From: Bacteroidales bacterium
Lineage (GTDB): Bacteria > Bacteroidota > Bacteroidia > Bacteroidales > FEN-979
Length of the DNA: 64,000 nucleotides
NCBI GenBank assembly: GCA_023231065.1
Contig: JALNWE010000001.1
Span: forward strand, 13,005 to 77,004
Reading direction: 5' to 3'
The position numbers and the translations under genes are program-made. The notes under the pieces were generated by a model, which saw nothing but the letters and a program-made list of their open reading frames with translations, had not been told where the DNA came from and ran no database searches. Shown here one piece after another: positions 1 to 64,000 of this stretch (its first letter is position 1; every line of letters begins with the position of its first letter).

Positions 1-506
1 CTGCCCAGGTGATCATAGATAAAATGTCTGATTTGAAAGACGAGCAGGTTGACTACAAAATTGCGCCACCAGAAAGTCTTTCCATTATAGGCAGTAATTC
101 CATCAATACTTCCGGGGACCTTTATATTATCGACATCAATGCCATCATTAAAAAATCAAACCGACGTAACAAGCGGATGCTGGATGTAACGGTGTCATTG
201 ATTTTATTGCTCTTATATCCACTGCTCATTTTTATTGTTAAGAAGCCTGTCGGAGTATTGAAAAATATTGGTGCAGTTCTTTTTGCCATGAAATCATGGG
301 TTGGTTATACCTATCTATCTGAAAGTGAAACACAGAGATTACCCGAAATAAAATCCGGGGTATTGAACCCACAGGATGCTTTTAAACAAAAAAACTTATC
401 CGAAGAAACCATAATACGGCTTAATCTTCTTTATGCCCGCGATTACAAGCTGGCAAATGATATTAATATCATTATCAAAGGATTCAGTCAGTTAGGCCGA
501 TCGTAA
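1..506 (+). CDS. sugar transferase-like membrane protein, C-terminal part (5' end outside window)
   Basis: Frame is open to the window edge (track ORF 9-506). KRMLD plus a hydrophobic helix, and the C-terminal LPEIKSGVL / LYARDY segments, resemble polyprenyl-phosphate sugar transferases. By-eye call only. Confidence 0.45.
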   Translation, partial: AQVIIDKMSDLKDEQVDYKIAPPESLSIIGSNSINTSGDLYIIDINAIIKKSNRRNKRMLDVTVSLILLLLYPLLIFIVKKPVGVLKNIGAVLFAMKSWVGYTYLSESETQRLPEIKSGVLNPQDAFKQKNLSEETIIRLNLLYARDYKLANDINIIIKGFSQLGRS

Positions 507-585
507 AATGAAAATCGAAGCCATTCTTACTAAATGGCTAAATTGTGAAGAAACTTGAATCTTTCAATATTAATTAACCCATCTG

Positions 586-1410
586 ATGGAACTGAAACTT
601 ACCAGACCGATTGTATTCCTGGATCTCGAAACAACCGGGATCAAGGTAGCTACTGACCGTATCGTAGAAATTTGTCTCCTGCGTGAACAGGTTGACGGCA
701 CTATTAAGATTAAAGCCCAAAGGGTCAATCCTGAAATTCCGATACCTCCGGAAGTGACTGCAATTCATGGGATTACCAATGAAGATGTCAGAGATTGCCC
801 GACATTTAAGCAAATAGCACATGAACTGGATCAATTTCTGGAAAATTGTGATCTTGCTGGTTATAATTCAAACCATTTTGATATACCTCTGCTGGTAGAA
901 GAATTTCTCCGTGCCGGTATGGATTTTGATCTCAGGGGCCGCCGTTTTGTTGATGTCCAGAATATATTTCATAAAATGGAACCCCGTACCCTGTCAGCGG
1001 CTTATAAATTTTATTGCCAACACGAACTCATCAATGCCCACAGCGCTGAAGGAGATACACGGGCCACCTATGAAATCCTCAAAGCCCAATTGGACCGCTA
1101 TGAAAATGTGACTTTAAAAGACCGAAACGGGAATGAAATTCAACCTGTCGTCAATGACATCAAAACCCTTTCTGATTTTTCCACTTTAGGTAAATCTGCA
1201 GATCTGGTTGGACATATCATATATAATGATAAAAGTATAGAGATCTTCAATTTCGGGAAACATAAAGGGAAACCAGTCGTTCAGGTATTCAAGGATGAGC
1301 CTTCTTATTACGATTGGATGATGAAAAGTGAATTTCCTCTTTCCACTAAGAAAGTAATAACATCAATTAAACTTAAAGGGTTCAACAACGAATCAGTTAG
1401 GCTCGGTTAA
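586..1410 (+). CDS. DEDDh 3'-5' exonuclease (DnaQ / Pol III epsilon-like)
   Basis: 274 aa. Exo motifs FLDLETTG, NSNHFDIPLL and HSAEGDTRAT. Confidence 0.85.
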   Translation: MELKLTRPIVFLDLETTGIKVATDRIVEICLLREQVDGTIKIKAQRVNPEIPIPPEVTAIHGITNEDVRDCPTFKQIAHELDQFLENCDLAGYNSNHFDIPLLVEEFLRAGMDFDLRGRRFVDVQNIFHKMEPRTLSAAYKFYCQHELINAHSAEGDTRATYEILKAQLDRYENVTLKDRNGNEIQPVVNDIKTLSDFSTLGKSADLVGHIIYNDKSIEIFNFGKHKGKPVVQVFKDEPSYYDWMMKSEFPLSTKKVITSIKLKGFNNESVRLG

Positions 1411-1430
1411 TTTAACCCATCCTTTAAACT

Positions 1431-2042
1431 ATGAAAATCATATGCATTGGTCGAAATTATGTTGATCATATCAGGGAACTCAATCATTCTATACCCTCTG
1501 ACCCGGTTTTTTTCCTAAAACCAGATACTGCATTACTGATACGGAACCGGCCGTTTTATTATCCGGCATTTACCGGCAATATTCATTATGAAATTGAACT
1601 GGCGCTGAAGATTTGTAAGGTAGGGAAGAATATACAGTCAAAATTTGCAGGTAATTACTATAATGAGATAGGGATCGGTTTCGATATGACAGCACGCGAT
1701 TTACAGGAAAATGCAAAACAGAAGGGTCTTCCCTGGACAATGGCAAAAGGTTTCGATCAATCGGCCCCTCTGGGTAAATTTCTCCCTAAATCATCTTTTC
1801 CTGATGTCACGAACATCCCATTCCATCTCGATTTAAATGGGAAAACGGTGCAGATCGGTAATTCTTCTATGATGATTTTTTCCTTCAGTGAAATTATCGT
1901 TTATATTTCACGGTTCATGACCCTGCACACCGGTGATATTATCTTTACCGGGACTCCTGCCGGGGTCGGCTCTGTCAAACAAGGAGATAAACTGGAAGGG
2001 TTTATTGGAGATCAAAAACTATTAAATTGCCTGATCAAATAA
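1431..2042 (+). CDS. fumarylacetoacetate hydrolase (FAH) family protein
   Basis: 203 aa. MKIICIGRNY start and GDIIFTGTPAGVG near the C-terminus are typical of the FAH family. Confidence 0.85.
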   Translation: MKIICIGRNYVDHIRELNHSIPSDPVFFLKPDTALLIRNRPFYYPAFTGNIHYEIELALKICKVGKNIQSKFAGNYYNEIGIGFDMTARDLQENAKQKGLPWTMAKGFDQSAPLGKFLPKSSFPDVTNIPFHLDLNGKTVQIGNSSMMIFSFSEIIVYISRFMTLHTGDIIFTGTPAGVGSVKQGDKLEGFIGDQKLLNCLIK

Positions 2043-2065
2043 AACATCAATATTACTGGAGATTA

Positions 2066-2356
2066 TCAGGTAAGTATTATCTCGTCGATTACATTTGAGC
2101 CCACTGCTTTGTTCAATCCCTGGATGATCTTGTTGCGGGCGTACATTAATTCGTTCTTCAACGCGGCAGACTCAACTTTCACGTATAACGTCTTCCCCTG
2201 TATATTCAATCTTTTCGTATTTTTCGCAACGATTTCGCCCACAACACTTTCCCAGGAAGCCAATACTTGAGCCTGACTCATTTTATTGTTCAGGTGATAT
2301 TTTTCAAAAAATTCTTCAATAGCCACTTTGATGGGCTTTTCATTTGATTTTCTCAT
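2066..2356 (-). CDS. DUF721 family small protein
   Basis: 96 aa, immediately downstream of recF on the same strand, the usual DUF721 context. Confidence 0.65.
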   Translation of the reverse strand: MRKSNEKPIKVAIEEFFEKYHLNNKMSQAQVLASWESVVGEIVAKNTKRLNIQGKTLYVKVESAALKNELMYARNKIIQGLNKAVGSNVIDEIILT

Positions 2357-2382
2357 ATACCGGAGATACCGGACAAAGATAC

Positions 2383-3486
2383 CTATTCTTCCCGATTCAG
2401 GATTGGCAGGCAGAAAATTTTGTGATCTATATCCATGGCATCGAAAATCACACGGATGCGTTGTTCACTGGTATCAGTTATAAAAACCTGACCAAAACTA
2501 TGCTCGCTAACCAATTTAATTAGCTGGGCAACCCGCAGATCATCCAGTTTATCAAAAACATCATCCAGGAGAAGGATGGGCTTGAACCCCCTAATGGTAC
2601 AAGTATAGTCAAACTGAGCAAGTTTGATCGCAATCACAAAAGATTTTTGCTGACCCTGACTACCAAATTTCTTGACAGGATATCCATCCAATAAAAATTC
2701 CAGATCATCTTTATGAATGCCGATGGTAGTATATTGTGCGGACTGGTCGGCGTTAATTGCATCTTTGAATTTTTTCCGGTAAGGCGTATTTAATAATTGT
2801 GAAATATAGTGAATGTCAACCTTTTCACTTCCGCCTCCGATCAGGTTGAAAAAACGCTGGAAAACCGGGACGAATTGTTCAAGGAACTTTTTTCTTTTTA
2901 CCAAAACATTCTCCCCTCGTTGAATAAGTTGCTCATCCCAAATATCTACTGCCGCGGCATCAAAATATTGATTTTCGGCAAATGACCGCAGTAAGGTATT
3001 GCGCTGTACCAGCGCTTTGTTATACTGGATCAGATCGTCGAGATACAGCTTATCAAATTGTGATATGACGCTATCAATATATTTTCGCCGGAGTTCACTT
3101 CCGTCATTGATCAGGTCCCTGTCATAGGGTGAAATCATGACCAGTGGAAAATTACCGATATGGTCTGATAATCGTTCGTATTCTTTTTTATTGATCAAAA
3201 ATTTTTTACGCTGGTTTTTTCTTTGGATGCACTGGATTAATTCATGGATGCCCTCTCCCCTGATAAAACTACCATGAAGAGCAAAAAAATCATCCCCATG
3301 CCTGATATTTTGAGCATCCAAAGAAGTAAAATAACTTTTACAAAATGAAAGGTAATGGATGGCATCAAGCAAATTTGTCTTTCCGACCCCATTGTTTCCA
3401 ACAAAACAATTGATTTTATCAGAAAAAGCGAATTCTTCCTGTAGATAGTTTTTAAAACTGGTCAGGGATATCTTTTCAAGGTACAT
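2383..3486 (-). CDS. recF: DNA replication/repair protein RecF
   Basis: Walker A GNNGVGKTNLLDA, signature SQGQQKS, Walker B LLLDDVFDKLD. Start moved to the in-frame ATG at 3486 (MYLEKISL...). Confidence 0.93.
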   Translation of the reverse strand: MYLEKISLTSFKNYLQEEFAFSDKINCFVGNNGVGKTNLLDAIHYLSFCKSYFTSLDAQNIRHGDDFFALHGSFIRGEGIHELIQCIQRKNQRKKFLINKKEYERLSDHIGNFPLVMISPYDRDLINDGSELRRKYIDSVISQFDKLYLDDLIQYNKALVQRNTLLRSFAENQYFDAAAVDIWDEQLIQRGENVLVKRKKFLEQFVPVFQRFFNLIGGGSEKVDIHYISQLLNTPYRKKFKDAINADQSAQYTTIGIHKDDLEFLLDGYPVKKFGSQGQQKSFVIAIKLAQFDYTCTIRGFKPILLLDDVFDKLDDLRVAQLIKLVSEHSFGQVFITDTSEQRIRVIFDAMDIDHKIFCLPILNREE

Positions 3487-3487
3487 G

Positions 3488-4366
3488 CTACTGTTCAAAC
3501 TTTTTAATTTCCCTTTCAATTTCTTCCATCAACCATCTTGGCGTAGAAGTCGCACCGCATATTCCAACTTCCTGAACTCCGGTAAACCAATCCATTCTCA
3601 ATTCTGAAATACTTGAAATGAGTATTGTCTTCGGGTTTACTTCTTTACAAACCCGGTAAAGGATCATGCCATTTGAGCTTTTCTGACCGCTTACAAATAT
3701 CACCAGGCCGAACCTGGCGGCAAATTCACGCAAATAGCCTGAACGGTTCGAAACCTGTCGGCAAATACTGTCATTCCATTCAAAATCAATTTTCCCATCA
3801 GGAGAAAAAGCTGCCATTTTTTCCTTAATGATTCCGACAATCCGGTTGAAACCATCAATGCTTTTTGTCGTCTGACTATACAATCTGACCGGTCTTGAAA
3901 AGTCAATTTTCTTCAGGTCTTCTTCATCTCCTATCACAATTGCCTTGCCATTCGTCTGACCCACAAGACCATTGACTTCTGCATGTCCTTCTTTCCCATA
4001 AATGACGATCTGGCCATTTTTTGATTTCATTTCCTGATATCCATGTTGAATGACATGTTGAAGATTAAGCACAATCGGACAGGAGGCGTCAATCAGTTCA
4101 ATATTGTTTTCAACAGCGATCTTATAAGTTTCAGGTGGTTCACCATGGGCCCGGATCAACACCTTACAATCCCTGATGGTTTTCAGTTCCTCATTGTTGA
4201 TGATGATCAATCCCATATTTTTCAGCCTGTTCACTTCCATATTGTTGTGCACAATATCTCCCAGGCAATAAAGTACAGGGTTATGTTTCAATTCTCGTTC
4301 GGCTGCTTCAATTGCATAAACAACCCCAAAACAAAAACCCGAGTGAGGATCAATTGTAATCTTCAC
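3488..4366 (-). CDS. ispH: 4-hydroxy-3-methylbut-2-enyl diphosphate reductase
   Basis: 292 aa. N-terminal GFCFGV and full-length LytB/IspH-like sequence. Confidence 0.92.
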   Translation of the reverse strand: MKITIDPHSGFCFGVVYAIEAAERELKHNPVLYCLGDIVHNNMEVNRLKNMGLIIINNEELKTIRDCKVLIRAHGEPPETYKIAVENNIELIDASCPIVLNLQHVIQHGYQEMKSKNGQIVIYGKEGHAEVNGLVGQTNGKAIVIGDEEDLKKIDFSRPVRLYSQTTKSIDGFNRIVGIIKEKMAAFSPDGKIDFEWNDSICRQVSNRSGYLREFAARFGLVIFVSGQKSSNGMILYRVCKEVNPKTILISSISELRMDWFTGVQEVGICGATSTPRWLMEEIEREIKKFEQ

Positions 4367-4368
4367 TT

Positions 4369-5433
4369 CTATTGTTTTTTTACAAATTCCTGAAGATTGA
4401 CTGAAAGGGTAATATAATTCCGGTAGGCGCCATACTGATCAGTTGATCGAGTGTAATCCAGTTGAAACATTTTTACATGTAATCCGGCGCCCATTGAAAA
4501 TCCGGCAAGACCGGTTTTGCCGTTGATTTTTAATTCCTGACGGGTCTGATAATTATATCCTACGCGGATGGCAACAACTTTTGCGATGGTCAGTTCAGCG
4601 CCTAAAACGATATGTCTCATCAGATTATCTGCAAATTTTGCAGCGCCTGTTTTTTCCTTAACCTCACCGGTAATAGGGTCAGGCTGATTATCCGGATCGT
4701 CGGGATCAAAATAGGACAAATCCCAATGGTTCAGATCGGTGATAAGCTCGGAAAACCTCAGCGGGATATGCTTAAGTTTTTCAGATAACCCGATCTGCAA
4801 TTCAAAAGGAAGTGAAACCCGCTGATTGGCCACATAAGGTGACAGTTCCAACCCGATATTCCTGCCAATGAGAGAAGCAGTAAACGATTTGTCTTTTGAG
4901 GTATAAGTACCTGCGACATCTACCGCGATGCCAAATGATCGGTAAGTATCCAATTGAGAATAGATCAGTTTTCCATTGGCGCCAATGGAAAATAAAGGAG
5001 TGAGTTGACGTCCCCATCCAATATTTAAAGCATATTCAGAAGCATAAAAGTCACCGGTTGGATTTTCAGCCGCATCCATTCCGGTGAATTTCCCATAGTT
5101 GATATACTGCAAACTACCAACAAAACTTCCTGCTTTTTTGAAATTATAGGCATACGCCACAAATCCGTAATTGATCCCTCCTGGACTATGTACATAGCTA
5201 AATGCCAGACTATTACTCATTTCTGGTATGATCAGGGACGGATTGGCTTGGGTCAATGTGAGATCGTTGTCGTTGACGGCTAAAAAATTACCTCCCATGG
5301 AGGCAATCCTGGCAGAGTTGGTATAGCCAAGGAACTTATAAGTTCCCAGACCTCCAATCTGTGCATAAAGCCCTCCAAACAGAATGATAACAAAAAGAGT
5401 AGTAAGAAAAAACCTTTTTATTGTATAAGACAC
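4369..5433 (-). CDS. porQ: type IX secretion system protein PorQ-like outer-membrane beta-barrel
   Basis: 354 aa. Signal peptide, GLGTYKFL..ARIASMGG N-terminal motif and beta-strand-rich sequence resembling PorQ. Confidence 0.7.
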   Translation of the reverse strand: MSYTIKRFFLTTLFVIILFGGLYAQIGGLGTYKFLGYTNSARIASMGGNFLAVNDNDLTLTQANPSLIIPEMSNSLAFSYVHSPGGINYGFVAYAYNFKKAGSFVGSLQYINYGKFTGMDAAENPTGDFYASEYALNIGWGRQLTPLFSIGANGKLIYSQLDTYRSFGIAVDVAGTYTSKDKSFTASLIGRNIGLELSPYVANQRVSLPFELQIGLSEKLKHIPLRFSELITDLNHWDLSYFDPDDPDNQPDPITGEVKEKTGAAKFADNLMRHIVLGAELTIAKVVAIRVGYNYQTRQELKINGKTGLAGFSMGAGLHVKMFQLDYTRSTDQYGAYRNYITLSVNLQEFVKKQ

Positions 5434-5498
5434 GTGGCAGTTTTAATATTTCAAGTTATTCTAACGGTTTTTCTGAAAAAATATTTTATTCCATTCTA

Positions 5499-6461
5499 TT
5501 ATGTCATCAACCCCCTGCCAGTTTTGCAAATCTTTTTTTCTTCCGTTAAATCCGTAACTAATTTGTCAAGGATGCCGTTAATGAATGATTTGCTTTTATG
5601 GGAGCTAAATTCCTTGGAAATTTCGATGTATTCATTCAAGGTCACTTTGACAGGAATCTGGGAAAAATTCAGGAGTTCGACCAGGGCCATTTTAATCAGA
5701 ATAATGTCAGTGAGGGCAATGCGCTCCAGCTCCCAATTCTGAGTCCTGGGCTCGATCAAATGATCCAGTTCCTCAGTTTGCGTGACGGTTTTTCTGAATA
5801 GTTCCCGAATAAATCGCTGGTCTTCCTTGGGATCATCATCGAGGTCCTTAACAAACAGGTTGATCAATTTATCTTTCTCCGAAAAAGATTCGGTCAGAAG
5901 CTTTAATGTTTTAAGAACAAAAACCGAAGCAATATCAAAGTCGTCAGACCAAAAGATGTTTCTCTCTTCGCAATATGATTGAAAGTCAGATGATTTGGCA
6001 ATAAACTTCCTGAAAATCCTCTCCATAAATTCCTGATCTTCACGGTAGGAAATTTTCCCTGAATTCAAGTATTCAGTTAAATCCTTACTCGTTTTCAGTT
6101 TCTGGTAAACTTTACGAACCATGTTCTGTTCTTCAGTCCATGAAACCTTATACTTTTCAATTTGCGCTATAAGATCTTGGTTTTGTTTCAGTTGAATAAA
6201 AACACGGTTTTCCAGTAATTTCAGGTTGGGATTTAATTCATCAGCTGTCGGATAGAATTTGGTTTTGGACTCCTCCATCCGGTAAGCATAAAAATGAATG
6301 ACTTCGAATAAAAAAGAAAAGAGCAGATAGTAGAGTTCATAAAATTTATCGATACTCCTGAGCAGGTTTTTCTCAGCAATGTCCAGTCGTGACTCCCCTC
6401 CCTGGAAATAAGCATAAAGCGCCTGGAGAACTTTGATACGATATTGCCTTCTGCCTAACAT
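5499..6461 (-). CDS. nusB: transcription antitermination factor NusB (long Bacteroidota form)
   Basis: RRQYRIKVLQALYAY N-terminus, and C-terminal ERIALTDIILIKMALVELLNF..FINGILDK. Start set at the ATG at 6461. Confidence 0.75.
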   Translation of the reverse strand: MLGRRQYRIKVLQALYAYFQGGESRLDIAEKNLLRSIDKFYELYYLLFSFLFEVIHFYAYRMEESKTKFYPTADELNPNLKLLENRVFIQLKQNQDLIAQIEKYKVSWTEEQNMVRKVYQKLKTSKDLTEYLNSGKISYREDQEFMERIFRKFIAKSSDFQSYCEERNIFWSDDFDIASVFVLKTLKLLTESFSEKDKLINLFVKDLDDDPKEDQRFIRELFRKTVTQTEELDHLIEPRTQNWELERIALTDIILIKMALVELLNFSQIPVKVTLNEYIEISKEFSSHKSKSFINGILDKLVTDLTEEKKICKTGRGLMT

Positions 6462-6557
6462 AGCCCGTTTGTTATAAAGAACATATTTACAATTGCCGAA
6501 TATTGGACGCAAAGCTAAGGAATTAAGAAATTAAATTTGGTTTTCAAATAATATTTT

Positions 6558-6565
6558 TATTTTTG
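6558..6565 (+). promoter_or_regulatory. Bacteroidota -7 box TATTTTTG
   Basis: Matches TAnnTTTG, 47 bp upstream of the ATG at 6612. Confidence 0.35.
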
Positions 6566-6611
6566 CGTTCACTGAATGATACTGATGAATCAATAATAAA
6601 GTCATAGCACC

Positions 6612-6995
6612 ATGGAGGAAAACGAAAATAAAGAAAGAGACCGGGAAGAAATATTTTCACGCGCTGTTCGGGCTGGGAAACGGACCTATTTTTTTGATGT
6701 AAAAGCAACAATTGGTGAGGAGCACTATCTGACTATCACTGAGAGTAAAAGAAGGTTCAACAATGAACAGGGAAAATTCATTTATGAAAAGCACAAACTT
6801 TTTCTATATAAAGAGGATTTTGAAAAGTTTCATAATGGCCTGAATGACGCTTTCGAGTTTATCCGTACCGGGAAAGCGCCAGCAAGACCAGAACCGGAAA
6901 CCGAATTGACAGAACCGGACTTGAACCCCGATCTGAAAATCGCTCATACCTCTCTTGAGTTTGAAGATCTCACGTCCGAGACAGATAAAGTCTGA
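6612..6995 (+). CDS. PUR-alpha-like nucleic-acid-binding protein (DUF3276)
   Basis: 127 aa. FSRAVRAGKRTYFFDVKAT..YLTITESKR repeat signature. Confidence 0.6.
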   Translation: MEENENKERDREEIFSRAVRAGKRTYFFDVKATIGEEHYLTITESKRRFNNEQGKFIYEKHKLFLYKEDFEKFHNGLNDAFEFIRTGKAPARPEPETELTEPDLNPDLKIAHTSLEFEDLTSETDKV

Positions 6996-7085
6996 CTCAA
7001 CCTGTTTATCCCCACTTTAATTTCTTCCGGTAATTAATTGTGGATAAAAATTTTCAACAATCATCAGGCGATTGTTATTTCGATG

Positions 7086-7093
7086 TATTTTTG
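7086..7093 (+). promoter_or_regulatory. Bacteroidota -7 box TATTTTTG
   Basis: Matches TAnnTTTG, 22 bp upstream of the parA ATG at 7115. Confidence 0.4.
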
Positions 7094-7114
7094 TCAACTT
7101 GTATTACGCACCAA

Positions 7115-7918
7115 ATGGGGAAAGTAATTGCTATTGCTAACCAAAAAGGAGGGGTCGGTAAAACCACTACGGCCATTAACCTTGCTGCCGGTCTTGCCAT
7201 CCTTGAACATAAGACCTTGATCATTGATGCCGACCCTCAAGCCAATGCAACATCTGGTGTTGGTTTCGATCCCCGGAACATCAAAACCAGTATCTATGAA
7301 TGTATCATTGATGATGTCGAGCCCCGGAATATCATTCTAAATACCGCCACCCCTTTCCTCGATCTGTTGCCTGCTCATATTGATCTGGTGGGCGCTGAGA
7401 TTGAAATGATCAATCTTCCCAATCGTGAAAAAATGATGCGGAAGGTCATTGCGCCCATCAAAGACACATACGATTTCATCATCATCGATTGTTCCCCATC
7501 ACTTGGCCTTATAACGGTTAATTCCCTTACTGCCTCTGATTCCGTGATCATTCCCGTACAATGTGAATACTTCGCTCTTGAAGGGCTCGGTAAATTGCTG
7601 AATACTATAAAAATTGTTCAATCCCGGCTGAACCCCGCCCTGGACATTGAAGGGATCCTTCTTACCATGTATGATAACAGGTTAAACCTGGCTAAACAAG
7701 TGGTTGAGGAAGTAAAAACACACTTTCAGCAGATGGTATTCCGTACCATCATCAACAGAAATACAAAATTGGGCGAAGCGCCCAGCTTCGGGATGACCAT
7801 CATGATGCACGACATCAACAGTATGGGGGCCGTCAACTATCTCAACCTGGCCAGGGAAATTCTGCAAAAAAACGAATTGACCCAGTTAACTAACGCTGAA
7901 AAAGAGATCAATGTCTGA
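7115..7918 (+). CDS. parA: chromosome partitioning ATPase ParA/Soj
   Basis: Deviant Walker A KGGVGKTT directly after MGKVIAIANQ. Start moved from the track GTG at 7040 to the ATG at 7115. Confidence 0.93.
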   Translation: MGKVIAIANQKGGVGKTTTAINLAAGLAILEHKTLIIDADPQANATSGVGFDPRNIKTSIYECIIDDVEPRNIILNTATPFLDLLPAHIDLVGAEIEMINLPNREKMMRKVIAPIKDTYDFIIIDCSPSLGLITVNSLTASDSVIIPVQCEYFALEGLGKLLNTIKIVQSRLNPALDIEGILLTMYDNRLNLAKQVVEEVKTHFQQMVFRTIINRNTKLGEAPSFGMTIMMHDINSMGAVNYLNLAREILQKNELTQLTNAEKEINV

Positions 7919-8807
7919 CCTTCACGGAAAAAAGAAAGCATTAGGCAGAGGATTAAGTGCCCTGTTAGACGGTTCGGATTCGGAAGGGGCCCCCAAGGAA
8001 ATTTCATCTGAATACATTTCAGGATCTGTTTCTCGTGTCAGGACCGATCAGATTGAAGCCAATCCATTTCAACCCAGGAATTACTTTCAGGAGTCGGAAC
8101 TTGCCGAACTGGCTATGTCCATTCAGCAACACGGGATCATTCAACCTATCACGTTGCGGAAAATCGGTCATGACAAATATCAGCTGATAAGCGGTGAACG
8201 GAGATTAAAAGCCTGCAAAATTGCGGGGTTAAATGAAGTTCCTGCTTATGTACGGCTTGCCAATGATGAGCAAATGCTTGAAATGGCCCTGGTAGAAAAC
8301 ATCCAGCGGCAAGATCTCAATCCACTCGAAATTGCTATCAGCTTCCAGCGGCTGCTCGAAGAATGTAAGATCAAACAGGAAGAATTAAGTCAGAAAGTTG
8401 GTAAGGACAGGTCTACTGTTTCAAATTATATACGTCTTTTAAAGCTCCCCACTGAAGTACAGGTTGCGGTTCGCGATAACCTTATTACCATGGGCCATGC
8501 CAGGGCCATTATCAATGTTGATGACGAAAAAAACCAGTTGCTTCTTCTGCAGAAAATCCTTGAGAAAAAATTATCGGTCCGACAGGTTGAAGAGGCCGTT
8601 AGAAATTTAGTCGTGGGGAACTCATTGAAATCTGTACGGATCCAATCACCAATTCCCGAAAAATTTGAAAATGCCCGTACTGCCTTAAAAACAAAGTTAC
8701 AGTCGAAAGTCGAAATAAAAGTTAATCCAAAAGGATCAGGCACAATATCCATCCCATTCCATACGGATGAGGATTTCGATAGGATTATTGCCAAACTTAA
8801 TTCCTGA
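7911..8807 (+). CDS. parB: chromosome partitioning protein ParB/Spo0J
   Basis: 298 aa. ParB box ISGERRLKA and an HTH region. Overlaps the parA stop by 8 nt. Confidence 0.93.
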   Translation: MSDLHGKKKALGRGLSALLDGSDSEGAPKEISSEYISGSVSRVRTDQIEANPFQPRNYFQESELAELAMSIQQHGIIQPITLRKIGHDKYQLISGERRLKACKIAGLNEVPAYVRLANDEQMLEMALVENIQRQDLNPLEIAISFQRLLEECKIKQEELSQKVGKDRSTVSNYIRLLKLPTEVQVAVRDNLITMGHARAIINVDDEKNQLLLLQKILEKKLSVRQVEEAVRNLVVGNSLKSVRIQSPIPEKFENARTALKTKLQSKVEIKVNPKGSGTISIPFHTDEDFDRIIAKLNS

Positions 8808-9380
8808 ATGAAACTGCACTTTCATTTTATTTTATTATGCAGTGTATTGATCTTTAATTCTTTACCTGCCCATGCACAAACAGATTCCACCTTTCAGGAA
8901 ACTCCTGACAGCATTCTGGAAAAAAGACATTCTCCCACCAAAGCGACCATCATGTCAGCCTGCCTTCCCGGACTCGGGCAAATTTATAATCGAAAAATCT
9001 GGAAAGTTCCTATAATTTATGCGGGTTTTGGTGTCATGGCCTACTTCATTTATACCAACGCTGATGAGTATATTAATTTTAAATGTGCCTATATTGAATC
9101 TTCTTATGGCGACAGGAATGGTTCATATAGCGACTTGGTACAAAAATATTCAAAGGATGAACTTTTATCAGCCCGGGAATATTACCGGCGAAACCTTGAA
9201 ATCAGTTGTCTTATCACCGCGGTATGGTATGCGTTGAATGTCCTGGACGCAACCGTTGATGCGCATCTTTTCACTTTCAATATTTCTGATAAACTAGCCC
9301 TGAAGGTAGAACCTTCATGGCAACCTTCGGGGATCAGTCACAGACCCGTGACCGGGATGAGATTATGCTTGAAGTTTTAA
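8808..9380 (+). CDS. DUF5683-like membrane protein
   Basis: 190 aa. Signal peptide and LPGLGQIYNRK motif. The usual gene after parB in Bacteroidota. Confidence 0.6.
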   Translation: MKLHFHFILLCSVLIFNSLPAHAQTDSTFQETPDSILEKRHSPTKATIMSACLPGLGQIYNRKIWKVPIIYAGFGVMAYFIYTNADEYINFKCAYIESSYGDRNGSYSDLVQKYSKDELLSAREYYRRNLEISCLITAVWYALNVLDATVDAHLFTFNISDKLALKVEPSWQPSGISHRPVTGMRLCLKF

Positions 9381-9413
9381 TTATTTTAATTCTGTTAACT
9401 CTTATAATTTTTT

Positions 9414-10151
9414 ATGAAAATAGCTTTACTGGGATACGGAAGAATGGGTCAGGAAATTGAGAAACTGGCGCTTAAAAAGGGACACAGGATTTGCCTGATC
9501 ATCGACAGTCTGGAAGACTGGGAAAAGGATGGCCATCTCCTGCCCCAGGCAGATATTGCCATTGATTTTACTACACCTACCAGTATTGTTGATAACATAT
9601 ACCGGTGTTTCGATGCCAATATACCGATCGTAACGGGTACAACCGGTTGGCTGGATGAGCTGGAAAGAGTTCGAGAGGATTGCCTGAACCGGAAACTAAC
9701 CCTTTTCTTCTCTCCGAATTTCAGTATCGGTGTCAACCTTTTTTTCGAACTGAACCGTCGTCTGGCTGATATCATGTCGAAATGGAGCAATTATGAGATT
9801 TCCATCGAAGAAACCCATCCCGTACATAAACAGGATGCACCTAGTGGGACCGCTATTGTTCTTGCCAACGATATCATTCGGTATTCGGAGCGTAAGGATA
9901 AATGGGTCAACGAAGCTGTTGAAAACCCAGAAGAATTGGGAATCAAATCTTACCGGACTGACAATGTCCCGGGGACACACCTGGTACGCTATGAATCAGA
10001 GGATGATAGCATTGAAATAGTCCACACGGCAAAAAGCCGGCGGGGGTTTGCAGTTGGCGCAATTCTTGCTGCAGAATGGGTTTTGGGCAAAAAAGGGTTT
10101 TTTGAATTGAAAGATCTCCTGTCATCCCAGATATTCACTAAACAGAAATAA
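9414..10151 (+). CDS. dapB: 4-hydroxy-tetrahydrodipicolinate reductase
   Basis: 245 aa. N-terminal GYGRMG Rossmann motif and E..H..K.DAPSGTA catalytic segment. Confidence 0.9.
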   Translation: MKIALLGYGRMGQEIEKLALKKGHRICLIIDSLEDWEKDGHLLPQADIAIDFTTPTSIVDNIYRCFDANIPIVTGTTGWLDELERVREDCLNRKLTLFFSPNFSIGVNLFFELNRRLADIMSKWSNYEISIEETHPVHKQDAPSGTAIVLANDIIRYSERKDKWVNEAVENPEELGIKSYRTDNVPGTHLVRYESEDDSIEIVHTAKSRRGFAVGAILAAEWVLGKKGFFELKDLLSSQIFTKQK

Positions 10152-10204
10152 GAAAGTAGCCGATTGTGCGTTATTCTAAAATATACATTTCAAATATCTG
10201 ACCC

Positions 10205-11719
10205 ATGAACCTTTACCTGATCATTACCATTTTGTTTTTCGTTCTATCAATTGCAGGCCTATGGGGGGTCTTTGAAAAGGCCGGTGAAAAAGGCTGGAAA
10301 GTCCTTATTCCGTTATATAACTGGTACGTCTGGCTGAAGATTATTAAAAAGCCCCTCTGGTGGTATATTTTTATTCTGGTTCCGTTTATCAACGTATTTG
10401 TACTTCTCCTGATGGTAGTCGAAATTCTCAATTGTTTTGGGAAGCGTGGATTAGTCCAACAGGCTCTTGGCGTGATTTTCCCGTTCTTTTACCTTCCTTA
10501 TCTCGCATTTTCGCCCAAAGAGTCTTATACTGATCCCGACAAGCATCCCCCCATTAAAAAAACAGCTGTCAGGGAATGGGTCGATGCTATCATTTTCGCC
10601 GTCATTGCAGCCAGTATCATCCGGATATTTCTGATCGAAGCTTATACCATTCCAACTTCATCCATGGAAAAAACCTTGCTGGTCGGCGATTATCTTTTCG
10701 TGAGTAAAATCAGCTTTGGCCCCAAGGTCCCCAATACACCACTGGCTTTCCCATTCGTTCACCACACCTTGCCCATGACCAAAGACACCAAATCCTATCT
10801 CGAATGGATCCACTTACCCTATTACCGGTTCCCTGGATTCTCTGATATTAAAAACATGGATGTTGTGGTGTTCAATTATCCTGATGGTGATACCCTTTCT
10901 TCAACGTTGCAAAGCAGCATCAGCTATTATCAGCTTATCCGGCAATTCGGGCGCAACGCGGTATGGAATAACAAAGAGTATTTCGGGGAAATTATAGCCA
11001 GGCCCGTTGATAAGCGTGAAAATTTCATCAAGCGTTGTATAGGGATCCCTGGTGACACTATTACAATTATTGACCGTACGGTGTTGATCAATGGGAAACC
11101 GGAACAAAATCCGGGAAAACGACAATTCAAATACCTGCTGAAAACGGATGGGAGCCCCATTAACCAGAAAAATCTTGAAAAACTTGATATTACCGAAAAA
11201 TTTGAAACAGATAACAACGGCACATACGAGCTTACCCTTTCGGAAGAAGCCAACCAGAAGCTACGACAATATTCCAATGTGGTTTCTATTGAGCCGATAG
11301 TTGTTCCAAAAGGTTCCTGGGATCCCAATATCTTTCCTTACGATTCAGCCTACCGGTGGAATGTTGACAATTTTGGTCCGTTATGGATCCCCAAAAAAGG
11401 AGTGACAATTCCCATTAATCTTAAGAACATTTGTTTTTATCAACGGATTATCGATGTTTTTGAAGGAAATGAATTGAACATCAAGGATGGGAAGATCTTC
11501 ATCAATGGCAAAGAATCCAGAACGTATACCTTCAAAATGAATTACTACTGGATGATGGGCGATAACCGCCATAATTCGGCAGATTCAAGATACTGGGGAT
11601 TCGTCCCGGAAGACCATGTTGTCGGAAAAGCTGTATTTGTATGGCTATCTTTAGCCCCCAACAAATCCCTGTTTGACGGAAAAATCCGTTGGAATAAACT
11701 CATGAGAGTCGTAAAATAA
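10205..11719 (+). CDS. lepB: signal peptidase I with N-terminal membrane (DUF5684-like) extension
   Basis: SSMEKTLLVGD (Ser box), RCIGIPGD and GDNRHNSADSRYWGFV boxes. Confidence 0.9.
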   Translation: MNLYLIITILFFVLSIAGLWGVFEKAGEKGWKVLIPLYNWYVWLKIIKKPLWWYIFILVPFINVFVLLLMVVEILNCFGKRGLVQQALGVIFPFFYLPYLAFSPKESYTDPDKHPPIKKTAVREWVDAIIFAVIAASIIRIFLIEAYTIPTSSMEKTLLVGDYLFVSKISFGPKVPNTPLAFPFVHHTLPMTKDTKSYLEWIHLPYYRFPGFSDIKNMDVVVFNYPDGDTLSSTLQSSISYYQLIRQFGRNAVWNNKEYFGEIIARPVDKRENFIKRCIGIPGDTITIIDRTVLINGKPEQNPGKRQFKYLLKTDGSPINQKNLEKLDITEKFETDNNGTYELTLSEEANQKLRQYSNVVSIEPIVVPKGSWDPNIFPYDSAYRWNVDNFGPLWIPKKGVTIPINLKNICFYQRIIDVFEGNELNIKDGKIFINGKESRTYTFKMNYYWMMGDNRHNSADSRYWGFVPEDHVVGKAVFVWLSLAPNKSLFDGKIRWNKLMRVVK

Positions 11720-11766
11720 GTAATTTTGCATTGAATATAAAAACAATCATCGTTAATAAATATGTT

Positions 11767-12450
11767 ATGAGAAAAACATTTGTAATATTTTCCGTTATCT
11801 TTTTAGCCTTTTATAGTTTTACATTCACAACACAGGGCGCTAAGCCATTTGAGGGTATAATAACTTTCAAGATAACCTATCCCGACAACAAATTTTCAGA
11901 AAGCCAGATGGCCATGTTCCCAAAAGTACTGACTGTTTCAATCAGAGGCTTAAAGTCACGTACAGATATGCAGATAGGTGGGATAAATACCGTCGAAATC
12001 ACCGATTATGAATCCAAATCAAAAGTTTCACTGCTTAATATGATGGGTCAGAAATATGCTATCAAGCAGACTACTGCCGACATTGAAAAAGATTTGTCAA
12101 AGGGGGGTGTTACGACCGTTGAATTATCCGGTGAAACAAAAATAATTGCCGGATATACCTGCAAAAAAGCCATCGTAACTGTGAATGACGACGGAATTAA
12201 AACCAAATTCGAGGTGTTTTATTCCAGTGAACTCGGATCGAAATTATCGAACTTCGATAATCCTGTTTACAAAGATATTGATGGTGTTCTTTTGGAATTC
12301 TCTGTACAGAACCAAAACGTGAATATGAAATTCACGGCATCCTCCGTTGACAAGAAGAATGTTCCGGCAAAAGATTTTGAAATTCCATCCGACTATGTTT
12401 TGACCACCAAGGATGAGCTTAAAACAAAATTCGGGGGCGGAGGCGAATAA
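11767..12450 (+). CDS. secreted hypothetical protein (DUF4412-like)
   Basis: Signal peptide after the ATG at 11767. Beta-rich with no catalytic motif. Family guess by eye. Confidence 0.5.
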   Translation: MRKTFVIFSVIFLAFYSFTFTTQGAKPFEGIITFKITYPDNKFSESQMAMFPKVLTVSIRGLKSRTDMQIGGINTVEITDYESKSKVSLLNMMGQKYAIKQTTADIEKDLSKGGVTTVELSGETKIIAGYTCKKAIVTVNDDGIKTKFEVFYSSELGSKLSNFDNPVYKDIDGVLLEFSVQNQNVNMKFTASSVDKKNVPAKDFEIPSDYVLTTKDELKTKFGGGGE

Positions 12451-12456
12451 CATCGC

Positions 12457-14928
12457 ATGGCAAAAAAGGGCAACCCGCTGAAAACAAATACTTTCAAGGA
12501 TGAGATTGCGATGTCTGACAACCTTGATAGTAGGATACCCCTGGACGATAAGAAACGGGACAAGAAAGCTATGCCACCACCCCGCTCAGAGGCAGGAAAT
12601 ATTAAGCATGAAAAGCGTTTCCGTGTTTTAGGGCTTTTTTTAATCCTGTTATCCTTTTTCCTTCTCTTTTCCTTTACCTCTTACATTCTGACTTGGAAGC
12701 ATGACTTTGACTTTCCTGATACAGTACTGAAGCACTTTACCCTGAGCTGGTTTTTTGAAATCAATAACAATATCGATAACTGGATGGGGAAAATCGGCGC
12801 CCTGACCGGATATTTATTTATATCCAAATGGTTTGGGGTCGCTTCATTTTTTTTCGTCATCATTCTTTTTAACACAGGATTAAAACAATTCATTCATCGC
12901 CCTCTCTTTTCAGTTTGGAAAACATTTGAATATGGCTTTTTCGGCATTTTATGGCTCCCGGTCCTGCTGGGTTTGACCTACCCTGATAATGATCTTTTGA
13001 GTGGGGCCTATGGGTTTCAAATGAACATCTGGCTCATTGATCTGTTTGGCACATCAGGATTGATCCTTGTCCTGGTTTTTTGTTTTTTAAGCTTTATCAT
13101 TTTAACTTTCAATATTCCTTTCAGATGGTTCAGAAAAAAACAACCCGTTGAAATACCTGTCAAAGAATCGCCAACCTCTGCTGAAACCGACCTGGGAGTG
13201 GACAATTCTGAAATTGATAAAGGAGAGGTATTCCATGATATTCCTGTAGTAAACCAGTTTATAGAAGAACCGTCTGATGATCATCAGACGGTTGACTTGG
13301 AACTGGCTGGCACAACCGATTCAGAAACCAATTCCAAAGAGGAGATCGAGCTTCTGATTGAATCACCGGTTAATGAATCTGCAGGGAATGGAAAAATTGA
13401 CCACCAAACCCTTGACACCAGATATGACCCAACACTTGACCTTCCCAGGTATAAATTTCCGACCCTCGATCTGTTGAATGATTATGGTGGTGATTCCATC
13501 AACGTGAAGAAGGAAGAGTTGGAAGCGAATAAAGATAAAATTGTTCAGACACTCTCAAACTATGATATCCGGATCCAAAAAATCAAAGCGACCATAGGTC
13601 CGGCGGTAACATTATATGAAATAATCCCGGAAGCAGGAATCCGAATTTCACGGATCAAGAACCTGGAGGATGACATAGCTTTAAGCCTTGCTGCCATGGG
13701 GATCCGGATCATCGCCCCCATTCCCGGAAAAGGCACTATCGGCATTGAAGTCCCCAACAAAAACCCCGAGATTGTTTCGATCAAATCATTGTTGAGTACT
13801 GAAAAATTTAAAACCTCTTCTTACGAATTGCCTTTTGTCCTTGGGAAAACCATCTCCAACGAAACTTTCATTGCTGACCTTGCCCGGATGCCTCATCTGT
13901 TGATGGCCGGAGCTACCGGACAAGGTAAATCCGTTGGTCTGAATACCATTATCACTTCACTGTTATATAAAAAGCACCCTTCTCAGGTTAAATTTGTTTT
14001 GATCGACCCCAAGAAAGTCGAGCTCACACTCTATACCAAAATAGAAAGACATTTTCTGGCAAAATTACCTGACTCGGATGATGCCATAATTACCGACACA
14101 AAGAAAGTCATCCGGACCCTGAATTCTTTGAATATTGAGATGGACAGCCGCTATGACCTTCTGCGGGATGCCCAGGTAAGAAATATCAAAGAATACAATG
14201 AAAAATTCTTCTCCAGGTTGCTCAACCCAAATGAAGGACATCATTTCCTCCCATATATAGTATTGGTAATTGATGAGTTCGCCGATCTGATCATGACAGC
14301 TGGACGGGAAATAGAGACCCCGTTGACACGGCTCGCTCAGCTTGCAAGGGCTACGGGGATACACCTGATCATCGCAACACAAAGACCTTCGGTAAACATC
14401 ATCACCGGTACCATCAAAGCCAATTTCCCCGCACGGATCGCCTTCAGGGTAATATCAAAGATTGATTCCCGCACCATCCTCGATTCGTCAGGAGCCGATC
14501 AACTCATTGGCCGTGGAGATATGCTGCTTTCTACCGGAAGCGAACTTATCCGTTTGCAGTGTGCCTTTGTCGATACACCTGAAATCGATCGGCTGACAGA
14601 ATTTATTGGCAGCCAGAGAGGCTATCCAGATGCTTATGCACTACCTGAATATTCCGATGAAGAAGGGGGAAATACTAAAGATATTAATCCAGATGAACGG
14701 GACGAATTTTTCAGCGAAGCTGCCCGATTGGTTGTAGAGCACCAGCATGGATCCACTTCTCTGATCCAAAGGAAATTGAAACTGGGCTATAACCGGGCTG
14801 GAAGGATCATCGATCAACTTGAATGTGCCGGAATTGTAGGCCCCTTCGAAGGAAGTAAAGCAAGGGAAGTACGATTTAAGGATCTGAATGCCCTGGAGGA
14901 ACACCTGAATATGCTTGGGCTATCTTAA
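12457..14928 (+). CDS. ftsK: DNA translocase FtsK/SpoIIIE
   Basis: 823 aa. N-terminal TM helices, Walker A GATGQGKS, Walker B VLVIDEFADL and a C-terminal gamma winged-helix. Confidence 0.93.
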   Translation: MAKKGNPLKTNTFKDEIAMSDNLDSRIPLDDKKRDKKAMPPPRSEAGNIKHEKRFRVLGLFLILLSFFLLFSFTSYILTWKHDFDFPDTVLKHFTLSWFFEINNNIDNWMGKIGALTGYLFISKWFGVASFFFVIILFNTGLKQFIHRPLFSVWKTFEYGFFGILWLPVLLGLTYPDNDLLSGAYGFQMNIWLIDLFGTSGLILVLVFCFLSFIILTFNIPFRWFRKKQPVEIPVKESPTSAETDLGVDNSEIDKGEVFHDIPVVNQFIEEPSDDHQTVDLELAGTTDSETNSKEEIELLIESPVNESAGNGKIDHQTLDTRYDPTLDLPRYKFPTLDLLNDYGGDSINVKKEELEANKDKIVQTLSNYDIRIQKIKATIGPAVTLYEIIPEAGIRISRIKNLEDDIALSLAAMGIRIIAPIPGKGTIGIEVPNKNPEIVSIKSLLSTEKFKTSSYELPFVLGKTISNETFIADLARMPHLLMAGATGQGKSVGLNTIITSLLYKKHPSQVKFVLIDPKKVELTLYTKIERHFLAKLPDSDDAIITDTKKVIRTLNSLNIEMDSRYDLLRDAQVRNIKEYNEKFFSRLLNPNEGHHFLPYIVLVIDEFADLIMTAGREIETPLTRLAQLARATGIHLIIATQRPSVNIITGTIKANFPARIAFRVISKIDSRTILDSSGADQLIGRGDMLLSTGSELIRLQCAFVDTPEIDRLTEFIGSQRGYPDAYALPEYSDEEGGNTKDINPDERDEFFSEAARLVVEHQHGSTSLIQRKLKLGYNRAGRIIDQLECAGIVGPFEGSKAREVRFKDLNALEEHLNMLGLS

Positions 14929-14951
14929 CTTTTGAACTAAACCAAAATAAT

Positions 14952-15581
14952 ATGAGAACTATCTTATCCTTTATCCTTATTTCAATCACTCTTTTAGGTT
15001 ACAGCCAGGGTAAAGATCAAAAAGCGGCCGCCCTTCTGAACGAAGTCAGTACAAAGACAAAAGCATATAAATCCATCAAGGTAGATTTTTCCTATACCAT
15101 GGAAAATGCAAAGGCTAAAATCAATGAAGAAAAAACCGGATCATTGCTTATATCAGGAGATAAATACAAGATGACCGTTTCTGGTCAAACCGTCATTTGT
15201 GATGGAAAAACCATTTGGACTTATATTAAGGAATCAAATGAGGTACAGGTAAATACATTGGAAAATAAAGATGATGCCCTGACACCGTCAAAATTACTTA
15301 CCACTTATAATTCCAATTATAAATCCCGGATTATTAAAAGTCCGGATCCGGGCATTGAGGCAATTGAGTTAATCCCCAACACAACCAAAAATTTCAACAA
15401 AGCTATCCTGGGGATTGATAAAGTAAAAAAACAAATCAGGAGCTTTACATTATTTGATAAAAGCGGAAACACTTATACTTATAAAATCAAAACCTTTATC
15501 ACAGACACTCCGGTAATTAACAGCGAATTCATTTTTGATGAAAAGAAATTTCCCGGTGTGGAAGTCATTGATATGCGTTGA
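14952..15581 (+). CDS. lolA: LolA-like outer-membrane lipoprotein carrier
   Basis: 209 aa. Signal peptide and LolA-like sequence, in the usual position after ftsK. Confidence 0.72.
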   Translation: MRTILSFILISITLLGYSQGKDQKAAALLNEVSTKTKAYKSIKVDFSYTMENAKAKINEEKTGSLLISGDKYKMTVSGQTVICDGKTIWTYIKESNEVQVNTLENKDDALTPSKLLTTYNSNYKSRIIKSPDPGIEAIELIPNTTKNFNKAILGIDKVKKQIRSFTLFDKSGNTYTYKIKTFITDTPVINSEFIFDEKKFPGVEVIDMR

Positions 15582-16438
15582 TCGTGAGTCACAAACAAAC
15601 CAAAGATGTCAAATACCTGAGGGAAATTGCGACCGAAATCAGAAAATCGATCGTTCAAAGTCTTACTGAAGCCGGTTCAGGCCATCTTGGTGGCCCGCTC
15701 GGGCTTGCCGATGTTTTTACTGCCCTGTATTTTTCTATTCTCCGGCATGATCCATCCATTCCCCAATGGGCCGGCCGCGACCGGTTAATCCTATCTATTG
15801 GACATGTCGCACCGGTTTTATATGCCACTTTAGCCCATGCCGGATATTTTCCAGTGCAGGAACTCTTGACGCTCCGGAAACTGGGAAGTCGTTTACAGGG
15901 ACATCCCGGACGGGATCATGGATTACCGGGCCTGGAATTATCAGCTGGTTCCCTCGGGCAAGGTTTATCTGTGGGTCTAGGCATGGCTATTTCTGCAAGG
16001 CTTAACCACCAAACACATAAGATCTATGTCATAACCGGTGATGGCGAACTTCAGGAAGGATCTAACTGGGAATCGGCCATGGCCGCTGCTCACCACAGGT
16101 TGGACAACCTGATCGCTGTTGTTGATCGTAACGGAGTCCAGATCGATGGAAGGACAGAAGATGTTATGCAACTGGAGCCCCTTGAAGAGAAGTGGAAAAG
16201 TTTTGGTTGGCAGGTTGAATCTTGTGATGGCAATAACATGGTACAGTTGCTTGAAGTTTTTGAAAAAGTTCAGGATGCTCAAAAACCTACTGTCATCCTT
16301 GCCCATACAAGAATGGGAAAGGGAATTAAAAGCATCGAAGGAGATTACCATTGGCATGGAAAAGTCCCCAATGCTGATCAATCCGTAGATTTTTTAAGAG
16401 AACTTTCAGGAATCCCAGTTGATATGCGACAAGCATAA
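15578..16438 (+). CDS. transketolase, N-terminal (TPP-binding) subunit
   Basis: 286 aa. GHLGG, ITGDGELQEGSNWE. Exact start (TTG 15578 or GTG 15584) is uncertain. Confidence 0.9.
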   Translation: MIVSHKQTKDVKYLREIATEIRKSIVQSLTEAGSGHLGGPLGLADVFTALYFSILRHDPSIPQWAGRDRLILSIGHVAPVLYATLAHAGYFPVQELLTLRKLGSRLQGHPGRDHGLPGLELSAGSLGQGLSVGLGMAISARLNHQTHKIYVITGDGELQEGSNWESAMAAAHHRLDNLIAVVDRNGVQIDGRTEDVMQLEPLEEKWKSFGWQVESCDGNNMVQLLEVFEKVQDAQKPTVILAHTRMGKGIKSIEGDYHWHGKVPNADQSVDFLRELSGIPVDMRQA

Positions 16439-16478
16439 AAAGAGAAAATTTCGTTCAGAAAAAAAAAGATAAATAAAC

Positions 16479-17444
16479 TTGGGCCCATTTAAAAACAGAG
16501 GAAATAAAGCGACCAAGGCCGGATTCGGGGAAGGATTGCTCGAAGCAGGCAAGCGGAATCCTGATGTTGTAGCAATTGGCGCTGATATCACCTCATCGGT
16601 CGGCGTTAATTTATTTGCAGATGCGTTTCCGGATCGATTTATTTCTTTAGGTATAGCGGAACAAAATTGCATGGGAGTAGCAACAGGTCTGGCCCTGGAG
16701 GGGAAGATCCCGGTGTTTTCCACGTATGGTGTATTTGCTGCTCTCAGGGCGGCTGATCAAATTAGGGTTTCGGTATGTTACAACAATGTTCATGTTATTA
16801 TCGGCGGCGCTCACGCGGGTGTTTCAGTTGGTCCCGATGGCGCGACCCATCAGGCCCTGGAAGATCTTGCCATCATACGGGTAATGCCTAATATGACCGT
16901 ATTTTCTCCCTGTGATGCCACCCAGACAAGATGGGCTGTTTTTACCGCCATCGAAAAGTGTAAGGGTCCTGTTTACATCCGTTTCGGAAGGGAAGCTATG
17001 CCTGATTTCACAAATCCCGATGAAGTTTTTTGTCCCGGTAAGGCACAACTCATGATACCGGGGGACGATCTTACAATCTGTGCTACCGGGCATCTTGTCT
17101 GGGAGGCTATCATGGCCGCCGGTCAGCTTTCTGAGCTGGGAATTCATGCACGCGTGCTGAATATCCATACCATAAAACCCATCGACAGCAAGACCATTAT
17201 TGAAGCAGCCCAAGAAACCGGCGCTATCGTTACTGCAGAAGAACACCAGATCATAGGCGGGTTGGGGAGCGCAATTGCCGAAATTATTGTTCAGCATAAT
17301 CCTGTTCCCATGGCTTTTATCGGGATGAATGACAGATTCGGGGAATCCGGTCCACCATTGGAACTGATGAAAAAATTCGGTATGAGTGCAGAAAACATAG
17401 TTTCCGAATCCCTAAGGCTGGTAAAAGAAAAAAAGGAAGGTTAA
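16479..17444 (+). CDS. transketolase, C-terminal (pyrimidine-binding) subunit
   Basis: 321 aa. GIAEQN motif and transketolase C-terminal domain. Start codon uncertain (TTG). Confidence 0.9.
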   Translation: MGPFKNRGNKATKAGFGEGLLEAGKRNPDVVAIGADITSSVGVNLFADAFPDRFISLGIAEQNCMGVATGLALEGKIPVFSTYGVFAALRAADQIRVSVCYNNVHVIIGGAHAGVSVGPDGATHQALEDLAIIRVMPNMTVFSPCDATQTRWAVFTAIEKCKGPVYIRFGREAMPDFTNPDEVFCPGKAQLMIPGDDLTICATGHLVWEAIMAAGQLSELGIHARVLNIHTIKPIDSKTIIEAAQETGAIVTAEEHQIIGGLGSAIAEIIVQHNPVPMAFIGMNDRFGESGPPLELMKKFGMSAENIVSESLRLVKEKKEG

Positions 17445-18205
17445 TTCAATCGGATTTCTGAAGGATATTCAACCTTTTCCAAAAGCAAACCACATCCCGG
17501 GACTGATTTCCCTGCATGGGATCTGTTGCGGCTCTCAATGATCCACCTGAGTTCCTGTAATGAAATCTTTTGAAGTCCAAGATCGATCAGCGTCCCGACT
17601 ATAGCCCTGACCATATTTCTGAGGAACCGGTCGGCCCTGATCGTAAATACCCGTTCATTTTCTTTTTCTTCCCAGAAGGCATGAAATATTTTGCAATTGT
17701 TCGTCCTTGTGTCTGTATTAACTTTCGAAAATGAGGTGAAATCATGATACTGCATGATCAAGGCTGCTCCTTCGTTCATAAGGTTCAGGTCTATAGGCAG
17801 GTGAAGATAATATTGGTAAAGAAGTCTAAAAGGGTCCTTAACTGTTGCAATATGGTAAGTATAAGTTCTCGAAATAGCGCTAAACCTGGCATGAGCAGAA
17901 GGTTTTACAGGGAAAATCTCAAATACGGCCAAACCCGGGTTTGTAAAACTGTTTAATTGATAAACCAATTTTTTTCGATCCGTTTCATTTAAAAGTGTTG
18001 TAATATCAAAATGGGCATAAAAACTTTTTGCATGGACACCGGCATCTGTCCTTCCGGCGCCAGTCAACGTTATTTTTTCCCGCAACACCAAAGTCAGCGC
18101 ATCCTCCAGCGTTTCCTGAACAGTTGTGGCGTTGGGTTGAATCTGCCATCCATGAAAATTTGTACCATCATAGGCCAGATGGATGAAATAACGATAAGGA
18201 TTCAT
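17441..18205 (-). CDS. truA: tRNA pseudouridine(38-40) synthase
   Basis: 254 aa. YDGTNFHGWQ and GAGRTDAGVHA catalytic Asp motif. Confidence 0.93.
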   Translation of the reverse strand: MNPYRYFIHLAYDGTNFHGWQIQPNATTVQETLEDALTLVLREKITLTGAGRTDAGVHAKSFYAHFDITTLLNETDRKKLVYQLNSFTNPGLAVFEIFPVKPSAHARFSAISRTYTYHIATVKDPFRLLYQYYLHLPIDLNLMNEGAALIMQYHDFTSFSKVNTDTRTNNCKIFHAFWEEKENERVFTIRADRFLRNMVRAIVGTLIDLGLQKISLQELRWIIESRNRSHAGKSVPGCGLLLEKVEYPSEIRLN

Positions 18206-18300
18206 ATCTAATCATTGTACTGCAAAGATATCCAACAAAATTAACTTAAGTCAATTTAGATCATTTATAAATTATTTTAAACCCGACAAAAAACCGCTTA

Positions 18301-18318
18301 TTGTTATTTAATTAACAA
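18301..18318. promoter_or_regulatory. Rex-operator-like palindrome TTGTTATTTAATTAACAA
   Basis: 13/14 half-site match to TTGTTAA-N4-TTAACAA. Lies just upstream of and overlapping the -33 region of the putative hydC1 promoter. Confidence 0.55.
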
Positions 18319-18328
18319 ATATAAATGA

Positions 18329-18336
18329 TAAATTTG
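18329..18336 (+). promoter_or_regulatory. Bacteroidota -7 box TAAATTTG
   Basis: Matches TAnnTTTG and sits between the two Rex-like boxes, 82 bp upstream of hydC1. Confidence 0.35.
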
Positions 18337-18346
18337 CTTTGAATTT

Positions 18347-18364
18347 CTGTTAATATTTTCACAA
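18347..18364. promoter_or_regulatory. Rex-operator-like palindrome CTGTTAATATTTTCACAA
   Basis: Half-sites cTGTTAA / TTCACAA with a 4-nt spacer, 54 bp upstream of the hydC1 ATG. Confidence 0.5.
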
Positions 18365-18417
18365 TTCGTTTTTATTTGTTATAAATTATTATATATCATT
18401 AACTTAAAATATTCATT

Positions 18418-18882
18418 ATGACAGAGTGCCAGGAATTAATTAAAGAATTGGCAGACAAATATGGCCGGGAAAGAGCCAGTCTGCTACCCATACTTCAGGG
18501 GGTTGTCGAGAAAAATAATTACATCTCAGACACTTGCATGACTGATATTGCAAAGGAGCTTGATCTTTCTGCTGCCCAGGTATATGGAACAGCTACTTTT
18601 TATTCCTTTCTGGATACAGAACCAAGAGGAAAATATGTCATCCGGGTATGTAAGACGATAACATGCGATATGCATGGAAAGAAAATGATCATCCAGACCC
18701 TGGAAGATATGCTTAAAATAAAGGTCGGAGAAACCACCCCGAATAAGAAATTTACCTTACTCGAAACCAATTGTCTTGGTTGGTGCCATGAAGGGCCTGC
18801 CATGCTTATTAATGAAAAGCCCTTCAGTGGATTGACAACTGAAAAGGTGCATGACATCATCAGTGAATATATCAATAAATAA
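18418..18882 (+). CDS. hydC: [FeFe]-hydrogenase NuoE-like [2Fe-2S] subunit (locus 1)
   Basis: 154 aa. Thioredoxin-like 2Fe-2S Cys pattern VCKTITCD...NCLGWCHEGP. Confidence 0.9.
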   Translation: MTECQELIKELADKYGRERASLLPILQGVVEKNNYISDTCMTDIAKELDLSAAQVYGTATFYSFLDTEPRGKYVIRVCKTITCDMHGKKMIIQTLEDMLKIKVGETTPNKKFTLLETNCLGWCHEGPAMLINEKPFSGLTTEKVHDIISEYINK

Positions 18883-18906
18883 TCTTAAAAATTAGGAGAA
18901 ACAGTC

Positions 18907-20073
18907 ATGTCAGAACAAACACTAAAAAGGGTTGACTTAATCTTCGGCGAATATTCCAATGTAAAATATAAAGTTTTAGCAGATACGTTGAAACGTTCCA
19001 ATGAGGAAATTTTAAAAGACCTTTTGGATTCAGGTCTTCGCGGTCGCGGTGGCGCAGGGTTCCCTACGGCCATGAAATGGAAATATACAGCCGAAACCCC
19101 AAGCGATGAACGCTTTGTTATTTGTAACGCGGATGAGGGAGAACCAGGAACATTCAAGGACCGTGAAATTTTATTAAGGGTTCCAAGGAAAGTTTTTTCA
19201 GGAATGGCCATTTGTGGGAAAGTCATCGGCGCCAAGAAAGGTTATATGTACCTCAGGGGTGAATACCGTTTCATGATCCCTGAATTAATGAAAGAGCTTG
19301 AAATATACAATGACCATGCCAAGATGCTGGGCCATGATTTTGAAATTGAAATTCGTCTGGGTTCGGGAGCCTATATCTGCGGGGAAGAAAGTGCACTATT
19401 CGAATCGATGGAAGGTGGGCGTGGAGAACCTCGTAATAAACCGCCCTATCCTACAATCAGTGGTTTTATGAAAAAACCTACCGTTATCAATAATGTTGAG
19501 ACCTTTGTCAATGTCATGATGATCATGCGCTTGGGCCCGGAACAATATAAAAAGCTTGGGACTACCGACTCTCGCGGATCCAAAGTGTTTTCTGTATCTG
19601 GCGATACACCGATTCCGGGAATCTATGAGCTGGAACTGGGAATGTCACTTGACCGGTTTGTAGATGAATTTGGTGATGGTGATACAAAAGCGGTCCAGGT
19701 TGGAGGAGCTTCCGGATTCTGTGTCCCCCGGAAAAAATTCAAAGAAACGGTTATCGGATTCGAGGGAGTCCCTACCGGTGGTTCTATGATGATTTTCAAC
19801 AGTTCACGATCAATGTACAATGTACTCCATAATTATCTTGAATTTTTCGAAGAAGAATCATGTGGACAATGTACTCCTTGCCGTGTGGGCTGCCAGCAAC
19901 TGCGGAAAGGTATTGTTGCTGTTAAAAAAGGTGAGAAAAAAGCAGTTTACCTGGATCAGTTAATGAAGTTAAGCGAGAGCATGAAGCTTACTGCAAAATG
20001 TGGTCTGGGACAATCCGTTGCCAATTCATTTTCCTCCATTGTCAACAATTTTAAGGAAGAGATGATCTACTAA
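18907..20073 (+). CDS. hydB: NuoF-like flavoprotein subunit, minimal form (locus 1)
   Basis: 388 aa. GLRGRGGAGFPTAMKW (FMN/NADH site) and ESCGQCTPCRVG...KCGLGQ (4Fe-4S). Lacks the N-terminal 2Fe-2S and C-terminal 2x[4Fe-4S] domains present in the other two copies. AGGAG lies 8 nt upstream. Confidence 0.9.
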   Translation: MSEQTLKRVDLIFGEYSNVKYKVLADTLKRSNEEILKDLLDSGLRGRGGAGFPTAMKWKYTAETPSDERFVICNADEGEPGTFKDREILLRVPRKVFSGMAICGKVIGAKKGYMYLRGEYRFMIPELMKELEIYNDHAKMLGHDFEIEIRLGSGAYICGEESALFESMEGGRGEPRNKPPYPTISGFMKKPTVINNVETFVNVMMIMRLGPEQYKKLGTTDSRGSKVFSVSGDTPIPGIYELELGMSLDRFVDEFGDGDTKAVQVGGASGFCVPRKKFKETVIGFEGVPTGGSMMIFNSSRSMYNVLHNYLEFFEEESCGQCTPCRVGCQQLRKGIVAVKKGEKKAVYLDQLMKLSESMKLTAKCGLGQSVANSFSSIVNNFKEEMIY

Positions 20074-20105
20074 TCAAGTTTTAACCTGAAAATACACGAA
20101 CAAAT

Positions 20106-21899
20106 ATGTCAAAAAAAATAAATCTCACCATTGACGGCATTAAAGTTTCGGTTGACGAAGGGATGACGATCCTTGAAGCCGCCCGGACGCTTAACATTCA
20201 CATTCCGACCCTGTGTTATCATGAAGACCTTTGTGTGGCCGGTAACTGCCGCGTTTGCGTGGTAGAACAGGAAAAAGTTAAAAACCTTCCGGCATCCTGT
20301 GCCATGCCTGTAGCCGAAGGAATGATTATCCATACCAACAGTATGAAAGTACGTATGGCCAGAAAACATATTGTTGAACTGTTGTTGTCGGAGCACAACG
20401 CGGATTGTACAAAATGTTATAAAAATGGAAATTGTGAACTTCAAGGATTAGCTTCACAAATGCTTACAGGCGATCATCTGTTCCTTGACCTCGTACCGGA
20501 TAAGAATTATACGATCGATATGTTTAATACGGCCATCGTCAAGGATGATAGTCGTTGTATACGCTGTCAGCGTTGTGTAAGGACTTGTGAGGAGTTGCAG
20601 AGTGTCAGCGCCCTGGGGGTCGCATATAAAGGGGATAAAATGAAAATTTCGACTTTCTTTGAACATCCTCTCTTTGAAGTAGTATGCACAAACTGCGGTC
20701 AATGTGTTAACCGTTGTCCGACCGGCGCTTTAATCGAACGTAATTATATTGACCAGGTATGGGATGCCATTTATGATCCGACCAAACACGTTGTTGTACA
20801 AACTGCACCAGCTGTTCGAATTGCACTTGGAGAAGCTTTAGGGCTGGCTCCTGGAAAAATTGTGACGGGAAAAATGGTCGCAGCGCTGAAGCGTCTTGGA
20901 TTTGATTCGGTTCTTGATACAGACTTTACAGCCGACCTTACCATCATTGAAGAGGGTCATGAACTTCTTACAAGGTTGAAGGGCGCCCTTGTTGATAAAG
21001 ACCCCACGGTAGCATTACCGATGGCAACCTCCTGCTCTCCCGGTTGGATTAAATTCATCGAACATACTTTCCCTGAATATCTCGCCAACCTTTCTACCTG
21101 CAAATCACCGCAGCAAATGTTCGGGGCCCTGGCCAAAACTTATTACGCGCAAAAACGCAAAATCGATCCTAAAAATATTGTTTCGGTTTCCATCATGCCA
21201 TGCACCGCAAAAAAATTCGAAGCAAACAGACCTGAGATGCGTTCGAGTGGTTATAAAGATGTTGATTATGTGCTGACCACCCGTGAACTCGGAATTATGA
21301 TCAAACAAGCCGGATTGGAATTTGAAGGTTTACCGGAAGAAAAGTTTGATAGTTTCATGGGGGCTTCAACCGGCGCTGCTGTTATTTTCGGATCAACCGG
21401 CGGCGTTATGGAAGCTGCCCTCCGTACCGTTTACGAAGTTGTTACCGGCAGGGAAGTACCTTTCGATGGATTGAATATCGTACCCGTCCGTGGAACTGAA
21501 GGGGAAATCCGCGAAGCTACTATCAGAATCGAAAAAGTGAAACCTGAATGGAGTTTCCTGGAAGGCGTTGATCTGAATTGTGTGGTTGCCAATGGATTAG
21601 CTAATGCAAAAAAAGTTATGCAAAACGTTAAAGACGGAAAGGCAAATTACCACTTTATCGAGATCATGGCTTGTCCGGGTGGATGTTTGGGCGGCGGGGG
21701 CCAACCAATTCCGACCAATAAAGATATCCGTTCAAAACGTAAATCGGCAATTTACGAAGAAGATATGGGGATGCCCATCAGAAAATCGCATGAAAACCCC
21801 GAGGTTGCTGCAATCTATGAAGAATTTCTTGAAAAACCTTTAGGCCATAAATCTCATGAGTTACTTCATACTCATTATACACCACGAAAGAGGTACTAA
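20106..21899 (+). CDS. hydA: [FeFe]-hydrogenase catalytic subunit (locus 1), variant P1 motif
   Basis: 597 aa. N-terminal 2Fe-2S (CYHEDLCVAGNCRVC), HNADC, two CxxCxxCxxxCP, P1 TSCSPGW (not TSCCP), P2 MPCTAKKFE, P3 EIMACPGGCLGGGGQP and a C-terminal small-subunit-like tail. Confidence 0.92.
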   Translation: MSKKINLTIDGIKVSVDEGMTILEAARTLNIHIPTLCYHEDLCVAGNCRVCVVEQEKVKNLPASCAMPVAEGMIIHTNSMKVRMARKHIVELLLSEHNADCTKCYKNGNCELQGLASQMLTGDHLFLDLVPDKNYTIDMFNTAIVKDDSRCIRCQRCVRTCEELQSVSALGVAYKGDKMKISTFFEHPLFEVVCTNCGQCVNRCPTGALIERNYIDQVWDAIYDPTKHVVVQTAPAVRIALGEALGLAPGKIVTGKMVAALKRLGFDSVLDTDFTADLTIIEEGHELLTRLKGALVDKDPTVALPMATSCSPGWIKFIEHTFPEYLANLSTCKSPQQMFGALAKTYYAQKRKIDPKNIVSVSIMPCTAKKFEANRPEMRSSGYKDVDYVLTTRELGIMIKQAGLEFEGLPEEKFDSFMGASTGAAVIFGSTGGVMEAALRTVYEVVTGREVPFDGLNIVPVRGTEGEIREATIRIEKVKPEWSFLEGVDLNCVVANGLANAKKVMQNVKDGKANYHFIEIMACPGGCLGGGGQPIPTNKDIRSKRKSAIYEEDMGMPIRKSHENPEVAAIYEEFLEKPLGHKSHELLHTHYTPRKRY

Positions 21900-21914
21900 T
21901 TATTAACTTCTTAC

Positions 21915-21950
21915 AAAAAAAGGCTGTCCATTGTGGACAGCCTTTTTTTG
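21915..21950. terminator. bidirectional intrinsic terminator
   Basis: 9-bp stem AGGCTGTCC/GGACAGCCT, 5-nt loop, A-run before and T7 after. Lies between convergent genes. Confidence 0.8.
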
Positions 21951-21954
21951 TAAG

Positions 21955-21984
21955 AAAAAGCCACCGCCAAAAAATTGACGGTGG
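21955..21984 (-). terminator. hairpin terminator for the minus-strand gene
   Basis: CCACCG/CGGTGG stem with a 12-nt loop, followed on the minus strand by CTTTTT. Confidence 0.45.
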
Positions 21985-22028
21985 TTCAGCGCACATTTCT
22001 AACAATGGTATGTATAAAGAACGAATAT

Positions 22029-22871
22029 TTACATTTTTTGAGGGTTCTCTCCAGGTTTGGAAGGAGCTTCGGGCGTTTCAACCTTAGGCGCCTTTCCGGT
22101 ATCATCTTTCTTGGTCCTGATAATGACCTTTACATCTTTAGGGTTTCTGTCCATATACCGGTATCTGCCCATATCATTAGGCCTTTCCCTGTATATGATC
22201 CGCTCCTGCTTTTCAATAATCGGGGAATCATCGACATCAATAATAATTCGTTTTCCTCCCTTCCTATCTTTAATGGAATAACTTTTTACTTTATCCAGGG
22301 GAATATCCCCGATTATATCAGAAACCGTTTCCTGTGGGTTTAACATACGTTGCCTCTGAGCGCCCTGACCCGGGAACCAATTGCCACATTCCATATCTTT
22401 TAACATTTCAGGTGGTGTGGGGCAATCCGGGATACATGGAAAATTAAATCCAAATGAATTTCCGCGACCACTCTTAGGCATTTTCATACCCGGGCAACAG
22501 GCTCCTGGCATCATCCTCATCGCTTTTTTAACGATCTTATGAACAGAATCGGATAAAAGTGAATCAGGGATATCAAAATTTATTTCGAATTGCATTTCTT
22601 TCATTTCTTCAGATAATTCTTTCATTTCATCATTCATTCCTTCAACCATTGCTTCAATTTCTTCCTTTTCTAATAATTCGTCGGAAACGATAGTCGTGTC
22701 GAAAACAGAAGTTTCTCCATTTTTCTCACTCACAATTTTAAGTTTGATTGTTGATTTTGATTTGTTTGTCGCAGTTTCCTGTGAATAAACCGGAAGGAAA
22801 ATGAAAATACTCAGAATCATTGCCATTCCCGACACAAAATATTGAATTTTATTATCAGATAAAAGTTTCAT
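22029..22871 (-). CDS. secreted hypothetical protein with a Met/Cys-rich central segment
   Basis: 280 aa. N-terminal signal/TM, acidic coiled segment, MRMMPGACCPGMKMP and CIPDCPTPPEMLKDMECG, and a basic C-terminus. No family recognised. Confidence 0.6.
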   Translation of the reverse strand: MKLLSDNKIQYFVSGMAMILSIFIFLPVYSQETATNKSKSTIKLKIVSEKNGETSVFDTTIVSDELLEKEEIEAMVEGMNDEMKELSEEMKEMQFEINFDIPDSLLSDSVHKIVKKAMRMMPGACCPGMKMPKSGRGNSFGFNFPCIPDCPTPPEMLKDMECGNWFPGQGAQRQRMLNPQETVSDIIGDIPLDKVKSYSIKDRKGGKRIIIDVDDSPIIEKQERIIYRERPNDMGRYRYMDRNPKDVKVIIRTKKDDTGKAPKVETPEAPSKPGENPQKM

Positions 22872-22929
22872 GAGGACCTCCTATGTTTAATTGACGGTAC
22901 AAAACTACTTGCAGTAAGTCGCTGAAAGT

Positions 22930-22966
22930 GTTAATGAATCGTTAAAATTGGTTAATGAATCGTTAA
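22930..22966. promoter_or_regulatory. 2 x 16-bp perfect direct repeat GTTAATGAATCGTTAA (21-bp period)
   Basis: Copies at 22930-22945 and 22951-22966 give four GTTAA pentamers at 10-11 bp spacing in the divergent intergenic region next to an OmpR-family two-component operon. Confidence 0.55.
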
Positions 22967-23005
22967 TCTTTAGGCACAACCCTTTTCTTTCAATATTTTT
23001 GTATC

Positions 23006-24949
23006 ATGAAAAAAAGGTTGCTGTATTTTCTGATCGCAGGTATTTGTATCTCCCTGATCGGGATAATTATAGTCCAATTTTTCTGGATCCGGAACGCTTT
23101 CAACATCAAAGAATCGCAATTTGACCGTGGTGTCAATGAAGCGTTGGGAAGCGCTGTCAATAAAATTGAGACCAGGGAAAATATGTATTTCATCAGCCGG
23201 AATTTTGAAGGGGACAGCATTATGTCAATTGTTCAGGCTTTTACTAAAGACACTTCACAGATCATCATGGAGCGTTTGAATTCCCTCCTCGCTTCCAATG
23301 AGCTTCAACCTTGTAAAGAAAAGGAATGTCCGGCAAATCAGCCGTTCCTCCCCTCTTCCCCATCCCCACCCAGGCAACGAAGAGAAGTTATCCATTATTC
23401 CTACCAATACAATTTCACTCCTTTGCAGTCCGAGATGGACAGTATTTCAAAGCAAATGGAACAATTCATGAAGGAATTTCCAGATGCTCGTTTGAATACT
23501 TTTAGTTTTGAATGGAATGACCAGTTAGCACAACTGGATTCTATTTTTGAAAAGGGACGTGGATCTTATCGATTTCAGGAAGAGATGCCGAATGATTTGG
23601 TTATAACAAACCTGGAAGGGGAAGTCATCGTGGAGGCGCCTGATCCTCGCGGATCCAATTTCATCCGTTACCGTATGCCACAGGTAATGGATCCAAGAAT
23701 AGTATATCATCGTCCCCAAAATCAGGCCCGTAGAAAGCAGTTAAAAGAAAACAGCATACAGAAGCTGGATAACAAAGCAAATAAAATCAAGGATGTTATT
23801 AAAAAGATGGCTATTGAACTGGAGACCAAACCTGCTCCGGTTCAACAACGCATCAATAAAAAAAATCTTCAGGCCACACTCAGTAAAGCTTTTGCCGATA
23901 AAGGGATTGATCTTCCCTTTGAATTTGCAGTCTATTCCCCATCCAACGACAGCAATCCGATACCGATCAGGTCCGCTGGTTTTGTAAAAGAAAACCAGTC
24001 CACATCACACCGTGTTTCCCTTTTCCCCGATGATCTATTTCAGAAACCGGATCTTTTGCTTGTCTTTTTCCCGGATCAGAAAACCCATGTATTGAAATCA
24101 TTGTCACTTTTACTTTTTGGATCCATTCTCTTCACGCTCATCATTGGCCTTACCTCCGGTGCAAGCATTGTAGTAATGATCAGGCAAAAGAAGATCTCCG
24201 ACATTAAAACCGATTTCATCAATAACATGACCCATGAGTTCAAGACACCCATCGCGACCATCTCAATCGCGGCTGATTCCATCAATAATCCCCGCGTGAT
24301 AGGAGAACCGGATACCATTAAAAATTTCACGCGGATCATCAAGGAAGAAAACAACCGGATGAATGCGCGCGTAGAGCAGGTATTACAAATGGCCATGCTG
24401 GACAGCCGTGATTTCCATTTGCGGCTTCATGTTGTCGATATGAATTTATTGATCGAAAGATCGGTCGATCACTTCAGGCTCCAGATAGAAAAACGTGATG
24501 GGGTTATCCGTACATTACTGGAAGCGACCAATCCCTTTGCTGAGGTTGACGAAGATCACATACTGAATGTTTTACTTAACCTTTTGGATAATTCGAATAA
24601 ATATTCGTTGACGAAACCGGAAATAGATGTTTTTTCATTTAACCGTTCCGGAAAAATTTATTTCGGAGTACAGGATAAAGGACTGGGAATGAGCGCAGAA
24701 ACCCAACGGAAGGTATTTGATAAATTCTTCCGGGTGACATCGGGGAACATCCATAATATCAAAGGATTCGGGCTTGGGTTGAGTTATGTCAAGGCAATCG
24801 TACTGGCACATCATGGTGAAATTCGTATTTCCAGTGAAGTGGGAAAAGGGAGCCGTTTTGAAATCTGTCTCCCTGCCCTATCAAAAAGTACGCTGGAAGA
24901 CGAAGGCATTATCGTGGATGGTGAGACAAACATAGGGTCAGAGCTGTAA
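23006..24949 (+). CDS. sensor histidine kinase with periplasmic sensor domain
   Basis: 647 aa. Two TM helices flanking a ~330-aa loop, HisKA H-box MTHEFKTPIATI, HATPase_c N/G1/G2 boxes. Confidence 0.9.
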   Translation: MKKRLLYFLIAGICISLIGIIIVQFFWIRNAFNIKESQFDRGVNEALGSAVNKIETRENMYFISRNFEGDSIMSIVQAFTKDTSQIIMERLNSLLASNELQPCKEKECPANQPFLPSSPSPPRQRREVIHYSYQYNFTPLQSEMDSISKQMEQFMKEFPDARLNTFSFEWNDQLAQLDSIFEKGRGSYRFQEEMPNDLVITNLEGEVIVEAPDPRGSNFIRYRMPQVMDPRIVYHRPQNQARRKQLKENSIQKLDNKANKIKDVIKKMAIELETKPAPVQQRINKKNLQATLSKAFADKGIDLPFEFAVYSPSNDSNPIPIRSAGFVKENQSTSHRVSLFPDDLFQKPDLLLVFFPDQKTHVLKSLSLLLFGSILFTLIIGLTSGASIVVMIRQKKISDIKTDFINNMTHEFKTPIATISIAADSINNPRVIGEPDTIKNFTRIIKEENNRMNARVEQVLQMAMLDSRDFHLRLHVVDMNLLIERSVDHFRLQIEKRDGVIRTLLEATNPFAEVDEDHILNVLLNLLDNSNKYSLTKPEIDVFSFNRSGKIYFGVQDKGLGMSAETQRKVFDKFFRVTSGNIHNIKGFGLGLSYVKAIVLAHHGEIRISSEVGKGSRFEICLPALSKSTLEDEGIIVDGETNIGSEL

Positions 24950-24976
24950 AAATGAACAGTGCAAAGAAATAAAACC

Positions 24977-25675
24977 ATGAATCAAAGGATAAAAATTCTG
25001 TTGGTCGAAGATGATCCAAATTTTGGTTCAATCATGAAATCATATTTGGAATTAAATGATTTTGATGTGATTTTAAAGATTGATGGGAAACAAGGATTGG
25101 CTACCTTTAAAACCATGGTTTTTGATATTTGTATCCTCGATGTGATGATGCCCGAAATGGATGGTTTTACTTTAGCCAGGGAGATAAAGAAGATCAACAG
25201 CCAGGTACCACTAATTTTTCTCACCGCCAAATCGCTGAAAGAAGATATGTTGGAGGGGTTTAAAACAGGTGCGGATGATTATATAACAAAACCATTTGAT
25301 TCTGAGGTTCTTCTGTTTAAACTTAGGGCGATTTTAAAAAGGAACAGCCAAAAAAGTGAAGCGGAAAACGATTTTATCAGCATCTCCATCGGAAAGCTAC
25401 AATTCAACTTTGCGCTCCGTACATTAGCGTTAGACGAACAAGTTCAACAACTTTCCCCAAAGGAGGCAATGCTTTTGAAAATGCTGGTCACATCAAAAGA
25501 AGGTATCCTGTCACGGAAAAATGCCCTGGAAAAAATCTGGGGTTCCGACAACTATTTCAATGGCCGTAGTATGGATGTCTTTATAGCCCGGTTAAGAAAA
25601 TATCTGAAAGCAGACCCTTCTATTGAAATTGCAAATATTCACGGGAACGGTTTCCGTTTAATTGTTACACGGTAA
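24977..25675 (+). CDS. OmpR/PhoB-family response regulator
   Basis: REC (ILLVEDD..ILDVMMP..K) plus a winged-helix C-terminus. Start moved to the ATG at 24977. Confidence 0.9.
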   Translation: MNQRIKILLVEDDPNFGSIMKSYLELNDFDVILKIDGKQGLATFKTMVFDICILDVMMPEMDGFTLAREIKKINSQVPLIFLTAKSLKEDMLEGFKTGADDYITKPFDSEVLLFKLRAILKRNSQKSEAENDFISISIGKLQFNFALRTLALDEQVQQLSPKEAMLLKMLVTSKEGILSRKNALEKIWGSDNYFNGRSMDVFIARLRKYLKADPSIEIANIHGNGFRLIVTR

Positions 25676-25679
25676 TTTC

Positions 25680-25715
25680 CTGAAACTATTGTTTTCAGAT
25701 ATTTTTTCATTTTTC
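25680..25715 (+). terminator. weak hairpin + T-rich tract after the response regulator
   Basis: CTGAAA/TTTCAG stem followed by ATATTTTTTCATTTTT. Confidence 0.35.
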
Positions 25716-25786
25716 AATTTGTCGATTTACTAAGAAGCATTAAATCATTTCTAAACAATGACTTAATATTCAATAATGATTTTATA

Positions 25787-25821
25787 TTGTGAATTTATTC
25801 ACATTGTGAATATTTTAACAA
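25787..25821. promoter_or_regulatory. two abutting Rex-operator-like palindromes
   Basis: TTGTGAATTTATTCACAT (25787-25804) and TTGTGAATATTTTAACAA (25804-25821) share one base (17-bp register). Each has one half-site mismatch to TTGTGAA-N4-TTCACAA. Confidence 0.65.
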
Positions 25822-25826
25822 AAATA

Positions 25827-25858
25827 TTTGGAAGTTTGTTTATCGCGTTGTAATTTTG
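25827..25858 (+). promoter_or_regulatory. putative Bacteroidota promoter (-33 TTTG, -7 TAATTTTG)
   Basis: TTTG at 25827-25830 and TAATTTTG at 25851-25858 (20-bp spacer), 25 bp upstream of the ATG at 25883. Confidence 0.4.
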
Positions 25859-25882
25859 CAGTAACATTTATCATTAAAAAAA

Positions 25883-26227
25883 ATGAAGGTACAAGAAGTC
25901 GTAAAATTGATCAATGGGACAGTCATGACAGGGAATAAAAACCCGGAAGTGACTGTTGATGTTGCTTTTGCTTCGGATCTGATGAGCGACGTCCTTACCA
26001 TTAAAGCAGAGAATCTTTTATTATTAACCGGTTTGGTTAATATTCAGGCGATCCGGACTGCTGAGATGTCAGACATTTCCTGTATTGTTTTTGCAAGGAA
26101 CAAAAATGTAACAGAAGAAATGATCCGCCTGGCTGAAGAGAATGGCATTACAGTCATTGAGAGCCCATACTCATTATTCCGTATCAGCGGGATTCTGTTC
26201 ATTGCGGGAATGGCTCCTGTATATTAA
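25883..26227 (+). CDS. DRTGG domain protein (copy 1)
   Basis: 114 aa. ASDLMSDVL...LLLTGL..IRTA...IVF pattern of the DRTGG domain. Confidence 0.78.
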   Translation: MKVQEVVKLINGTVMTGNKNPEVTVDVAFASDLMSDVLTIKAENLLLLTGLVNIQAIRTAEMSDISCIVFARNKNVTEEMIRLAEENGITVIESPYSLFRISGILFIAGMAPVY

Positions 26228-26238
26228 AATGTGCTATC

Positions 26239-26655
26239 ATGCATTTTGAATATTTTATAGAAGGAGGAAATTTTGCAGAGGCCGGTTCAACATCAAGCCA
26301 GGTTAAAAAAACATTAAAACAATTAAATGTGGATGGGACGGTGATCAAACGGACTGTGGTAGCGTTATATGAGGCTGAGGTAAATATAGTTGCCCATGCT
26401 TACAGCGGGAAGATCACGGTTGAGCTGGACGAGGAAAAAATAGACATTAAGATAGTGGATGAAGGCCCCGGAATCCCTGATATTAAAAGAGCCATGGAAA
26501 TAGGATATTCCACTGCTTCGCCCGAAGTGAGGGAAATGGGTTTCGGCGCCGGAATGGGTTTATCTAACATGAAGAATAATTCAGATAAATTAAATATAAC
26601 CAGTACGGTCGGAAAAGGAACTGAGGTGGAGATAATCAATTATTTTCACCTTTAA
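26239..26655 (+). CDS. RsbW/SpoIIAB-like GHKL ATPase (putative Ser/Thr kinase)
   Basis: 138 aa. N box EAEVNIVAHA, G1 DEGPGI, G2 GFGAGMGL. No HisKA domain. Confidence 0.8.
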   Translation: MHFEYFIEGGNFAEAGSTSSQVKKTLKQLNVDGTVIKRTVVALYEAEVNIVAHAYSGKITVELDEEKIDIKIVDEGPGIPDIKRAMEIGYSTASPEVREMGFGAGMGLSNMKNNSDKLNITSTVGKGTEVEIINYFHL

Positions 26656-26668
26656 TCAAATTATTACC

Positions 26669-28054
26669 ATGAACGATGTGTTTCATCATGCTTTAAAATT
26701 CAGAGAAGATCTTTGTATCGGATGTTCTCATTGCATGAATATTTGCCCGACGGAAGCGATCAGGGTACGCCACGGGAAAGCACATCTTCAGGCAAACCGT
26801 TGCGTTGATTGTGGTGAATGCTACAGGATTTGTCCGGTGGGAGCCATTATAGTTGAACAAGATGATTTCGAAAACATCTACAAGTATCAAACTCGCATTG
26901 CTCTTTTACCTTCGGTTTTCACCGGACAATTTCCCAATAGTATCAGTCATACCGCGATCAGGAGTGCATTGCATGAGCTTGGATTTACTCACGTTTATGA
27001 GGTAGAGGAAGGAGTCGAATTTTTAAGTGATCAATTCCATCAATATATCCGGGAAAAGAAAACGCCCCGGCCTCTGATCTCACCATTTTGTCCTGCCATC
27101 GTCAGGTTAATCCAGGTTAAGTTCCCAACCCTGGTCAATCATATCATTCTTCTTAAAGCCCCGCTGGATATCACTGCATTGAATGCCAGGCAAAATCTTA
27201 CAGAACAAGGGATCAACCCGGAAGAGATCGGAATTTTCTATATCACCCCCTGCGCAGCTAAAATTGTCGCAGTCAAAAGCCCTGTTGGCGAACAAGAATC
27301 GGTGATCGATGGTGTCATTAATATGAATTACCTGTACAATAAAGTACGGAAAATCATCAGTCACCACCGGGGTGCAGACCCGCTGCCTGAAATCCCGGCC
27401 CTCAATGCCAAATCCGTTTGCTGGAGCCTTACCCATGGAGAATCAGACCATCATGAAAAGGGACGTAGTCTGGCCATTGATGAGATCAACAATGTAACAG
27501 AATTCCTTGAAAAAGTGGAAAATGATGAGATCAAAGGCATCGATTTTCTTGAACTCAGAGCTTGTGATGAAAGCTGCGCAGGCGGCGTCCTTTGTCCCGG
27601 GAACCGGTTTTTGACCGTCAATAAAATGCGTGAAAGGACCTCCATCAATCCCATCCTGTCTGGAATTGACAATAAGGGCACACTTTCCTACTCCTCAGAT
27701 CGGCAAAAGTTTTTAACCGACAACATGCGGATCGATCCCATCCTCCCCCGTTCTATCCTGAAACTGGATGACGACGTTGCAGAAGCCATGGTGAAAATGA
27801 AACGGATTTATGAATTGAACCGGATACTTCCACAGGTTGATTGTGGCATTTGTGGTTCACCAACCTGTAAATCGTTATCCGAAGATGTGGTTCAGGACCA
27901 GGCTGACATAAAACAATGTATTTTTATTCAGAAAATCCTGGAACAGAATGAAAAGCTGGATATCTGGGAGTCGATCAAAATCATGCGTGAAATATGGAGT
28001 GATAATAAGCTGGACAAGAATAGCCTAAAGGATGAAATTAACATTATTAATTGA
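26669..28054 (+). CDS. hydrogenase-like Fe-S protein, HydS-type without an output domain
   Basis: 461 aa. Two ferredoxin CxxCxxCxxxCP motifs, H-domain-like motifs ISPFCPAIV / ITPCAAK / RACDESCAGG, and C-terminal CGICGSPTC-x16-C (Cx2Cx4Cx16C). Confidence 0.82.
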   Translation: MNDVFHHALKFREDLCIGCSHCMNICPTEAIRVRHGKAHLQANRCVDCGECYRICPVGAIIVEQDDFENIYKYQTRIALLPSVFTGQFPNSISHTAIRSALHELGFTHVYEVEEGVEFLSDQFHQYIREKKTPRPLISPFCPAIVRLIQVKFPTLVNHIILLKAPLDITALNARQNLTEQGINPEEIGIFYITPCAAKIVAVKSPVGEQESVIDGVINMNYLYNKVRKIISHHRGADPLPEIPALNAKSVCWSLTHGESDHHEKGRSLAIDEINNVTEFLEKVENDEIKGIDFLELRACDESCAGGVLCPGNRFLTVNKMRERTSINPILSGIDNKGTLSYSSDRQKFLTDNMRIDPILPRSILKLDDDVAEAMVKMKRIYELNRILPQVDCGICGSPTCKSLSEDVVQDQADIKQCIFIQKILEQNEKLDIWESIKIMREIWSDNKLDKNSLKDEINIIN

Positions 28055-28074
28055 AAATATCAGGAGGAATTACC

Positions 28075-28410
28075 GTGAAAGTAAGTGAACTGGCAGATAA
28101 ATTGGGATTGACAATATTTGGAGGCGCTTCGGGACTTCAAAATGAAATAAAGGGCGGATACACTTCCGATCTGCTCAGCGACGTAATGGGCCATGCTTGT
28201 TCAAATCAGGTATGGATAACCGTTCAAACACACAAAAATGTGATTGCTGTAGCTTCCCTGAAAGAACTTGCTTCTATTATCCTGATCAAGGGTTTAGAAC
28301 CTGCACAGGAAGTGATTGAGCAAAGCGATATCGAAAAAATACCCTTACTGGGGACTAAAGAAGAAGCCTTCGAAATCACTGGAAAGATCTACAATATTTT
28401 AAAAGGATAA
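28075..28410 (+). CDS. DRTGG domain protein (copy 2)
   Basis: GTG start 7 nt after AGGAGG (28062-28067). TSDLLSDVM...IILIKG pattern. Confidence 0.75.
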   Translation: MKVSELADKLGLTIFGGASGLQNEIKGGYTSDLLSDVMGHACSNQVWITVQTHKNVIAVASLKELASIILIKGLEPAQEVIEQSDIEKIPLLGTKEEAFEITGKIYNILKG

Positions 28411-29153
28411 TGAAAACCTTCAGGGCAGACCTACATATTCATACTTTATTATCCCCATGTGGCGACCTGGAGATGAGTCCCGATGTAATCCTGGCCAAAG
28501 CCCGTGAAAAGAATTTGGACCTGATCGGGATTACAGATCATAACAGTACCAGACAATGCCGGGTGATCCGGGAGATGGGCGCTGATTGTGGAATTACTGT
28601 CCTTACCGGAGCCGAAGTAACCACACTGGAAGAAGCCCATTGTCTGGTATATTTCGATACCTTTTGTCAACTCAATGATTTTCAAAAGTTTCTCGACATT
28701 CATCTTCCTAATTTAAAAAATGATGTTAAAAAATTCGGTTATCAGGTATATGTAGATGCCCTGAACAATATTAAAGGAGCTGAAGAACGGTTGCTTATTA
28801 ATGCCCTGGATGCTTCGATTGATGAAGTAGAAAAAGAGGTTCACCGGTTAAATGGCCTTTTTATCCCTGCCCATCTGGATAAACAACGGTTCAGTATCAT
28901 AAGCCAGTTGGGATTCTTGCCACCTGATTTAAAGGTAGATGCTTTGGAAATCTCTCCTTTTACCAGCCCGGACGAATGGGTGTCCGGTCATCCGGAACAT
29001 AAAAAGTATTGCCTTATAAGTGGTTCCGATGCTCATTATCCTGACCAGATCGGAACCCGTATTACTGGTTTTATCATGAACCGGGTAAATTTCGAAGAGA
29101 TCAGAAATGCTTTAAAAGGAGAAAGCAACCGTGAGGTAATAATTATGAACTAA
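28410..29153 (+). CDS. PHP-family metal-dependent phosphoesterase
   Basis: 247 aa. DLHIHTLLSPCGD and GITDHNS motifs. TAATG overlap with the preceding gene. Confidence 0.85.
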   Translation: MKTFRADLHIHTLLSPCGDLEMSPDVILAKAREKNLDLIGITDHNSTRQCRVIREMGADCGITVLTGAEVTTLEEAHCLVYFDTFCQLNDFQKFLDIHLPNLKNDVKKFGYQVYVDALNNIKGAEERLLINALDASIDEVEKEVHRLNGLFIPAHLDKQRFSIISQLGFLPPDLKVDALEISPFTSPDEWVSGHPEHKKYCLISGSDAHYPDQIGTRITGFIMNRVNFEEIRNALKGESNREVIIMN

Positions 29154-29181
29154 TTTTTTACTTTTACAATTAGTTTTTTAT
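29148..29181 (+). terminator. AT-only hairpin + T-run between regulatory and structural halves of locus 2
   Basis: AACTAATT/AATTAGTT 8-bp stem, 12-nt loop, then TTTTAT. Weak because there are no GC pairs. Confidence 0.3.
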
Positions 29182-29239
29182 AAAAAAGTTAATAGAAGAA
29201 CAATAAAATTTTACCATTTTTGCAGTGAAAGATTTAGCA

Positions 29240-29779
29240 ATGCATATCCTGGATATACTTCAGAATTCTTTGAGGGCCAATGCGACAAAAATCGATCTTG
29301 ATATTGATGAGGTCACAACGGCGAACCAGCTGATCATTGCAGTTAGCGATAATGGGAAAGGGATGTCAGAGGAAGTATGCGAAAAGGTTACGGATCCATT
29401 TTACACCTCCCGGACTACCCGAAAAGTCGGCCTTGGCCTTCCTTTATTGAAGCAAAACGCAGAACAAACCGGTGGATCGTTAAGGATAGAAAGTGAAGAA
29501 GGATTAGGGACCCGGGTCACAGCAACCTTTATCCTTAATCACATTGACAGACCGGAGATGGGCGATATAGCGGGAGCTTTAGTACTCACTATAACTGCAA
29601 ACCCGGATATTGAATTCAGTTACAGGCACAGGAAAGACATGCAGAGTTATACTTTTAACACCAGGGAAATAAAAGGAGCGTTGGGGGATTTGCCGCTTAA
29701 TGACCCTCATGTCTATCCCCTTTTGCTGGAGATGGTTCGTGAAAATCTTAAAGAAATTCATGTTGATTGCACAACATAA
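29240..29779 (+). CDS. HATPase_c protein without HisKA domain
   Basis: N box DILQNSLRA, G1 DNGKGM, F box PFYTSR, G2 GLGLPL. The C-terminal ~80 aa are unassigned. Start set at the ATG at 29240. Confidence 0.8.
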   Translation: MHILDILQNSLRANATKIDLDIDEVTTANQLIIAVSDNGKGMSEEVCEKVTDPFYTSRTTRKVGLGLPLLKQNAEQTGGSLRIESEEGLGTRVTATFILNHIDRPEMGDIAGALVLTITANPDIEFSYRHRKDMQSYTFNTREIKGALGDLPLNDPHVYPLLLEMVRENLKEIHVDCTT

Positions 29780-29800
29780 TAAATTTTAAATAAATTGTTT

Positions 29801-30199
29801 ATGGAAAAAATAAAGACACTGGCCGACTTAAAAAAGATGCAGGAAAACTTAAGGGCTAAAATTGATTTAAGGGAAAAGAGCGCGCAACCCGAAACGCATA
29901 TTCAGGTTAAAGTTGCGATGGCAACGTGTGGCATTGCGTCAGGGGCCAAAGAGGTCATGGAGGCGTTTGTTGAAGAGTTCAGCAAACGCAACATAGATGC
30001 CGTGGTGACACAAACAGGTTGTATGGGTTACTGTTACGCCGAACCTACCGTGGAAATAACCAAACCGGGTCAGGACCCGATCACCTTCGGTTATGTCGAT
30101 GTCAAAAAAGTCAGTAAACTGATAGACAAATATATTCTTAACAATGAATTGGTTGATGGGATCATACCGGTCAATTATCAATCCATCGATAAACATTAA
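29801..30199 (+). CDS. thioredoxin-like [2Fe-2S] ferredoxin
   Basis: MATCGIASGA...TGCMGYCYAEP Cys pattern. Start set at the ATG at 29801. Confidence 0.8.
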   Translation: MEKIKTLADLKKMQENLRAKIDLREKSAQPETHIQVKVAMATCGIASGAKEVMEAFVEEFSKRNIDAVVTQTGCMGYCYAEPTVEITKPGQDPITFGYVDVKKVSKLIDKYILNNELVDGIIPVNYQSIDKH

Positions 30200-30217
30200 A
30201 CATCCGGGAGCAATAAT

Positions 30218-32011
30218 ATGGGAAAGATCAAATATCACATGCTGGTTTGCGGCGGGACAGGATGTCACGCTTCACAGAGTGACCAGATCCTGAAAAAATT
30301 TGAAACCCTGATCCATGATAGAGGGTTGGAGAATGAGGTCCAGGTCATCAAAACAGGTTGTTTCGGTTTTTGCGAAAAAGGCCCGATCGTAAAAATGATG
30401 CCTGACAACACTTTTTATACGAAGGTAAAGCTTGATGATTGTGAGGAAATTCTGGAAGAACACATCATCAAGGGCAGAAAGGTAACCCGGTTATTATATG
30501 AAAATCCGGAGACCGGCGAGCATGTCAGCGATTCGAAACACATGGAATTTTATAAGAAGCAGATCCGGATTGCATTGCGTAATTGTGGGTTCATCAATCC
30601 AGAGAACATTGAAGAGTATATCGCCCGTGATGGGTATCAGGCTTTAGGCAAGGTGTTGACCGAGTTATCCCCTGAAGCGACCATTGAAATCATGAAAAAA
30701 TCAGGTCTTCGTGGTCGTGGTGGAGGCGGATTCCCTACTGGTTTAAAATGGGAGATAACCCGTGCTGTAAAATCTGATCAGAAATATGTTGTCTGTAATG
30801 CTGATGAGGGTGACCCAGGCGCCTTTATGGACCGGTCGGTTCTTGAAGGCGATCCTCATTCCGTGCTGGAAGCCATGGCCATCAATGGATATTGTACAGG
30901 CGCTGACAAAGGCCTGGTATATATCCGCGCAGAATACCCACTGGCGGTTGAGCGACTTAAAATTGCCATGAAGCAGGCCCGTGAATATGGTTTGTTAGGG
31001 AAGAATATTTTAGGTACGGGATTTAATTTTGACGTTGAGATACGATATGGGGCAGGTGCATTTGTGTGCGGTGAAGAGACCGCCCTGATCCATTCGATGG
31101 AAGGACTCCGAGGAGAACCCACGGTAAAGCCACCTTTCCCTTCCGAATCGGGCTATCTCGGAAAACCCACCAACGTCAATAATGTTGAAACCTATGCCAA
31201 CGTTCCGGTGATCATCAACAAAGGAGCTGATTGGTTTGCAAAAATCGGGACAGAACGTTCAAAAGGGACCAAAGTATTTGCCCTTGCCGGAAAAATCAAC
31301 AATGTTGGGTTAATCGAAGTCCCCATGGGAATAACCCTCCGTGAAGTCATCTATGAGATCGGTGGCGGAATCAAAAACGACAAAGAGTTCAAGGCGGTTC
31401 AGACTGGCGGGCCATCAGGAGGTATGCTGACGGTGAAAGACCTCGATACTCCCATCGATTATGACAATCTTATTGCCGCTGGTTCCATGATGGGATCAGG
31501 GGGCATGATCGTGATGGACGAAAACGACTGTATGGTTGCGATGGCAAAATTCTATCTGCAGTTTACAGTGGAAGAATCCTGTGGTAAATGTTCCCCATGT
31601 CGTATCGGGAATAAGAGATTATATGAAATGCTTGAGAAGATCACTCAGGGGAATGGCACTCCCGAAGACCTTGACAAATTGAGAAATCTCAGCCAGGTCA
31701 TCAAGGACACCTCTTTATGCGGTCTTGGGCAATCCTCACCGAATCCTGTCCTTTCCAGTCTCAACAATTTTTATGATGAGTACATGGAGCATGTAAACTT
31801 AAAAAAATGCCGTGCAGGAAAATGCAAATCGTTGATGCAATATATTATCAATGCAGAGAATTGTATTGGTTGTACCCTGTGTGCAAGAAATTGTCCTGTC
31901 AACGCAATAACCGGTGAACGCAAACAGGTCCATCTGATTGATCAGGAAAAATGCATCAAATGTGGCGCCTGTATGGAGAAATGTAAATTTAATGCGATTT
32001 ATATCAAATAA
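30218..32011 (+). CDS. hydB: NuoF-like flavoprotein subunit, full-length (locus 2)
   Basis: 597 aa. N-terminal 2Fe-2S (VCGGTGC...TGCFGFCEKGP), GLRGRGGGGFPTGLKW, ESCGKCSPCR and a C-terminal 2x CxxCxxCxxxC. Confidence 0.93.
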   Translation: MGKIKYHMLVCGGTGCHASQSDQILKKFETLIHDRGLENEVQVIKTGCFGFCEKGPIVKMMPDNTFYTKVKLDDCEEILEEHIIKGRKVTRLLYENPETGEHVSDSKHMEFYKKQIRIALRNCGFINPENIEEYIARDGYQALGKVLTELSPEATIEIMKKSGLRGRGGGGFPTGLKWEITRAVKSDQKYVVCNADEGDPGAFMDRSVLEGDPHSVLEAMAINGYCTGADKGLVYIRAEYPLAVERLKIAMKQAREYGLLGKNILGTGFNFDVEIRYGAGAFVCGEETALIHSMEGLRGEPTVKPPFPSESGYLGKPTNVNNVETYANVPVIINKGADWFAKIGTERSKGTKVFALAGKINNVGLIEVPMGITLREVIYEIGGGIKNDKEFKAVQTGGPSGGMLTVKDLDTPIDYDNLIAAGSMMGSGGMIVMDENDCMVAMAKFYLQFTVEESCGKCSPCRIGNKRLYEMLEKITQGNGTPEDLDKLRNLSQVIKDTSLCGLGQSSPNPVLSSLNNFYDEYMEHVNLKKCRAGKCKSLMQYIINAENCIGCTLCARNCPVNAITGERKQVHLIDQEKCIKCGACMEKCKFNAIYIK

Positions 32012-32024
32012 TCAGGAGGAATAC

Positions 32025-33797
32025 ATGGAAATGGTAAAACTGACGATTGACGGAAAGCCCGTTGAAGTCGAAAAAGGCACGACGATTTTAAAGGCAGCCA
32101 AAACTGTTGGCATTGATATACCGACCCTTTGCTTTTTTGAATTAAAGGACATGAGCATTGAAAACCGTCCTGGCGGATGCCGTGTCTGCGTAGTTGAAGT
32201 AAAGGGGCGTCGTAATCTGGCCCCTGCCTGCACAACCATTGTTATGCAAGGCATGGAAGTCAACACGCGCAATATCCGCGTATTAAATGCGCGTAGGACT
32301 GTTCTGGAGCTTATCCTATCTGATCATCCTGCTGAATGTCTCACCTGTGCAAAATCAGGAAATTGTGAACTTCAGAGTTTAGCGCAACAACTTGGTGTCA
32401 GGGAAATACCTTTTCAGGGAGAACAATCAACTTACCGTAAAGATACATCCCCTGCCATTATCCGGGATATTGACAAGTGTATTATGTGCCGGCGGTGTGA
32501 AATGATGTGTAACGACGTTCAGACGGTGGGAGCGCTTTCTGCTGTCAACAGAGGTTTTATGGCAGTGGTAGCCCCTGCTTTTGAAATGAATTTAGAAAAA
32601 TCACCCTGTACTTATTGCGGACAATGTGTATCGGTTTGCCCAACGGGCGCCCTTACAGAAGTTGATCACTCACGCAATGTGATCAATGCCCTTGCTGATC
32701 CTACCAAAACGGTAGTTGTACAGACAGCGCCAGCAGTCCGTGCTGCCCTGGGCGAAGAATTTGGCCTTGCGCCAGGCACTCTTGTAACGGGTAAGATGGT
32801 TGCAGCTCTCAGAAGACTCGGTTTTAACTATGTGTTCGACACTGATTTTGCTGCCGACTTGACTATCATGGAAGAAGGAAGTGAGTTACTCGACCGTCTT
32901 ACCCGTTATCTCAAGGGTGATAAAAGCGTGAAATTGCCTATCCTGACATCATGTTGTCCGGGCTGGGTCAACTTTTTCGAGCATAATTTTCCTGATATGC
33001 TTGATATTCCTTCAACCGCCAAGTCACCTCAACAGATGTTCGGACCAATTGCGAAGGAATACTTCGGAAAGAAGCTTGGTGTTGACAGAAAAAATCTGAT
33101 TGTAGTCTCGATCATGCCGTGTCTGGCAAAGAAATATGAATGCCAGCGTGAAGAATTCAAGGTAAACGGAGATCCTGACGTCAATTTTTCATTGTCAACC
33201 CGTGAGCTTGGCCATTTGATCAAACAGGCGAACATTGATTTTAATTCACTTCCTGATGAGGATTTCGACGATCCATTGGGAGAATCAACCGGAGCCAGTG
33301 TGATCTTTGGAAATACAGGAGGTGTCATTGAAGCTGCCTGCCGTACAGCATACGAGCTGTACACCGGTAAAAAGCTTGAGAAGGTTGAATTCGAAGAACT
33401 CCGGGGCATGGAAGGCATACGTCATGCCACGATTGATTTTGATGGTTTGCCCCTCAATATTGGGATTGCCCATGGATTAGGAAATGCGCGGAAGCTTCTG
33501 GAAGATATTCAGGCCGGAAGAAACCATTTCCATGCCATTGAAATCATGGCCTGTCCTGGTGGATGTATCGGCGGTGGCGGCCAACCATACCACCATGGAG
33601 ATTCAATGATCCTCAAACAACGTGCTGCAGCCCTTTATCGAGAAGATGCAGGAAAGCCCATCCGTAAATCACATGAGAATCCTTTCATTATTGAATTATA
33701 CAAGGAATTCCTGGGTAAACCACTGAGCGAAAAATCGCATCACCTTCTTCACACCCATTATTTTGATAAAAGCGCTGGGGTGTTTGTTGAGGAATAA
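32025..33797 (+). CDS. hydA: [FeFe]-hydrogenase catalytic subunit (locus 2)
   Basis: Start at the ATG at 32025, 5 nt after AGGAGG. P1 TSCCPGW, P2 MPCLAKKYE, P3 EIMACPGGCIGGGGQP. N-terminal 2Fe-2S plus ferredoxin domains. Confidence 0.93.
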   Translation: MEMVKLTIDGKPVEVEKGTTILKAAKTVGIDIPTLCFFELKDMSIENRPGGCRVCVVEVKGRRNLAPACTTIVMQGMEVNTRNIRVLNARRTVLELILSDHPAECLTCAKSGNCELQSLAQQLGVREIPFQGEQSTYRKDTSPAIIRDIDKCIMCRRCEMMCNDVQTVGALSAVNRGFMAVVAPAFEMNLEKSPCTYCGQCVSVCPTGALTEVDHSRNVINALADPTKTVVVQTAPAVRAALGEEFGLAPGTLVTGKMVAALRRLGFNYVFDTDFAADLTIMEEGSELLDRLTRYLKGDKSVKLPILTSCCPGWVNFFEHNFPDMLDIPSTAKSPQQMFGPIAKEYFGKKLGVDRKNLIVVSIMPCLAKKYECQREEFKVNGDPDVNFSLSTRELGHLIKQANIDFNSLPDEDFDDPLGESTGASVIFGNTGGVIEAACRTAYELYTGKKLEKVEFEELRGMEGIRHATIDFDGLPLNIGIAHGLGNARKLLEDIQAGRNHFHAIEIMACPGGCIGGGGQPYHHGDSMILKQRAAALYREDAGKPIRKSHENPFIIELYKEFLGKPLSEKSHHLLHTHYFDKSAGVFVEE

Positions 33798-33839
33798 TAC
33801 AGTTGTAATATCAGAAGTACCTATAAATAAAAGGCAATT

Positions 33840-34319
33840 ATGGCAAAGATTAAATTATCAGAAAAAAAATTGGAGGAGCTCAAGGCAGTCTGCAAATCCT
33901 TTAACAATGAAAAGGGAGAGTTGATTAATGTTCTCCATAAGGCACAAGGAATTTTCGGGTACCTTCCGGCCGAAGTCCAGGAAGTGATTTCCAAAGAACT
34001 GAATGTTTCTGTCGCACATGTATATGGTATTGTAACTTTTTATTCATTTTTCACGATGACTCCCAAAGGAGAGCATCCCGTTTCGATCTGTTTGGGGACA
34101 GCCTGCTATGTCAGAGGCGCTGAAAAAGTATTAGAGGAGTTCAAACGGGTCTTGAAAATCCAGGTTGGTGAAACGACTCCTGATGGGAAATTTTCACTCA
34201 GTTGCCTCCGTTGTGTTGGCGCCTGTGGACTTGCCCCTGTCGTGCTTGTGGGTGAAAAAGTTTATGGACGGGTTTCTCCTGACGGGGTCAAAGATATCGT
34301 TGCAGAATACAACAGCTAA
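33840..34319 (+). CDS. hydC: NuoE-like [2Fe-2S] subunit (locus 2)
   Basis: 159 aa. ICLGTACYVRG...SCLRCVGACGLAP. Confidence 0.9.
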   Translation: MAKIKLSEKKLEELKAVCKSFNNEKGELINVLHKAQGIFGYLPAEVQEVISKELNVSVAHVYGIVTFYSFFTMTPKGEHPVSICLGTACYVRGAEKVLEEFKRVLKIQVGETTPDGKFSLSCLRCVGACGLAPVVLVGEKVYGRVSPDGVKDIVAEYNS

Positions 34320-34345
34320 TTGTCTTTGGTTAATACTTTATGTAA

Positions 34346-34384
34346 AAAGCCTGCAGGGTGGAAATCCTACGGGCTTTTATTTTA
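34346..34384 (+). terminator. intrinsic terminator after hydC (locus 2)
   Basis: GCCTGCAGG...CCTACGGGC imperfect stem (one mismatch, one GU) followed by TTTTATTTT. Confidence 0.65.
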
Positions 34385-34435
34385 CGGGTAATTAGAAAAA
34401 CGCTGAATAGGATGAATGTGTCCAGGTCAGGAATG

Positions 34436-35674
34436 CTAATAAAATTTCATGGTAACCTCTTTGAGGAATTTTTCTTCAAGGGTACGCGCTATACGGTGAA
34501 CCACGGTCCTGCGTAATTCAAGCTCTATGGGTAAAGTCGGATCCTGGTGGGCAATATTAATGTTTGTACCCACAAGAAAATGTATTTCGTCACAATCAAG
34601 GATCATACGGACAATTTCATCGGCAGGCCCCTTCCCCAGTTTGTAATTATTGTGATATTTTTTCAATAGTTCGCTCGTTTTACTAAGTGTCAGGATCCCT
34701 TCGGTGATAAGATCGACACCATTCATATTGGAAACAGGTGGCAAGTCAGGATCAAGCATGACGTTGGTGTCGTGTATTTCTTCGCTCCATTCACGGGCTA
34801 TCATATCGCCTGTGGTTGCGCCACAGATGATTTTTTTCCCCTGAAATTGTTTGAAAACATCGCAAAACAGGGAATCGTTTTCGGGATTTTGAGGAGGGCC
34901 GGAGCAGATCATTATTTTCCGGGGCTCCCTGAAATAGATAACACCGCAACTGATATCGTCCCTGGGATGAAAACCATCATTCATATTGGCCCTGTTGACC
35001 ACCTTGGCGGCCAGGTTGACAGCCGATATATCATGTTCATCCTGGATGGTCTCTAAAACATATTTCTCAAGATTGACTGTCCCCCACCCCAGGGAATATT
35101 TTTCGCTACCCAAACCAGATTGGGTTACGCCATCGGAACAGAAGACGATCCGGTCTTCTTTCTGTGGTTTGTATGATGCTGTAAGAATTTCCCTCCCGCT
35201 CCTTTTACCACCTTCAAGAACAATACAATTCCATTCCGGTTCGTGGATATGGTTACCGCGAAGGACCATGGTTTTTGGGTTCTCGTATTCCAGGATCCGG
35301 ACTTCCCCTTCCACATCAATCTCGATGATAGTAAATGTGGAGTAGTTCATATTCTTCACACTATCAACAGGTAATGTATCTGTAATAATCGCCGCGATCT
35401 TCTGGACACTTTTATGTTCCTGGGTAAAATTCACAGCAAGGGTAGCGGCTAAGGTCCCAAGCATATTGGCTTTAATCCCATGGCCCATTCCGTCGGATAA
35501 AACGACAATGATCCTTCCTTCCTCTTTGATCCTTCGCGAAATAAAAACATCACCACAGACCCGTGCATCTGCATGGCATTTTTGCTGACAGGTTACTTCT
35601 ATGTAAAATCGTTCGTTCAAAGCTGACAGGTATGAGATTTCTCTATTTTCCGGTAGGATTCCGGTATGATTCAA
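34436..35674 (-). CDS. PP2C/SpoIIE-family serine phosphatase with uncharacterised C-terminal domain
   Basis: 412 aa. GDVF...VVLSDGMGHGIKANM and DGV..SG motifs. ~180-aa C-terminal domain of unknown function. Start overlaps the upstream sensor gene by 32 nt. Confidence 0.85.
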   Translation of the reverse strand: MNHTGILPENREISYLSALNERFYIEVTCQQKCHADARVCGDVFISRRIKEEGRIIVVLSDGMGHGIKANMLGTLAATLAVNFTQEHKSVQKIAAIITDTLPVDSVKNMNYSTFTIIEIDVEGEVRILEYENPKTMVLRGNHIHEPEWNCIVLEGGKRSGREILTASYKPQKEDRIVFCSDGVTQSGLGSEKYSLGWGTVNLEKYVLETIQDEHDISAVNLAAKVVNRANMNDGFHPRDDISCGVIYFREPRKIMICSGPPQNPENDSLFCDVFKQFQGKKIICGATTGDMIAREWSEEIHDTNVMLDPDLPPVSNMNGVDLITEGILTLSKTSELLKKYHNNYKLGKGPADEIVRMILDCDEIHFLVGTNINIAHQDPTLPIELELRRTVVHRIARTLEEKFLKEVTMKFY

Positions 35675-37520
35675 TTACCGAATTGAGCATTTGTTCTGTT
35701 TTTGCTGCCCCTTCGCCGAGCAAATAAGCAATTTTCTGAACGGTTTCAAAATTTTCATCGATAACTTCGGTCAGACGATTAATAATTTGTTCTTTTCTGA
35801 CTTCAGGGACATACATGTCGCGCAGGATTCCACCCACATATTTATGGCTCCGGATGGGAAAAATGGAAATGCTGAGCTTATTCTCTTCGTACAAAACATC
35901 TTTATGTTCTATATATTCATCGGTGGAGAGGACATAAGAAAACATTTTATAAATATTGACAGGAAGCAAGGTTTTCAGATCTGCTCCAACCAACCCCGGA
36001 ATAACTTCATCCACCAGGGTCGCTTCTTCGCCAAGGATGCGGATGAATGCCTTGTTGGATTGTATAACTTTTAATTTATCATCAACAATTACAACGCCGG
36101 ATACGAGTTTCTGCAACATGGCAGATACGATATTGTTTGCCTCTTTTTGCGCCTCCTGTTCGTTTTTTGCTTTTTCCTCTGATTCTTTCAGGGCAGCCTG
36201 TGTCTTTGCCAGTTTTTCATTGGTGGCACGAAGGGTCCGGATATATTCCTGTCTGTTTTTTCCGCTAAAGACATGACACATTTCGGTTGTTGCCAATCCC
36301 TGAGCTATGGCAATAGCAAATTCCCGACAATTTGAATAACCGCAGGATTCACAGCCCACCTCGTTGTTTTTATCATCTTCCCGGTGGATCATTTTAAGCA
36401 CTTCCACTATTTTTTGTTCTTCAGGAACTGGTAAGCGTTGATCATCGGCGTTGAATTGCCTTGACAGGTCAAGGTCTTCACAAGCAGCCACCTGATCTTC
36501 CCAGGTATTCTTGTCAAATGTTGTAAGCCGTTTGTTGGCGTAATCAGTAACCAGGGTCATCCGGAGGAATTTTTCCCCAGCTGGCGAGGTACCGGGGCCC
36601 ATCAGGCATCCTTCATCATAAAACATATTAAAATGCCTTTTGATCCTATCAATCCGGGAATCGAATTCCTTCACTGCATCGATCATATCGTTGCGTCCCT
36701 CAGTCGTGATCACATTTCCAGTCAGTAAATCTTCACTGATATTGACACTTTGGAGAATTCCGTTGGCTATCGGATACAGGGAGCCTTTATAACCCAGGGG
36801 AGGGTCAAATTCAGAAAATTCAAGTTGATTTTCCCTGATATTAAACTGCGTGAAAAGTTCACGTAGCTCTACAAAAGTCAAAACTGCATCAATTTTAGCG
36901 TCCCCTTCAAATTTTAACGCTTCTTCCTTAGTAGCGATACAGGGGCCTATAAAGATTATTTTCAGATCCTGACCGTATTTTTTCCGGAGAACCTTGGCAG
37001 TGGCGACCATAGGAGAAACAACCGGTACCAGATTATTGATAAGTTCCGGATAATATTTTTCAATAAAGGCAACAACCGTCGGGCAATTAGCGGAAATGTG
37101 GTAGCGTCCTTTAAAATTCTCGAATATTTCTTTATATTTTCTGGCAACAAGGTCAACGCCGAAAGATACTTCGCTGACGTATGTGAATCCGAGTTGTTTG
37201 ATCATTTCAACGAATTTCCTGTAGTCTGTTATATCATGGAATTCGCCTGAAATTGTAGGGTCGCAGATGGCAGCAATTTTTTGGCCTGATGCCAGCAAGG
37301 CTTTTGTTTCACCGATAGAACTACGGTAAGAAATGGCGCCTGGGGAACAAGCCCTGTAGCAGCTTCCGCAGCCTATGCAACGCGCGGGGATGATGGACGG
37401 AAATTCCGTGTTGACATCAACCCTAATAGCTTTGACGGGGCATATTCTGATGCATGAATAGCATTTGATGCAGGATTCATGATGGATAAGCAGAAGATGA
37501 TCGGTACACATTGTGATCAA
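35643..37520 (-). CDS. hydS: putative sensory [FeFe]-hydrogenase-like protein with C-terminal PAS domain
   Basis: 625 aa. Two ferredoxin Cys motifs, ISANCPTVV / IGPCIATKEE / YDEGCLMGPG, CESCGYSNC-x16-C, a coiled linker, then a PAS-like ~120 aa. Confidence 0.85.
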   Translation of the reverse strand: MITMCTDHLLLIHHESCIKCYSCIRICPVKAIRVDVNTEFPSIIPARCIGCGSCYRACSPGAISYRSSIGETKALLASGQKIAAICDPTISGEFHDITDYRKFVEMIKQLGFTYVSEVSFGVDLVARKYKEIFENFKGRYHISANCPTVVAFIEKYYPELINNLVPVVSPMVATAKVLRKKYGQDLKIIFIGPCIATKEEALKFEGDAKIDAVLTFVELRELFTQFNIRENQLEFSEFDPPLGYKGSLYPIANGILQSVNISEDLLTGNVITTEGRNDMIDAVKEFDSRIDRIKRHFNMFYDEGCLMGPGTSPAGEKFLRMTLVTDYANKRLTTFDKNTWEDQVAACEDLDLSRQFNADDQRLPVPEEQKIVEVLKMIHREDDKNNEVGCESCGYSNCREFAIAIAQGLATTEMCHVFSGKNRQEYIRTLRATNEKLAKTQAALKESEEKAKNEQEAQKEANNIVSAMLQKLVSGVVIVDDKLKVIQSNKAFIRILGEEATLVDEVIPGLVGADLKTLLPVNIYKMFSYVLSTDEYIEHKDVLYEENKLSISIFPIRSHKYVGGILRDMYVPEVRKEQIINRLTEVIDENFETVQKIAYLLGEGAAKTEQMLNSVIESYRNPTGK

Positions 37521-37602
37521 TAATGATGGTCAAAGATATGAATATCTGTGGGTTTTTATGTTTTGGCTCAAAAAAAAAGGAAAAAACCTGGTAATAAAAT
37601 CT

Positions 37603-37637
37603 TTGTTTATTTTTTCACATTGCTAATTTTTTCACAG
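37603..37637. promoter_or_regulatory. two abutting Rex-operator-like palindromes (degenerate)
   Basis: TTGTTTATTTTTTCACAT (37603-37620) and TTGCTAATTTTTTCACAG (37620-37637) share one base, the same 17-bp register as at 25787-25821. They lie in the divergent hydS / hydC3 intergenic region. Confidence 0.5.
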
Positions 37638-37666
37638 GTAAATATTTCAGAATTAACTTTTATTGT

Positions 37667-37674
37667 TATTTTTG
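37667..37674 (+). promoter_or_regulatory. Bacteroidota -7 box TATTTTTG
   Basis: Matches TAnnTTTG, 29 bp upstream of the hydC3 ATG at 37703. Confidence 0.35.
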
Positions 37675-37702
37675 TAAAGAATAAACGATATATTTATGAT
37701 AT

Positions 37703-38167
37703 ATGGATGAAATTATCGGGATTGTTCTATCGAGATACCCGGCTGGCAAAAAAGAAGGGTTACTCCCGATCCTCCAGGAGATTCAGGAAGAAAAGGGTTT
37801 TTTAACCGGAGAAATCCTTAATGAAGTCTCTGCTTATCTTGACATTCCTGTCAATAAAATATATGGGGTCGCTGCATTTTATGATCAGTTTCGTTTCAAG
37901 CCCCATGGCCGTTTTCATATTCAATTATGCAATGGTACATCCTGTTATTTACACGGTTCTTTTCCTTTGTTGCGGGATTTGGAAAAGCAATTGAAAATCA
38001 AAGCTGGTAGCACGAGCCGTGACGGGAAGTTTAGCATAGAAATCATTCCCTGTATGGGGGCCTGCGAGCAATCACCTGTTATAAAAGTGAATGACACTTC
38101 TTACAATAAGGTCACCCAGGAAGATTTGAGGAAGATCATCCGAACCATAAAAGATAAATCTGAATAA
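37703..38167 (+). CDS. hydC: NuoE-like [2Fe-2S] subunit (locus 3)
   Basis: 154 aa. IQLCNGTSCYLHG...IIPCMGACEQSP. Confidence 0.9.
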   Translation: MDEIIGIVLSRYPAGKKEGLLPILQEIQEEKGFLTGEILNEVSAYLDIPVNKIYGVAAFYDQFRFKPHGRFHIQLCNGTSCYLHGSFPLLRDLEKQLKIKAGSTSRDGKFSIEIIPCMGACEQSPVIKVNDTSYNKVTQEDLRKIIRTIKDKSE

Positions 38168-38168
38168 A

Positions 38169-40118
38169 ATGTCAGCTTCAACCACCTTAAAGATTACAGA
38201 ATTTCTTGTTGAGAAGGTCGTAAAAAACTATTCGGGTTTTTATGATAAGGGAACTGCCGAGTTGCTTGCTCAGATAAAAAGGGAAAAAGTGACGCGCCCG
38301 GTCATTTATATAGGGATGGGGACTTGCGGTTTGGTTGCAGGAGCAGGTAAAACCATGAAAGCAGTTGAAAACTACCTGGAGGAAAACAAGCTGGATGCAG
38401 AAATAATCAAGGTTGGCTGCATCGGGCTCTGCTCTGCTGAACCAATCATGGATGTTCAATTACCTGGTAAGGCCCGGATTTCTTTTCAACATGCCACCGA
38501 AGAAAAGGTCGAAGACTTGCTGAATGCTGTTTTTCATCATACTCTGATGCACGACAATTCCCTGGGGCAATACCGTTTCTCCTCTCATGAGGATTGGCCT
38601 GGTTTACCTTATATTGAACAACTTCCATTTTTCGCTTCCCAGCGCAGGATTGTATTGCGAAATGCCGGGATTATTTCGCCTTTATCCATTCATGATTACA
38701 TGGCACGGGGTGGGTACAGGTCATTGTTCAAAACCGTTCTTAATTATACCCCTGAAAAGGTTTGTGAGATCATAGATCAGAGTGAATTAAGAGGACGCGC
38801 CGGCGGAGGGTACCCTACCGGTAAAAAATGGTTGGTCGCTTTGAATACTGGCAGCGATCAGAAATACCTTATTTGTAATGCTGACGAGAGTGATCCAGGC
38901 GCTTATATGGATCGGACACTTCTGGAAGGGGATCCTCACAGGGTGATCGAAGGGATGGCCATTGCAGCATATGCAATCGGAGCAAACAAAGCATTTATTT
39001 ACCTTAGGTCAGATTACAAGCAATCCATACTCCTGCTTCAACATGCATTACTGGAAGCCAGAACATGCGGTTTTTTAGGAGAAAATATTTTTGGGAGTGG
39101 GTTTAACCTGAGCGTTTTTATCCGCCAGGGCGCAGGCGCTTTTGTATGTGGTGAAGAGACCGCCCTGATATCGAGTCTCGAAGGAAGTCGCGGCATTCCT
39201 CATGAAAAACCCCCCTTTCCAGCTGAGAAGGGGTTGTTGGGACATCCTACCATTGTTAACAATGTTGAAACACTTGCCAATATACCACCCATTCTTGAAA
39301 ATGGCCCTTCATGGTTCAAAGCCATCGGTAAAAAAGGCAGCACCGGTACGAAAGTGATCTGCATCACCGGGAATGGGGTTCATACGGGTGTGGTAGAGAT
39401 TCCTATGGGAATAAAAATTTCGGATATTGTCTATTCCATCGCCGGAGGCATAAAAAATGATAAAAAACTGAAAGCCGTTCAGCTTGGAGGTCCGGCTGGC
39501 ATCTGCATTCCGCCCAAAGACCTGGATGTAGAAATAGGATATGATTCTTTGGAGGAGATCGGAGCCTCAACGGGTTTAGGAGGGCTTATCATTCTTGATG
39601 AAGATACCTGCATGGTAAATTTATCTAAATATTTTATGGATTTTCTACAAAAGGAAAGTTGTGGTAAGTGTATTCCCTGCCGTGAAGGAACAAAAAGAAT
39701 GTTGGAGATACTGGAAGGGATTACACGTCGGCCAAAAGAAGAGAGTTCGCATGAAACCCTTGAAAGGTTTAAAGGTGTTGTTCAACTGGAGAATCTGGCA
39801 GAAGTGATCAGGGATACTTCGTTATGTGGTTTGGGCCAGAATGCCTCAAACCCAGTTCTTTCAAGCCTTAAATGGTTCAGGGAAGAATATGAAGAACACA
39901 TCTTTGACAGGAAATGTCAGGCAGGCGTTTGTCATGATCTCAGGACTTTTTACATCGATGTTGAACTATGCAACGGATGCAATGTGTGTCAGAAAAAATG
40001 TCCTGAAAATGCCATCATTGGCTCCGTTAAGATGCCTCATTTCATCATCGAATCAAAATGTACCGGATGCGGAATCTGTTTTGACAGTTGTAAGTTCAGT
40101 GCGATCTATTTTAAATAA
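38169..40118 (+). CDS. hydB: NuoF-like flavoprotein subunit with extended N-terminal 2Fe-2S domain (locus 3)
   Basis: 649 aa. N-terminal GMGTCGLVAGAGKT...VGCIGLCSAEP, ELRGRAGGGYPTGKKW, ESCGKCIPCREG and a C-terminal 2x CxxCxxCxxxC. Confidence 0.93.
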   Translation: MSASTTLKITEFLVEKVVKNYSGFYDKGTAELLAQIKREKVTRPVIYIGMGTCGLVAGAGKTMKAVENYLEENKLDAEIIKVGCIGLCSAEPIMDVQLPGKARISFQHATEEKVEDLLNAVFHHTLMHDNSLGQYRFSSHEDWPGLPYIEQLPFFASQRRIVLRNAGIISPLSIHDYMARGGYRSLFKTVLNYTPEKVCEIIDQSELRGRAGGGYPTGKKWLVALNTGSDQKYLICNADESDPGAYMDRTLLEGDPHRVIEGMAIAAYAIGANKAFIYLRSDYKQSILLLQHALLEARTCGFLGENIFGSGFNLSVFIRQGAGAFVCGEETALISSLEGSRGIPHEKPPFPAEKGLLGHPTIVNNVETLANIPPILENGPSWFKAIGKKGSTGTKVICITGNGVHTGVVEIPMGIKISDIVYSIAGGIKNDKKLKAVQLGGPAGICIPPKDLDVEIGYDSLEEIGASTGLGGLIILDEDTCMVNLSKYFMDFLQKESCGKCIPCREGTKRMLEILEGITRRPKEESSHETLERFKGVVQLENLAEVIRDTSLCGLGQNASNPVLSSLKWFREEYEEHIFDRKCQAGVCHDLRTFYIDVELCNGCNVCQKKCPENAIIGSVKMPHFIIESKCTGCGICFDSCKFSAIYFK

Positions 40119-40125
40119 CAGGAAA

Positions 40126-41847
40126 ATGCAATTTGATATTGAGATCAACGATGAACATGTAACCGCAAAAAGGGGAGAAACGATAAAAAACGTTTTAGAC
40201 CGTATCGGGATCAAAGTACCGACATTGTGTTACATGAATGGATTTTCACCCACGGGAAGCTGTAGAATGTGTGTTGTGGAAGTAGATGGGATACCAGGGC
40301 TCGTTCCTTCCTGTTCTCATCTTGTTGAGGAGTGGATGAAGATAAAAACACATTCCCCACGCGTAATCAAAGCCAGAAAAACCCTGATTGAACTTTTGTT
40401 AGCCAGTCATCCAAATGATTGTCTTTATTGTGAAAAAAACGGTCAATGTGAACTTCAGGTTCTTGCGTCAGAGCTTCAGGTAAGGGAGCGAAAATATCAA
40501 TCGAAAAGGACTCCCATTCAAATTGATAAAATTTGTCCAAGTATTGAGCGGGATCCTGCAAAATGTGTCCTATGTGAAAGGTGTGTCAGGGTTTGCAATG
40601 AGATCATCGGGGTTGGCGCCATTGACATAATCGGCCGTGGAAGCGAGAGCCGTATTGGTACCACCTATAACAAAGGATTGAATGTTAAAGCCTGTGTAAA
40701 ATGCGGACAATGTATTCAGGTATGTCCAACGGGGGCATTAACAGAAAAACAGTCTTTTCAGGCTGTGATGGAAGCCCTGAATAAACCCGGACTTTTCCCC
40801 GTACTACAGTTTTCGCCCACAGTCCCAGCTGCTATTGCTGAGGAATTCAATCTGAAAACGAATAAAGATGTGCTAAACCTGTTAAGGGCCGCTTTAAAAA
40901 AGATGGGATTTCGCCAGGTATTTGATACTTCCATGGCAGCTGATCTGAACATCATGGAAGAGGCAGCTGAGTTCATCGACCGTTTAAAAAGCCAAAAAGA
41001 TCTTCCACTTTTTACATCTTGTTGCCCATCATGGGTTCATTTTGTCGAAGCGCTCAGGCCCGGATTTCTGCCAAAACTCTCTACCACCTTGCCCCCTCAG
41101 CAGATCATGGGTAGGCTTATCAAGCAGTATATTACCAGCTCGGCCGGGCAAAAGCCAGAGGATGTATATGTTGTCTCTGTGATGCCATGTACTGCTAAGA
41201 AAGATGAAGCAGGAAAAGATTATCTAAAGGATTCGGAAACCCGTTTTGTTGATGCAGTAATCACAACCCGTGAGTTAATCAAGATGATCCGGTTGATGGG
41301 CATCGATTTTTCAGGATTAGAGCCTGAGCCCAATGACTCTTCTTTTAGCATCAGGAGTTCTGCCAGTAAACTCTTTGGAGTTGCAGGAGGTCATCTTGAA
41401 GGTTTGATCAGAACCATTCACTTCAACCTTACAGGTCAGGAACTGTCACCATTAAAACTAACAGATTTAAGAGGTCTCAAAACCAGAAAAGAAACGAGGA
41501 TCAGACTTGGCAAGCAATTGATTAATGTGGTTTCAGTCAGTGGATTGGCCAACATTAAATCCATTCTTGATGAAATTGAAGCAGGTAAGGGAGATGTCCA
41601 TATCATTGAGGTCATGGCTTGTCCTTATGGATGCATTAACGGTGGAGGTCAGCCAAAAGGGAGTGATGAAAAGAGTTTAAAAGGAAGGATGAAAGTAATT
41701 TACGATGTTGATGAAGAAGAAATCATCAAAGTGGCTCATAAAAATCCGATTATGACTGGTTTATATGAAAAATTTCTTGACAGGCCCAACAGCGACAGAA
41801 ATAAAGAATTACTTCATGTTTTACGCAATTCAATCGAAATCCAATGA
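40126..41847 (+). CDS. hydA: [FeFe]-hydrogenase catalytic subunit (locus 3)
   Basis: Start at the ATG at 40126, after the hydB stop. P1 TSCCPSW, P2 MPCTAKKDE, P3 EVMACPYGCINGGGQP. Confidence 0.93.
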   Translation: MQFDIEINDEHVTAKRGETIKNVLDRIGIKVPTLCYMNGFSPTGSCRMCVVEVDGIPGLVPSCSHLVEEWMKIKTHSPRVIKARKTLIELLLASHPNDCLYCEKNGQCELQVLASELQVRERKYQSKRTPIQIDKICPSIERDPAKCVLCERCVRVCNEIIGVGAIDIIGRGSESRIGTTYNKGLNVKACVKCGQCIQVCPTGALTEKQSFQAVMEALNKPGLFPVLQFSPTVPAAIAEEFNLKTNKDVLNLLRAALKKMGFRQVFDTSMAADLNIMEEAAEFIDRLKSQKDLPLFTSCCPSWVHFVEALRPGFLPKLSTTLPPQQIMGRLIKQYITSSAGQKPEDVYVVSVMPCTAKKDEAGKDYLKDSETRFVDAVITTRELIKMIRLMGIDFSGLEPEPNDSSFSIRSSASKLFGVAGGHLEGLIRTIHFNLTGQELSPLKLTDLRGLKTRKETRIRLGKQLINVVSVSGLANIKSILDEIEAGKGDVHIIEVMACPYGCINGGGQPKGSDEKSLKGRMKVIYDVDEEEIIKVAHKNPIMTGLYEKFLDRPNSDRNKELLHVLRNSIEIQ

Positions 41848-43826
41848 GTCATTCTTATCACCGGCAGTTGGTTTTTACCATCAAGGAAAGATGCAGGGTT
41901 TGCTTTACCTGTGTAAGGGAATGTCCGGTAAAGGCCATTAAAATTATCAATGGCCAGGCTGAAGTTCTCAATGAGCGGTGCATTGGATGCGGGAATTGCG
42001 TCAAGGTTTGTAGCCAGGGTGCAAAAATCCCCCTGAATTCAGTCAATGAAGTGGAAGAAATGTTAGCATCTGATCATCTCATCGCGGCTTGCATTGCCCC
42101 CAGTTTTCCAGCTGAGTTTGAGGAAATTAAAGATCACCGGGTCATTGTTGGCATGGTACGGAAGCTTGGTTTCGATTTTGTTACGGAAGTTTCTTTTGGC
42201 GCTGATCTCGTAGCGCAAGCTTATGAAAAGAGACTTAAAAATGAACAGAAAGGAGGGGATATTTCTTCAGATTGTCCTGCCATTGTATATTTTATTCGTC
42301 AGTATAACCCCGATTTAGTCCCTTATCTTGCTCCTATTGCCTCCCCTATGGTTGCCATGACGCGGGTAATGAAAAAAAAACATGGGGCTGGTTTGAAGGT
42401 TGTTTTTATTGGACCTTGTTTCGCCAAAAAAGCAGAAACAGAAGAGGTGGATGAAGTATTGACCTTCAGGGAGCTCCGTGGAATGTTGCAGAAACGTAAT
42501 ATCTCTCCTGAAAACATTACCCCGTCTGAGTTTGATCCTCCATATAGCAGTAAGGGCGCCATTTTTCCTATAAGCCGGGGCCTCTATTATACTTCCAACA
42601 GTCAGGAAGCAATACCGGAAGAACATGTAGTGATAGCTGAAGGCCGAATTAACTTTAAGGAAGCCGTCAAGGAATTTGAAGATGGTTTTATCCGCGACAA
42701 GCACCTGATGCTACTTTGCTGTGAAGGATGTATCATGGGGCCCGGAACATCACCCGGAGGAAAACGGTTTTCACGCAGTGCGGCCGTCGGGGAATATGTC
42801 GGGAAAAAAATGCAGAATATTGACATGGAAACCTGGCAACGGGATATTGATTTTTACAGTGACATCGATCTTTCACAAAGTTTCAATCCAGAAGATCGCC
42901 GGCTCGGACCTGCCTCCAACGAAGATGTATTACAGGCGCTTCATGAAATGGGAAAGTTTACCGAGAAGGATCATCTGAATTGCGGGGCCTGTGGTTATGA
43001 TACATGCGTTGAGCATGCGACTGCCATTGTGCAGCGATTAGCTGAAACAGAGATGTGCCTACCATATACCATTGAAAAGTTACATGATTCGATCAATGAT
43101 CTTAATATTTCCAATGAAAAGCTTGCCCATGCGAAAGCAGCCTTAAAACAATCTGAGAAATTGGCCCACATGGGACAGCTTTCAGCCGGCATCGCCCACG
43201 AGTTGAATAACCCGCTGGGTGTTATTACCATGTACAGCAACATTTTAATGGATGAGGCCCCTGAAGGCGCTGCAGTCCGGGAGGATCTCAAACTGATCGT
43301 AGAACAAGCCGACCGGTGTAAAAAAATTGTCAGTGGTTTGTTAAACTTTGCCCGAAAGAACCAGGTGAATTTATCGGAGACGGATGTCGTAAAATTTCTC
43401 AACCACAGTGTCAATTCCATTATTAAGCCCGACAATATTACGATAACGGTTATACCCAACATCCAGGATCCCGTTGCTTTTCTTGATATTGATCAGATGA
43501 TGCAGGTTTTAACCAACCTTGAAAAGAATGCCATTGAAGCCATGCCCAATGGCGGATCGTTAACGGTCAGTGTAGAAGGGAATAAAGAGGAGGTTATTTT
43601 TATTGTGAAGGATACCGGAACAGGAATAGCGAAGGAATATATGGACAAACTTTTTACCCCGTTTTTTACCACCAAGGAGATGGGGAAAGGCACGGGGCTC
43701 GGGCTTGCCCTGATATATGGGATTGTCAAGATGCACAAAGGAAAGATCCACGTTGATTCCAATGATGATCCAGCCGCCGGACCCACCGGATCCACGTTCA
43801 GAATAACCGTACCGAGGGGCAGATGA
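41844..43826 (+). CDS. sensory [FeFe]-hydrogenase-like domain fused to a histidine kinase
   Basis: 660 aa. ATGA overlap with hydA3. Ferredoxin motifs, ISSDCPAIV / IGPCFAKK / LCCEGCIMGPG, CGACGYDTC-x16-C, then HisKA H-box IAHELNNPLG and HATPase_c (DTGTGI, GTGLGL). Confidence 0.88.
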   Translation: MSHSYHRQLVFTIKERCRVCFTCVRECPVKAIKIINGQAEVLNERCIGCGNCVKVCSQGAKIPLNSVNEVEEMLASDHLIAACIAPSFPAEFEEIKDHRVIVGMVRKLGFDFVTEVSFGADLVAQAYEKRLKNEQKGGDISSDCPAIVYFIRQYNPDLVPYLAPIASPMVAMTRVMKKKHGAGLKVVFIGPCFAKKAETEEVDEVLTFRELRGMLQKRNISPENITPSEFDPPYSSKGAIFPISRGLYYTSNSQEAIPEEHVVIAEGRINFKEAVKEFEDGFIRDKHLMLLCCEGCIMGPGTSPGGKRFSRSAAVGEYVGKKMQNIDMETWQRDIDFYSDIDLSQSFNPEDRRLGPASNEDVLQALHEMGKFTEKDHLNCGACGYDTCVEHATAIVQRLAETEMCLPYTIEKLHDSINDLNISNEKLAHAKAALKQSEKLAHMGQLSAGIAHELNNPLGVITMYSNILMDEAPEGAAVREDLKLIVEQADRCKKIVSGLLNFARKNQVNLSETDVVKFLNHSVNSIIKPDNITITVIPNIQDPVAFLDIDQMMQVLTNLEKNAIEAMPNGGSLTVSVEGNKEEVIFIVKDTGTGIAKEYMDKLFTPFFTTKEMGKGTGLGLALIYGIVKMHKGKIHVDSNDDPAAGPTGSTFRITVPRGR

Positions 43827-43908
43827 CCATTGACCATTGACCATTGACTATTGACTATTGACCATTGACTATTGACTATTGACCATTTGACTATTGACCA
43901 TTTGACTA
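43824..43908. repeat. 12-unit heptanucleotide tandem array TGACYAT starting on the TGA stop codon
   Basis: Units TGACCAT x3, TGACTAT x2, TGACCAT, TGACTAT x2, TGACCAT, T, TGACTAT, TGACCAT, T, TGACTA. It fills most of the 105-bp intergenic gap. Confidence 0.95.
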
Positions 43909-43930
43909 ACATATTAAAACAATCAGCAAG

Positions 43931-44335
43931 ATGAAACCGGGGAATGTGACAATTTTAATTGTGGATGATGATCAGGATTATCTGTTCCAGCTACAATCAA
44001 AAATTCAAAAATTTGGCTTTGAAACCATCACGGCAGATAGCCAGAAAGAAGCCGAGGAATTGATCGAAAAAATCAAGCCTGATCTTGCTATCCTTGATCT
44101 GATGATGGAGAACGAAGACAGCGGGTTCATCCTCTGCTACAAGATGAAAAAGAAGTACCCGGACGTACCGATTATTATTGCAACAGGGGTTATGGCGGAA
44201 ACGGGAATCAATTTTGATATCAATGACGAAAATAACCGTAAGTGGATTAAAGCTGATTGTTTCCTTGACAAGGGTATCCGTACGGAACGTCTAAAAGAAG
44301 AAATTGACAAATTGCTTATGAAATCCAAAACGTGA
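43931..44335 (+). CDS. single-domain response regulator (REC only)
   Basis: 134 aa. ILIVDDD...AILDLMM...T..K receiver signature with no output domain. Confidence 0.88.
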   Translation: MKPGNVTILIVDDDQDYLFQLQSKIQKFGFETITADSQKEAEELIEKIKPDLAILDLMMENEDSGFILCYKMKKKYPDVPIIIATGVMAETGINFDINDENNRKWIKADCFLDKGIRTERLKEEIDKLLMKSKT

Positions 44336-44381
44336 CCAGAAATTTTCGATTTTCCAAATATTTTGACCTGAATTCACCAAT

Positions 44382-45515
44382 ATGTCAACATTAAAAATTC
44401 TTGTTGTAGATGACGAACCCGGCATACGCAGCGGTGTCACACGGATATTAAGAAATTTCAGGGTTGACTACCCTTTTATGGATGAAGCCTTTGATTTTGA
44501 AGTCTTAGAAGCTTCGACGGGGGAAGAAGGAATAGAGATCATAGAAAATAACCTCCCTGATATTTTACTTCTCGACAATAAATTGCCAGGCATCCAGGGC
44601 ATTGAGGTCCTTGAATACATAAAAAAGAAGCAGAAGAACATTATCGTTGTTATGATAACTTCTTATGCTTCCCTGGAACTGGCTGTAAAAGCGACCAGCG
44701 ATGGGGCTTATGATTTTATCCCGAAACCATTTACGCCCCAGGAGTTGAAGTCATCGATAGAAAACATCACCAAGCGCGTTTTTCTTAAAAAGATGACCAA
44801 TAAATTACAGGATACAGGAAAGCAAATCAGGTTTACTTTTTTATCATTATTATCGCATGAATTAAAAGCGCCGCTTAATGCCATTGAAGGATATCTAAAG
44901 ATGATCAAAGAGCGGCAACAGGGCCCAAAAATCGAAGATTATGATGTGATGATCGACCGGTCGCTTGACCGTATCAAAGGGATGCGTAGCCTCATCCTTG
45001 ACCTTCTGGACCTGACGCGGGTTGAATCCGGTAAAACCAAACGAGATATAACAGATGTTGATTTGGTCCAGATTGCAAGGACCGCCATGGATACCATGCG
45101 ACCTTACGCGATACAACGGGACGTAAAACTGGTTTTACATGGGGTGTCACCCCTGATGCTTCAGGCAGATGCAGAGGAAATTGAAATTATTTTCAACAAC
45201 CTCATTTCCAATGCAATAAAATACAACAAGGATGGAGGGACCGTTGATTGTACCATTGAGAGGGCAGATAGTTTTATGGTGATCAAAGTGGTTGACACAG
45301 GCATAGGAATGAGCCAGGCTGAAATCGAAAAGATCTTTGAAGATTTTGTAAGGATTAAAAACGAAAAAACAAAAAACATATCAGGAAGCGGATTGGGTTT
45401 GCCTATTGTTAAAAAATTCATTGATGAATATTCGGGAAAAATAGAAGTAAGCAGTGTCCCGGATCAAGGAAGTACCTTTACAGTAACTTTACCAATTGAA
45501 AAACCATGTTTATAA
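44382..45515 (+). CDS. REC-HisKA-HATPase_c hybrid kinase
   Basis: 377 aa. ILVVDDE..LLLDNKLP receiver, H-box LSHELKAPLNAI, DTGIGM and GSGLGL. Confidence 0.88.
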   Translation: MSTLKILVVDDEPGIRSGVTRILRNFRVDYPFMDEAFDFEVLEASTGEEGIEIIENNLPDILLLDNKLPGIQGIEVLEYIKKKQKNIIVVMITSYASLELAVKATSDGAYDFIPKPFTPQELKSSIENITKRVFLKKMTNKLQDTGKQIRFTFLSLLSHELKAPLNAIEGYLKMIKERQQGPKIEDYDVMIDRSLDRIKGMRSLILDLLDLTRVESGKTKRDITDVDLVQIARTAMDTMRPYAIQRDVKLVLHGVSPLMLQADAEEIEIIFNNLISNAIKYNKDGGTVDCTIERADSFMVIKVVDTGIGMSQAEIEKIFEDFVRIKNEKTKNISGSGLGLPIVKKFIDEYSGKIEVSSVPDQGSTFTVTLPIEKPCL

Positions 45516-46147
45516 GAAATTTACCTCATAAGACAGTGGAGCGGTTGAGCCAATATCGCCGTTCTTTGCTGATGATCCTTTCCAAAGAGAAAACCCATGT
45601 ATTTTCCCATGAAATTGCCCAGATGCTGCATATCACCCCGGTTCAGGTACGAAGGGACCTGATGCTGATCGGATATTCCGGAAATCTGAGAAAAGGTTAT
45701 GATATCAGGGAGTTGATCGAACTGATAGGAAAAATCATAGACTCTGAGAAAGGCCAGCGTGTAGCGGTTGTCGGGCTTGGAAATTTAGGAAAGGCAATGA
45801 TCAGCTATTTTAAAGGTAAACGATCTAAACTCACTATCATTGCTGCTTTTGATATAAATCCGGAAAAAATAAACCGCGTCTATGACGGTGTTGCTTGCTA
45901 TCATGTCAATCAGATGACAGATATCATCAAGCAAAACAATATTTCGATCGGAATTGTATCTGTTCCGTCGGAGCAAGCCCCTGAGATTGCTGAGACCCTT
46001 GTATTGGCTGGCATCAAAGGCATTCTCAATTTCACCCCAAAGCCGCTTAATGTGCCGCCTTATGTATATCTCGAAGAATACGACATGATCACATCACTTG
46101 AAAAGGTTGCTTTCTTCGCAAAGAAAAATGATGAACGTTTTAAGTAG
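45506..46147 (+). CDS. rex: redox-sensing transcriptional repressor Rex
   Basis: 213 aa. N-terminal wHTH (ERLSQYRRSL...ITPVQVRRDL), Rossmann VVGLGNLGKA, AGIKGILNFTP. The ATG lies 10 nt inside the preceding kinase gene. Confidence 0.9.
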   Translation: MFIRNLPHKTVERLSQYRRSLLMILSKEKTHVFSHEIAQMLHITPVQVRRDLMLIGYSGNLRKGYDIRELIELIGKIIDSEKGQRVAVVGLGNLGKAMISYFKGKRSKLTIIAAFDINPEKINRVYDGVACYHVNQMTDIIKQNNISIGIVSVPSEQAPEIAETLVLAGIKGILNFTPKPLNVPPYVYLEEYDMITSLEKVAFFAKKNDERFK

Positions 46148-46158
46148 AAAAGCAGCCC

Positions 46159-47088
46159 GTGAATATTTTTTATGATTTTGAAAATGTATCAGGAATCCCG
46201 AATGCCGTTGTCACGACGGGGTCGTTTGATGGAGTGCATATTGGGCATAAAGTTATCCTGAACCGTCTGAAAAAGATCGCCGCAGAGATCGGAGGTGAAA
46301 CGGTATTGATTACTTTTCATCCGCACCCCCGTAAGGTACTCTATCCTGAAACAGCCGGGAAAGATCTATTTCTGATCAATTCGCAAAGGGAAAAGATATC
46401 CTTACTTCAGAAAGCGGGTTTGGATAACCTGATCATTGTTGAGTTTACCCTCTCCTTTTCAAGGATCACTTCAATGGATTTTGTTCAGAATATTTTACTG
46501 AACAAATTGCATGCGCGTAAAATCGTGATCGGTTTTAATCACCATTTTGGCCATAACCGCGAGGGAGATTATGATGCCCTGCGCAAATTAGGAGTAATCC
46601 ATGGTTTTGAAGTTGAAGAAATAGCAGAACAGGATATTCAGAATGAATCGGTAAGTTCAACGAAAATCAGGAATGCATTGAAGGAAGGCAATATACAGAA
46701 GGCAAATGCATACCTCGATCACCAATATATCATCATCGGTGTAGCGACAAAAAGCAGCGTCGTGTTGGAAGAAATAGGGTTCCCCTCCTATTCTGTAAAA
46801 ATTGAAGAAGATTGCAAACTCGTACCTCCGAATGGTGTATATGCTGTAACCGTGAGTGGTGAAGATTGTTTTTCGCGGGCGATGTGTTTTATCAGAAAAA
46901 ATGAGGAAGATCCAATAAATACAGAAGTAGCGGTACACCTGTTCGAAAATTACGGGCACATTGAAGGACAGGTTGTAACCCTTCTTTTTCACAAACACAT
47001 GAGAGAGGAAAGGTCATTGAAGACCCCTGAAGATTTAAAAAAACAATTGACCATCGATAAAAATCAGGTGGACGAACTTATTTTCTGA
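46159..47088 (+). CDS. ribF: bifunctional riboflavin kinase / FAD synthetase
   Basis: 309 aa. TTGSFDGVHIGH, SSTKIR, and a C-terminal riboflavin kinase domain. Confidence 0.9.
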   Translation: MNIFYDFENVSGIPNAVVTTGSFDGVHIGHKVILNRLKKIAAEIGGETVLITFHPHPRKVLYPETAGKDLFLINSQREKISLLQKAGLDNLIIVEFTLSFSRITSMDFVQNILLNKLHARKIVIGFNHHFGHNREGDYDALRKLGVIHGFEVEEIAEQDIQNESVSSTKIRNALKEGNIQKANAYLDHQYIIIGVATKSSVVLEEIGFPSYSVKIEEDCKLVPPNGVYAVTVSGEDCFSRAMCFIRKNEEDPINTEVAVHLFENYGHIEGQVVTLLFHKHMREERSLKTPEDLKKQLTIDKNQVDELIF

Positions 47089-47876
47089 TGCAACAACGAT
47101 TTTCCAATCATCTTAAAATAACATTTTTAGGCACCGGAACATCGATCGGCGTACCTGTAATTACTTGTGATTGCCCTGTTTGTACATCAGCTAATCCAAA
47201 AGATAAGCGATTCCGTACTTCCATCATGATCGAAGTGAACGGGGTGACCGTTGTGGTGGATTGCGGCCCTGATTTCAGGATTCAGATGTTGCGTGAAAAT
47301 GTCATGAACCTGGATGCTGTTCTATTCACCCATGAACATCGCGATCACATAGCAGGTCTTGATGATGTGAGAGCTTTCAATTATGTCCTGAACAAGAAAA
47401 TTGATATTTTCGGCACTCCGCAAGTCATGGAGGCCATCCATGTTGAGTTTCCCTATATTTTTTCAACGACAAGGTATTTTGGCGCTCCCCAGCTCAACAT
47501 CCATCCGATTGATTTAAATCCTTTTCAGGTCAAGGGTTTAGAATTTATTCCCATTCGGGTTTTCCATGACAAATTGCCTGTAACCGGATACAGGATCGGG
47601 GATTTTACCTATATTACAGATGCCAGTTTTATTGCCGAAGAAGAACTGGAAAAAATTAAAGGATCCAGGGTTATTGTTTTAAATGCGCTCCGTAACTCAA
47701 AACACATTTCCCATTTTTCTGTTGCCGAAGCCGTTGAAATACTAACAAAGCTGGAACCGGAAGCTGCTTATCTAACCCATTTAAGTCATTTTGTTGGTTT
47801 ACATGAGGATGTAAATTGCCGGTTACCTGATTTTATTCAATTGGCCTATGATGGGTTGGTGTTGGAGCTTTTGTGA
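47088..47876 (+). CDS. MBL-fold metallo-hydrolase (PhnP-like)
   Basis: 262 aa. FTHEHRDHIAGLDD metal-binding motif and an N-terminal CDCPVC Zn-ribbon-like motif. Confidence 0.8.
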   Translation: MQQRFSNHLKITFLGTGTSIGVPVITCDCPVCTSANPKDKRFRTSIMIEVNGVTVVVDCGPDFRIQMLRENVMNLDAVLFTHEHRDHIAGLDDVRAFNYVLNKKIDIFGTPQVMEAIHVEFPYIFSTTRYFGAPQLNIHPIDLNPFQVKGLEFIPIRVFHDKLPVTGYRIGDFTYITDASFIAEEELEKIKGSRVIVLNALRNSKHISHFSVAEAVEILTKLEPEAAYLTHLSHFVGLHEDVNCRLPDFIQLAYDGLVLELL

Positions 47877-47908
47877 AAGGTGAAAAGTAAACAGTGAAAA
47901 GTGAAAGA
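47873..47908. repeat. 5-unit heptanucleotide array (TGAAARG type) starting on the TGA stop codon
   Basis: TGAAAGG TGAAAAG TAAACAG TGAAAAG TGAAAGA from 47874. Confidence 0.7.
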
Positions 47909-47925
47909 TATAATTGCAGTGGGGG

Positions 47926-48618
47926 ATGAGGGTTGATATATTGACATTATTTCCGGAGATGTTCAGGGGGCCGTTTGATCAATCAATACTGAAACGGGCT
48001 CAGGATAAAGGCTTGGTAGAAATCAACCTGTATAATATTCGTGATTGGTCGACCCAGAAACACAAACGGGTAGATGATTACCCATTTGGCGGTGGCGCGG
48101 GTATGGTTATGATGGTTGAACCGGTTGTCAGGTGCATTGAAGCCCTGAAATCCAGGATCGTTTATGATGACATCATTTATCTGAGCCCTGACGGTACTTT
48201 GCTGGACCAGCGATTAGCCAACCATTTATCGCTCAGTCACAACCTTTTGATTTTATGCGGGCATTATAAAGGGATCGATGAACGGATCCGCGAACATTTC
48301 ATCACCCGTGAAATTTCAATTGGAGACTATGTCCTTTCCGGTGGGGAATTAGCCGCTATGGTTTTCACAGATGCTTTGGTACGGCTGATTCCGGGAGTTT
48401 TAAATGATGAGACTTCTGCCCTTTCTGATTCCTTTCAGGATAATCTGGTTTCTCCTCCGGTTTACACTCGTCCCAGTGATTTTCGTGGAATGAAAGTCCC
48501 TGATGTACTCCTTTCAGGTAATGACAAGGAGATCGCGTTATGGCGCGATGAACAATCAATTATGCGGACCCGGGAGCGGCGTCCTGGGCTTCATTCCGAC
48601 ATTTTTCCTCCATCCTGA
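47926..48618 (+). CDS. trmD: tRNA (guanine37-N1)-methyltransferase
   Basis: [14 protein letters not shown]-terminus and [20 protein letters not shown] motifs. Start moved to the ATG at 47926. Confidence 0.93.
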
Positions 48619-48674
48619 ACCGATAGAAAACAACAAAAAATTCCAATAAGGCATACTGGTAATAGATAATTTAC

Positions 48675-48682
48675 TATATTTG
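48675..48682 (+). promoter_or_regulatory. Bacteroidota -7 box TATATTTG
   Basis: Matches TAnnTTTG, 42 bp upstream of rplS. Confidence 0.4.
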
Positions 48683-48723
48683 CACTCTTTTTAGTGCGAA
48701 CCTGATAATATTACACAAACGCC

Positions 48724-49080
48724 ATGAATAAAGCGGAAACAATGAAGTATGTCGAAGAGACAGTGATACAAAAGAACGAGTTGCCATCATTTAAAGCTGG
48801 GGATACCATTACTGTACATTATAAGATCAGAGAAGGTAATAAAGAACGTATTCAGACTTTCCAGGGGGTTGTATTGCAACGCAGTGGTAAAGGTTTGAAT
48901 GGGACATTCACAGTCAGGAAGATTTCCGGAAACATTGGTGTTGAGCGTATTTTTCCTTCCACTTCACCTTTTATTTACAAGATCGATGTGAATAAGCGTG
49001 GGGTTGTCCGCAGGGCGCGGATTTACTACCTTCGTGGATTGCAGGGTAAAAAAGCCAGGATCAAAGAAGAACGTTTATAG
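48724..49080 (+). CDS. rplS: 50S ribosomal protein L19
   Basis: 118 aa. [24 protein letters not shown] motif. Confidence 0.95.
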
Positions 49081-49102
49081 AAGAGTATTATTTATCACAC
49101 AT

Positions 49103-49131
49103 AAAAAAACCCGCGTACAGCGGGTTTTTTT
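49103..49131. terminator. bidirectional intrinsic terminator
   Basis: A7 - ACCCGC GTACA GCGGGT - T7, between convergent genes. Confidence 0.85.
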
Positions 49132-49134
49132 ATT

Positions 49135-49335
49135 TTAGTTCATCACCAGGTTGATGAAACCGTTGTTGTGGGTTGTGAGAACAGTAAGCGCTTTCGAGTA
49201 GCTGAGCAGGTTACGGATCACCGATTCACTGGGAGAAACTACCTTTCTGATCCTCCGTTTTTCATTGGAAGGATAGTTTACCTTTGCATATTTCTCTGAC
49301 AAAGAATAAATTGTAGCAGGTCGCTTCATAGGCAA
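49135..49335 (-). CDS. small hypothetical protein downstream of the ECF sigma factor
   Basis: 66-aa ORF bounded by the terminator. No motif recognised and coding status is uncertain. Confidence 0.3.
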   Translation of the reverse strand: MPMKRPATIYSLSEKYAKVNYPSNEKRRIRKVVSPSESVIRNLLSYSKALTVLTTHNNGFINLVMN

Positions 49336-49418
49336 AATTTTGGTTAGGAATTTTATTCATACCTATGAAACGGGAATTACTTCCCAAATATTTTATAAAA
49401 GAAAAAAAAAGTTGTTAA

Positions 49419-50024
49419 CTACAATGAAAGGATAACCTCTTTTTCCTTGATCAGCTTACGGAGGTTGATCAGGGCATAACGCATACGGCCTAAAGCGGTG
49501 TTGATGCTGACATTGGTTACTTCGGCAATATCCTTGAAGCTCATATCATTATAATGTCGCATGACAAGGACTTCTTTCTGTTCTTTGGGAAGATAGTCGA
49601 TAAGTTTTTTTACATCTTTATGGATCTGCTCTGTTATCAGAATATCTTCGACTGATTCGACCGGGATCCTGACCTTATCAAAAATATCGTAATCATCGTT
49701 ATTTTCAATAATAGGTATCCGTTTGGATTTGCGGAAGTAATCGATGATCAGATTGTGTGCAATCCGCATAACCCATTGGATGAACTTTCCTTCTTCCTTA
49801 TAGGTCCCGGACCGGAAGGTGTTGATCACCTTGATAAAAGTATCCTGAAACAGATCTTCTGCCAGGTCCTTATCTTTTACGATCATAAGGATATACGCGA
49901 AAACACGATTCTTGTGACGGTGAATGAGTTTTTCGAGGGCGGATTCCTGACCAGCTAAATATTTACCGATCAAATCCTGATCACTAACGACATGGGCTTG
50001 CATTGGGCCTCCTTTTTTATTCAA
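49419..50024 (-). CDS. ECF-type sigma-70 family RNA polymerase sigma factor
   Basis: 201 aa. Region 2 (DLFQDTFIKV..W..RIAHNLIIDYFR) and region 4 (MSFKDIAEVTNVSINTALGRMRYA). Confidence 0.88.
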   Translation of the reverse strand: MNKKGGPMQAHVVSDQDLIGKYLAGQESALEKLIHRHKNRVFAYILMIVKDKDLAEDLFQDTFIKVINTFRSGTYKEEGKFIQWVMRIAHNLIIDYFRKSKRIPIIENNDDYDIFDKVRIPVESVEDILITEQIHKDVKKLIDYLPKEQKEVLVMRHYNDMSFKDIAEVTNVSINTALGRMRYALINLRKLIKEKEVILSL

Positions 50025-50173
50025 AAAAGAGTATAAGTCTAGCCTATAATTTCCCTCCTATATTTTATGCAAATCAAGATTGATTGCGTTAGTTTATGAT
50101 ACAATGATACGATATTTAACGATTATAGTTGCGCAAATGTAAATAAAAAAAACCGAAAAGCAAGTTTTCTTTA

Positions 50174-50181
50174 TAATTTTG
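50174..50181 (+). promoter_or_regulatory. Bacteroidota -7 box TAATTTTG
   Basis: Matches TAnnTTTG, 30 bp upstream of uvrA. Confidence 0.4.
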
Positions 50182-50210
50182 CCCAATTCAATGCGAGAGA
50201 CGAATAAAAG

Positions 50211-53045
50211 ATGAATCTTGATACACTTGACCCAAAGGAATATATTATCATCAAAGGAGCAAGGGTCAATAATCTTAAAAATATCAGCTTAGCAATTCCC
50301 CGCAATAAATTTGTGGTGATCACGGGTTTATCCGGTTCCGGGAAATCATCCTTGGCATTTGACACGCTCTATGCCGAAGGACAACGGCGATATGTTGAGA
50401 GTTTAAGCGCCTATGCACGGCAATTTTTAGGCCGGATGAGTAAGCCAGACGTTGATGCTATTCAGGGTATTTCGCCGGCCATTGCTATTGAGCAAAAGGT
50501 CAATACCCTTAATCCCAGGTCCACCGTTGGTACTTCGACAGAGGTTTATGAATATTTTAAGCTGCTCTACGCCCGGATTGGAAAAACGTACTCCCCCGTT
50601 TCCGGTGATCTGGTTAAAAGGGATAGTGTAACTGATATTGTGGATTTTATTTTTGCATTACCCGAAGAAGTCCGGGTCACACTTTTTGCCCCTCTGGACC
50701 TTTCGGGTAAAAGCAAAGATCTGCAGAAGAAATGTAACGTGCTTTTACAACAAGGTTTTTCAAGGATCATGGTGGATGGTCAGCTCATTCGTTTAGATGA
50801 TTTGGCTGTGCAAAAGCTGAAATCATTCAATGAAAGTTTCATCCTTATCGATCGTTTTATCGTCCATCACACGGATGATGAATTAGCCAGCCGGATCGCT
50901 GATTCAATACAGACAGCTTATTTTGAAGGTCACGGATATTGCATGCTTGAAATCAGCAATGGGGATACGGCACATCGGACATTTTCCTGTAAATACGAGG
51001 CTGATGGTTTAGTCTTTGAAGAGCCCTCATCTAATCTGTTTAGCTTCAACAACCCATTTGGGGCCTGTAAAAGGTGTGAAGGCTTTGGTTCTATCATCGG
51101 GATTGATGAAGATCTTGTCATTCCTGATAAAAGCCTTTCGGTTTATGAAAATACCATAGCCTGCTGGCGGGGTGAAAAAATGAGCGAATGGTTAAATATA
51201 TTATTGATCCATGCCTATAAATTTGATTTCCCAATCCATAAACCGGTTCGTGATCTATCCCCTGAACAGAGGGAACTTCTATGGAAAGGCAATCAATATT
51301 TTAAAGGTTTGGATGCTTTTTTCGAATATATAGAGAGCCAGAATTATAAGATCCAATACCGTGTCATGATGTCTCGCTACCGGGGAAAGACAACCTGCCC
51401 GGAATGTAATGGTACCCGGTTGCGCAAAGATGCATCGTATGTTAAGATCAATGGAAAATCGATCAGCGACCTTGTTGTCATGCCCGTAAGTGAGCTTACC
51501 CAATTTTGCAAAAACCTTGAGCTTACCGAATATGAACGTACCGTGTCGCGCAGGTTGCTCGTCGAAATAATCAACAGGTTGGATGTAATGAATGATGTAG
51601 GGCTTGGATACCTAACGCTGAACCGGCTCTCCTCTACCCTTTCGGGTGGTGAATCACAAAGGATCAACCTATCCACCGCCCTCGGTAGCAACCTTGTCGG
51701 ATCTATGTATATCCTTGATGAGCCAAGCATCGGTTTACATCCGAGGGACACACAGCGGTTGATTAAAGTTTTGTTACGCCTTCGCGACCTTGGGAATACC
51801 GTTATCGTGGTCGAACACGATGAAGAAATAATCCGGGCATCCGATCAGATTATTGATATCGGCCCTTTAGCCGGACACCAGGGCGGAGAAGTTATCTTTC
51901 AGGGTAATTCTTCAGAAATATTAAAGGATACCAGGAGCCTTACCGGGAAATATCTGAATCACCAACTGGAGATCAAAACACCCCTGCAACGGAGGAAATG
52001 GTCAGAATTCATCGAAATCAAAGGGGCCAGGGAAAATAATCTGAAAAACATAGATATCAGGATACCTTTGCATATTTTCACCGTGATCACCGGTGTAAGC
52101 GGCTCAGGAAAATCGTCACTGGTTAAACGGATTCTCTATCCGGCCTTGAAAAAAATCCAGGGAGGATATGGGGAGAAAACAGGAAAATTTGACCGTCTGA
52201 ATGGAGACTATAACCGGTTGGGCGATGTTGAATTCATTGATCAGAACCCCATTGGGCGGTCTTCCCGATCGAATCCGGCCACCTATACTAAAGCTTTCGA
52301 TGAGATCCGCAACCTTTTCGCGGCACAGCAGTTGGCGATGATCAGGGGTTATAAACCCGGCTACTTTTCATTCAACATTGAGGGGGGACGTTGTGAAGAA
52401 TGTGAAGGTGAAGGTGTTGTTAAAATTGAGATGCAATTCATGGCTGATCTTTTTCTCCCCTGTGAAAGTTGCAAAGGCAAACGTTTCAAGCAAGAAGTCC
52501 TCGACATCAAATACCGCGATCAAAATATTGTAGATATCCTGAACATGACCGTGGACGAAGCGATAGAATTCTTTCTTGCCGACAGCAAGCACATGACTAT
52601 TGAGAAACGTATCCTTACCCGGTTAAAACCTTTACAGGATGTCGGATTAGGTTATCTGCGACTGGGACAATCTTCAAGTACGCTTTCGGGAGGAGAAGCA
52701 CAGCGTATTAAACTTGCTTTTTCCCTCATTAAAGGGATCAGTGAGAAACCCACCTTGTTCATATTTGACGAACCTACTACGGGCCTTCATTTTCATGATA
52801 TTGATAAATTACTAATTGCTTTTGAATCGCTGATAGGACTGGGACATAGTATTGTGGTGATTGAACATAACCCTGAAGTCATTAAAAGCGCTGATTGGGT
52901 CATTGATCTAGGAAAAGAGGGAGGTGATGCAGGAGGTTACCTGGTTTTTGAAGGGACCCCGGAAGGGCTTGCTGGTTTTAATGAATCCTATACGGGAATG
53001 TACCTGAATGGGAAAGTGAACGCTAAAATTGTGAATCCCGAATAA
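50211..53045 (+). CDS. uvrA: excinuclease ABC subunit A
   Basis: 944 aa. Two ABC modules ([18 protein letters not shown]), LSGGE signatures and Zn-finger CxxC pairs. Confidence 0.95.
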
Positions 53046-53116
53046 AAGATAACAAATCTGAAAATGTGAAGATTTGAAAATGGTTATAAAGTGGGTTATT
53101 ATAAACATGATTTATT

Positions 53117-54484
53117 ATGAAAAGTTGTAATCCGGTTAACAATGAATTGATCAGGGAATATCCCGGTCACTCTGTTGAAGAAGTAGATACTATTATTCAA
53201 TCGGTGCAAGTTGCATGGGAGGAATGGAGAGGAACATCGTTCGAATACCGTGCCGGTCTTTTCCGGAGTTGTGCGAAAATCCTGAGAAATAAAAAACACA
53301 TTTTTGCCCATTTGATGACCCTGGAGATGGGTAAGCTTATCCGGGAATCGGAATTAGAAATCGAGAAATGCGCCTTGGTATGCGATTTTTATGCAGACCA
53401 GACTGCGGTCCTGTTAAAGGATGAAGTTATCGGTTCAGATGCCAAAAAGAGTTTTGTTACCTATCAGCCACTGGGTATTATTTTAGCTGTGATGCCCTGG
53501 AATTTTCCGTTTTGGCAAGTATTCCGGTTTGCTGCGCCATCATTAATGGCAGGGAATGCGGCTGTTCTCAAGCATGCATCCAATGTCCCTGGTTGTGCGC
53601 TTGCCATTGAAGAAATTTTCCAGGAAGCCGGGTTCCCAACAGATCTGTTCCGCACCCTGATGATCCCATCCGGGATTGTTGACCATGTTATTTCACATCA
53701 TCACGTGAAAGCTGTGACATTAACCGGCAGCGAGGCGGCTGGAAGTCAGGTGGCTTCGCTGGCAGGGAAATACATCAAGAAAACCTTGCTGGAATTAGGC
53801 GGATCCGATCCTTTTATTGTTCTGGACGATGCCGATCTGGTTGCCGCTATTAAAACAGCAGTGACAGCAAGGATGATCAACCAGGGACAAAGTTGTATTG
53901 CTGCCAAGCGGTTTATTGTAATGAATTCGGTGGCAAAAGCTTTTGAAAAAGGACTTTTTGAAGCATTCAGATCATTAAAGCCCGGTGATCCAATGGATCC
54001 GGCAACCCAGGTAGGTCCTTTGGCCAGACCTGATCTGGTCGATGAAATTGAACGGCAGGTCAATGTATCTGTGGCTGAGGGTGCAAGGCTCATCCTCGGG
54101 GGGAAGAGAATGGCCCGGCCTGGTTGTTATTATGAACCCACGATCCTGACTGAAGTAAGACCGGGGATGCGGGTCTATCATGAAGAAACATTTGGGCCTG
54201 TTGCTACCATTATCCCTGTTGCCTCTGAAGAAGAAGCCATACATGTTGCCAACGACAGTGAGTTCGGTTTGGGTGGTTGTGTCTGGACCCGGGATTTATC
54301 CCGTGGGGAGATGGTCGCGCGTAAAGTCATGACCGGGGCTATGTTCGTCAATGGTATGACCAAGTCCGATCCCCGGCTTCCTTTCGGTGGTATAAAGAGA
54401 TCTGGTTATGGAAGGGAGTTGGGAGCGATCGGGATAAAAGAATTCGTGAATGCAAAAACGATCTGGATCGGGCCAGCGGAGTGA
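53117..54484 (+). CDS. NAD(P)-dependent aldehyde dehydrogenase (succinate-semialdehyde dehydrogenase-like)
   Basis: 455 aa. ELGG, catalytic QGQSCIAAKR, EETFGPV. Confidence 0.85.
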   Translation: MKSCNPVNNELIREYPGHSVEEVDTIIQSVQVAWEEWRGTSFEYRAGLFRSCAKILRNKKHIFAHLMTLEMGKLIRESELEIEKCALVCDFYADQTAVLLKDEVIGSDAKKSFVTYQPLGIILAVMPWNFPFWQVFRFAAPSLMAGNAAVLKHASNVPGCALAIEEIFQEAGFPTDLFRTLMIPSGIVDHVISHHHVKAVTLTGSEAAGSQVASLAGKYIKKTLLELGGSDPFIVLDDADLVAAIKTAVTARMINQGQSCIAAKRFIVMNSVAKAFEKGLFEAFRSLKPGDPMDPATQVGPLARPDLVDEIERQVNVSVAEGARLILGGKRMARPGCYYEPTILTEVRPGMRVYHEETFGPVATIIPVASEEEAIHVANDSEFGLGGCVWTRDLSRGEMVARKVMTGAMFVNGMTKSDPRLPFGGIKRSGYGRELGAIGIKEFVNAKTIWIGPAE

Positions 54485-54612
54485 GCAGGCGTGAACGTAC
54501 GGATTGCGGATGCGCCCTTTCCTTGGGTGAAAAGTCAGGCGGTAAGGTTGGATAACAGATGATGAAGAATGGAAAAAAGGGTTTAGGTTTTCGTAGATAT
54601 CGAAAAATATTA

Positions 54613-54620
54613 TAATTTTG
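54613..54620 (+). promoter_or_regulatory. Bacteroidota -7 box TAATTTTG
   Basis: Matches TAnnTTTG, 15 bp upstream of the tRNA 5' end. Confidence 0.4.
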
Positions 54621-54634
54621 CACCCTCTAAACCC

Positions 54635-54708
54635 GGCGGGGTAGCTCAGTTGGTTAGAGCGTCGGATTCATAACCCGGAGGTCACGAGTTCAACTCTCGT
54701 CCCCGCTA
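54635..54708 (+). tRNA. tRNA with CAT anticodon (elongator Met most likely; Ile2-lysidine not excluded)
   Basis: Hand-folded cloverleaf: acceptor GGCGGGG/CCCCGCT, D arm GCTC-AGTTGGTTA-GAGC, anticodon loop TTCATAA, T arm ACGAG-TTCAACT-CTCGT. CCA is not fully encoded. Confidence 0.85.
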
Positions 54709-54712
54709 CCTT

Positions 54713-54746
54713 AGAAAGTTCTGCGATGCAGGACTTTCTTCATTTT
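54713..54746 (+). terminator. 12-bp hairpin terminator after the tRNA
   Basis: AGAAAGTTCTGC-GAT-GCAGGACTTTCT (one GU pair) followed by TCATTTT. Confidence 0.6.
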
Positions 54747-55019
54747 CAGGAGTACCCGCGAAGACACGAAGACGCCAATAAAAATTATAAATAAGTTTCA
54801 CGCCTTTGCGACTTGGCGGTGAACTGGAAGTTTCGCGCCTGACTGCATATCACCGAACAAACCACGCCCATCGATATCAGCACGCTGCCCAGCGGAGTTT
54901 TTTTAATTTCAGGTTGCTGGGTGATAACCATAAAAAAAATTCGCCTAACTTGCGGGGTGGAAGATTGGATGCGGATGATGGAAGACTATAAACGGATCTT
55001 ATAGGTAATTCTGGTATTT

Positions 55020-56474
55020 ATGGCTAACGGACCTACCTTCAAAAAAAGTTTAAATCTTTTTGACTCAACAGCCCTTGTTGCCGGATCGATGATCGGTTCG
55101 GGAATATTTATTGTCAGCGCCGATGTTGCCCGCCAGGTCGGATCGCCGGGATGGTTGATGGTTTCCTGGATCTTAGCTGGTTTTCTCACAATCTGTGCAG
55201 CCTTGAGTTATGGCGAATTAGCCGGAATGTATCCCAAGGCCGGCGGTCAATATGTTTATCTTAAGGAAGCCTATAACCCACTGATCGGATTTCTGTATGG
55301 CTGGACACTTTTTCTCGTGATCCAGACGGGAACAATTGCTGCTGTAGCGATGGCCTTCGCTAAATTTTTCGGGGTCCTCGTTCCATGGGTTTCCGAAGAT
55401 GTAGTGTGGATCAGCATCGGATTTTTCAAATTCGGGCCCGTCCAGATCGTTGCTATTCTCTCCCTGGCCCTCTTAACCTGGATCAATTCCCATGGAATCC
55501 GTTTTGGAAAGAAAGTTCAGAATACCTTTACGACCGGGAAGGTTTTATTACTTGGAAGTTTTATCATTATCGGATTGGGGTTTGCGTCCAATTCAGGAGT
55601 TATCAATATCAATGAAAAAATATTCTGGCAACCCATCCAGGAAGGCCCCGGTGGAGTAGATATCCCCATTTCCGGTTTTTCGTTGTTAGCGGCACTGGGA
55701 ATGGCCATGGTTGGTACTTTATTTTCATCGGATGCCTGGAACAACATCACTTTTACGGCATCAGAAGTGATCAATCCCAAAAAAAATATCCCTTTAAGCC
55801 TTGTCCTGGGAACCCTGTCAGTAACTGTATTGTATTTGCTGGCAAATGTTGTGTATATCACGGTCCTTCCGCTACGAGGTGATCCATTGGGAGATACCTT
55901 TATGGCAAGAGGGATGCAGTATGCTTTGAACGATCGTCTTGGAACAGCTGTTCTATCAGGTCTTTTCGGTAATTATGCAATGATCATAATGGCCATTTTT
56001 ATTGTGATCTCAACTTTTGGCTGTAACAACGGATTGATCTTATCCGGAGCGCGGGTCTATTATGCTATGGCGAACGACAATTTATTTTTCCGGAAGGCCG
56101 GTCAGTTAAATAAGAATGGAGTTCCTGCTTGGGGACTAATCATTCAGGGAATCTGGGCAAGCCTTCTATGCCTGTCGGGCACCTATGGTCAGCTTCTCGA
56201 TTATGTGGTTTTTGCTGTCCTAATCTTTTATGTATTGACCATTACCGGGGTTTTTATTTTGCGTAAAAAGCAACCTGCATTAGAGCGACCTTATAAAGCG
56301 CCCGGGTACCCGGTCATTCCGGCGCTTTATATTATCCTGGCAGTTTTGATCATGGTCATCCTGCTTATTTTTAAACCTCTTTATACCTGGCCCGGACTTT
56401 GTATCGTTATTATCGGAATACCGGTTTATTATTGGTGGAGAAGGAATAGTCAGAATAGCAGGATATCTTTATAA
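55020..56474 (+). CDS. APC-family amino acid permease
   Basis: 484 aa, ~12 predicted TM helices. GSGIF motif near the N-terminus. Confidence 0.88.
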   Translation: MANGPTFKKSLNLFDSTALVAGSMIGSGIFIVSADVARQVGSPGWLMVSWILAGFLTICAALSYGELAGMYPKAGGQYVYLKEAYNPLIGFLYGWTLFLVIQTGTIAAVAMAFAKFFGVLVPWVSEDVVWISIGFFKFGPVQIVAILSLALLTWINSHGIRFGKKVQNTFTTGKVLLLGSFIIIGLGFASNSGVININEKIFWQPIQEGPGGVDIPISGFSLLAALGMAMVGTLFSSDAWNNITFTASEVINPKKNIPLSLVLGTLSVTVLYLLANVVYITVLPLRGDPLGDTFMARGMQYALNDRLGTAVLSGLFGNYAMIIMAIFIVISTFGCNNGLILSGARVYYAMANDNLFFRKAGQLNKNGVPAWGLIIQGIWASLLCLSGTYGQLLDYVVFAVLIFYVLTITGVFILRKKQPALERPYKAPGYPVIPALYIILAVLIMVILLIFKPLYTWPGLCIVIIGIPVYYWWRRNSQNSRISL

Positions 56475-56519
56475 AGTCAGGAAGTCAAGTTAAAATTAAA
56501 GCGTCTAGAAGTTGGGTTT

Positions 56520-57338
56520 ATGCATAGGAAAATTTTATTGATTTTGCTTTTGTTTGTCTTTTCTGATTTTTTATATGCACAATGCAACATCCTTCACGAT
56601 GTTTTTCAGGACGGTGAGAAAGTCACCTATACGGTATCTTACAATTGGGGTCCGGTTTGGGTCAATGCAGGTGAAGTCACATTCTCAGCCGGTCAGGAAT
56701 TATATAAAGGGAAGGACACCTATCATCTGAAGGCTTCCGGAAAAACTTTTACTTCTTATGATCTGTTGTTCAAAGTCAGGGATTATTATGATACATGGGT
56801 TGATCCTGTTAACATGCAATCCATTGATTTCAGAAGGTATATTTATGAAGGTGGATATACTTTATTAAACACATTGAATTTTAATTATTCAAATCATTCT
56901 ATAATTTCCAATACCAAGACAGATAACAATCCACAACGAACGGATACCGTGAGGTTGATGCCCTGTAGTTATGATATGCTCGCTGCGATTTACTATACGC
57001 GGTCTATTGATCTTTCCAGTCTTAAACCGGAAGAAAAAAGAAATGTCAAGGTGTATATCGATGACGGATATTATGATATAGCGATCAGGGCAATAGGAAA
57101 AGAGATGGTTGAAAATACCGATGGAAAAAAATATCATTGTATCAAATTTGCTGTCAAGATGGTACAGGGCACAATCTTCAGGGGTGATGAGGATGTTATA
57201 GTATGGGTTACCGACGATGCCAATAAAATACCGATATATATTGAAGCCAAGATTATCGTTGGGGTGATCAAAGCATATCTGAAAGATGCTACCGGGGTCA
57301 GAAACCCAATGAAGGCATTGGTTAGGGAGAAGGGATGA
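56520..57338 (+). CDS. DUF3108-like secreted protein
   Basis: 272 aa. Signal peptide and beta-rich sequence. Family guess by eye. Confidence 0.55.
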   Translation: MHRKILLILLLFVFSDFLYAQCNILHDVFQDGEKVTYTVSYNWGPVWVNAGEVTFSAGQELYKGKDTYHLKASGKTFTSYDLLFKVRDYYDTWVDPVNMQSIDFRRYIYEGGYTLLNTLNFNYSNHSIISNTKTDNNPQRTDTVRLMPCSYDMLAAIYYTRSIDLSSLKPEEKRNVKVYIDDGYYDIAIRAIGKEMVENTDGKKYHCIKFAVKMVQGTIFRGDEDVIVWVTDDANKIPIYIEAKIIVGVIKAYLKDATGVRNPMKALVREKG

Positions 57339-57391
57339 CGGATGCTGGATGGTTGATGGTTGATGATTGATGATTGATGGTTGATGATTGA
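57336..57391. repeat. 8-unit heptanucleotide array (TGRTTGA type) starting on the TGA stop codon
   Basis: TGACGGA TGCTGGA TGGTTGA TGGTTGA TGATTGA TGATTGA TGGTTGA TGATTGA. Confidence 0.9.
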
Positions 57392-57416
57392 ATGTTAACA
57401 AACTGAATGTACCTAT

Positions 57417-58253
57417 ATGAAGTTAATTGCTGATAGCGGGTCAACCAAGACCATCTGGGTATTGATGGAGGAAGGTGTAGTCAAAAATACGTTGCAAACT
57501 GCCGGTTTAAATCCCTATTTTAATAATTCCGAGACGGTTGAGGCAACATTGCAAACTGAGTTATACCCATATATTGTTGGCGATCATATTCGGGAGGTTC
57601 ATTTTTACGGGGCAGGCTGTTCTACTGAAAAAAACGATTTGATGATCCGCGAAGCCATCCAGCCTTTTTGCAGGAAAGCGGAAATCGGGATTTATCATGA
57701 TATTTTAGGCGCGGCAAGGGCTTTATTTGGTCATGATACGGGAATTGCAGGAATATTGGGTACAGGTTGCAATTCCTGCTATTATAATGGCCATTCGATT
57801 TTTTCCGCTGTCGATTCATTGGGTTATCTTTTTGGGGACGAGGGGGCCGGCTCGTATCTTGGGAAAAAATTCATGGGGCGTTACCTTAAAAAGGAACTAC
57901 CTGCAGAATTGATGGATGAATTTGATCAGCACTATCGTTTAACCCTTGAAGACATCCTGAATGCCCTATATAATCGACCTTATCCGAATCGGTTCTTAGC
58001 TTCATTCAGTCAATTTTTAGGGCCCCGCCAGCATCACCCGGTGATTCACCAATTGGTGAAAGAATCTTTCTTATCTTTTTTCGAAGCCCAGATAAAACAA
58101 TATGAAAAGTACAGGGAATTACCCGTATCTTTCATTGGGTCGATCGCCTATTACTACAGGGATATTCTGATTGAAGCGGCAATGGAAGAAAAGATCCTGA
58201 TCGGAAAAATCCTACAGGATCCGGTTGATGGGTTGACTGAATTCCACCGGTAG
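57417..58253 (+). CDS. BadF/BadG/BcrA/BcrD-type ATPase (N-acetylglucosamine kinase-like)
   Basis: 278 aa. N-terminal ADSGSTKT phosphate-1 motif and GILGTGCNS. Confidence 0.7.
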   Translation: MKLIADSGSTKTIWVLMEEGVVKNTLQTAGLNPYFNNSETVEATLQTELYPYIVGDHIREVHFYGAGCSTEKNDLMIREAIQPFCRKAEIGIYHDILGAARALFGHDTGIAGILGTGCNSCYYNGHSIFSAVDSLGYLFGDEGAGSYLGKKFMGRYLKKELPAELMDEFDQHYRLTLEDILNALYNRPYPNRFLASFSQFLGPRQHHPVIHQLVKESFLSFFEAQIKQYEKYRELPVSFIGSIAYYYRDILIEAAMEEKILIGKILQDPVDGLTEFHR

Positions 58254-58256
58254 GAT

Positions 58257-59195
58257 CTATCTGGGGTTTGGTTGAGAAGAGATCGGAGATAGGAGATGGA
58301 AGATGTTTGAAATAATTCCTGAAAGATCATCGGGAGCATACCAGGTGAAGGCGGGATCTTTTCTAAACCATGTCATCTGACGTTTTGCATACCGGCGTGT
58401 GTTTATCTTAATTTTTTCAACTGCCATTTCCAGGGAATATGCTCCTTTAAGGTAATGAAAAAGTTCTTTGTATCCAACCGTATTCAAGGCATTTAGATGT
58501 TGAAAAGGCAATAATTGAATTGCTTCGTCAAGCCATCCTTGTCCCATCATATAATCAACCCGTTGATTGATCCTTTGGTTCAGAATTTCCCTGGGGAGTG
58601 TCAGCGCTGTTTTCAGTATTTTAAATGGACGAGGTTTGGGTGAATTCGTCCTGTGCGCAGAATAGGGTATTCCAGTTGTTAAGGTAACTTCCAGTGCACG
58701 GATCAGACGGGCAGGATTGAATGGGTCGATCTGATTATAATAATCCGGATCAACATCCTGAAGTTTCTGCTGCAATGCCGTAATCCCGGAATCCTGAAGC
58801 AGGTCTTTCAACTGTTGGCGCAGGACCGGATCGGGATCGGGTAACTGATCAATTCCCTGACATACTGCATCGATATATAATCCTGAGCCTCCGGTCATGA
58901 TCACGACCTTGTGGTTTCTGAACATTTCGGTGAGCTTGTTCAGCGCGTCAGTTTCGAAACGGGAGACGTTGTAAGGTTCACCGACGCTCAGGTGGCCGAT
59001 AAAATGGTGCGGGATTTCCAGTAATTCCTCCCGGGAAGGAGTGGCCGTACCGATCTTCATTTCCCGGTAGAATTGCCTGGAATCGGCGGAAATGATCTCC
59101 GTATTAAAATGATGTGCCAACTGAATACTAACGCTGGTCTTGCCTACAGCAGTAGGGCCGGCGACCACGACCAGCAATGGTTCATTAATAATCAT
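58257..59195 (-). CDS. miaA: tRNA dimethylallyltransferase
   Basis: P-loop GPTAVGKTS directly after MIINEPLLVVVA. Start moved to the ATG at 59195, an 11-nt overlap with the upstream gene. Confidence 0.9.
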   Translation of the reverse strand: MIINEPLLVVVAGPTAVGKTSVSIQLAHHFNTEIISADSRQFYREMKIGTATPSREELLEIPHHFIGHLSVGEPYNVSRFETDALNKLTEMFRNHKVVIMTGGSGLYIDAVCQGIDQLPDPDPVLRQQLKDLLQDSGITALQQKLQDVDPDYYNQIDPFNPARLIRALEVTLTTGIPYSAHRTNSPKPRPFKILKTALTLPREILNQRINQRVDYMMGQGWLDEAIQLLPFQHLNALNTVGYKELFHYLKGAYSLEMAVEKIKINTRRYAKRQMTWFRKDPAFTWYAPDDLSGIISNIFHLLSPISSQPNPR

Positions 59196-59952
59196 CTGAA
59201 TTCTGATCGAAACCGCTATATGGTTTATCGATGCTGTCGAGATCGTCGTAATCTTCGATGTGCCCCATTGCCTCTTCTTCTTCAAAGGAAAAACCTTCGT
59301 CTTCATCCATGGCCGGAGGTATAACTTCCTGGTTTGTAGTTTCTTCTTCTATAAATGCGCTGATATCATTTTCGATGGCGGCTAATTCGGATTCGTTTTC
59401 AACAATATCATTCAATTTGGTACTTTCTTCAACTTCGGGAAGGGGGATCTTTGGTATAGGAATTTTTGTAGAAATCGGTTTGGGAGCCGGAGGAACAGGT
59501 TGTTCAGCTTTTTTAGGCAGTTCACCTACCCGTTTTACGCATCTCGGATAGGAATGTATATCATCAGTTTTCAGGATCCTGAATAGTTCAATTAAAAACG
59601 AAAAGCGATCACGGCCAACAAATTCATAGATCATTTTCTGGTGAGGATCTTCGATATACTGATTGAGTTTGGCATGTTTCATCAAGGGAAGCGTAATCGA
59701 TTCAGTAACAACCTGATCAAGATCTTCATCATATTTACGTACTATTCTTTTCTCTGTTTTCAAGGTAATTTCCACGCCCTTTTTATATTTTTTATCAGTC
59801 AGAAAAAAAGAAGCCCGCTCACAATGGAGTAATTCAGTCGATTCCACAAGGTTAATATGAAAATCAAGAAAATTCTGTTTCGGTTGAATCTGGATTTCCC
59901 TGAGAAAGTCCTCATGTTCTTCCGAGATTATCCTAAAATGATAAATCAGCAT
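59185..59952 (-). CDS. hypothetical protein with acidic C-terminal tail
   Basis: 255 aa. Structured N-terminal ~130 aa, Pro-rich linker and a strongly acidic C-terminus. No family recognised. Confidence 0.55.
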   Translation of the reverse strand: MLIYHFRIISEEHEDFLREIQIQPKQNFLDFHINLVESTELLHCERASFFLTDKKYKKGVEITLKTEKRIVRKYDEDLDQVVTESITLPLMKHAKLNQYIEDPHQKMIYEFVGRDRFSFLIELFRILKTDDIHSYPRCVKRVGELPKKAEQPVPPAPKPISTKIPIPKIPLPEVEESTKLNDIVENESELAAIENDISAFIEEETTNQEVIPPAMDEDEGFSFEEEEAMGHIEDYDDLDSIDKPYSGFDQNSDDY

Positions 59953-60013
59953 CTTGCTCCGGTTCTAATTCGCTTCAAAAATATGAAATTATTAATCTTC
60001 AGAGAATAACTTT

Positions 60014-61435
60014 TTAAGCTTCTCCATTCATTTTTTTCAATCCCAACTTTAATCCGGCTTCCAGCATGAACTGATACGCGGCTTCAAATTCATTGGGAAT
60101 TAAACCATCAAGGATAGCTTCCGTGATTTCATCTTTGATAATACCTACTTGTTTTGACGGTGAAATTCCAAAAGTATTCATGATTATTTCGCCACTAATG
60201 GGAGGTTGCCAGTTCCTGAGACGGTCTTTTTCCTCGATCTCCTTCAGCTTTTGTCTGACGATTTCGAAATTTCCTATGTAGCGTTTTACTTTATATGGAT
60301 TCTTAGAGGTAATATCAGCATTGCATAATGTCATCAGGTCATCGATGTCGTCGCCGGCTTCGAAAAGCAACCTTCTGACTGCGGAATCCGTGACCTCGTC
60401 TTCGGCCAAAACGATGGGACGAAGATGTAGAAGTACCAGTTTTTCCACATAATGCATTTTTTCATTGAGTGGGAGTTTTAACAGCCTGAAAACGTGGGGT
60501 ACCATTTTTGCGCCTAAGAATTCATGGGCATGAAAAGTCCAGCCGGTTCCCGGGATGAACTTACGGGTTTGTGGTTTTGCGATATCATGAAGAATTGCAG
60601 CCCATCTCAACCAGAGATTGTCAGATTGGATGGCAACGTTGTCAAGCACTTCAAGCGTATGATAGAAATTATCCTTATGCCCTTTTCCATCTATTGTTTC
60701 TGTCCCTTTTAATTCACAGAATGCAGGAAAAATCAATTTCAGAAGGCCGCTTTCGTCAAGAAGGATAAAACCTAAGGAAGGTTTTTCTGCCTGAATAATA
60801 AGGTTCAGCTCATCGGTAACACGCTCCATGGATACGATGCTAATCCTATCTGCATTTCTTTGAATGGCCTGAAAAGTGGACGGATCGATAATAAAATTCA
60901 ACTCGGTGGCAAAACGGATAGCCCGCATCATCCGGAGGGGATCGTCAGAAAATGTGATATCCGGGTCACGGGGGGTGCGGATAAGCCCCTTTTTAAGATC
61001 GCTTCTTCCATTAAACGGATCAACAAGTTCACCAAAATGATCCGGGGTCAGTTCGATAGCCATGGCGTTGATGGTAAAATCGCGACGGTTCTGATCATCT
61101 TCCAGGGTGCCATTTTCCACAATGGGTTTTCGGGAATTACTGCGATACGATTCCTTGCGGGCGCCGACAAATTCGACTTTCCAATCCTGATAATTCAGCA
61201 TGGCAGTTCCAAAATTTTTAAAGAATTTAACTGGGATATTGCCTTCTAATTTATCCGCTACCTTGTGCGCAAAATCGATTCCGCTCCCAATGACCATGAT
61301 GTCAATGTCTTTCTTATTATCACGTTTCAGCAACAAATCCCTTACAAATCCTCCAATTACGAATGCCTGCGCTTCCATTTCGCCCGCAACCTGCGAGATG
61401 CTGTTAAAAACCGGGTTTGTGAGTTTGTATTTCAA
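60014..61435 (-). CDS. CCA-adding enzyme / poly(A) polymerase-family tRNA nucleotidyltransferase with HD domain
   Basis: 473 aa. GGFVRD..DIDI nucleotidyltransferase motif, RDFTINA, HD domain LHDIAKP. Confidence 0.85.
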   Translation of the reverse strand: MKYKLTNPVFNSISQVAGEMEAQAFVIGGFVRDLLLKRDNKKDIDIMVIGSGIDFAHKVADKLEGNIPVKFFKNFGTAMLNYQDWKVEFVGARKESYRSNSRKPIVENGTLEDDQNRRDFTINAMAIELTPDHFGELVDPFNGRSDLKKGLIRTPRDPDITFSDDPLRMMRAIRFATELNFIIDPSTFQAIQRNADRISIVSMERVTDELNLIIQAEKPSLGFILLDESGLLKLIFPAFCELKGTETIDGKGHKDNFYHTLEVLDNVAIQSDNLWLRWAAILHDIAKPQTRKFIPGTGWTFHAHEFLGAKMVPHVFRLLKLPLNEKMHYVEKLVLLHLRPIVLAEDEVTDSAVRRLLFEAGDDIDDLMTLCNADITSKNPYKVKRYIGNFEIVRQKLKEIEEKDRLRNWQPPISGEIIMNTFGISPSKQVGIIKDEITEAILDGLIPNEFEAAYQFMLEAGLKLGLKKMNGEA

Positions 61436-61532
61436 AATATGGGATCAGATTTTTTGCAAAAGTAATGAATAGTGACTTAATTTACCGGTCAAAAAATTCC
61501 ATTTCCGATTTTGGTAATCTCTGCCTAGGTTG

Positions 61533-61540
61533 TATCTTTG
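61533..61540 (+). promoter_or_regulatory. Bacteroidota -7 box TATCTTTG
   Basis: Matches TAnnTTTG, 46 bp upstream of the ATG at 61586. Confidence 0.4.
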
Positions 61541-61585
61541 AAAACTTATTCTCGTCTATAAATTAATCACTAATAAACTAATATT

Positions 61586-62779
61586 ATGGCAAAAAGAACA
61601 ATTATAACGATGCCCGGCGATGGCATTGGAAAAGTCGTTTTGAATGAAGCCGTCCGTGTTCTGGATGCTGCTGGTTTTAATGCTGAATATATTCATGGGG
61701 ATATTGGTTGGGAATTTTGGTGCAAAGAAGGTGATCCTTTCCCTGTCCGTACCCAGAAACTACTGGAAAAATATAAAATAGGCCTCTTCGGGGCTATAAC
61801 ATCAAAGCCCAAGGATAAAGCCGAAACCGAGCTGGCCCCTGAGTTGAAAGATAAAGGATTTGTTTATTACAGTCCTATTGTCAGTATGCGTCAGAAATAT
61901 GATCTTGATATTTGTATCCGTCCATGTAAAACCTTCAAGGGAAATCCCCTGAATTTTATCCGTCGCGGGTTTGGAGGAATGGTTGAAGAGCCCCTGGTTG
62001 ATTGCACGATTTTCAGGCAGAACACAGAATGTCTCTATAGTGGGGTTGAATGGACCAACCCATCCGACCAGGTTTACGATGCCCTGATGACCCATAAAAA
62101 ATTCCGTGATAATTTCGCCTGGTGCCCCCGTCCCGAGTTGGCCGTTTCCGCCAGAATTTTCACAAAAAAATATACAGGGCGCATTTTAAAAGCTGCTTTT
62201 GAATATGCCAGTTCCCATGGATATTCCACCATAACTGTCTGCGAGAAGCCCAACGTGATCCGCGAAACCTCCGGCATGATGCTGAAAATGGCACAGGACA
62301 TGGCTAAAAATGAATATCCGGGGATCAAGGTACAAAACACGAACATTGATGCCCAGATGATGTGGTTGACGAAAAATCCGGAAACATATCATGTTATTGT
62401 GGCCGGGAATATGTTCGGAGATATAGTTTCTGATGGTTTTGCCGGTTTGATTGGTGGTCTTGGATTTGCCTGCAGCGCCAACATCGGCCCCGACATCGCG
62501 GTTTTTGAACCCACCCATGGTTCGGCTCCGAAATACGCGGATTTTGATCCTTCCATCGTCAACCCCATCGCCATGATCCTATCAGCAGTAATGATGCTGG
62601 AGCACATTGGTGAACATGGTCTTGCCTCCAAAATCAGTAAAGCAGTCGCTGATGTGATTGAAGAAGGCAAAGTGAAGACCTATGACATGATGAAATTGCC
62701 GGGAAATCCTGAAGCATTCAGCAAAGGCGCTGCCAATACACATGAAATGACGGATGCTGTTATAAAAAAATTGCAATGA
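61586..62779 (+). CDS. isocitrate/isopropylmalate dehydrogenase family protein
   Basis: 397 aa. MPGDGIGKVV N-terminus and NMFGDIVSDGFAGLIGGLG motif. Confidence 0.85.
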   Translation: MAKRTIITMPGDGIGKVVLNEAVRVLDAAGFNAEYIHGDIGWEFWCKEGDPFPVRTQKLLEKYKIGLFGAITSKPKDKAETELAPELKDKGFVYYSPIVSMRQKYDLDICIRPCKTFKGNPLNFIRRGFGGMVEEPLVDCTIFRQNTECLYSGVEWTNPSDQVYDALMTHKKFRDNFAWCPRPELAVSARIFTKKYTGRILKAAFEYASSHGYSTITVCEKPNVIRETSGMMLKMAQDMAKNEYPGIKVQNTNIDAQMMWLTKNPETYHVIVAGNMFGDIVSDGFAGLIGGLGFACSANIGPDIAVFEPTHGSAPKYADFDPSIVNPIAMILSAVMMLEHIGEHGLASKISKAVADVIEEGKVKTYDMMKLPGNPEAFSKGAANTHEMTDAVIKKLQ

Positions 62780-63324
62780 CCAACGAAATCCTTAACCTGT
62801 GGCCGGAATTAATGTGGATTGAAGATCCCATTCTCCGCGAAAAAGTTGCGCAAACCTGGGAGCTGGCGCTGGAAAGAAGTGTACTTTCGCCCGATGATCT
62901 CAATAAAATTCCCTTCACTTTGTTGGCAGGACCTGATCTCAAGGTATCCTTTATGGCCCACAAACGGTGTGTTGTCCACATTGCCCGTGAAGCCGGGCTT
63001 AAAATGAATGAATTCTTTAAAGAAGATCTTCCGGTTGACATGGATGTGCTGATTGCAGGGGCGATCCTCGCGGATGTTGGCAAGCTGCTTGAATACGTGC
63101 TTGATCCGGCAGGAAAATCCGTGCAGGGAAAATATGGAAAATATTTACGGCATCCATTCTCCGGAGTTTCATTGGCAGAGCAATGTGGTGTCCCTGCCCC
63201 GGTTTGTCATATTATTTCTGCCCATGCCGGTGAAGGGGATATGATCAAACGGACAGTGGAGGCATATATCGTCCATCATTCAGATTTTATGACATTTGAG
63301 CCATTCAGAGAAAGGCTTAAATAA
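62776..63324 (+). CDS. HD-superfamily-like protein (degenerate HD motif)
   Basis: 182 aa. H..H..ILADVGK..H..H.D pattern with AD in place of the canonical HD. ATGA overlap with the upstream dehydrogenase. Confidence 0.6.
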   Translation: MTNEILNLWPELMWIEDPILREKVAQTWELALERSVLSPDDLNKIPFTLLAGPDLKVSFMAHKRCVVHIAREAGLKMNEFFKEDLPVDMDVLIAGAILADVGKLLEYVLDPAGKSVQGKYGKYLRHPFSGVSLAEQCGVPAPVCHIISAHAGEGDMIKRTVEAYIVHHSDFMTFEPFRERLK

Positions 63325-63344
63325 AACATTCAAAACATATTCCG

Positions 63345-64000
63345 ATGAACATTATTGAAAAAATTCTTGCAAAACATTCCAAAAGGAAAAAAGTCAAGCC
63401 GGGAGATATCATTGATGTTTTCATTGATACCCGTGCCGCCCGTGATTTTGGCGGCGCCAATGTAGTAAAGAATTTGGTTGATCATGGTTTGACGGTCGCT
63501 GATCCCCAAAAAACCATTTTCACATTTGACTGCAACCCCGGAGGCTCTGATCAAAAATATGCTGCCAATCAGCAGTACTGCCGTCAGTATGCCCGCGAAA
63601 ATGGCATACAAGTATATGATGTTGATGCCGGGATAGGCACTCATCTGGCCATTGACAATGGCTTGGCCTGGCCGGGAAGTACTTTTGTTTCCACAGATTC
63701 GCATGCCAATATCCTGGGCGCTATCGCATCTTTTGGCCAGGGAATGGGCGATCAGGATATTGCTGCTGCCTGGGCAAAAGGTGCGGTATGGTTCAAAGTA
63801 CCACCCTCCGTCAAAATCAACCTTCATGGTAAAAGGCCTGCCGGATTATCAGCTAAAGATATAATTTTGAATATGTTATCCATATTCGGAGCCAACAAAT
63901 TGCTGGGATGCTCTGTTGAGATATATGGAATAGAAGTTGAGAAGTTTACCCTGGCTGAACGTATCACCATCTCTTCCATGGGGACTGAGATGGGAGCAAT
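63345..64000 (+). CDS. aconitase-family dehydratase large subunit (LeuC/homoaconitase-like), 3' end outside window
   Basis: Not in the ORF track because there is no stop in the window. MNIIEKILAKHS...GTHLA...STDSHAN...ISSMGTEMGA are typical of LeuC-type large subunits. Confidence 0.85.
   Translation, partial: MNIIEKILAKHSKRKKVKPGDIIDVFIDTRAARDFGGANVVKNLVDHGLTVADPQKTIFTFDCNPGGSDQKYAANQQYCRQYARENGIQVYDVDAGIGTHLAIDNGLAWPGSTFVSTDSHANILGAIASFGQGMGDQDIAAAWAKGAVWFKVPPSVKINLHGKRPAGLSAKDIILNMLSIFGANKLLGCSVEIYGIEVEKFTLAERITISSMGTEMGA

Follow-up and report, generated by a model that had tools for sequence, protein, structure and literature searches.

A putative tandem Rex operator with a 17-bp register at an [FeFe]-hydrogenase promoter of a Bacteroidales bacterium

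The intergenic region between the divergent genes hydS and hydC3 carries a 35-bp element, which raises the question of what binds it, which promoter it serves, and what its unusual geometry could mean. We examined the element in the window, that is, the whole stretch of 64,000 nucleotides that was analyzed, and in related loci. The reading that we favor, with a probability of roughly 0.7, is a tandem Rex operator that would gate the hydC3-hydB3-hydA3 promoter by the NADH/NAD+ ratio, probably together with autoregulation of rex. On this proposal, the element would consist of 2 Rex-type palindromes with cores TGTKAA-N4-TTMACA, whose centers lie exactly 17 bp apart (Table 1).

Table 1. Features of the hydS/hydC3 locus and of the sister composite at locus 2, in window positions
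Feature	Position	Strand	Sequence, basis, or remark
Box 1 of composite operator	37603-37620		TTGTTTATTTTTTCACAT; Rex-like palindrome, weak left half-site TTGTTTA
Box 2 of composite operator	37620-37637		TTGCTAATTTTTTCACAG; left half-site TTGCTAA weak, right half-site TTCACA strong
Tentative -33-like element	37645-37648	+	TTTC; 18 nt upstream of the hydC3 -7 box
-7 box of predicted hydC3 promoter	37667-37674	+	TATTTTTG; form TAnnTTTG
hydC3, NuoE-like	37703-38167	+	Pfam, NCBIfam, start-codon check
hydB3, NuoF-like (FMN/NADH subunit)	38169-40118	+	Pfam, NCBIfam
hydA3, group A [FeFe]-hydrogenase	40126-41847	+	Pfam, NCBIfam
HydS-like hydrogenase domain fused to histidine kinase	41844-43826	+	Pfam
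Receiver-only response regulator	43931-44335	+	Pfam
Hybrid kinase/receiver	44382-45515	+	Pfam
rex, redox-sensing repressor	45506-46147	+	overlaps end of hybrid kinase gene
-7 box of predicted divergent hydS promoter	37531-37538	-	TATCTTTG; TAnnTTTG in close orthologues
hydS, sensory [FeFe]-hydrogenase-like	35643-37511	-	Pfam; start codon per P0001
PP2C/SpoIIE phosphatase	34436-35674	-	Pfam; divergent unit with hydS, 34436-37511
Sister composite operator, locus 2	25787-25821		near-consensus boxes, 17-bp register
Locus 2 composite, first box	25787-25804		TTGTGAATTTATTCACAT
Locus 2 composite, second box	25804-25821		TTGTGAATATTTTAACAA
Locus 2 -7 box	25851-25858		TAATTTTG

The hydS/hydC3 intergenic region comprises 191 bp with 23% G+C. 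An earlier note on this DNA had placed 2 boxes here and a matching pair at locus 2, and its box coordinates and sequences proved exact, as did its distances to the start codons, with 66 nt from the end of box 2 to the ATG of hydC3 (37637 to 37703) and 62 nt at locus 2 (25821 to 25883). The two-site operator is real, and the 17-bp register claimed for both loci is the same. Each box at the hydC3 locus has 3 mismatches to the strict consensus TTGTGAANNNNTTCACAA and 2 to the degenerate consensus TTGTKAANNNNTTMACAA, and G3 and C16 are present in all 4 half-sites. The -7 box said to lie just downstream of the operator was also found, as a Bacteroidetes-type box, and the gap from the end of box 2 to the -7 box is 29 nt at both the hydC3 locus and locus 2.

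Sigma-A-type promoters of Bacteroidetes have the consensus TAnnTTTG at -7 and TTTG at -33, about 19-21 nt further upstream. The -33 candidate of the predicted hydC3 promoter reads only TTTC, with an 18-nt spacing to TATTTTTG, and a conserved TTC(A) block occupies this position in the orthologue alignment; from the Bacteroidetes -33/-7 promoter model, we tentatively assign this TTTC as the -33 element. Box 2 ends 7 nt before it, and neither box overlaps the -33 or the -7 element. Another promoter lying within the operator itself (TTTG at 37602-37605 with TAATTTTT at 37624-37631) was considered and rejected as unconserved, because the spacer of box 2 varies. An Rfam search for an RNA element returned a single sub-threshold sRNA match, elsewhere in the intergenic region, and no fold was predicted (z = +0.99).

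Single boxes of this quality were not counted as significant on their own. Sites with up to 3 mismatches to the strict consensus numbered 12 in the window vs 6.5 expected, and about 6% of shuffled intergenic regions contained at least 1 of them; this enrichment was too small, and pair statistics and conservation were used instead. With the degenerate consensus, which admits the G/T and C/A variants, 10 window sites had at most 2 mismatches vs 2.0 expected, and 6 of these 10 are the paired sites upstream of the window's 3 hydCBA-type operons. No pair at offset 17 arose in 300 whole-window shuffles that preserved dinucleotides, nor when the 191-bp intergenic region was shuffled 20,000 times; the pair goes far beyond what chance would give. 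At offsets of 12-30, the window contains only 2 pairs, both at offset 17.

For the comparison with relatives, we collected 80 metagenomic loci and several genome loci encoding HydS homologues. Scanning the genome collection with HydS alone yielded 3 loci only, and the useful set came from an alignment-based metagenome scan. The organism is a member of Bacteroidota near Draconibacterium; the closest genome match to the HydS of the window was a MAG of Draconibacterium orientale (81% identity). The divergent hydS/hydC arrangement holds in most of the collected loci. In the close set of 19 loci, with HydS identity of about 70% or higher, conservation within the intergenic regions is concentrated mainly in the 35-bp element, whose flanks diverge and whose upstream side is essentially unalignable. 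The earlier note had named orthologues without the paired half-sites as evidence that would speak against it; the pair is conserved in these 19 loci and in 46 of 68 distinct hydS/hydC regions, with HydS identity down to about 50%, although such counts, like the information content, are inflated by the choice of loci by motif match and by common ancestry. In lineages with 50-59% HydS identity, the composite reads CTGTTAA-N4-NTAACA-N-TGTTAN-N4-NTAACAG. Across the 43 distinct 35-mers, positions G3, T4, A15, C16, and A17 of box 1 and T2, G3, A15, C16, and A17 of box 2 are invariant, and among close orthologues the N4 spacer of box 2 varies (TTTT, ATAT, ACAA, ATTA, ACTT, and others) with the half-sites kept.

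Degenerate left and conserved right half-sites had been described, and this description is accurate for the hydC3 locus itself, but in the orthologues box 1 has either TTCACA or TTAACA as its right half-site. The weak left half-sites are preserved in the close set, TTGTTTA in 17 of 19 loci and TGCTAA in 15 of 19, and their conservation suggests tuned affinity rather than decay. In 627 kb of related loci, we counted 40 pairs at offset 17, 2 at offset 33, and none at any other offset of 10-40; the intergenic ends give the same picture, and the result for the 17-bp register is independent of selection by motif. The locus 2 composite is kept in 2 orthologous loci, L087 and L088. Since the 17-bp spacing is kept across many distant relatives, we regard the element as real and functional, and, judged from these alignments, the half-sites and the register are under strong purifying selection. 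A chance resemblance might have been suspected in intergenic DNA so rich in A+T, where single sites with 3 mismatches are common, but with no pair in 20,000 intergenic shuffles and one exact register in 46 of 68 loci, its probability is practically nil, and conservation already refutes it.

One part of the geometry did not survive the comparison. The single overlapping base had been presented as architecture, and T37620 is indeed common to box 1 and box 2 when both are written as 18-mers, but conservation is lower there than at any other of the 35 positions (A16 C4 G3 T20). As a constrained feature the shared base was rejected: only T or A occurs there in the 19 close relatives, yet all 4 bases are found across the 43 composites. 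Its 84% A/T is not an enrichment, because the DNA is already 77% A+T. By this alignment evidence, the shared base results only from taking the site to be 18 bp long, and the cores abut with 1 base between them.

The binder of the element is most likely Rex. The motif matches the general Rex consensus TTGTGAA-N4-TTCACAA and its variant TTGTTAA-N4-TTAACAA, and the genes downstream of the operator fit NAD(H)-linked redox targets (NuoE-like, NuoF-like, and [FeFe]-hydrogenase; Pfam). The regulator genes of the co-directional cluster end with rex, a position that is conserved, and rex is present in every extended locus examined. Its product carries the Rex domains PF06971 (Put_DNA-bind_N) and PF02629 (CoA_binding), exceeds the cut-offs of NF003995 (200.5 bits vs 126) and NF003996 (185 vs 138) in NCBIfam, and matches PDB Rex chains over its full length (E = 4e-32). 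In the lineage of L090 and L091, rex has its own upstream gap, there is no composite at hydC, and a Rex-like box with 2 mismatches, CTGTGATTTAATTAACAA (rex strand), lies directly upstream of rex (L090:5345-5362 and L091:1869-1886); the Rex recognition helix VQVRRD is identical in this lineage and in that of the window. In the Rex-DNA structure of T. maritima, Arg48 contacts a guanine, and the wings contact positions 1-2 in the minor groove (PMC8836258). The invariant G3/C16 is the base pair that corresponds to the Arg48 contact, and the Rex of the window keeps the corresponding Arg-Arg.

Further, hydrogenases are established or predicted Rex targets elsewhere: Rex of C. bescii binds the hyd and ech hydrogenase promoters in EMSA (PMC6391272), and Rex regulation has been predicted for hydrogenase in Caldithrix (PMC5317091) and for hfsABCD of T. 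saccharolyticum, with the motif TTGTTA-N6-TAACAA in its Thermoanaerobacterales form (PMC5886521). We also asked whether the composite tracks rex, and this attempt was uninformative, as rex was still present in the wider context of L055-type loci. In L055, L090, and L091, rex is in the cluster and hydC has no recognizable composite, only a single box with 4 mismatches, so the presence of rex does not predict that of the composite.

Because the Rex consensus contains TGTGA-N6-TCACA, sequence alone cannot separate Rex from Crp/Fnr. The right arms here read TCACA and the left arms TGTTT and TGCTA, with TGTTA/TAACA in distant lineages, and the boxes, upstream of -33 and with centers some 51 and 68 nt before an inferred start near 37680, take a position typical of activators. 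A Crp/Fnr-family or other symmetric dimeric regulator as the binder, with the neighboring rex coincidental, is nonetheless distinctly unlikely: rex is a conserved member of the motif-carrying cluster, L090 and L091 have a matching box right before rex, NADH-linked hydrogenases are known Rex targets, and no Crp/Fnr gene is among the annotated cluster genes. Moreover, the form TGTTAA-N4-TTAACA of the distant lineages departs from the CRP core and agrees with the motif described for Rex in Thermoanaerobacterales (PMC5886521).

The sequence TTTTTTCACA also occurs twice, 17 bp apart, as a direct repeat of TTCACA would, and a histidine kinase gene and an OmpR-type regulator gene (24959-25675) stand directly upstream of the locus 2 composite, an arrangement conserved in L087 and L088. 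A site for such a response regulator of the cluster is still very improbable, since both units are inverted repeats around a variable N4, with their arms conserved on either side and G3/C16 invariant in the 4 half-sites; conserved inverted-repeat arms fit a symmetric dimer, not head-to-tail binding. Sites of the OmpR/PhoB type repeat at about 10-11 bp, unlike the 17 bp here, and the regulators of the hydC3 cluster are without DNA-binding domains (Pfam).

With Rex as the most likely binder, the position of the element bears on which of the 2 divergent units it serves. The earlier note had suggested that one operator pair could control both, and the element does lie within the shared 191-bp region of a divergent hydS/hydC arrangement that is widely conserved. 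The distances count against this suggestion. A TAnnTTTG box starts 28-30 nt past box 2 in 26 loci, a constant gap on the hydC side, whereas among close relatives the composite lies anywhere between 79 and 102 nt from the hydS start. A separate conserved -7 box, 64 bp away from box 1, belongs to hydS, and relative to the inferred hydS start, near 37525 on the minus strand, the boxes are centered at about -85 and -102. In distant lineages, a gene of 82-84 aa separates the composite from hydS, and the composite stays beside hydC. The fixed distance to the hydC -7 box, the variable distance to hydS, and the separate hydS -7 box together argue that the operator belongs to the hydC3 promoter, and control of the divergent hydS-PP2C unit by the same pair is unlikely.

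The small gene of the distant lineages encodes a thioredoxin-like [2Fe-2S] protein and lies immediately upstream of hydS, co-directional with it (L019:2205-2453, L055:2234-2488, and L090:9737-9991). It was found in lineages with 50-60% HydS identity and is absent from the lineage of the window. In another locus, L017, a G+C-rich unit of ~90 bp (CCCTGGCCCCGGGTTCCGCCCAGGAAGAGCGGGGAATTTGCCGGGAGTGATTG...) stands twice in tandem between the -7 box and hydC, which shifts the composite to -296; the repeat resembles a small inserted repeat element.

In 46 related loci, the gap from the end of the composite to the following TAnnTTT(G/A) box is 0 nt in 11, 7-10 nt in 8, 28-30 nt in 26, and 4 nt in 1, and the first 3 of these position classes are spaced by about whole helical turns. 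In the 19 loci of the 0 and 7-10 nt classes, the composite abuts or overlaps the core promoter, which fits repression, this being the classic position of a repressor. At the hydC3 locus, simple occlusion is less obvious, since an operator that stops 7 nt short of the tentative -33, as box 2 does, is unusually placed for it. Rex could be imagined to bind and act from upstream as an activator or anti-activator, given that the class of the hydC3 locus and locus 2 ends 28-30 nt before -7 and covers neither -33 nor -7 and that 3 position classes spaced by about whole helical turns suggest a face-specific relation to RNA polymerase. We consider such a role improbable: the characterized Rex proteins are repressors released by NADH (PMC8836258, PMC6391272), the composite sits on or against the core promoter in the 19 loci, and a dimer 7 nt from -33 might yet be close enough to interfere sterically with sigma region 4 or the alpha C-terminal domain. 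Repression as the outcome of Rex binding is what we infer from these positions.

The regulated operon is likely hydC3-hydB3-hydA3 (37703-41847). Of the hydrogenase profiles, TIGR02512 scored 413.9 vs a cut-off of 405.95, and the A6 NADH-dependent model scored 662, below its cut-off of 765. We found no convincing plus-strand terminator between 37703 and 46147. The overlap of rex with the preceding kinase gene suggests that the two are probably co-transcribed, and, as no downstream terminator was seen, transcription probably runs on through the HydS-kinase, response-regulator, and kinase genes into rex. Judged from this gene layout, co-transcription of hydC3BA with the signalling genes and rex is probable. 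The order of the signalling genes is kept in L084-L086 and L091. L090 lacks the kinase genes, and its rex directly follows hydA. In the window, ~11 tandem 7-bp units (C/T)ATTGAC (43826-43905) fill the space from the HydS-histidine-kinase gene to the response-regulator gene; they could be a protein-binding array or a slippage-prone tract in the presumed operon.

In the mechanism that we propose, a low NADH/NAD+ ratio would leave 2 Rex dimers bound to the element, right before the -33/-7 core promoter, where they would lower transcription of hydC3-hydB3-hydA3. When NADH rises, Rex would leave the DNA, the NADH-linked [FeFe]-hydrogenase would be made, and reducing equivalents would be discarded as H2. 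A transcript that reaches rex would make rex autoregulated.

The fixed spacing would reflect cooperativity between the dimers. A center distance of 17 bp rotates the second dimer by ~223 degrees and thus places the dimers ~140 degrees apart around the helix. With wings at positions 1-2, as in T. maritima Rex, the wings of the inner subunits would meet at the junction, in the minor groove, and by this analogy a wing-wing contact there is a plausible source of both the strict spacing and the cooperativity. The number of mismatches to the strict consensus differs among the paralogous operons, with 1 + 1 at locus 2, 3 + 3 at the hydC3 locus, and 3 and 2 at locus 1, where the offset is 46 bp. This graded box strength suggests graded NADH thresholds among the operons, and we infer that the weak half-sites at hydC3, compared with the near-consensus boxes of locus 2, would set a lower NADH threshold for the hydC3 operon.

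A bolder extension is possible, and we offer it tentatively, with the odds against it: Rex of these Bacteroidota may function only as 2 dimers together, effectively a tetramer, on the 35-bp composite, with the register set by wing-to-wing or other dimer-dimer contacts, NADH thresholds set by graded half-sites at the 3 paralogous hydrogenase promoters, and 3 helically phased positions relative to the -7 box (0, ~9, and ~29 nt). If true, obligate paired Rex would be a cooperative binding mode and a promoter logic undescribed for Rex.

More than one Rex site per promoter is not in itself new. The cydA and ldh promoters of B. subtilis have several Rex sites. At ldh1 of S. aureus, 2 Rex sites resemble the present case in offering more than 1 box per promoter, which is thought to strengthen repression; the part of that source available to us describes no fixed abutting register (PMC2883068), and the spacing here is an invariant 17 bp. 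The Rex operators (ROP sites) of hydrogenases in Firmicutes, Thermotogae, and Caldithrix share with the present one the 18-bp palindrome, TTGTGAA-N4-TTCACAA or TTGTTAA-N4-TTAACAA, and the targets, which are NADH-linked [FeFe]-hydrogenases containing NuoE/NuoF and sensory clusters of the HydS/PP2C type. Linkage of rex to the hydrogenase genes, with probable autoregulation, is likewise found there, including in the rex-hyd operon of Caldithrix abyssi (PMC5317091). The differences are that the host here is a member of Bacteroidota with promoters of the -33/-7 type and that the boxes form an obligate pair at exactly 17 bp, present in deep lineages and at 2 or 3 promoters per genome, whereas the cited Rex cases have single sites or pairs at long distance, such as those at -150 and -31 of adhE (PMC5886521).

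A geometric likeness, as an analogy only, is offered by repressors outside the Rex family whose two-dimer operators overlap or abut. In DtxR/IdeR and in QacR, 2 dimers bind different faces of one operator. They share with the present case 2 symmetric dimers, a short composite site, and a fixed spacing that gives a defined mutual geometry.

Our search of open-access text found no paper on Rex in Bacteroidota and no description of a fixed 17-bp Rex tandem. Rex operators at hydrogenase promoters and the linkage of rex to hyd/HydS clusters are already known from other phyla, and what is new is the phylum and the obligate 17-bp tandem architecture, deeply conserved and found at more than one promoter in a genome. 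In Firmicutes, it is established that Rex controls fermentative hydrogenases, and such control has been predicted for Thermotogae and Caldithrix; Bacteroidota are major anaerobic fermenters of sediments, digesters, and guts. So strictly conserved a tandem suggests that H2 production would respond cooperatively, like a switch, to the NADH/NAD+ ratio, and it offers a precise, testable DNA target. Strong and weak versions at paralogous hydrogenase operons amount to a natural experiment on threshold tuning and on the order of hydrogenase use. As a search pattern, the composite is far more specific than a lone degenerate Rex box and could be used to map the regulon in AT-rich genomes of Bacteroidota.

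Other Rex-like sites were identified in the window. The third hydCBA-type operon (hydC1 at 18418) is preceded by the boxes TTGTTATTTAATTAACAA (18301-18318) and CTGTTAATATTTTCACAA (18347-18364), which are 46 bp apart and not 17, and the proximal box ends 6 nt before the -7-like TTTATTTG. At the internal promoter of locus 2 (29160-29215), the window holds only a decayed remnant, AAGTTAATAGAAGAACAA, and relatives have a further composite in the 17-bp register there (L084:19371, L085:19804, L086:17531, L087:4997, and L088:5054), located between a PHP-domain gene and a HATPase gene. A Rex-like site with 2 mismatches, TTGTAATCCGGTTAACAA (53125-53142), lies over codons 3-9 of an aldehyde dehydrogenase gene (53117-54484); it could be a chance match, with ~2 such sites expected per window, or a real Rex target.

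Follow-up and report, generated by a model that had tools for sequence, protein, structure and literature searches.

Downstream of a trimeric [FeFe] hydrogenase, the locus studied here encodes a histidine kinase fused to a sensory-type hydrogenase, two receiver proteins, and the redox-sensing repressor Rex. This raises the question of whether the kinase relay ends on Rex or whether relay and repressor act separately on a common target. The original prediction held that an H2 signal, carried by the relay, and the NADH/NAD+ signal, read by Rex, converge, and that a physical or genetic coupling of a two-component relay to Rex would be new. We addressed the question in the whole 64-kb stretch of DNA around the locus (the window) and in related loci of other genomes.

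Results

Gene content of the locus

The locus comprises hydCBA, the operon of an electron-bifurcating-type [FeFe] hydrogenase, and behind it the genes for HydS-HK, REC, Rec-HK, and Rex (Table 1). HydA scored 414 bits with TIGR02512, above the cutoff, and 661 bits with NF040763 (NCBIfam); a second gene caller gave a product of 573 aa, and the H-cluster motifs TSCCPSW, MPCTAKKDE, and MACPYGCINGGGQP are all intact. The gene set that an independent gene caller produced for the public contig was identical to that of the window, which holds three hydrogenase operons and three catalytic HydA proteins. Genes are tightly packed throughout 37703-49080, and the first predicted terminator lies at 49101. 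The HydS paralogue with a PAS-like region (HydS-PAS) and its partner phosphatase are a phosphatase-linked (C3-like) sensory unit, divergent from hydC and sharing a Rex-box leader with it; the pair is kept in the clade of loci with a linked rex.

The arrangement described in the original prediction was recovered from the end of hydA onward. The TGA stop of hydA (41845-41847) and the ATG of HydS-HK (41844-41846) share an ATGA, all parts of the 660-aa fusion (HydS-like, HisKA, HATPase_c) have Pfam matches, a repeat array fills the spacer, a REC-only gene precedes a REC-HisKA-HATPase gene, and the rex ATG (45506) sits 10 nt inside the latter, with the identity of Rex borne out by three NCBIfam models. 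As had also been proposed, Pfam and NCBIfam revealed no output domain, whether DNA-binding or enzymatic, in HydS-HK, REC, or Rec-HK. The claim that Rex is the only DNA-binding protein encoded here holds within 41844-46147, but genes for an OmpR-type response regulator and an ECF sigma factor lie elsewhere in the hydrogenase island.

Table 1. Features of the hydrogenase island, with positions in the window
Feature	Position	Strand	Basis or remark
Two Rex-like boxes (18301-18318 and 18347-18364)	18301-18364	.	upstream of first hydCBA operon
First hydCBA operon	18418-21899
OmpR-type response regulator	24959-25675
Best tandem Rex-box pair of the window, TTGTGAATTTATTCACAT / TTGTGAATATTTTAACAA	25787-25821	.	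upstream of second hydrogenase operon
Second hydrogenase operon	25883-34319
SpoIIE/PP2C phosphatase	34436-35674	-	paired with HydS-PAS gene
HydS paralogue with C-terminal PAS-like region (second sensory hydrogenase)	35643-37520	-
Two overlapping Rex-operator-like boxes, TTGTTTATTTTTTCACAT / TTGCTAATTTTTTCACAG	37603-37637	.	PWM; 17-bp offset
hydC, NuoE-like [2Fe-2S] subunit of trimeric hydrogenase	37703-38167	+	Pfam 2Fe-2S_thioredx, 1e-46
hydB, NuoF-like FMN/NAD(H)-binding subunit	38169-40118	+	Pfam Complex1_51K, NADH_4Fe-4S, Fer4
hydA, catalytic group A [FeFe] hydrogenase subunit	40126-41847	+	Pfam; TIGR02512; NF040763
HydS-HK, sensory-type [FeFe] hydrogenase + HisKA + HATPase_c, 660 aa	41844-43826	+	Pfam, NCBIfam
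Heptamer tandem repeat TGACCAT x11	43824-43902	.	fills HydS-HK/REC spacer
REC, stand-alone receiver, 134 aa	43931-44335	+	Pfam Response_reg, 5e-16
Rec-HK, receiver + linker helix + HisKA (His159) + HATPase_c	44382-45515	+	Pfam
rex, canonical redox-sensing repressor, wHTH + Rossmann (GLGNLG), 213 aa	45506-46147	+
ECF sigma factor	49419-50024	-

Relay proteins and Rex

HydS-HK, which has more than 7000 homologues, carries Fer4 domains for two [4Fe-4S] clusters, Fe_hyd_lg_C (1e-43), and the FeS domain PF04060, and a helical linker connects its hydrogenase domain with HisKA (9e-14; H-box IAHELNNPLG, His452) and HATPase_c (5e-24; all Pfam). The nearest NCBIfam families of the kinase core are ZraS and AtoS. 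In an alignment with the window's three catalytic HydA proteins, the motifs SSDCP, GPC, and CCEGC fall at TSCCP, MPC, and CxxxC; all four H-cluster-ligating cysteines are present, and the motifs are kept in about 70 orthologues. The group A proton-relay residue Cys299 is replaced by Asp, invariant in the family, and Met353 by Gly. Loss of these two residues is a criterion for sensory hydrogenases (PMC8163306, PMC10055695), and in prototypical enzymes Asp is reported as the single Cys299 substitution that keeps activity (PMC10055695). A C-terminal Cx2Cx4Cx16C motif (C380-x2-C383-x4-C388-x16-C405) was read from the translation. By motif and gene-context criteria, HydS-HK fits group C1 of HydDB, an already existing class of "histidine kinase-linked (putative)" sensory [FeFe] hydrogenases in which H2 signaling is putative class-wide (PMC5037454). 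No biochemically characterized member of this subclass was found in the literature searched.

The spacer between HydS-HK and REC is filled in relatives by similar arrays of unrelated sequence, and other spacers of the window carry such arrays as well; the heptamer array looks like a lineage-wide trait and not one peculiar to the locus. In REC, an acidic pocket (DDD12-14), an acceptor Asp in ILDLMM, Thr85, and Lys113 could be read from the sequence, and the best NCBIfam match was to a DVU0259/DivK-like single-domain family, below its cutoff. Rec-HK consists of Response_reg (residues 6 to 126), HisKA (152 to 217, with SHELKAPL), and HATPase_c (263 to 373; Pfam), and neither a sensor domain nor a transmembrane segment nor an output domain was found in it. 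It thus has the architecture of a Rec-controlled histidine kinase, with an N-terminal REC, linker helix, DHp, CA, and no other sensor, for which an activation mechanism has been described (PMC13269768). We rejected the assignment of Rec-HK as an orthologue of LvrB (NF047466): the 25 best NCBIfam matches did not include LvrB, and 8vc9 was missing from the PDB matches at 1e-15.

Rex matched PF06971 and PF02629 (Pfam) and scored above three NCBIfam cutoffs (NF003995, 200.5 versus 126; NF003996, 185 versus 138; NF003994, 168 versus 130). It aligned over its full length with solved Rex structures (PDB 2vt2, 4e-32; B. subtilis and T. maritima), with GLGNLG kept, and no domain beyond the canonical protein was found with NCBIfam or by structure alignment. 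The gene opens a block 3' of Rec-HK, rex-ribF-MBL-trmD-rplS, in which ribF starts 11 nt past rex. A literature search found no published Rex regulon in the Bacteroidota, and we know of no studies of one.

Candidate Rex operators

The six best PWM matches in the 64 kb form three pairs, each at a distance of no more than about 120 bp from the hydrogenase operon that it precedes. The pair at the third operon sits in the leader from which the HydS-PAS gene and hydC diverge, with a -7-like TAnnTTTG (37667-37674) about 30 bp downstream, and the orthologous position in related loci carries the same tandem pair. These two boxes have 3 mismatches each versus the literature consensus, and shuffled sequence also yields single such sites. 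Across loci, Rex-box sites were concentrated at most 1.25 kb upstream of hydC, both where rex is linked (12 sites versus 4 elsewhere, P = 4e-12) and where it is not (21 versus 8, P = 4e-20); about 40% of loci were without any site at ≤2 mismatches. Among distant lineages, tandem boxes precede rex-hydC in L084 and hydC in the rex-less L088, while no Rex boxes were detected in the locus of several others that have relay genes (L083, L085, and L089). From the consensus matches and this positional enrichment, Rex-type operators are predicted at the hyd promoters, and we infer that Rex binds the leader boxes.

Conservation of the relay with and without rex

Every one of the 72 Bacteroidota species loci that could be assessed had the hydCBA/HydS-HK/REC/Rec-HK core, and the order of hydA and HydS-HK was the same throughout (72/72). 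Beyond these loci, the relay trio was found in 6 of 7 distant lineages, Armatimonadota among them. The original prediction had looked to co-occurrence of rex with REC-kinase genes in other genomes; rex does follow Rec-HK in 36/72 loci, a single clade in which a few losses have occurred, but the trio is equally conserved without it, in Armatimonadota and other lineages included. Five loci (L029, L037, L038, L041, and L048) have rex between Rec-HK and hydG, two (L049 and L056) keep ribF-MBL after Rec-HK with rex absent, and in the distant L084 and L087 rex stands at the 5' end of the operon, upstream of hydC. In L083, L085, and L089, relay genes are present and both rex and Rex boxes are missing from the locus. 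Since L085 has HydS-HK and REC only, REC is probably a direct substrate of HydS-HK there.

Throughout the rex-linked clade, rex and Rec-HK overlap by 4 to 13 nt. So tight an overlap, kept clade-wide, is also expected from a functional partnership and counts against a reading in which the two branches run in parallel.

The divergence of REC and Rec-HK between rex-linked and rex-less loci was no greater than that of HydS-HK. No DNA-binding response regulator was consistently present in cis across about 87 loci. Some lineages have extra REC-only genes, of the same D-x-MM-x4-GF type as REC, immediately 5' of hydC; in L087 only 1 to 2 nt separate the REC stop from the hydC start, and the same REC-before-hydC order occurs in L089 and in rex-less Bacteroidota.

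Discussion

We favor, with a probability of roughly 0.6, the reading in which Rex is an NADH-responsive, autoregulated repressor of the cluster and the relay is a separate, parallel H2 branch acting on the same metabolic module. The linkage is most likely that of a regulator beside its target and not a dedicated REC-Rex device, because Rex-like boxes precede all three hydrogenase operons of the window and are enriched with or without a linked rex, because the three relay genes are conserved just as well where rex is not in cis, several distant lineages having no detectable Rex boxes, because the position of rex varies (3' by Rec-HK or 5' by hydC), and because Rex itself is canonical, with 213 aa and no extra domain. 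The relay is most simply explained as a sensory branch of its own, belonging to the HK-linked "group C1" kind. The genetic link that joins rex with the relay and hydrogenase genes is nonetheless real and conserved, and convergence of H2 and NADH on one cluster is therefore plausible, as the original prediction proposed, although we prefer regulator-target linkage to a relay-Rex partnership as its form. The novelty seen in such a coupling is weakened by the C1 class (PMC5037454), by repression of hydrogenases by Rex (PMC8579813, PMC8457756), and by a neighborhood reported from Elusimicrobia (10.1101/765248).

On the NADH side of the reading we favor, Rex, whose gene lies on the operon's 3' side, would bind the tandem sites ahead of hydC together with their counterparts at the island's other two hydrogenase operons, and at low NADH it would repress all three operons. 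Because rex is encoded within the operon that Rex would repress, it would be autoregulated. On the H2 side, HydS-HK, a putative group-C-type sensory hydrogenase translationally coupled to hydA, would autophosphorylate at His452 according to how oxidized or reduced its H-cluster and FeS clusters are, and the phosphoryl group may then pass to both receivers encoded in cis. By analogy with LvrB, phosphorylation of its receiver would turn on the Rec-HK kinase, and the stand-alone REC would be the likely terminal, CheY-like output, working through protein-protein contact. This hydrogenase gene cluster, widespread in the Bacteroidota, would carry an H2-sensing kinase relay plus its own gene for an NADH-sensing repressor.

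Other readings have to be weighed against this one. Phosphorylated REC or Rec-HK might bind Rex and alter its operator binding, thereby integrating H2 and NADH. No locus examined has a relay output domain, so that some protein must be the target of the terminal REC, and the rex/Rec-HK overlap runs across one clade; moreover, Rex boxes before many rex-less loci show that those genomes have Rex as well, and its absence in cis is no exclusion. We still consider such a contact improbable, given a canonical Rex with no added domain, a rex that in L084 and L087 adjoins hydC instead of the relay genes, relay genes that persist in three lineages with neither rex nor its boxes in the locus, and a REC and Rec-HK that differ no more than HydS-HK does between rex-linked and rex-less loci. 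We also know of no partner protein of Rex. That the linkage is an accident, rex being part of the housekeeping block and functionally unrelated to hydrogenase and relay, is highly improbable: all three hyd operons have Rex boxes in front, rex keeps its place by Rec-HK in loci that lack ribF, hydG being the next gene there, and two distant lineages show an independent 5' linkage to the operon. An accident would nevertheless account for the 11-nt gap between rex and ribF, the tight packing up to the terminator at 49101, and the two loci that have ribF-MBL after Rec-HK and no rex.

An output at the protein level, in which REC and its paralogues would bind HydABC and tune hydrogenase activity by H2 with no transcriptional output, is in our judgment unlikely. 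It fits the translational coupling of the sensor gene to hydA, the extra REC-only genes right before hydC in L087, L089, and rex-less Bacteroidota, and a DNA-binding regulator in cis being found nowhere, all of which are observations of gene order. Against it, we know of no receiver subunit in solved structures of HydABC complexes with sequence similarity to the present subunits (e.g., 7p5h and 8a6t). Cognate regulators encoded elsewhere also occur, such as LvrC, which lies outside the Lvr genes (PMC13269768).

In Caldicellulosiruptor and Clostridium thermocellum, bifurcating [FeFe] hydrogenase operons are under repression by Rex, as is rex itself, through palindromes of the TTGTGAA-N4-TTCACAA or TTGTTAA-N4-TTAACAA type in hydrogenase leaders (PMC8579813, PMC8457756). 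The locus described here resembles those operons in its canonical Rex, its leader palindromes, and the predicted self-control of rex; it differs in that rex lies inside the hydrogenase cluster (3', or 5' in other lineages), that the candidate operators overlap in tandem pairs, offset by 17 bp, and that the host belongs to the Bacteroidota. A survey of Elusimicrobia described a trimeric hydrogenase beside a kinase-fused group C hydrogenase with Rex in the neighborhood (10.1101/765248). These are the same three ingredients in another phylum, where REC/Rec-HK, Rex boxes, and the constancy of the linkage were not analyzed.

HydS-HK shares with HydDB group C1 (PMC5037454), Thermotoga maritima HydS (M2f/C3, PMC10055695), and Thermoanaerobacter mathranii HydS (M2e/group D, PMC8163306) the cluster-ligating cysteines, the absence of Cys299 and Met353, the N-terminal 2x[4Fe-4S], the C-terminal Cx2Cx4Cx16C, and an operon in common with a trimeric group A hydrogenase. 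Unlike HydS-PAS proteins, it has its kinase core (HisKA and HATPase) directly after the signaling helix, in place of their PAS domain. The Leptospira Lvr system (LvrA to LvrB, a Rec-HK, to LvrC) is alike in having a soluble REC-alpha-S helix-DHp-CA kinase downstream of another kinase, relay proteins free of a DNA-binding domain, and an effector that works through protein-protein contact (PMC13269768, PMC5863495). It is unlike the present relay, whose Rec-HK is not an LvrB orthologue, whose upstream kinase is a hydrogenase fusion, and whose locus has no REC-Bergerat (LvrC-like) protein.

In the HoxBC-HoxJ-HoxA system of Cupriavidus necator, a low-activity sensory hydrogenase signals through a histidine kinase to the genes of an energy-conserving hydrogenase. 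The HoxBC type is [NiFe] group 2b of HydDB (PMC5037454). A sensory hydrogenase that controls a histidine kinase would be common to both systems, whereas in Hox the hydrogenase is [NiFe], sensor and kinase are separate, and HoxA is a DNA-binding NtrC-type regulator encoded in cis; here, an [FeFe] hydrogenase and its kinase are fused in one protein.

Architecture of the hydrogenase island and the relay operon

In the window, a hydrogenase island includes three gene sets for trimeric hydrogenases, and the third of these runs on into genes for a sensory-type [FeFe] hydrogenase domain joined to a histidine kinase (HydS-HK), a stand-alone receiver (REC), a receiver-kinase hybrid (Rec-HK), and the NADH-sensing repressor Rex. 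The ORFs, Pfam domains, repeat array, and overlaps of the original prediction were all found at their positions, and the gene calls of the public contig (177,895 bp, from a Bacteroidales MAG) agree with ours. The HydS-HK ORF matched two [4Fe-4S] ferredoxin motifs, Fe_hyd_lg_C (1e-43), and the small FeS domain PF04060, followed by HisKA, with the H-box IAHELNNPLG, and HATPase_c (Pfam). Rex scored above the cut-off of each of three NCBIfam Rex models and could be aligned full-length with the Rex structures of B. subtilis and T. maritima; its nucleotide-binding motif GLGNLG is intact. An Rfam scan of 34000-50500 at E ≤ 1 gave only subthreshold hits, at the rplS terminator hairpin.

Features of the hydrogenase island and relay operon
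Feature	Position	Strand	Remarks
Rex-box pair	18301/18347		start positions
First hydrogenase set, hydCBA	18418-21899
HK and OmpR-type regulator pair	23006-25675		HK of 647 aa, no recognised sensor domain
Rex-box pair	25787/25804		start positions
Second, larger cluster	25883-34319		DRTGG and HATPase-only proteins, 461-aa HydS-like protein, PHP protein, hydB, hydA, hydC
M2e/group-D-like putative sensor	26669-28054		Met353 to Thr; DRTGG, HATPase-only, and PHP genes flanking
PAS-type putative sensor	35643-37520	-	paired with PP2C phosphatase (phosphatase-linked kind)
Rex-box pair	37603/37620		start positions
Third hydrogenase set, hydCBA	37703-41847		continues into HydS-HK/REC/Rec-HK/rex
HydS-HK, kinase-fused putative sensor	41844-43826	+	660 aa; ATG overlapped by hydA stop TGA (41845-41847)
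Heptamer array	43824-43902		TGACCAT, 11 copies; fills the 105-nt spacer between HydS-HK and REC
REC, receiver only	43931-44335	+	134 aa
Rec-HK, REC-HisKA-HATPase	44382-45515	+	377 aa
rex	45506-46147	+	ATG 10 nt inside the Rec-HK gene

As had been claimed, none of the three relay proteins matched a DNA-binding or enzymatic output family in Pfam or NCBIfam. The related claim that Rex is the only DNA-binding protein held within 41844-46147 but not for the island, where an OmpR-type regulator is also encoded. Lying after the first hydrogenase operon and before the second, the gene pair for this regulator and its kinase immediately precedes the best Rex-box pair and is possibly a further regulator of the island. 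Diverging from the third operon are genes for a HydS paralogue with a C-terminal PAS-like region and for a SpoIIE/PP2C phosphatase. Three kinds of putative sensory [FeFe] hydrogenase thus stand side by side in the island (compare PMC5037454 and PMC8163306).

Heptamer arrays also lie between other co-directional genes of the window (GTGAAAA, 5 copies, 47873-47906; GATGATT, 6 copies, 57348-57391). The HydS-HK/REC spacer of relatives (L006, L007, L012, L014, L016, L019, L023, and L027) holds heptamers of unrelated sequence, namely, CACTTAA, AAATTCA, CACTCAT, GAAGAGT, and GCGAAAG. Because the arrays in this spacer differ in sequence among relatives and further arrays of other sequence recur elsewhere in the window, we discarded the idea that the repeat is a locus-specific regulatory element.

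A HydS domain joined directly to a kinase core

In an alignment with the window's three catalytic HydA proteins, HydS-HK keeps the cluster-ligating cysteines (SSDCP, GPC, and CCEGC) and has Asp at the position of the proton-relay Cys299 and Gly at that of Met353. It also has the Cx2Cx4Cx16C motif known from HydS enzymes (PMC8163306). The helix after this motif (NEKLA..AALK.SE) is common to the fusion and the PAS-type paralogue, and because in the fusion it runs straight to the HisKA His, HydS-HK is a HydS with a kinase core in place of the paralogue's PAS-like region. SSDCP, IGPC, and LLCCEGC are nearly invariant across about 70 HydS-HK orthologues, and the Asp at the Cys299 position (SSDCP, residues 141 to 145) is invariant in these roughly 70 kinase-fused sensors. 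Asp is the sole Cys299 substitution reported to preserve activity in prototypical enzymes, and it is not listed with the residues that sensory hydrogenases commonly have there (PMC10055695). The families nearest to the kinase core are ZraS and AtoS. An AlphaFold2 monomer built from a 14-sequence alignment had a mean pLDDT of 60.6, with values below 50 in the linker (residues 369 to 468), and was set aside as too unreliable.

The hydA of the third operon has intact group A motifs and passed TIGR02512. In the first-operon hydA (20106-21899), aligned with other HydA proteins, the L1 motif reads TSCSPGW rather than TSCCPxW, and its Ser aligns with the second Cys of the pair, a cluster ligand in CpI numbering. 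The PAS-type paralogue has FYDEGC at the site of LCCEGC in the kinase fusion; most of its orthologues in L001 to L072 lack the equivalent of Cys499, a [4Fe-4S]H ligand, and have Asp or Asn instead, and a few have FYCHGC.

The relay is conserved and rex is a facultative neighbor

HydS-HK has more than 7,000 homologues in the protein collection, and the full-length matches form at least about 35 distinct clusters at 50% identity. A scan of species-representative genomes placed relatives at 541 or more sites among the 600 matches listed. We analyzed the best 80 loci of that scan (57 to 81% identity) for synteny by tblastn with the window's proteins; nearly all are labelled Bacteroidota, including Draconibacterium, Prolixibacteraceae, and Lentimicrobiaceae. 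The order hydC-hydB-hydA-HydS-HK-REC-Rec-HK was found in all 72 loci long enough to judge. In half of them (36/72), rex lies directly 3' of Rec-HK, overlapping it by 4 to 13 nt in the clade at ≥72% identity and separated from it by 10 to 78 nt in clades at 61 to 67%; in the other 36, rex was absent within the 2 to 8 kb of downstream sequence. On a neighbor-joining tree of the sensor, the rex-linked loci make up one large clade with about five losses. Intermediate gene orders occur as well: Rec-HK-rex-hydG (L029, L037, L038, L041, and L048), Rec-HK-rex-ribF-MBL-hydG (L052, L053, and L061), and, without rex, Rec-HK-ribF-MBL-hydG (L049 and L056). Given this linkage and these intermediates, rex truly belongs to the hydrogenase cluster but is a facultative member of it.

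In the rex-less clades, the maturase genes hydG, hydF, and hydE come after Rec-HK, and one or two extra genes for lone receivers stand ahead of hydC. These receiver-only genes encode 126 to 173 aa and lie about 100 to 700 nt upstream of hydC in the rex-less loci among L025 to L080; further examples are found in the distant loci L087 (5252-5671) and L089 (14057-14437). Some receivers encoded ahead of hydC have a large beta-4/beta-5 insertion, and some of the genes end 1 to 2 nt from the hydC start.

Among seven distant fusions (36 to 46% identity), six lineages have the whole trio, including an Armatimonadota genome in which it lies 3' of hydEF and nfnAB-like genes, without rex; L085 has HydS-HK and REC only. 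Two of the seven loci have rex, at the operon end opposite to that in the window: L084 reads rex-hydC-hydB-hydA-HydS-HK-REC-Rec-HK-hydE-hydG, and L087 reads rex-REC-hydCBA-HydS-HK-REC-Rec-HK-ECF sigma. Linkage of rex to the operon thus takes at least three forms, and two of these place it beside hydC rather than the relay genes. In L086, two HydS-HK fusion genes (5906-7936 and 10001-11980) flank a single REC/Rec-HK pair.

Predicted Rex operators precede the hydrogenase operons

We searched the window for the Rex consensus TTGTGAA-N4-TTCACAA (Ravcheev et al. 2012, as cited in PMC8579813 and PMC8457756). Of the 12 matches with ≤3 mismatches, six are arranged as three pairs, one ahead of each of the three hydrogenase operons at a distance of no more than about 120 bp. 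When a PWM built from sites in related loci was run on the window, its top six sites were exactly these pairs (16.6 to 22.8 bits, next site 12.8 bits). Single scores of about 17 bits arose in some shuffled sequences, so the weight rests on the pairing and placement of the boxes. A TAnnTTTG motif, which we take to be the Bacteroidetes -7 promoter element, lies about 30 bp downstream of the end of the box pair in two leaders.

Counting sites with ≤2 mismatches in the related loci, we found 12 in the 1.25-kb stretch preceding hydC, which makes up about 6% of the sequence, versus 4 outside in rex-linked loci (P = 4e-12), and 21 versus 8 in rex-less loci (P = 4e-20), the latter with Rex-like sites upstream of the extra REC genes. 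An apparent tracking of boxes with rex linkage, seen when only 350 nt upstream of hydC was scanned, was an artefact of too short a scan, because rex-less operons begin further upstream with the extra REC genes and have their boxes there. Among the distant loci, L084 has a box pair offset by 17 bp just upstream of rex, L087 has sites both upstream and downstream of rex, and the rex-less L088 has two sites upstream of hydC; no Rex-like sites were found near the operon in L083, L085, and L089. Our analysis predicts Rex operators in Bacteroidota. In the window (25787-25821 and 37603-37637), the boxes form tandems of two 18-bp palindromes offset by 17 bp and sharing one base, a geometry that recurs in many of L001 to L024 and in the distant L084 (5103-5137).

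Proposed roles of Rex and possible targets of the relay

In Caldicellulosiruptor and C. thermocellum, Rex represses bifurcating [FeFe] hydrogenase operons and its own gene (PMC8579813, PMC8457756). Here, Rex is most simply explained as the NADH-responsive regulator of the cluster in which its gene is embedded. Accumulating NADH would release Rex from its operators and allow the NADH-oxidizing hydrogenase to be produced along with the sensor, the relay proteins, and Rex. The relay would be a separately conserved H2-sensing branch, present with or without rex in cis.

Within the relay, the kinases of HydS-HK and Rec-HK are 27% identical, and REC and the Rec-HK receiver are about 30% identical over 61 aligned residues; such divergence fits two distinct transfer steps. 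We infer that HydS-HK would phosphorylate the receiver of Rec-HK, and Rec-HK in turn REC. Mutual information between the DHp domains of both kinases and the alpha-1/loop regions of both receivers (73 orthologous sets) gave overlapping interface and control values and so did not tell the phosphotransfer partners apart. No cis-encoded DNA-binding regulator is consistently present in about 87 loci, and L085 makes do with HydS-HK and REC, which is why we favor REC as the terminal, CheY-like output. Candidates considered as cis output and rejected were an HK and NarL-type pair (upstream in L030 and L075, missing from L042 and L054), the ECF sigma gene after Rec-HK (directly 3' only in L087), and the ECF sigma gene of the window (syntenic in the closest clade only, on the opposite strand).

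We give a probability of roughly 0.2 to a reading in which the trio, shared across phyla, has no transcription factor as output at all and its terminal single-domain receiver, when phosphorylated upon H2 sensing, docks on another product of the gene cluster, either Rex or HydABC. Docked on Rex, it would make Rex an integrator of two signals, H2 and NADH; docked on HydABC, it would exert direct product feedback on the bifurcating hydrogenase. Contact between REC and Rex was one form of the original proposal, and its premise stood: rex and the relay genes are indeed linked in 36/72 loci. Equally many loci have no rex nearby, however, and a dedicated coupling is not indicated. The relay needs some protein target, and Rex is apparently available even in genomes without a linked rex; against this, Rex has no extra domain, rex and the relay genes do not keep a fixed relative position, some lineages have the trio but neither rex nor Rex boxes in the locus, and REC and Rec-HK are no more diverged between rex-linked and rex-less loci than HydS-HK is. 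The close spacing of rex and Rec-HK is by itself weak evidence of partnership; rex is also only 11 nt from ribF, and no terminator is predicted between hydC and rplS before 49101. A new coupling of Rex to the relay is not needed to explain what is seen, and we consider REC-Rex contact very improbable. The hydrogenase itself is a candidate target deserving equal attention, given that loci of other lineages encode receiver-only paralogues, which share the D-x-MM-x4-GF loop of REC, directly ahead of hydC.

Comparison with known systems

We know of no putative sensory [FeFe] hydrogenase whose output has been shown, and we found no literature on signalling by the kinase-linked subclass, on a Rex regulon in Bacteroidota, or on interaction of Rex with a response regulator. 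The Draconibacterium/Prolixibacteraceae group, to which relatives are assigned, has cultured members, so the question of output is testable. Control of fermentative hydrogen production by H2 and NADH is relevant to sediments, anaerobic digesters, and gut-like systems.

Kinase-linked putative sensory [FeFe] hydrogenases are an existing but uncharacterised class, C1 of HydDB (PMC5037454). A genome survey of Elusimicrobia had already reported a trimeric group A hydrogenase adjoined by a group C hydrogenase that is fused to a kinase HATPase domain, with Rex among the regulatory genes neighboring the pair (10.1101/765248). Our analysis adds three points: the three-protein relay is conserved across phyla, Rex operators are predicted, and the linkage of rex is facultative. 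It defines a compact module of sensor-kinase fusion, stand-alone receiver, and Rec-HK, conserved beside bifurcating hydrogenase genes across hundreds of species of Bacteroidota as well as in other phyla. The Rec-HK of the window resembles LvrB in having the architecture of Rec-controlled kinases; in LvrB, once an upstream kinase has phosphorylated the receiver, the linker helices zip together, the catalytic domain is freed, and the effector to which the signal passes has no DNA-binding domain (PMC13269768).
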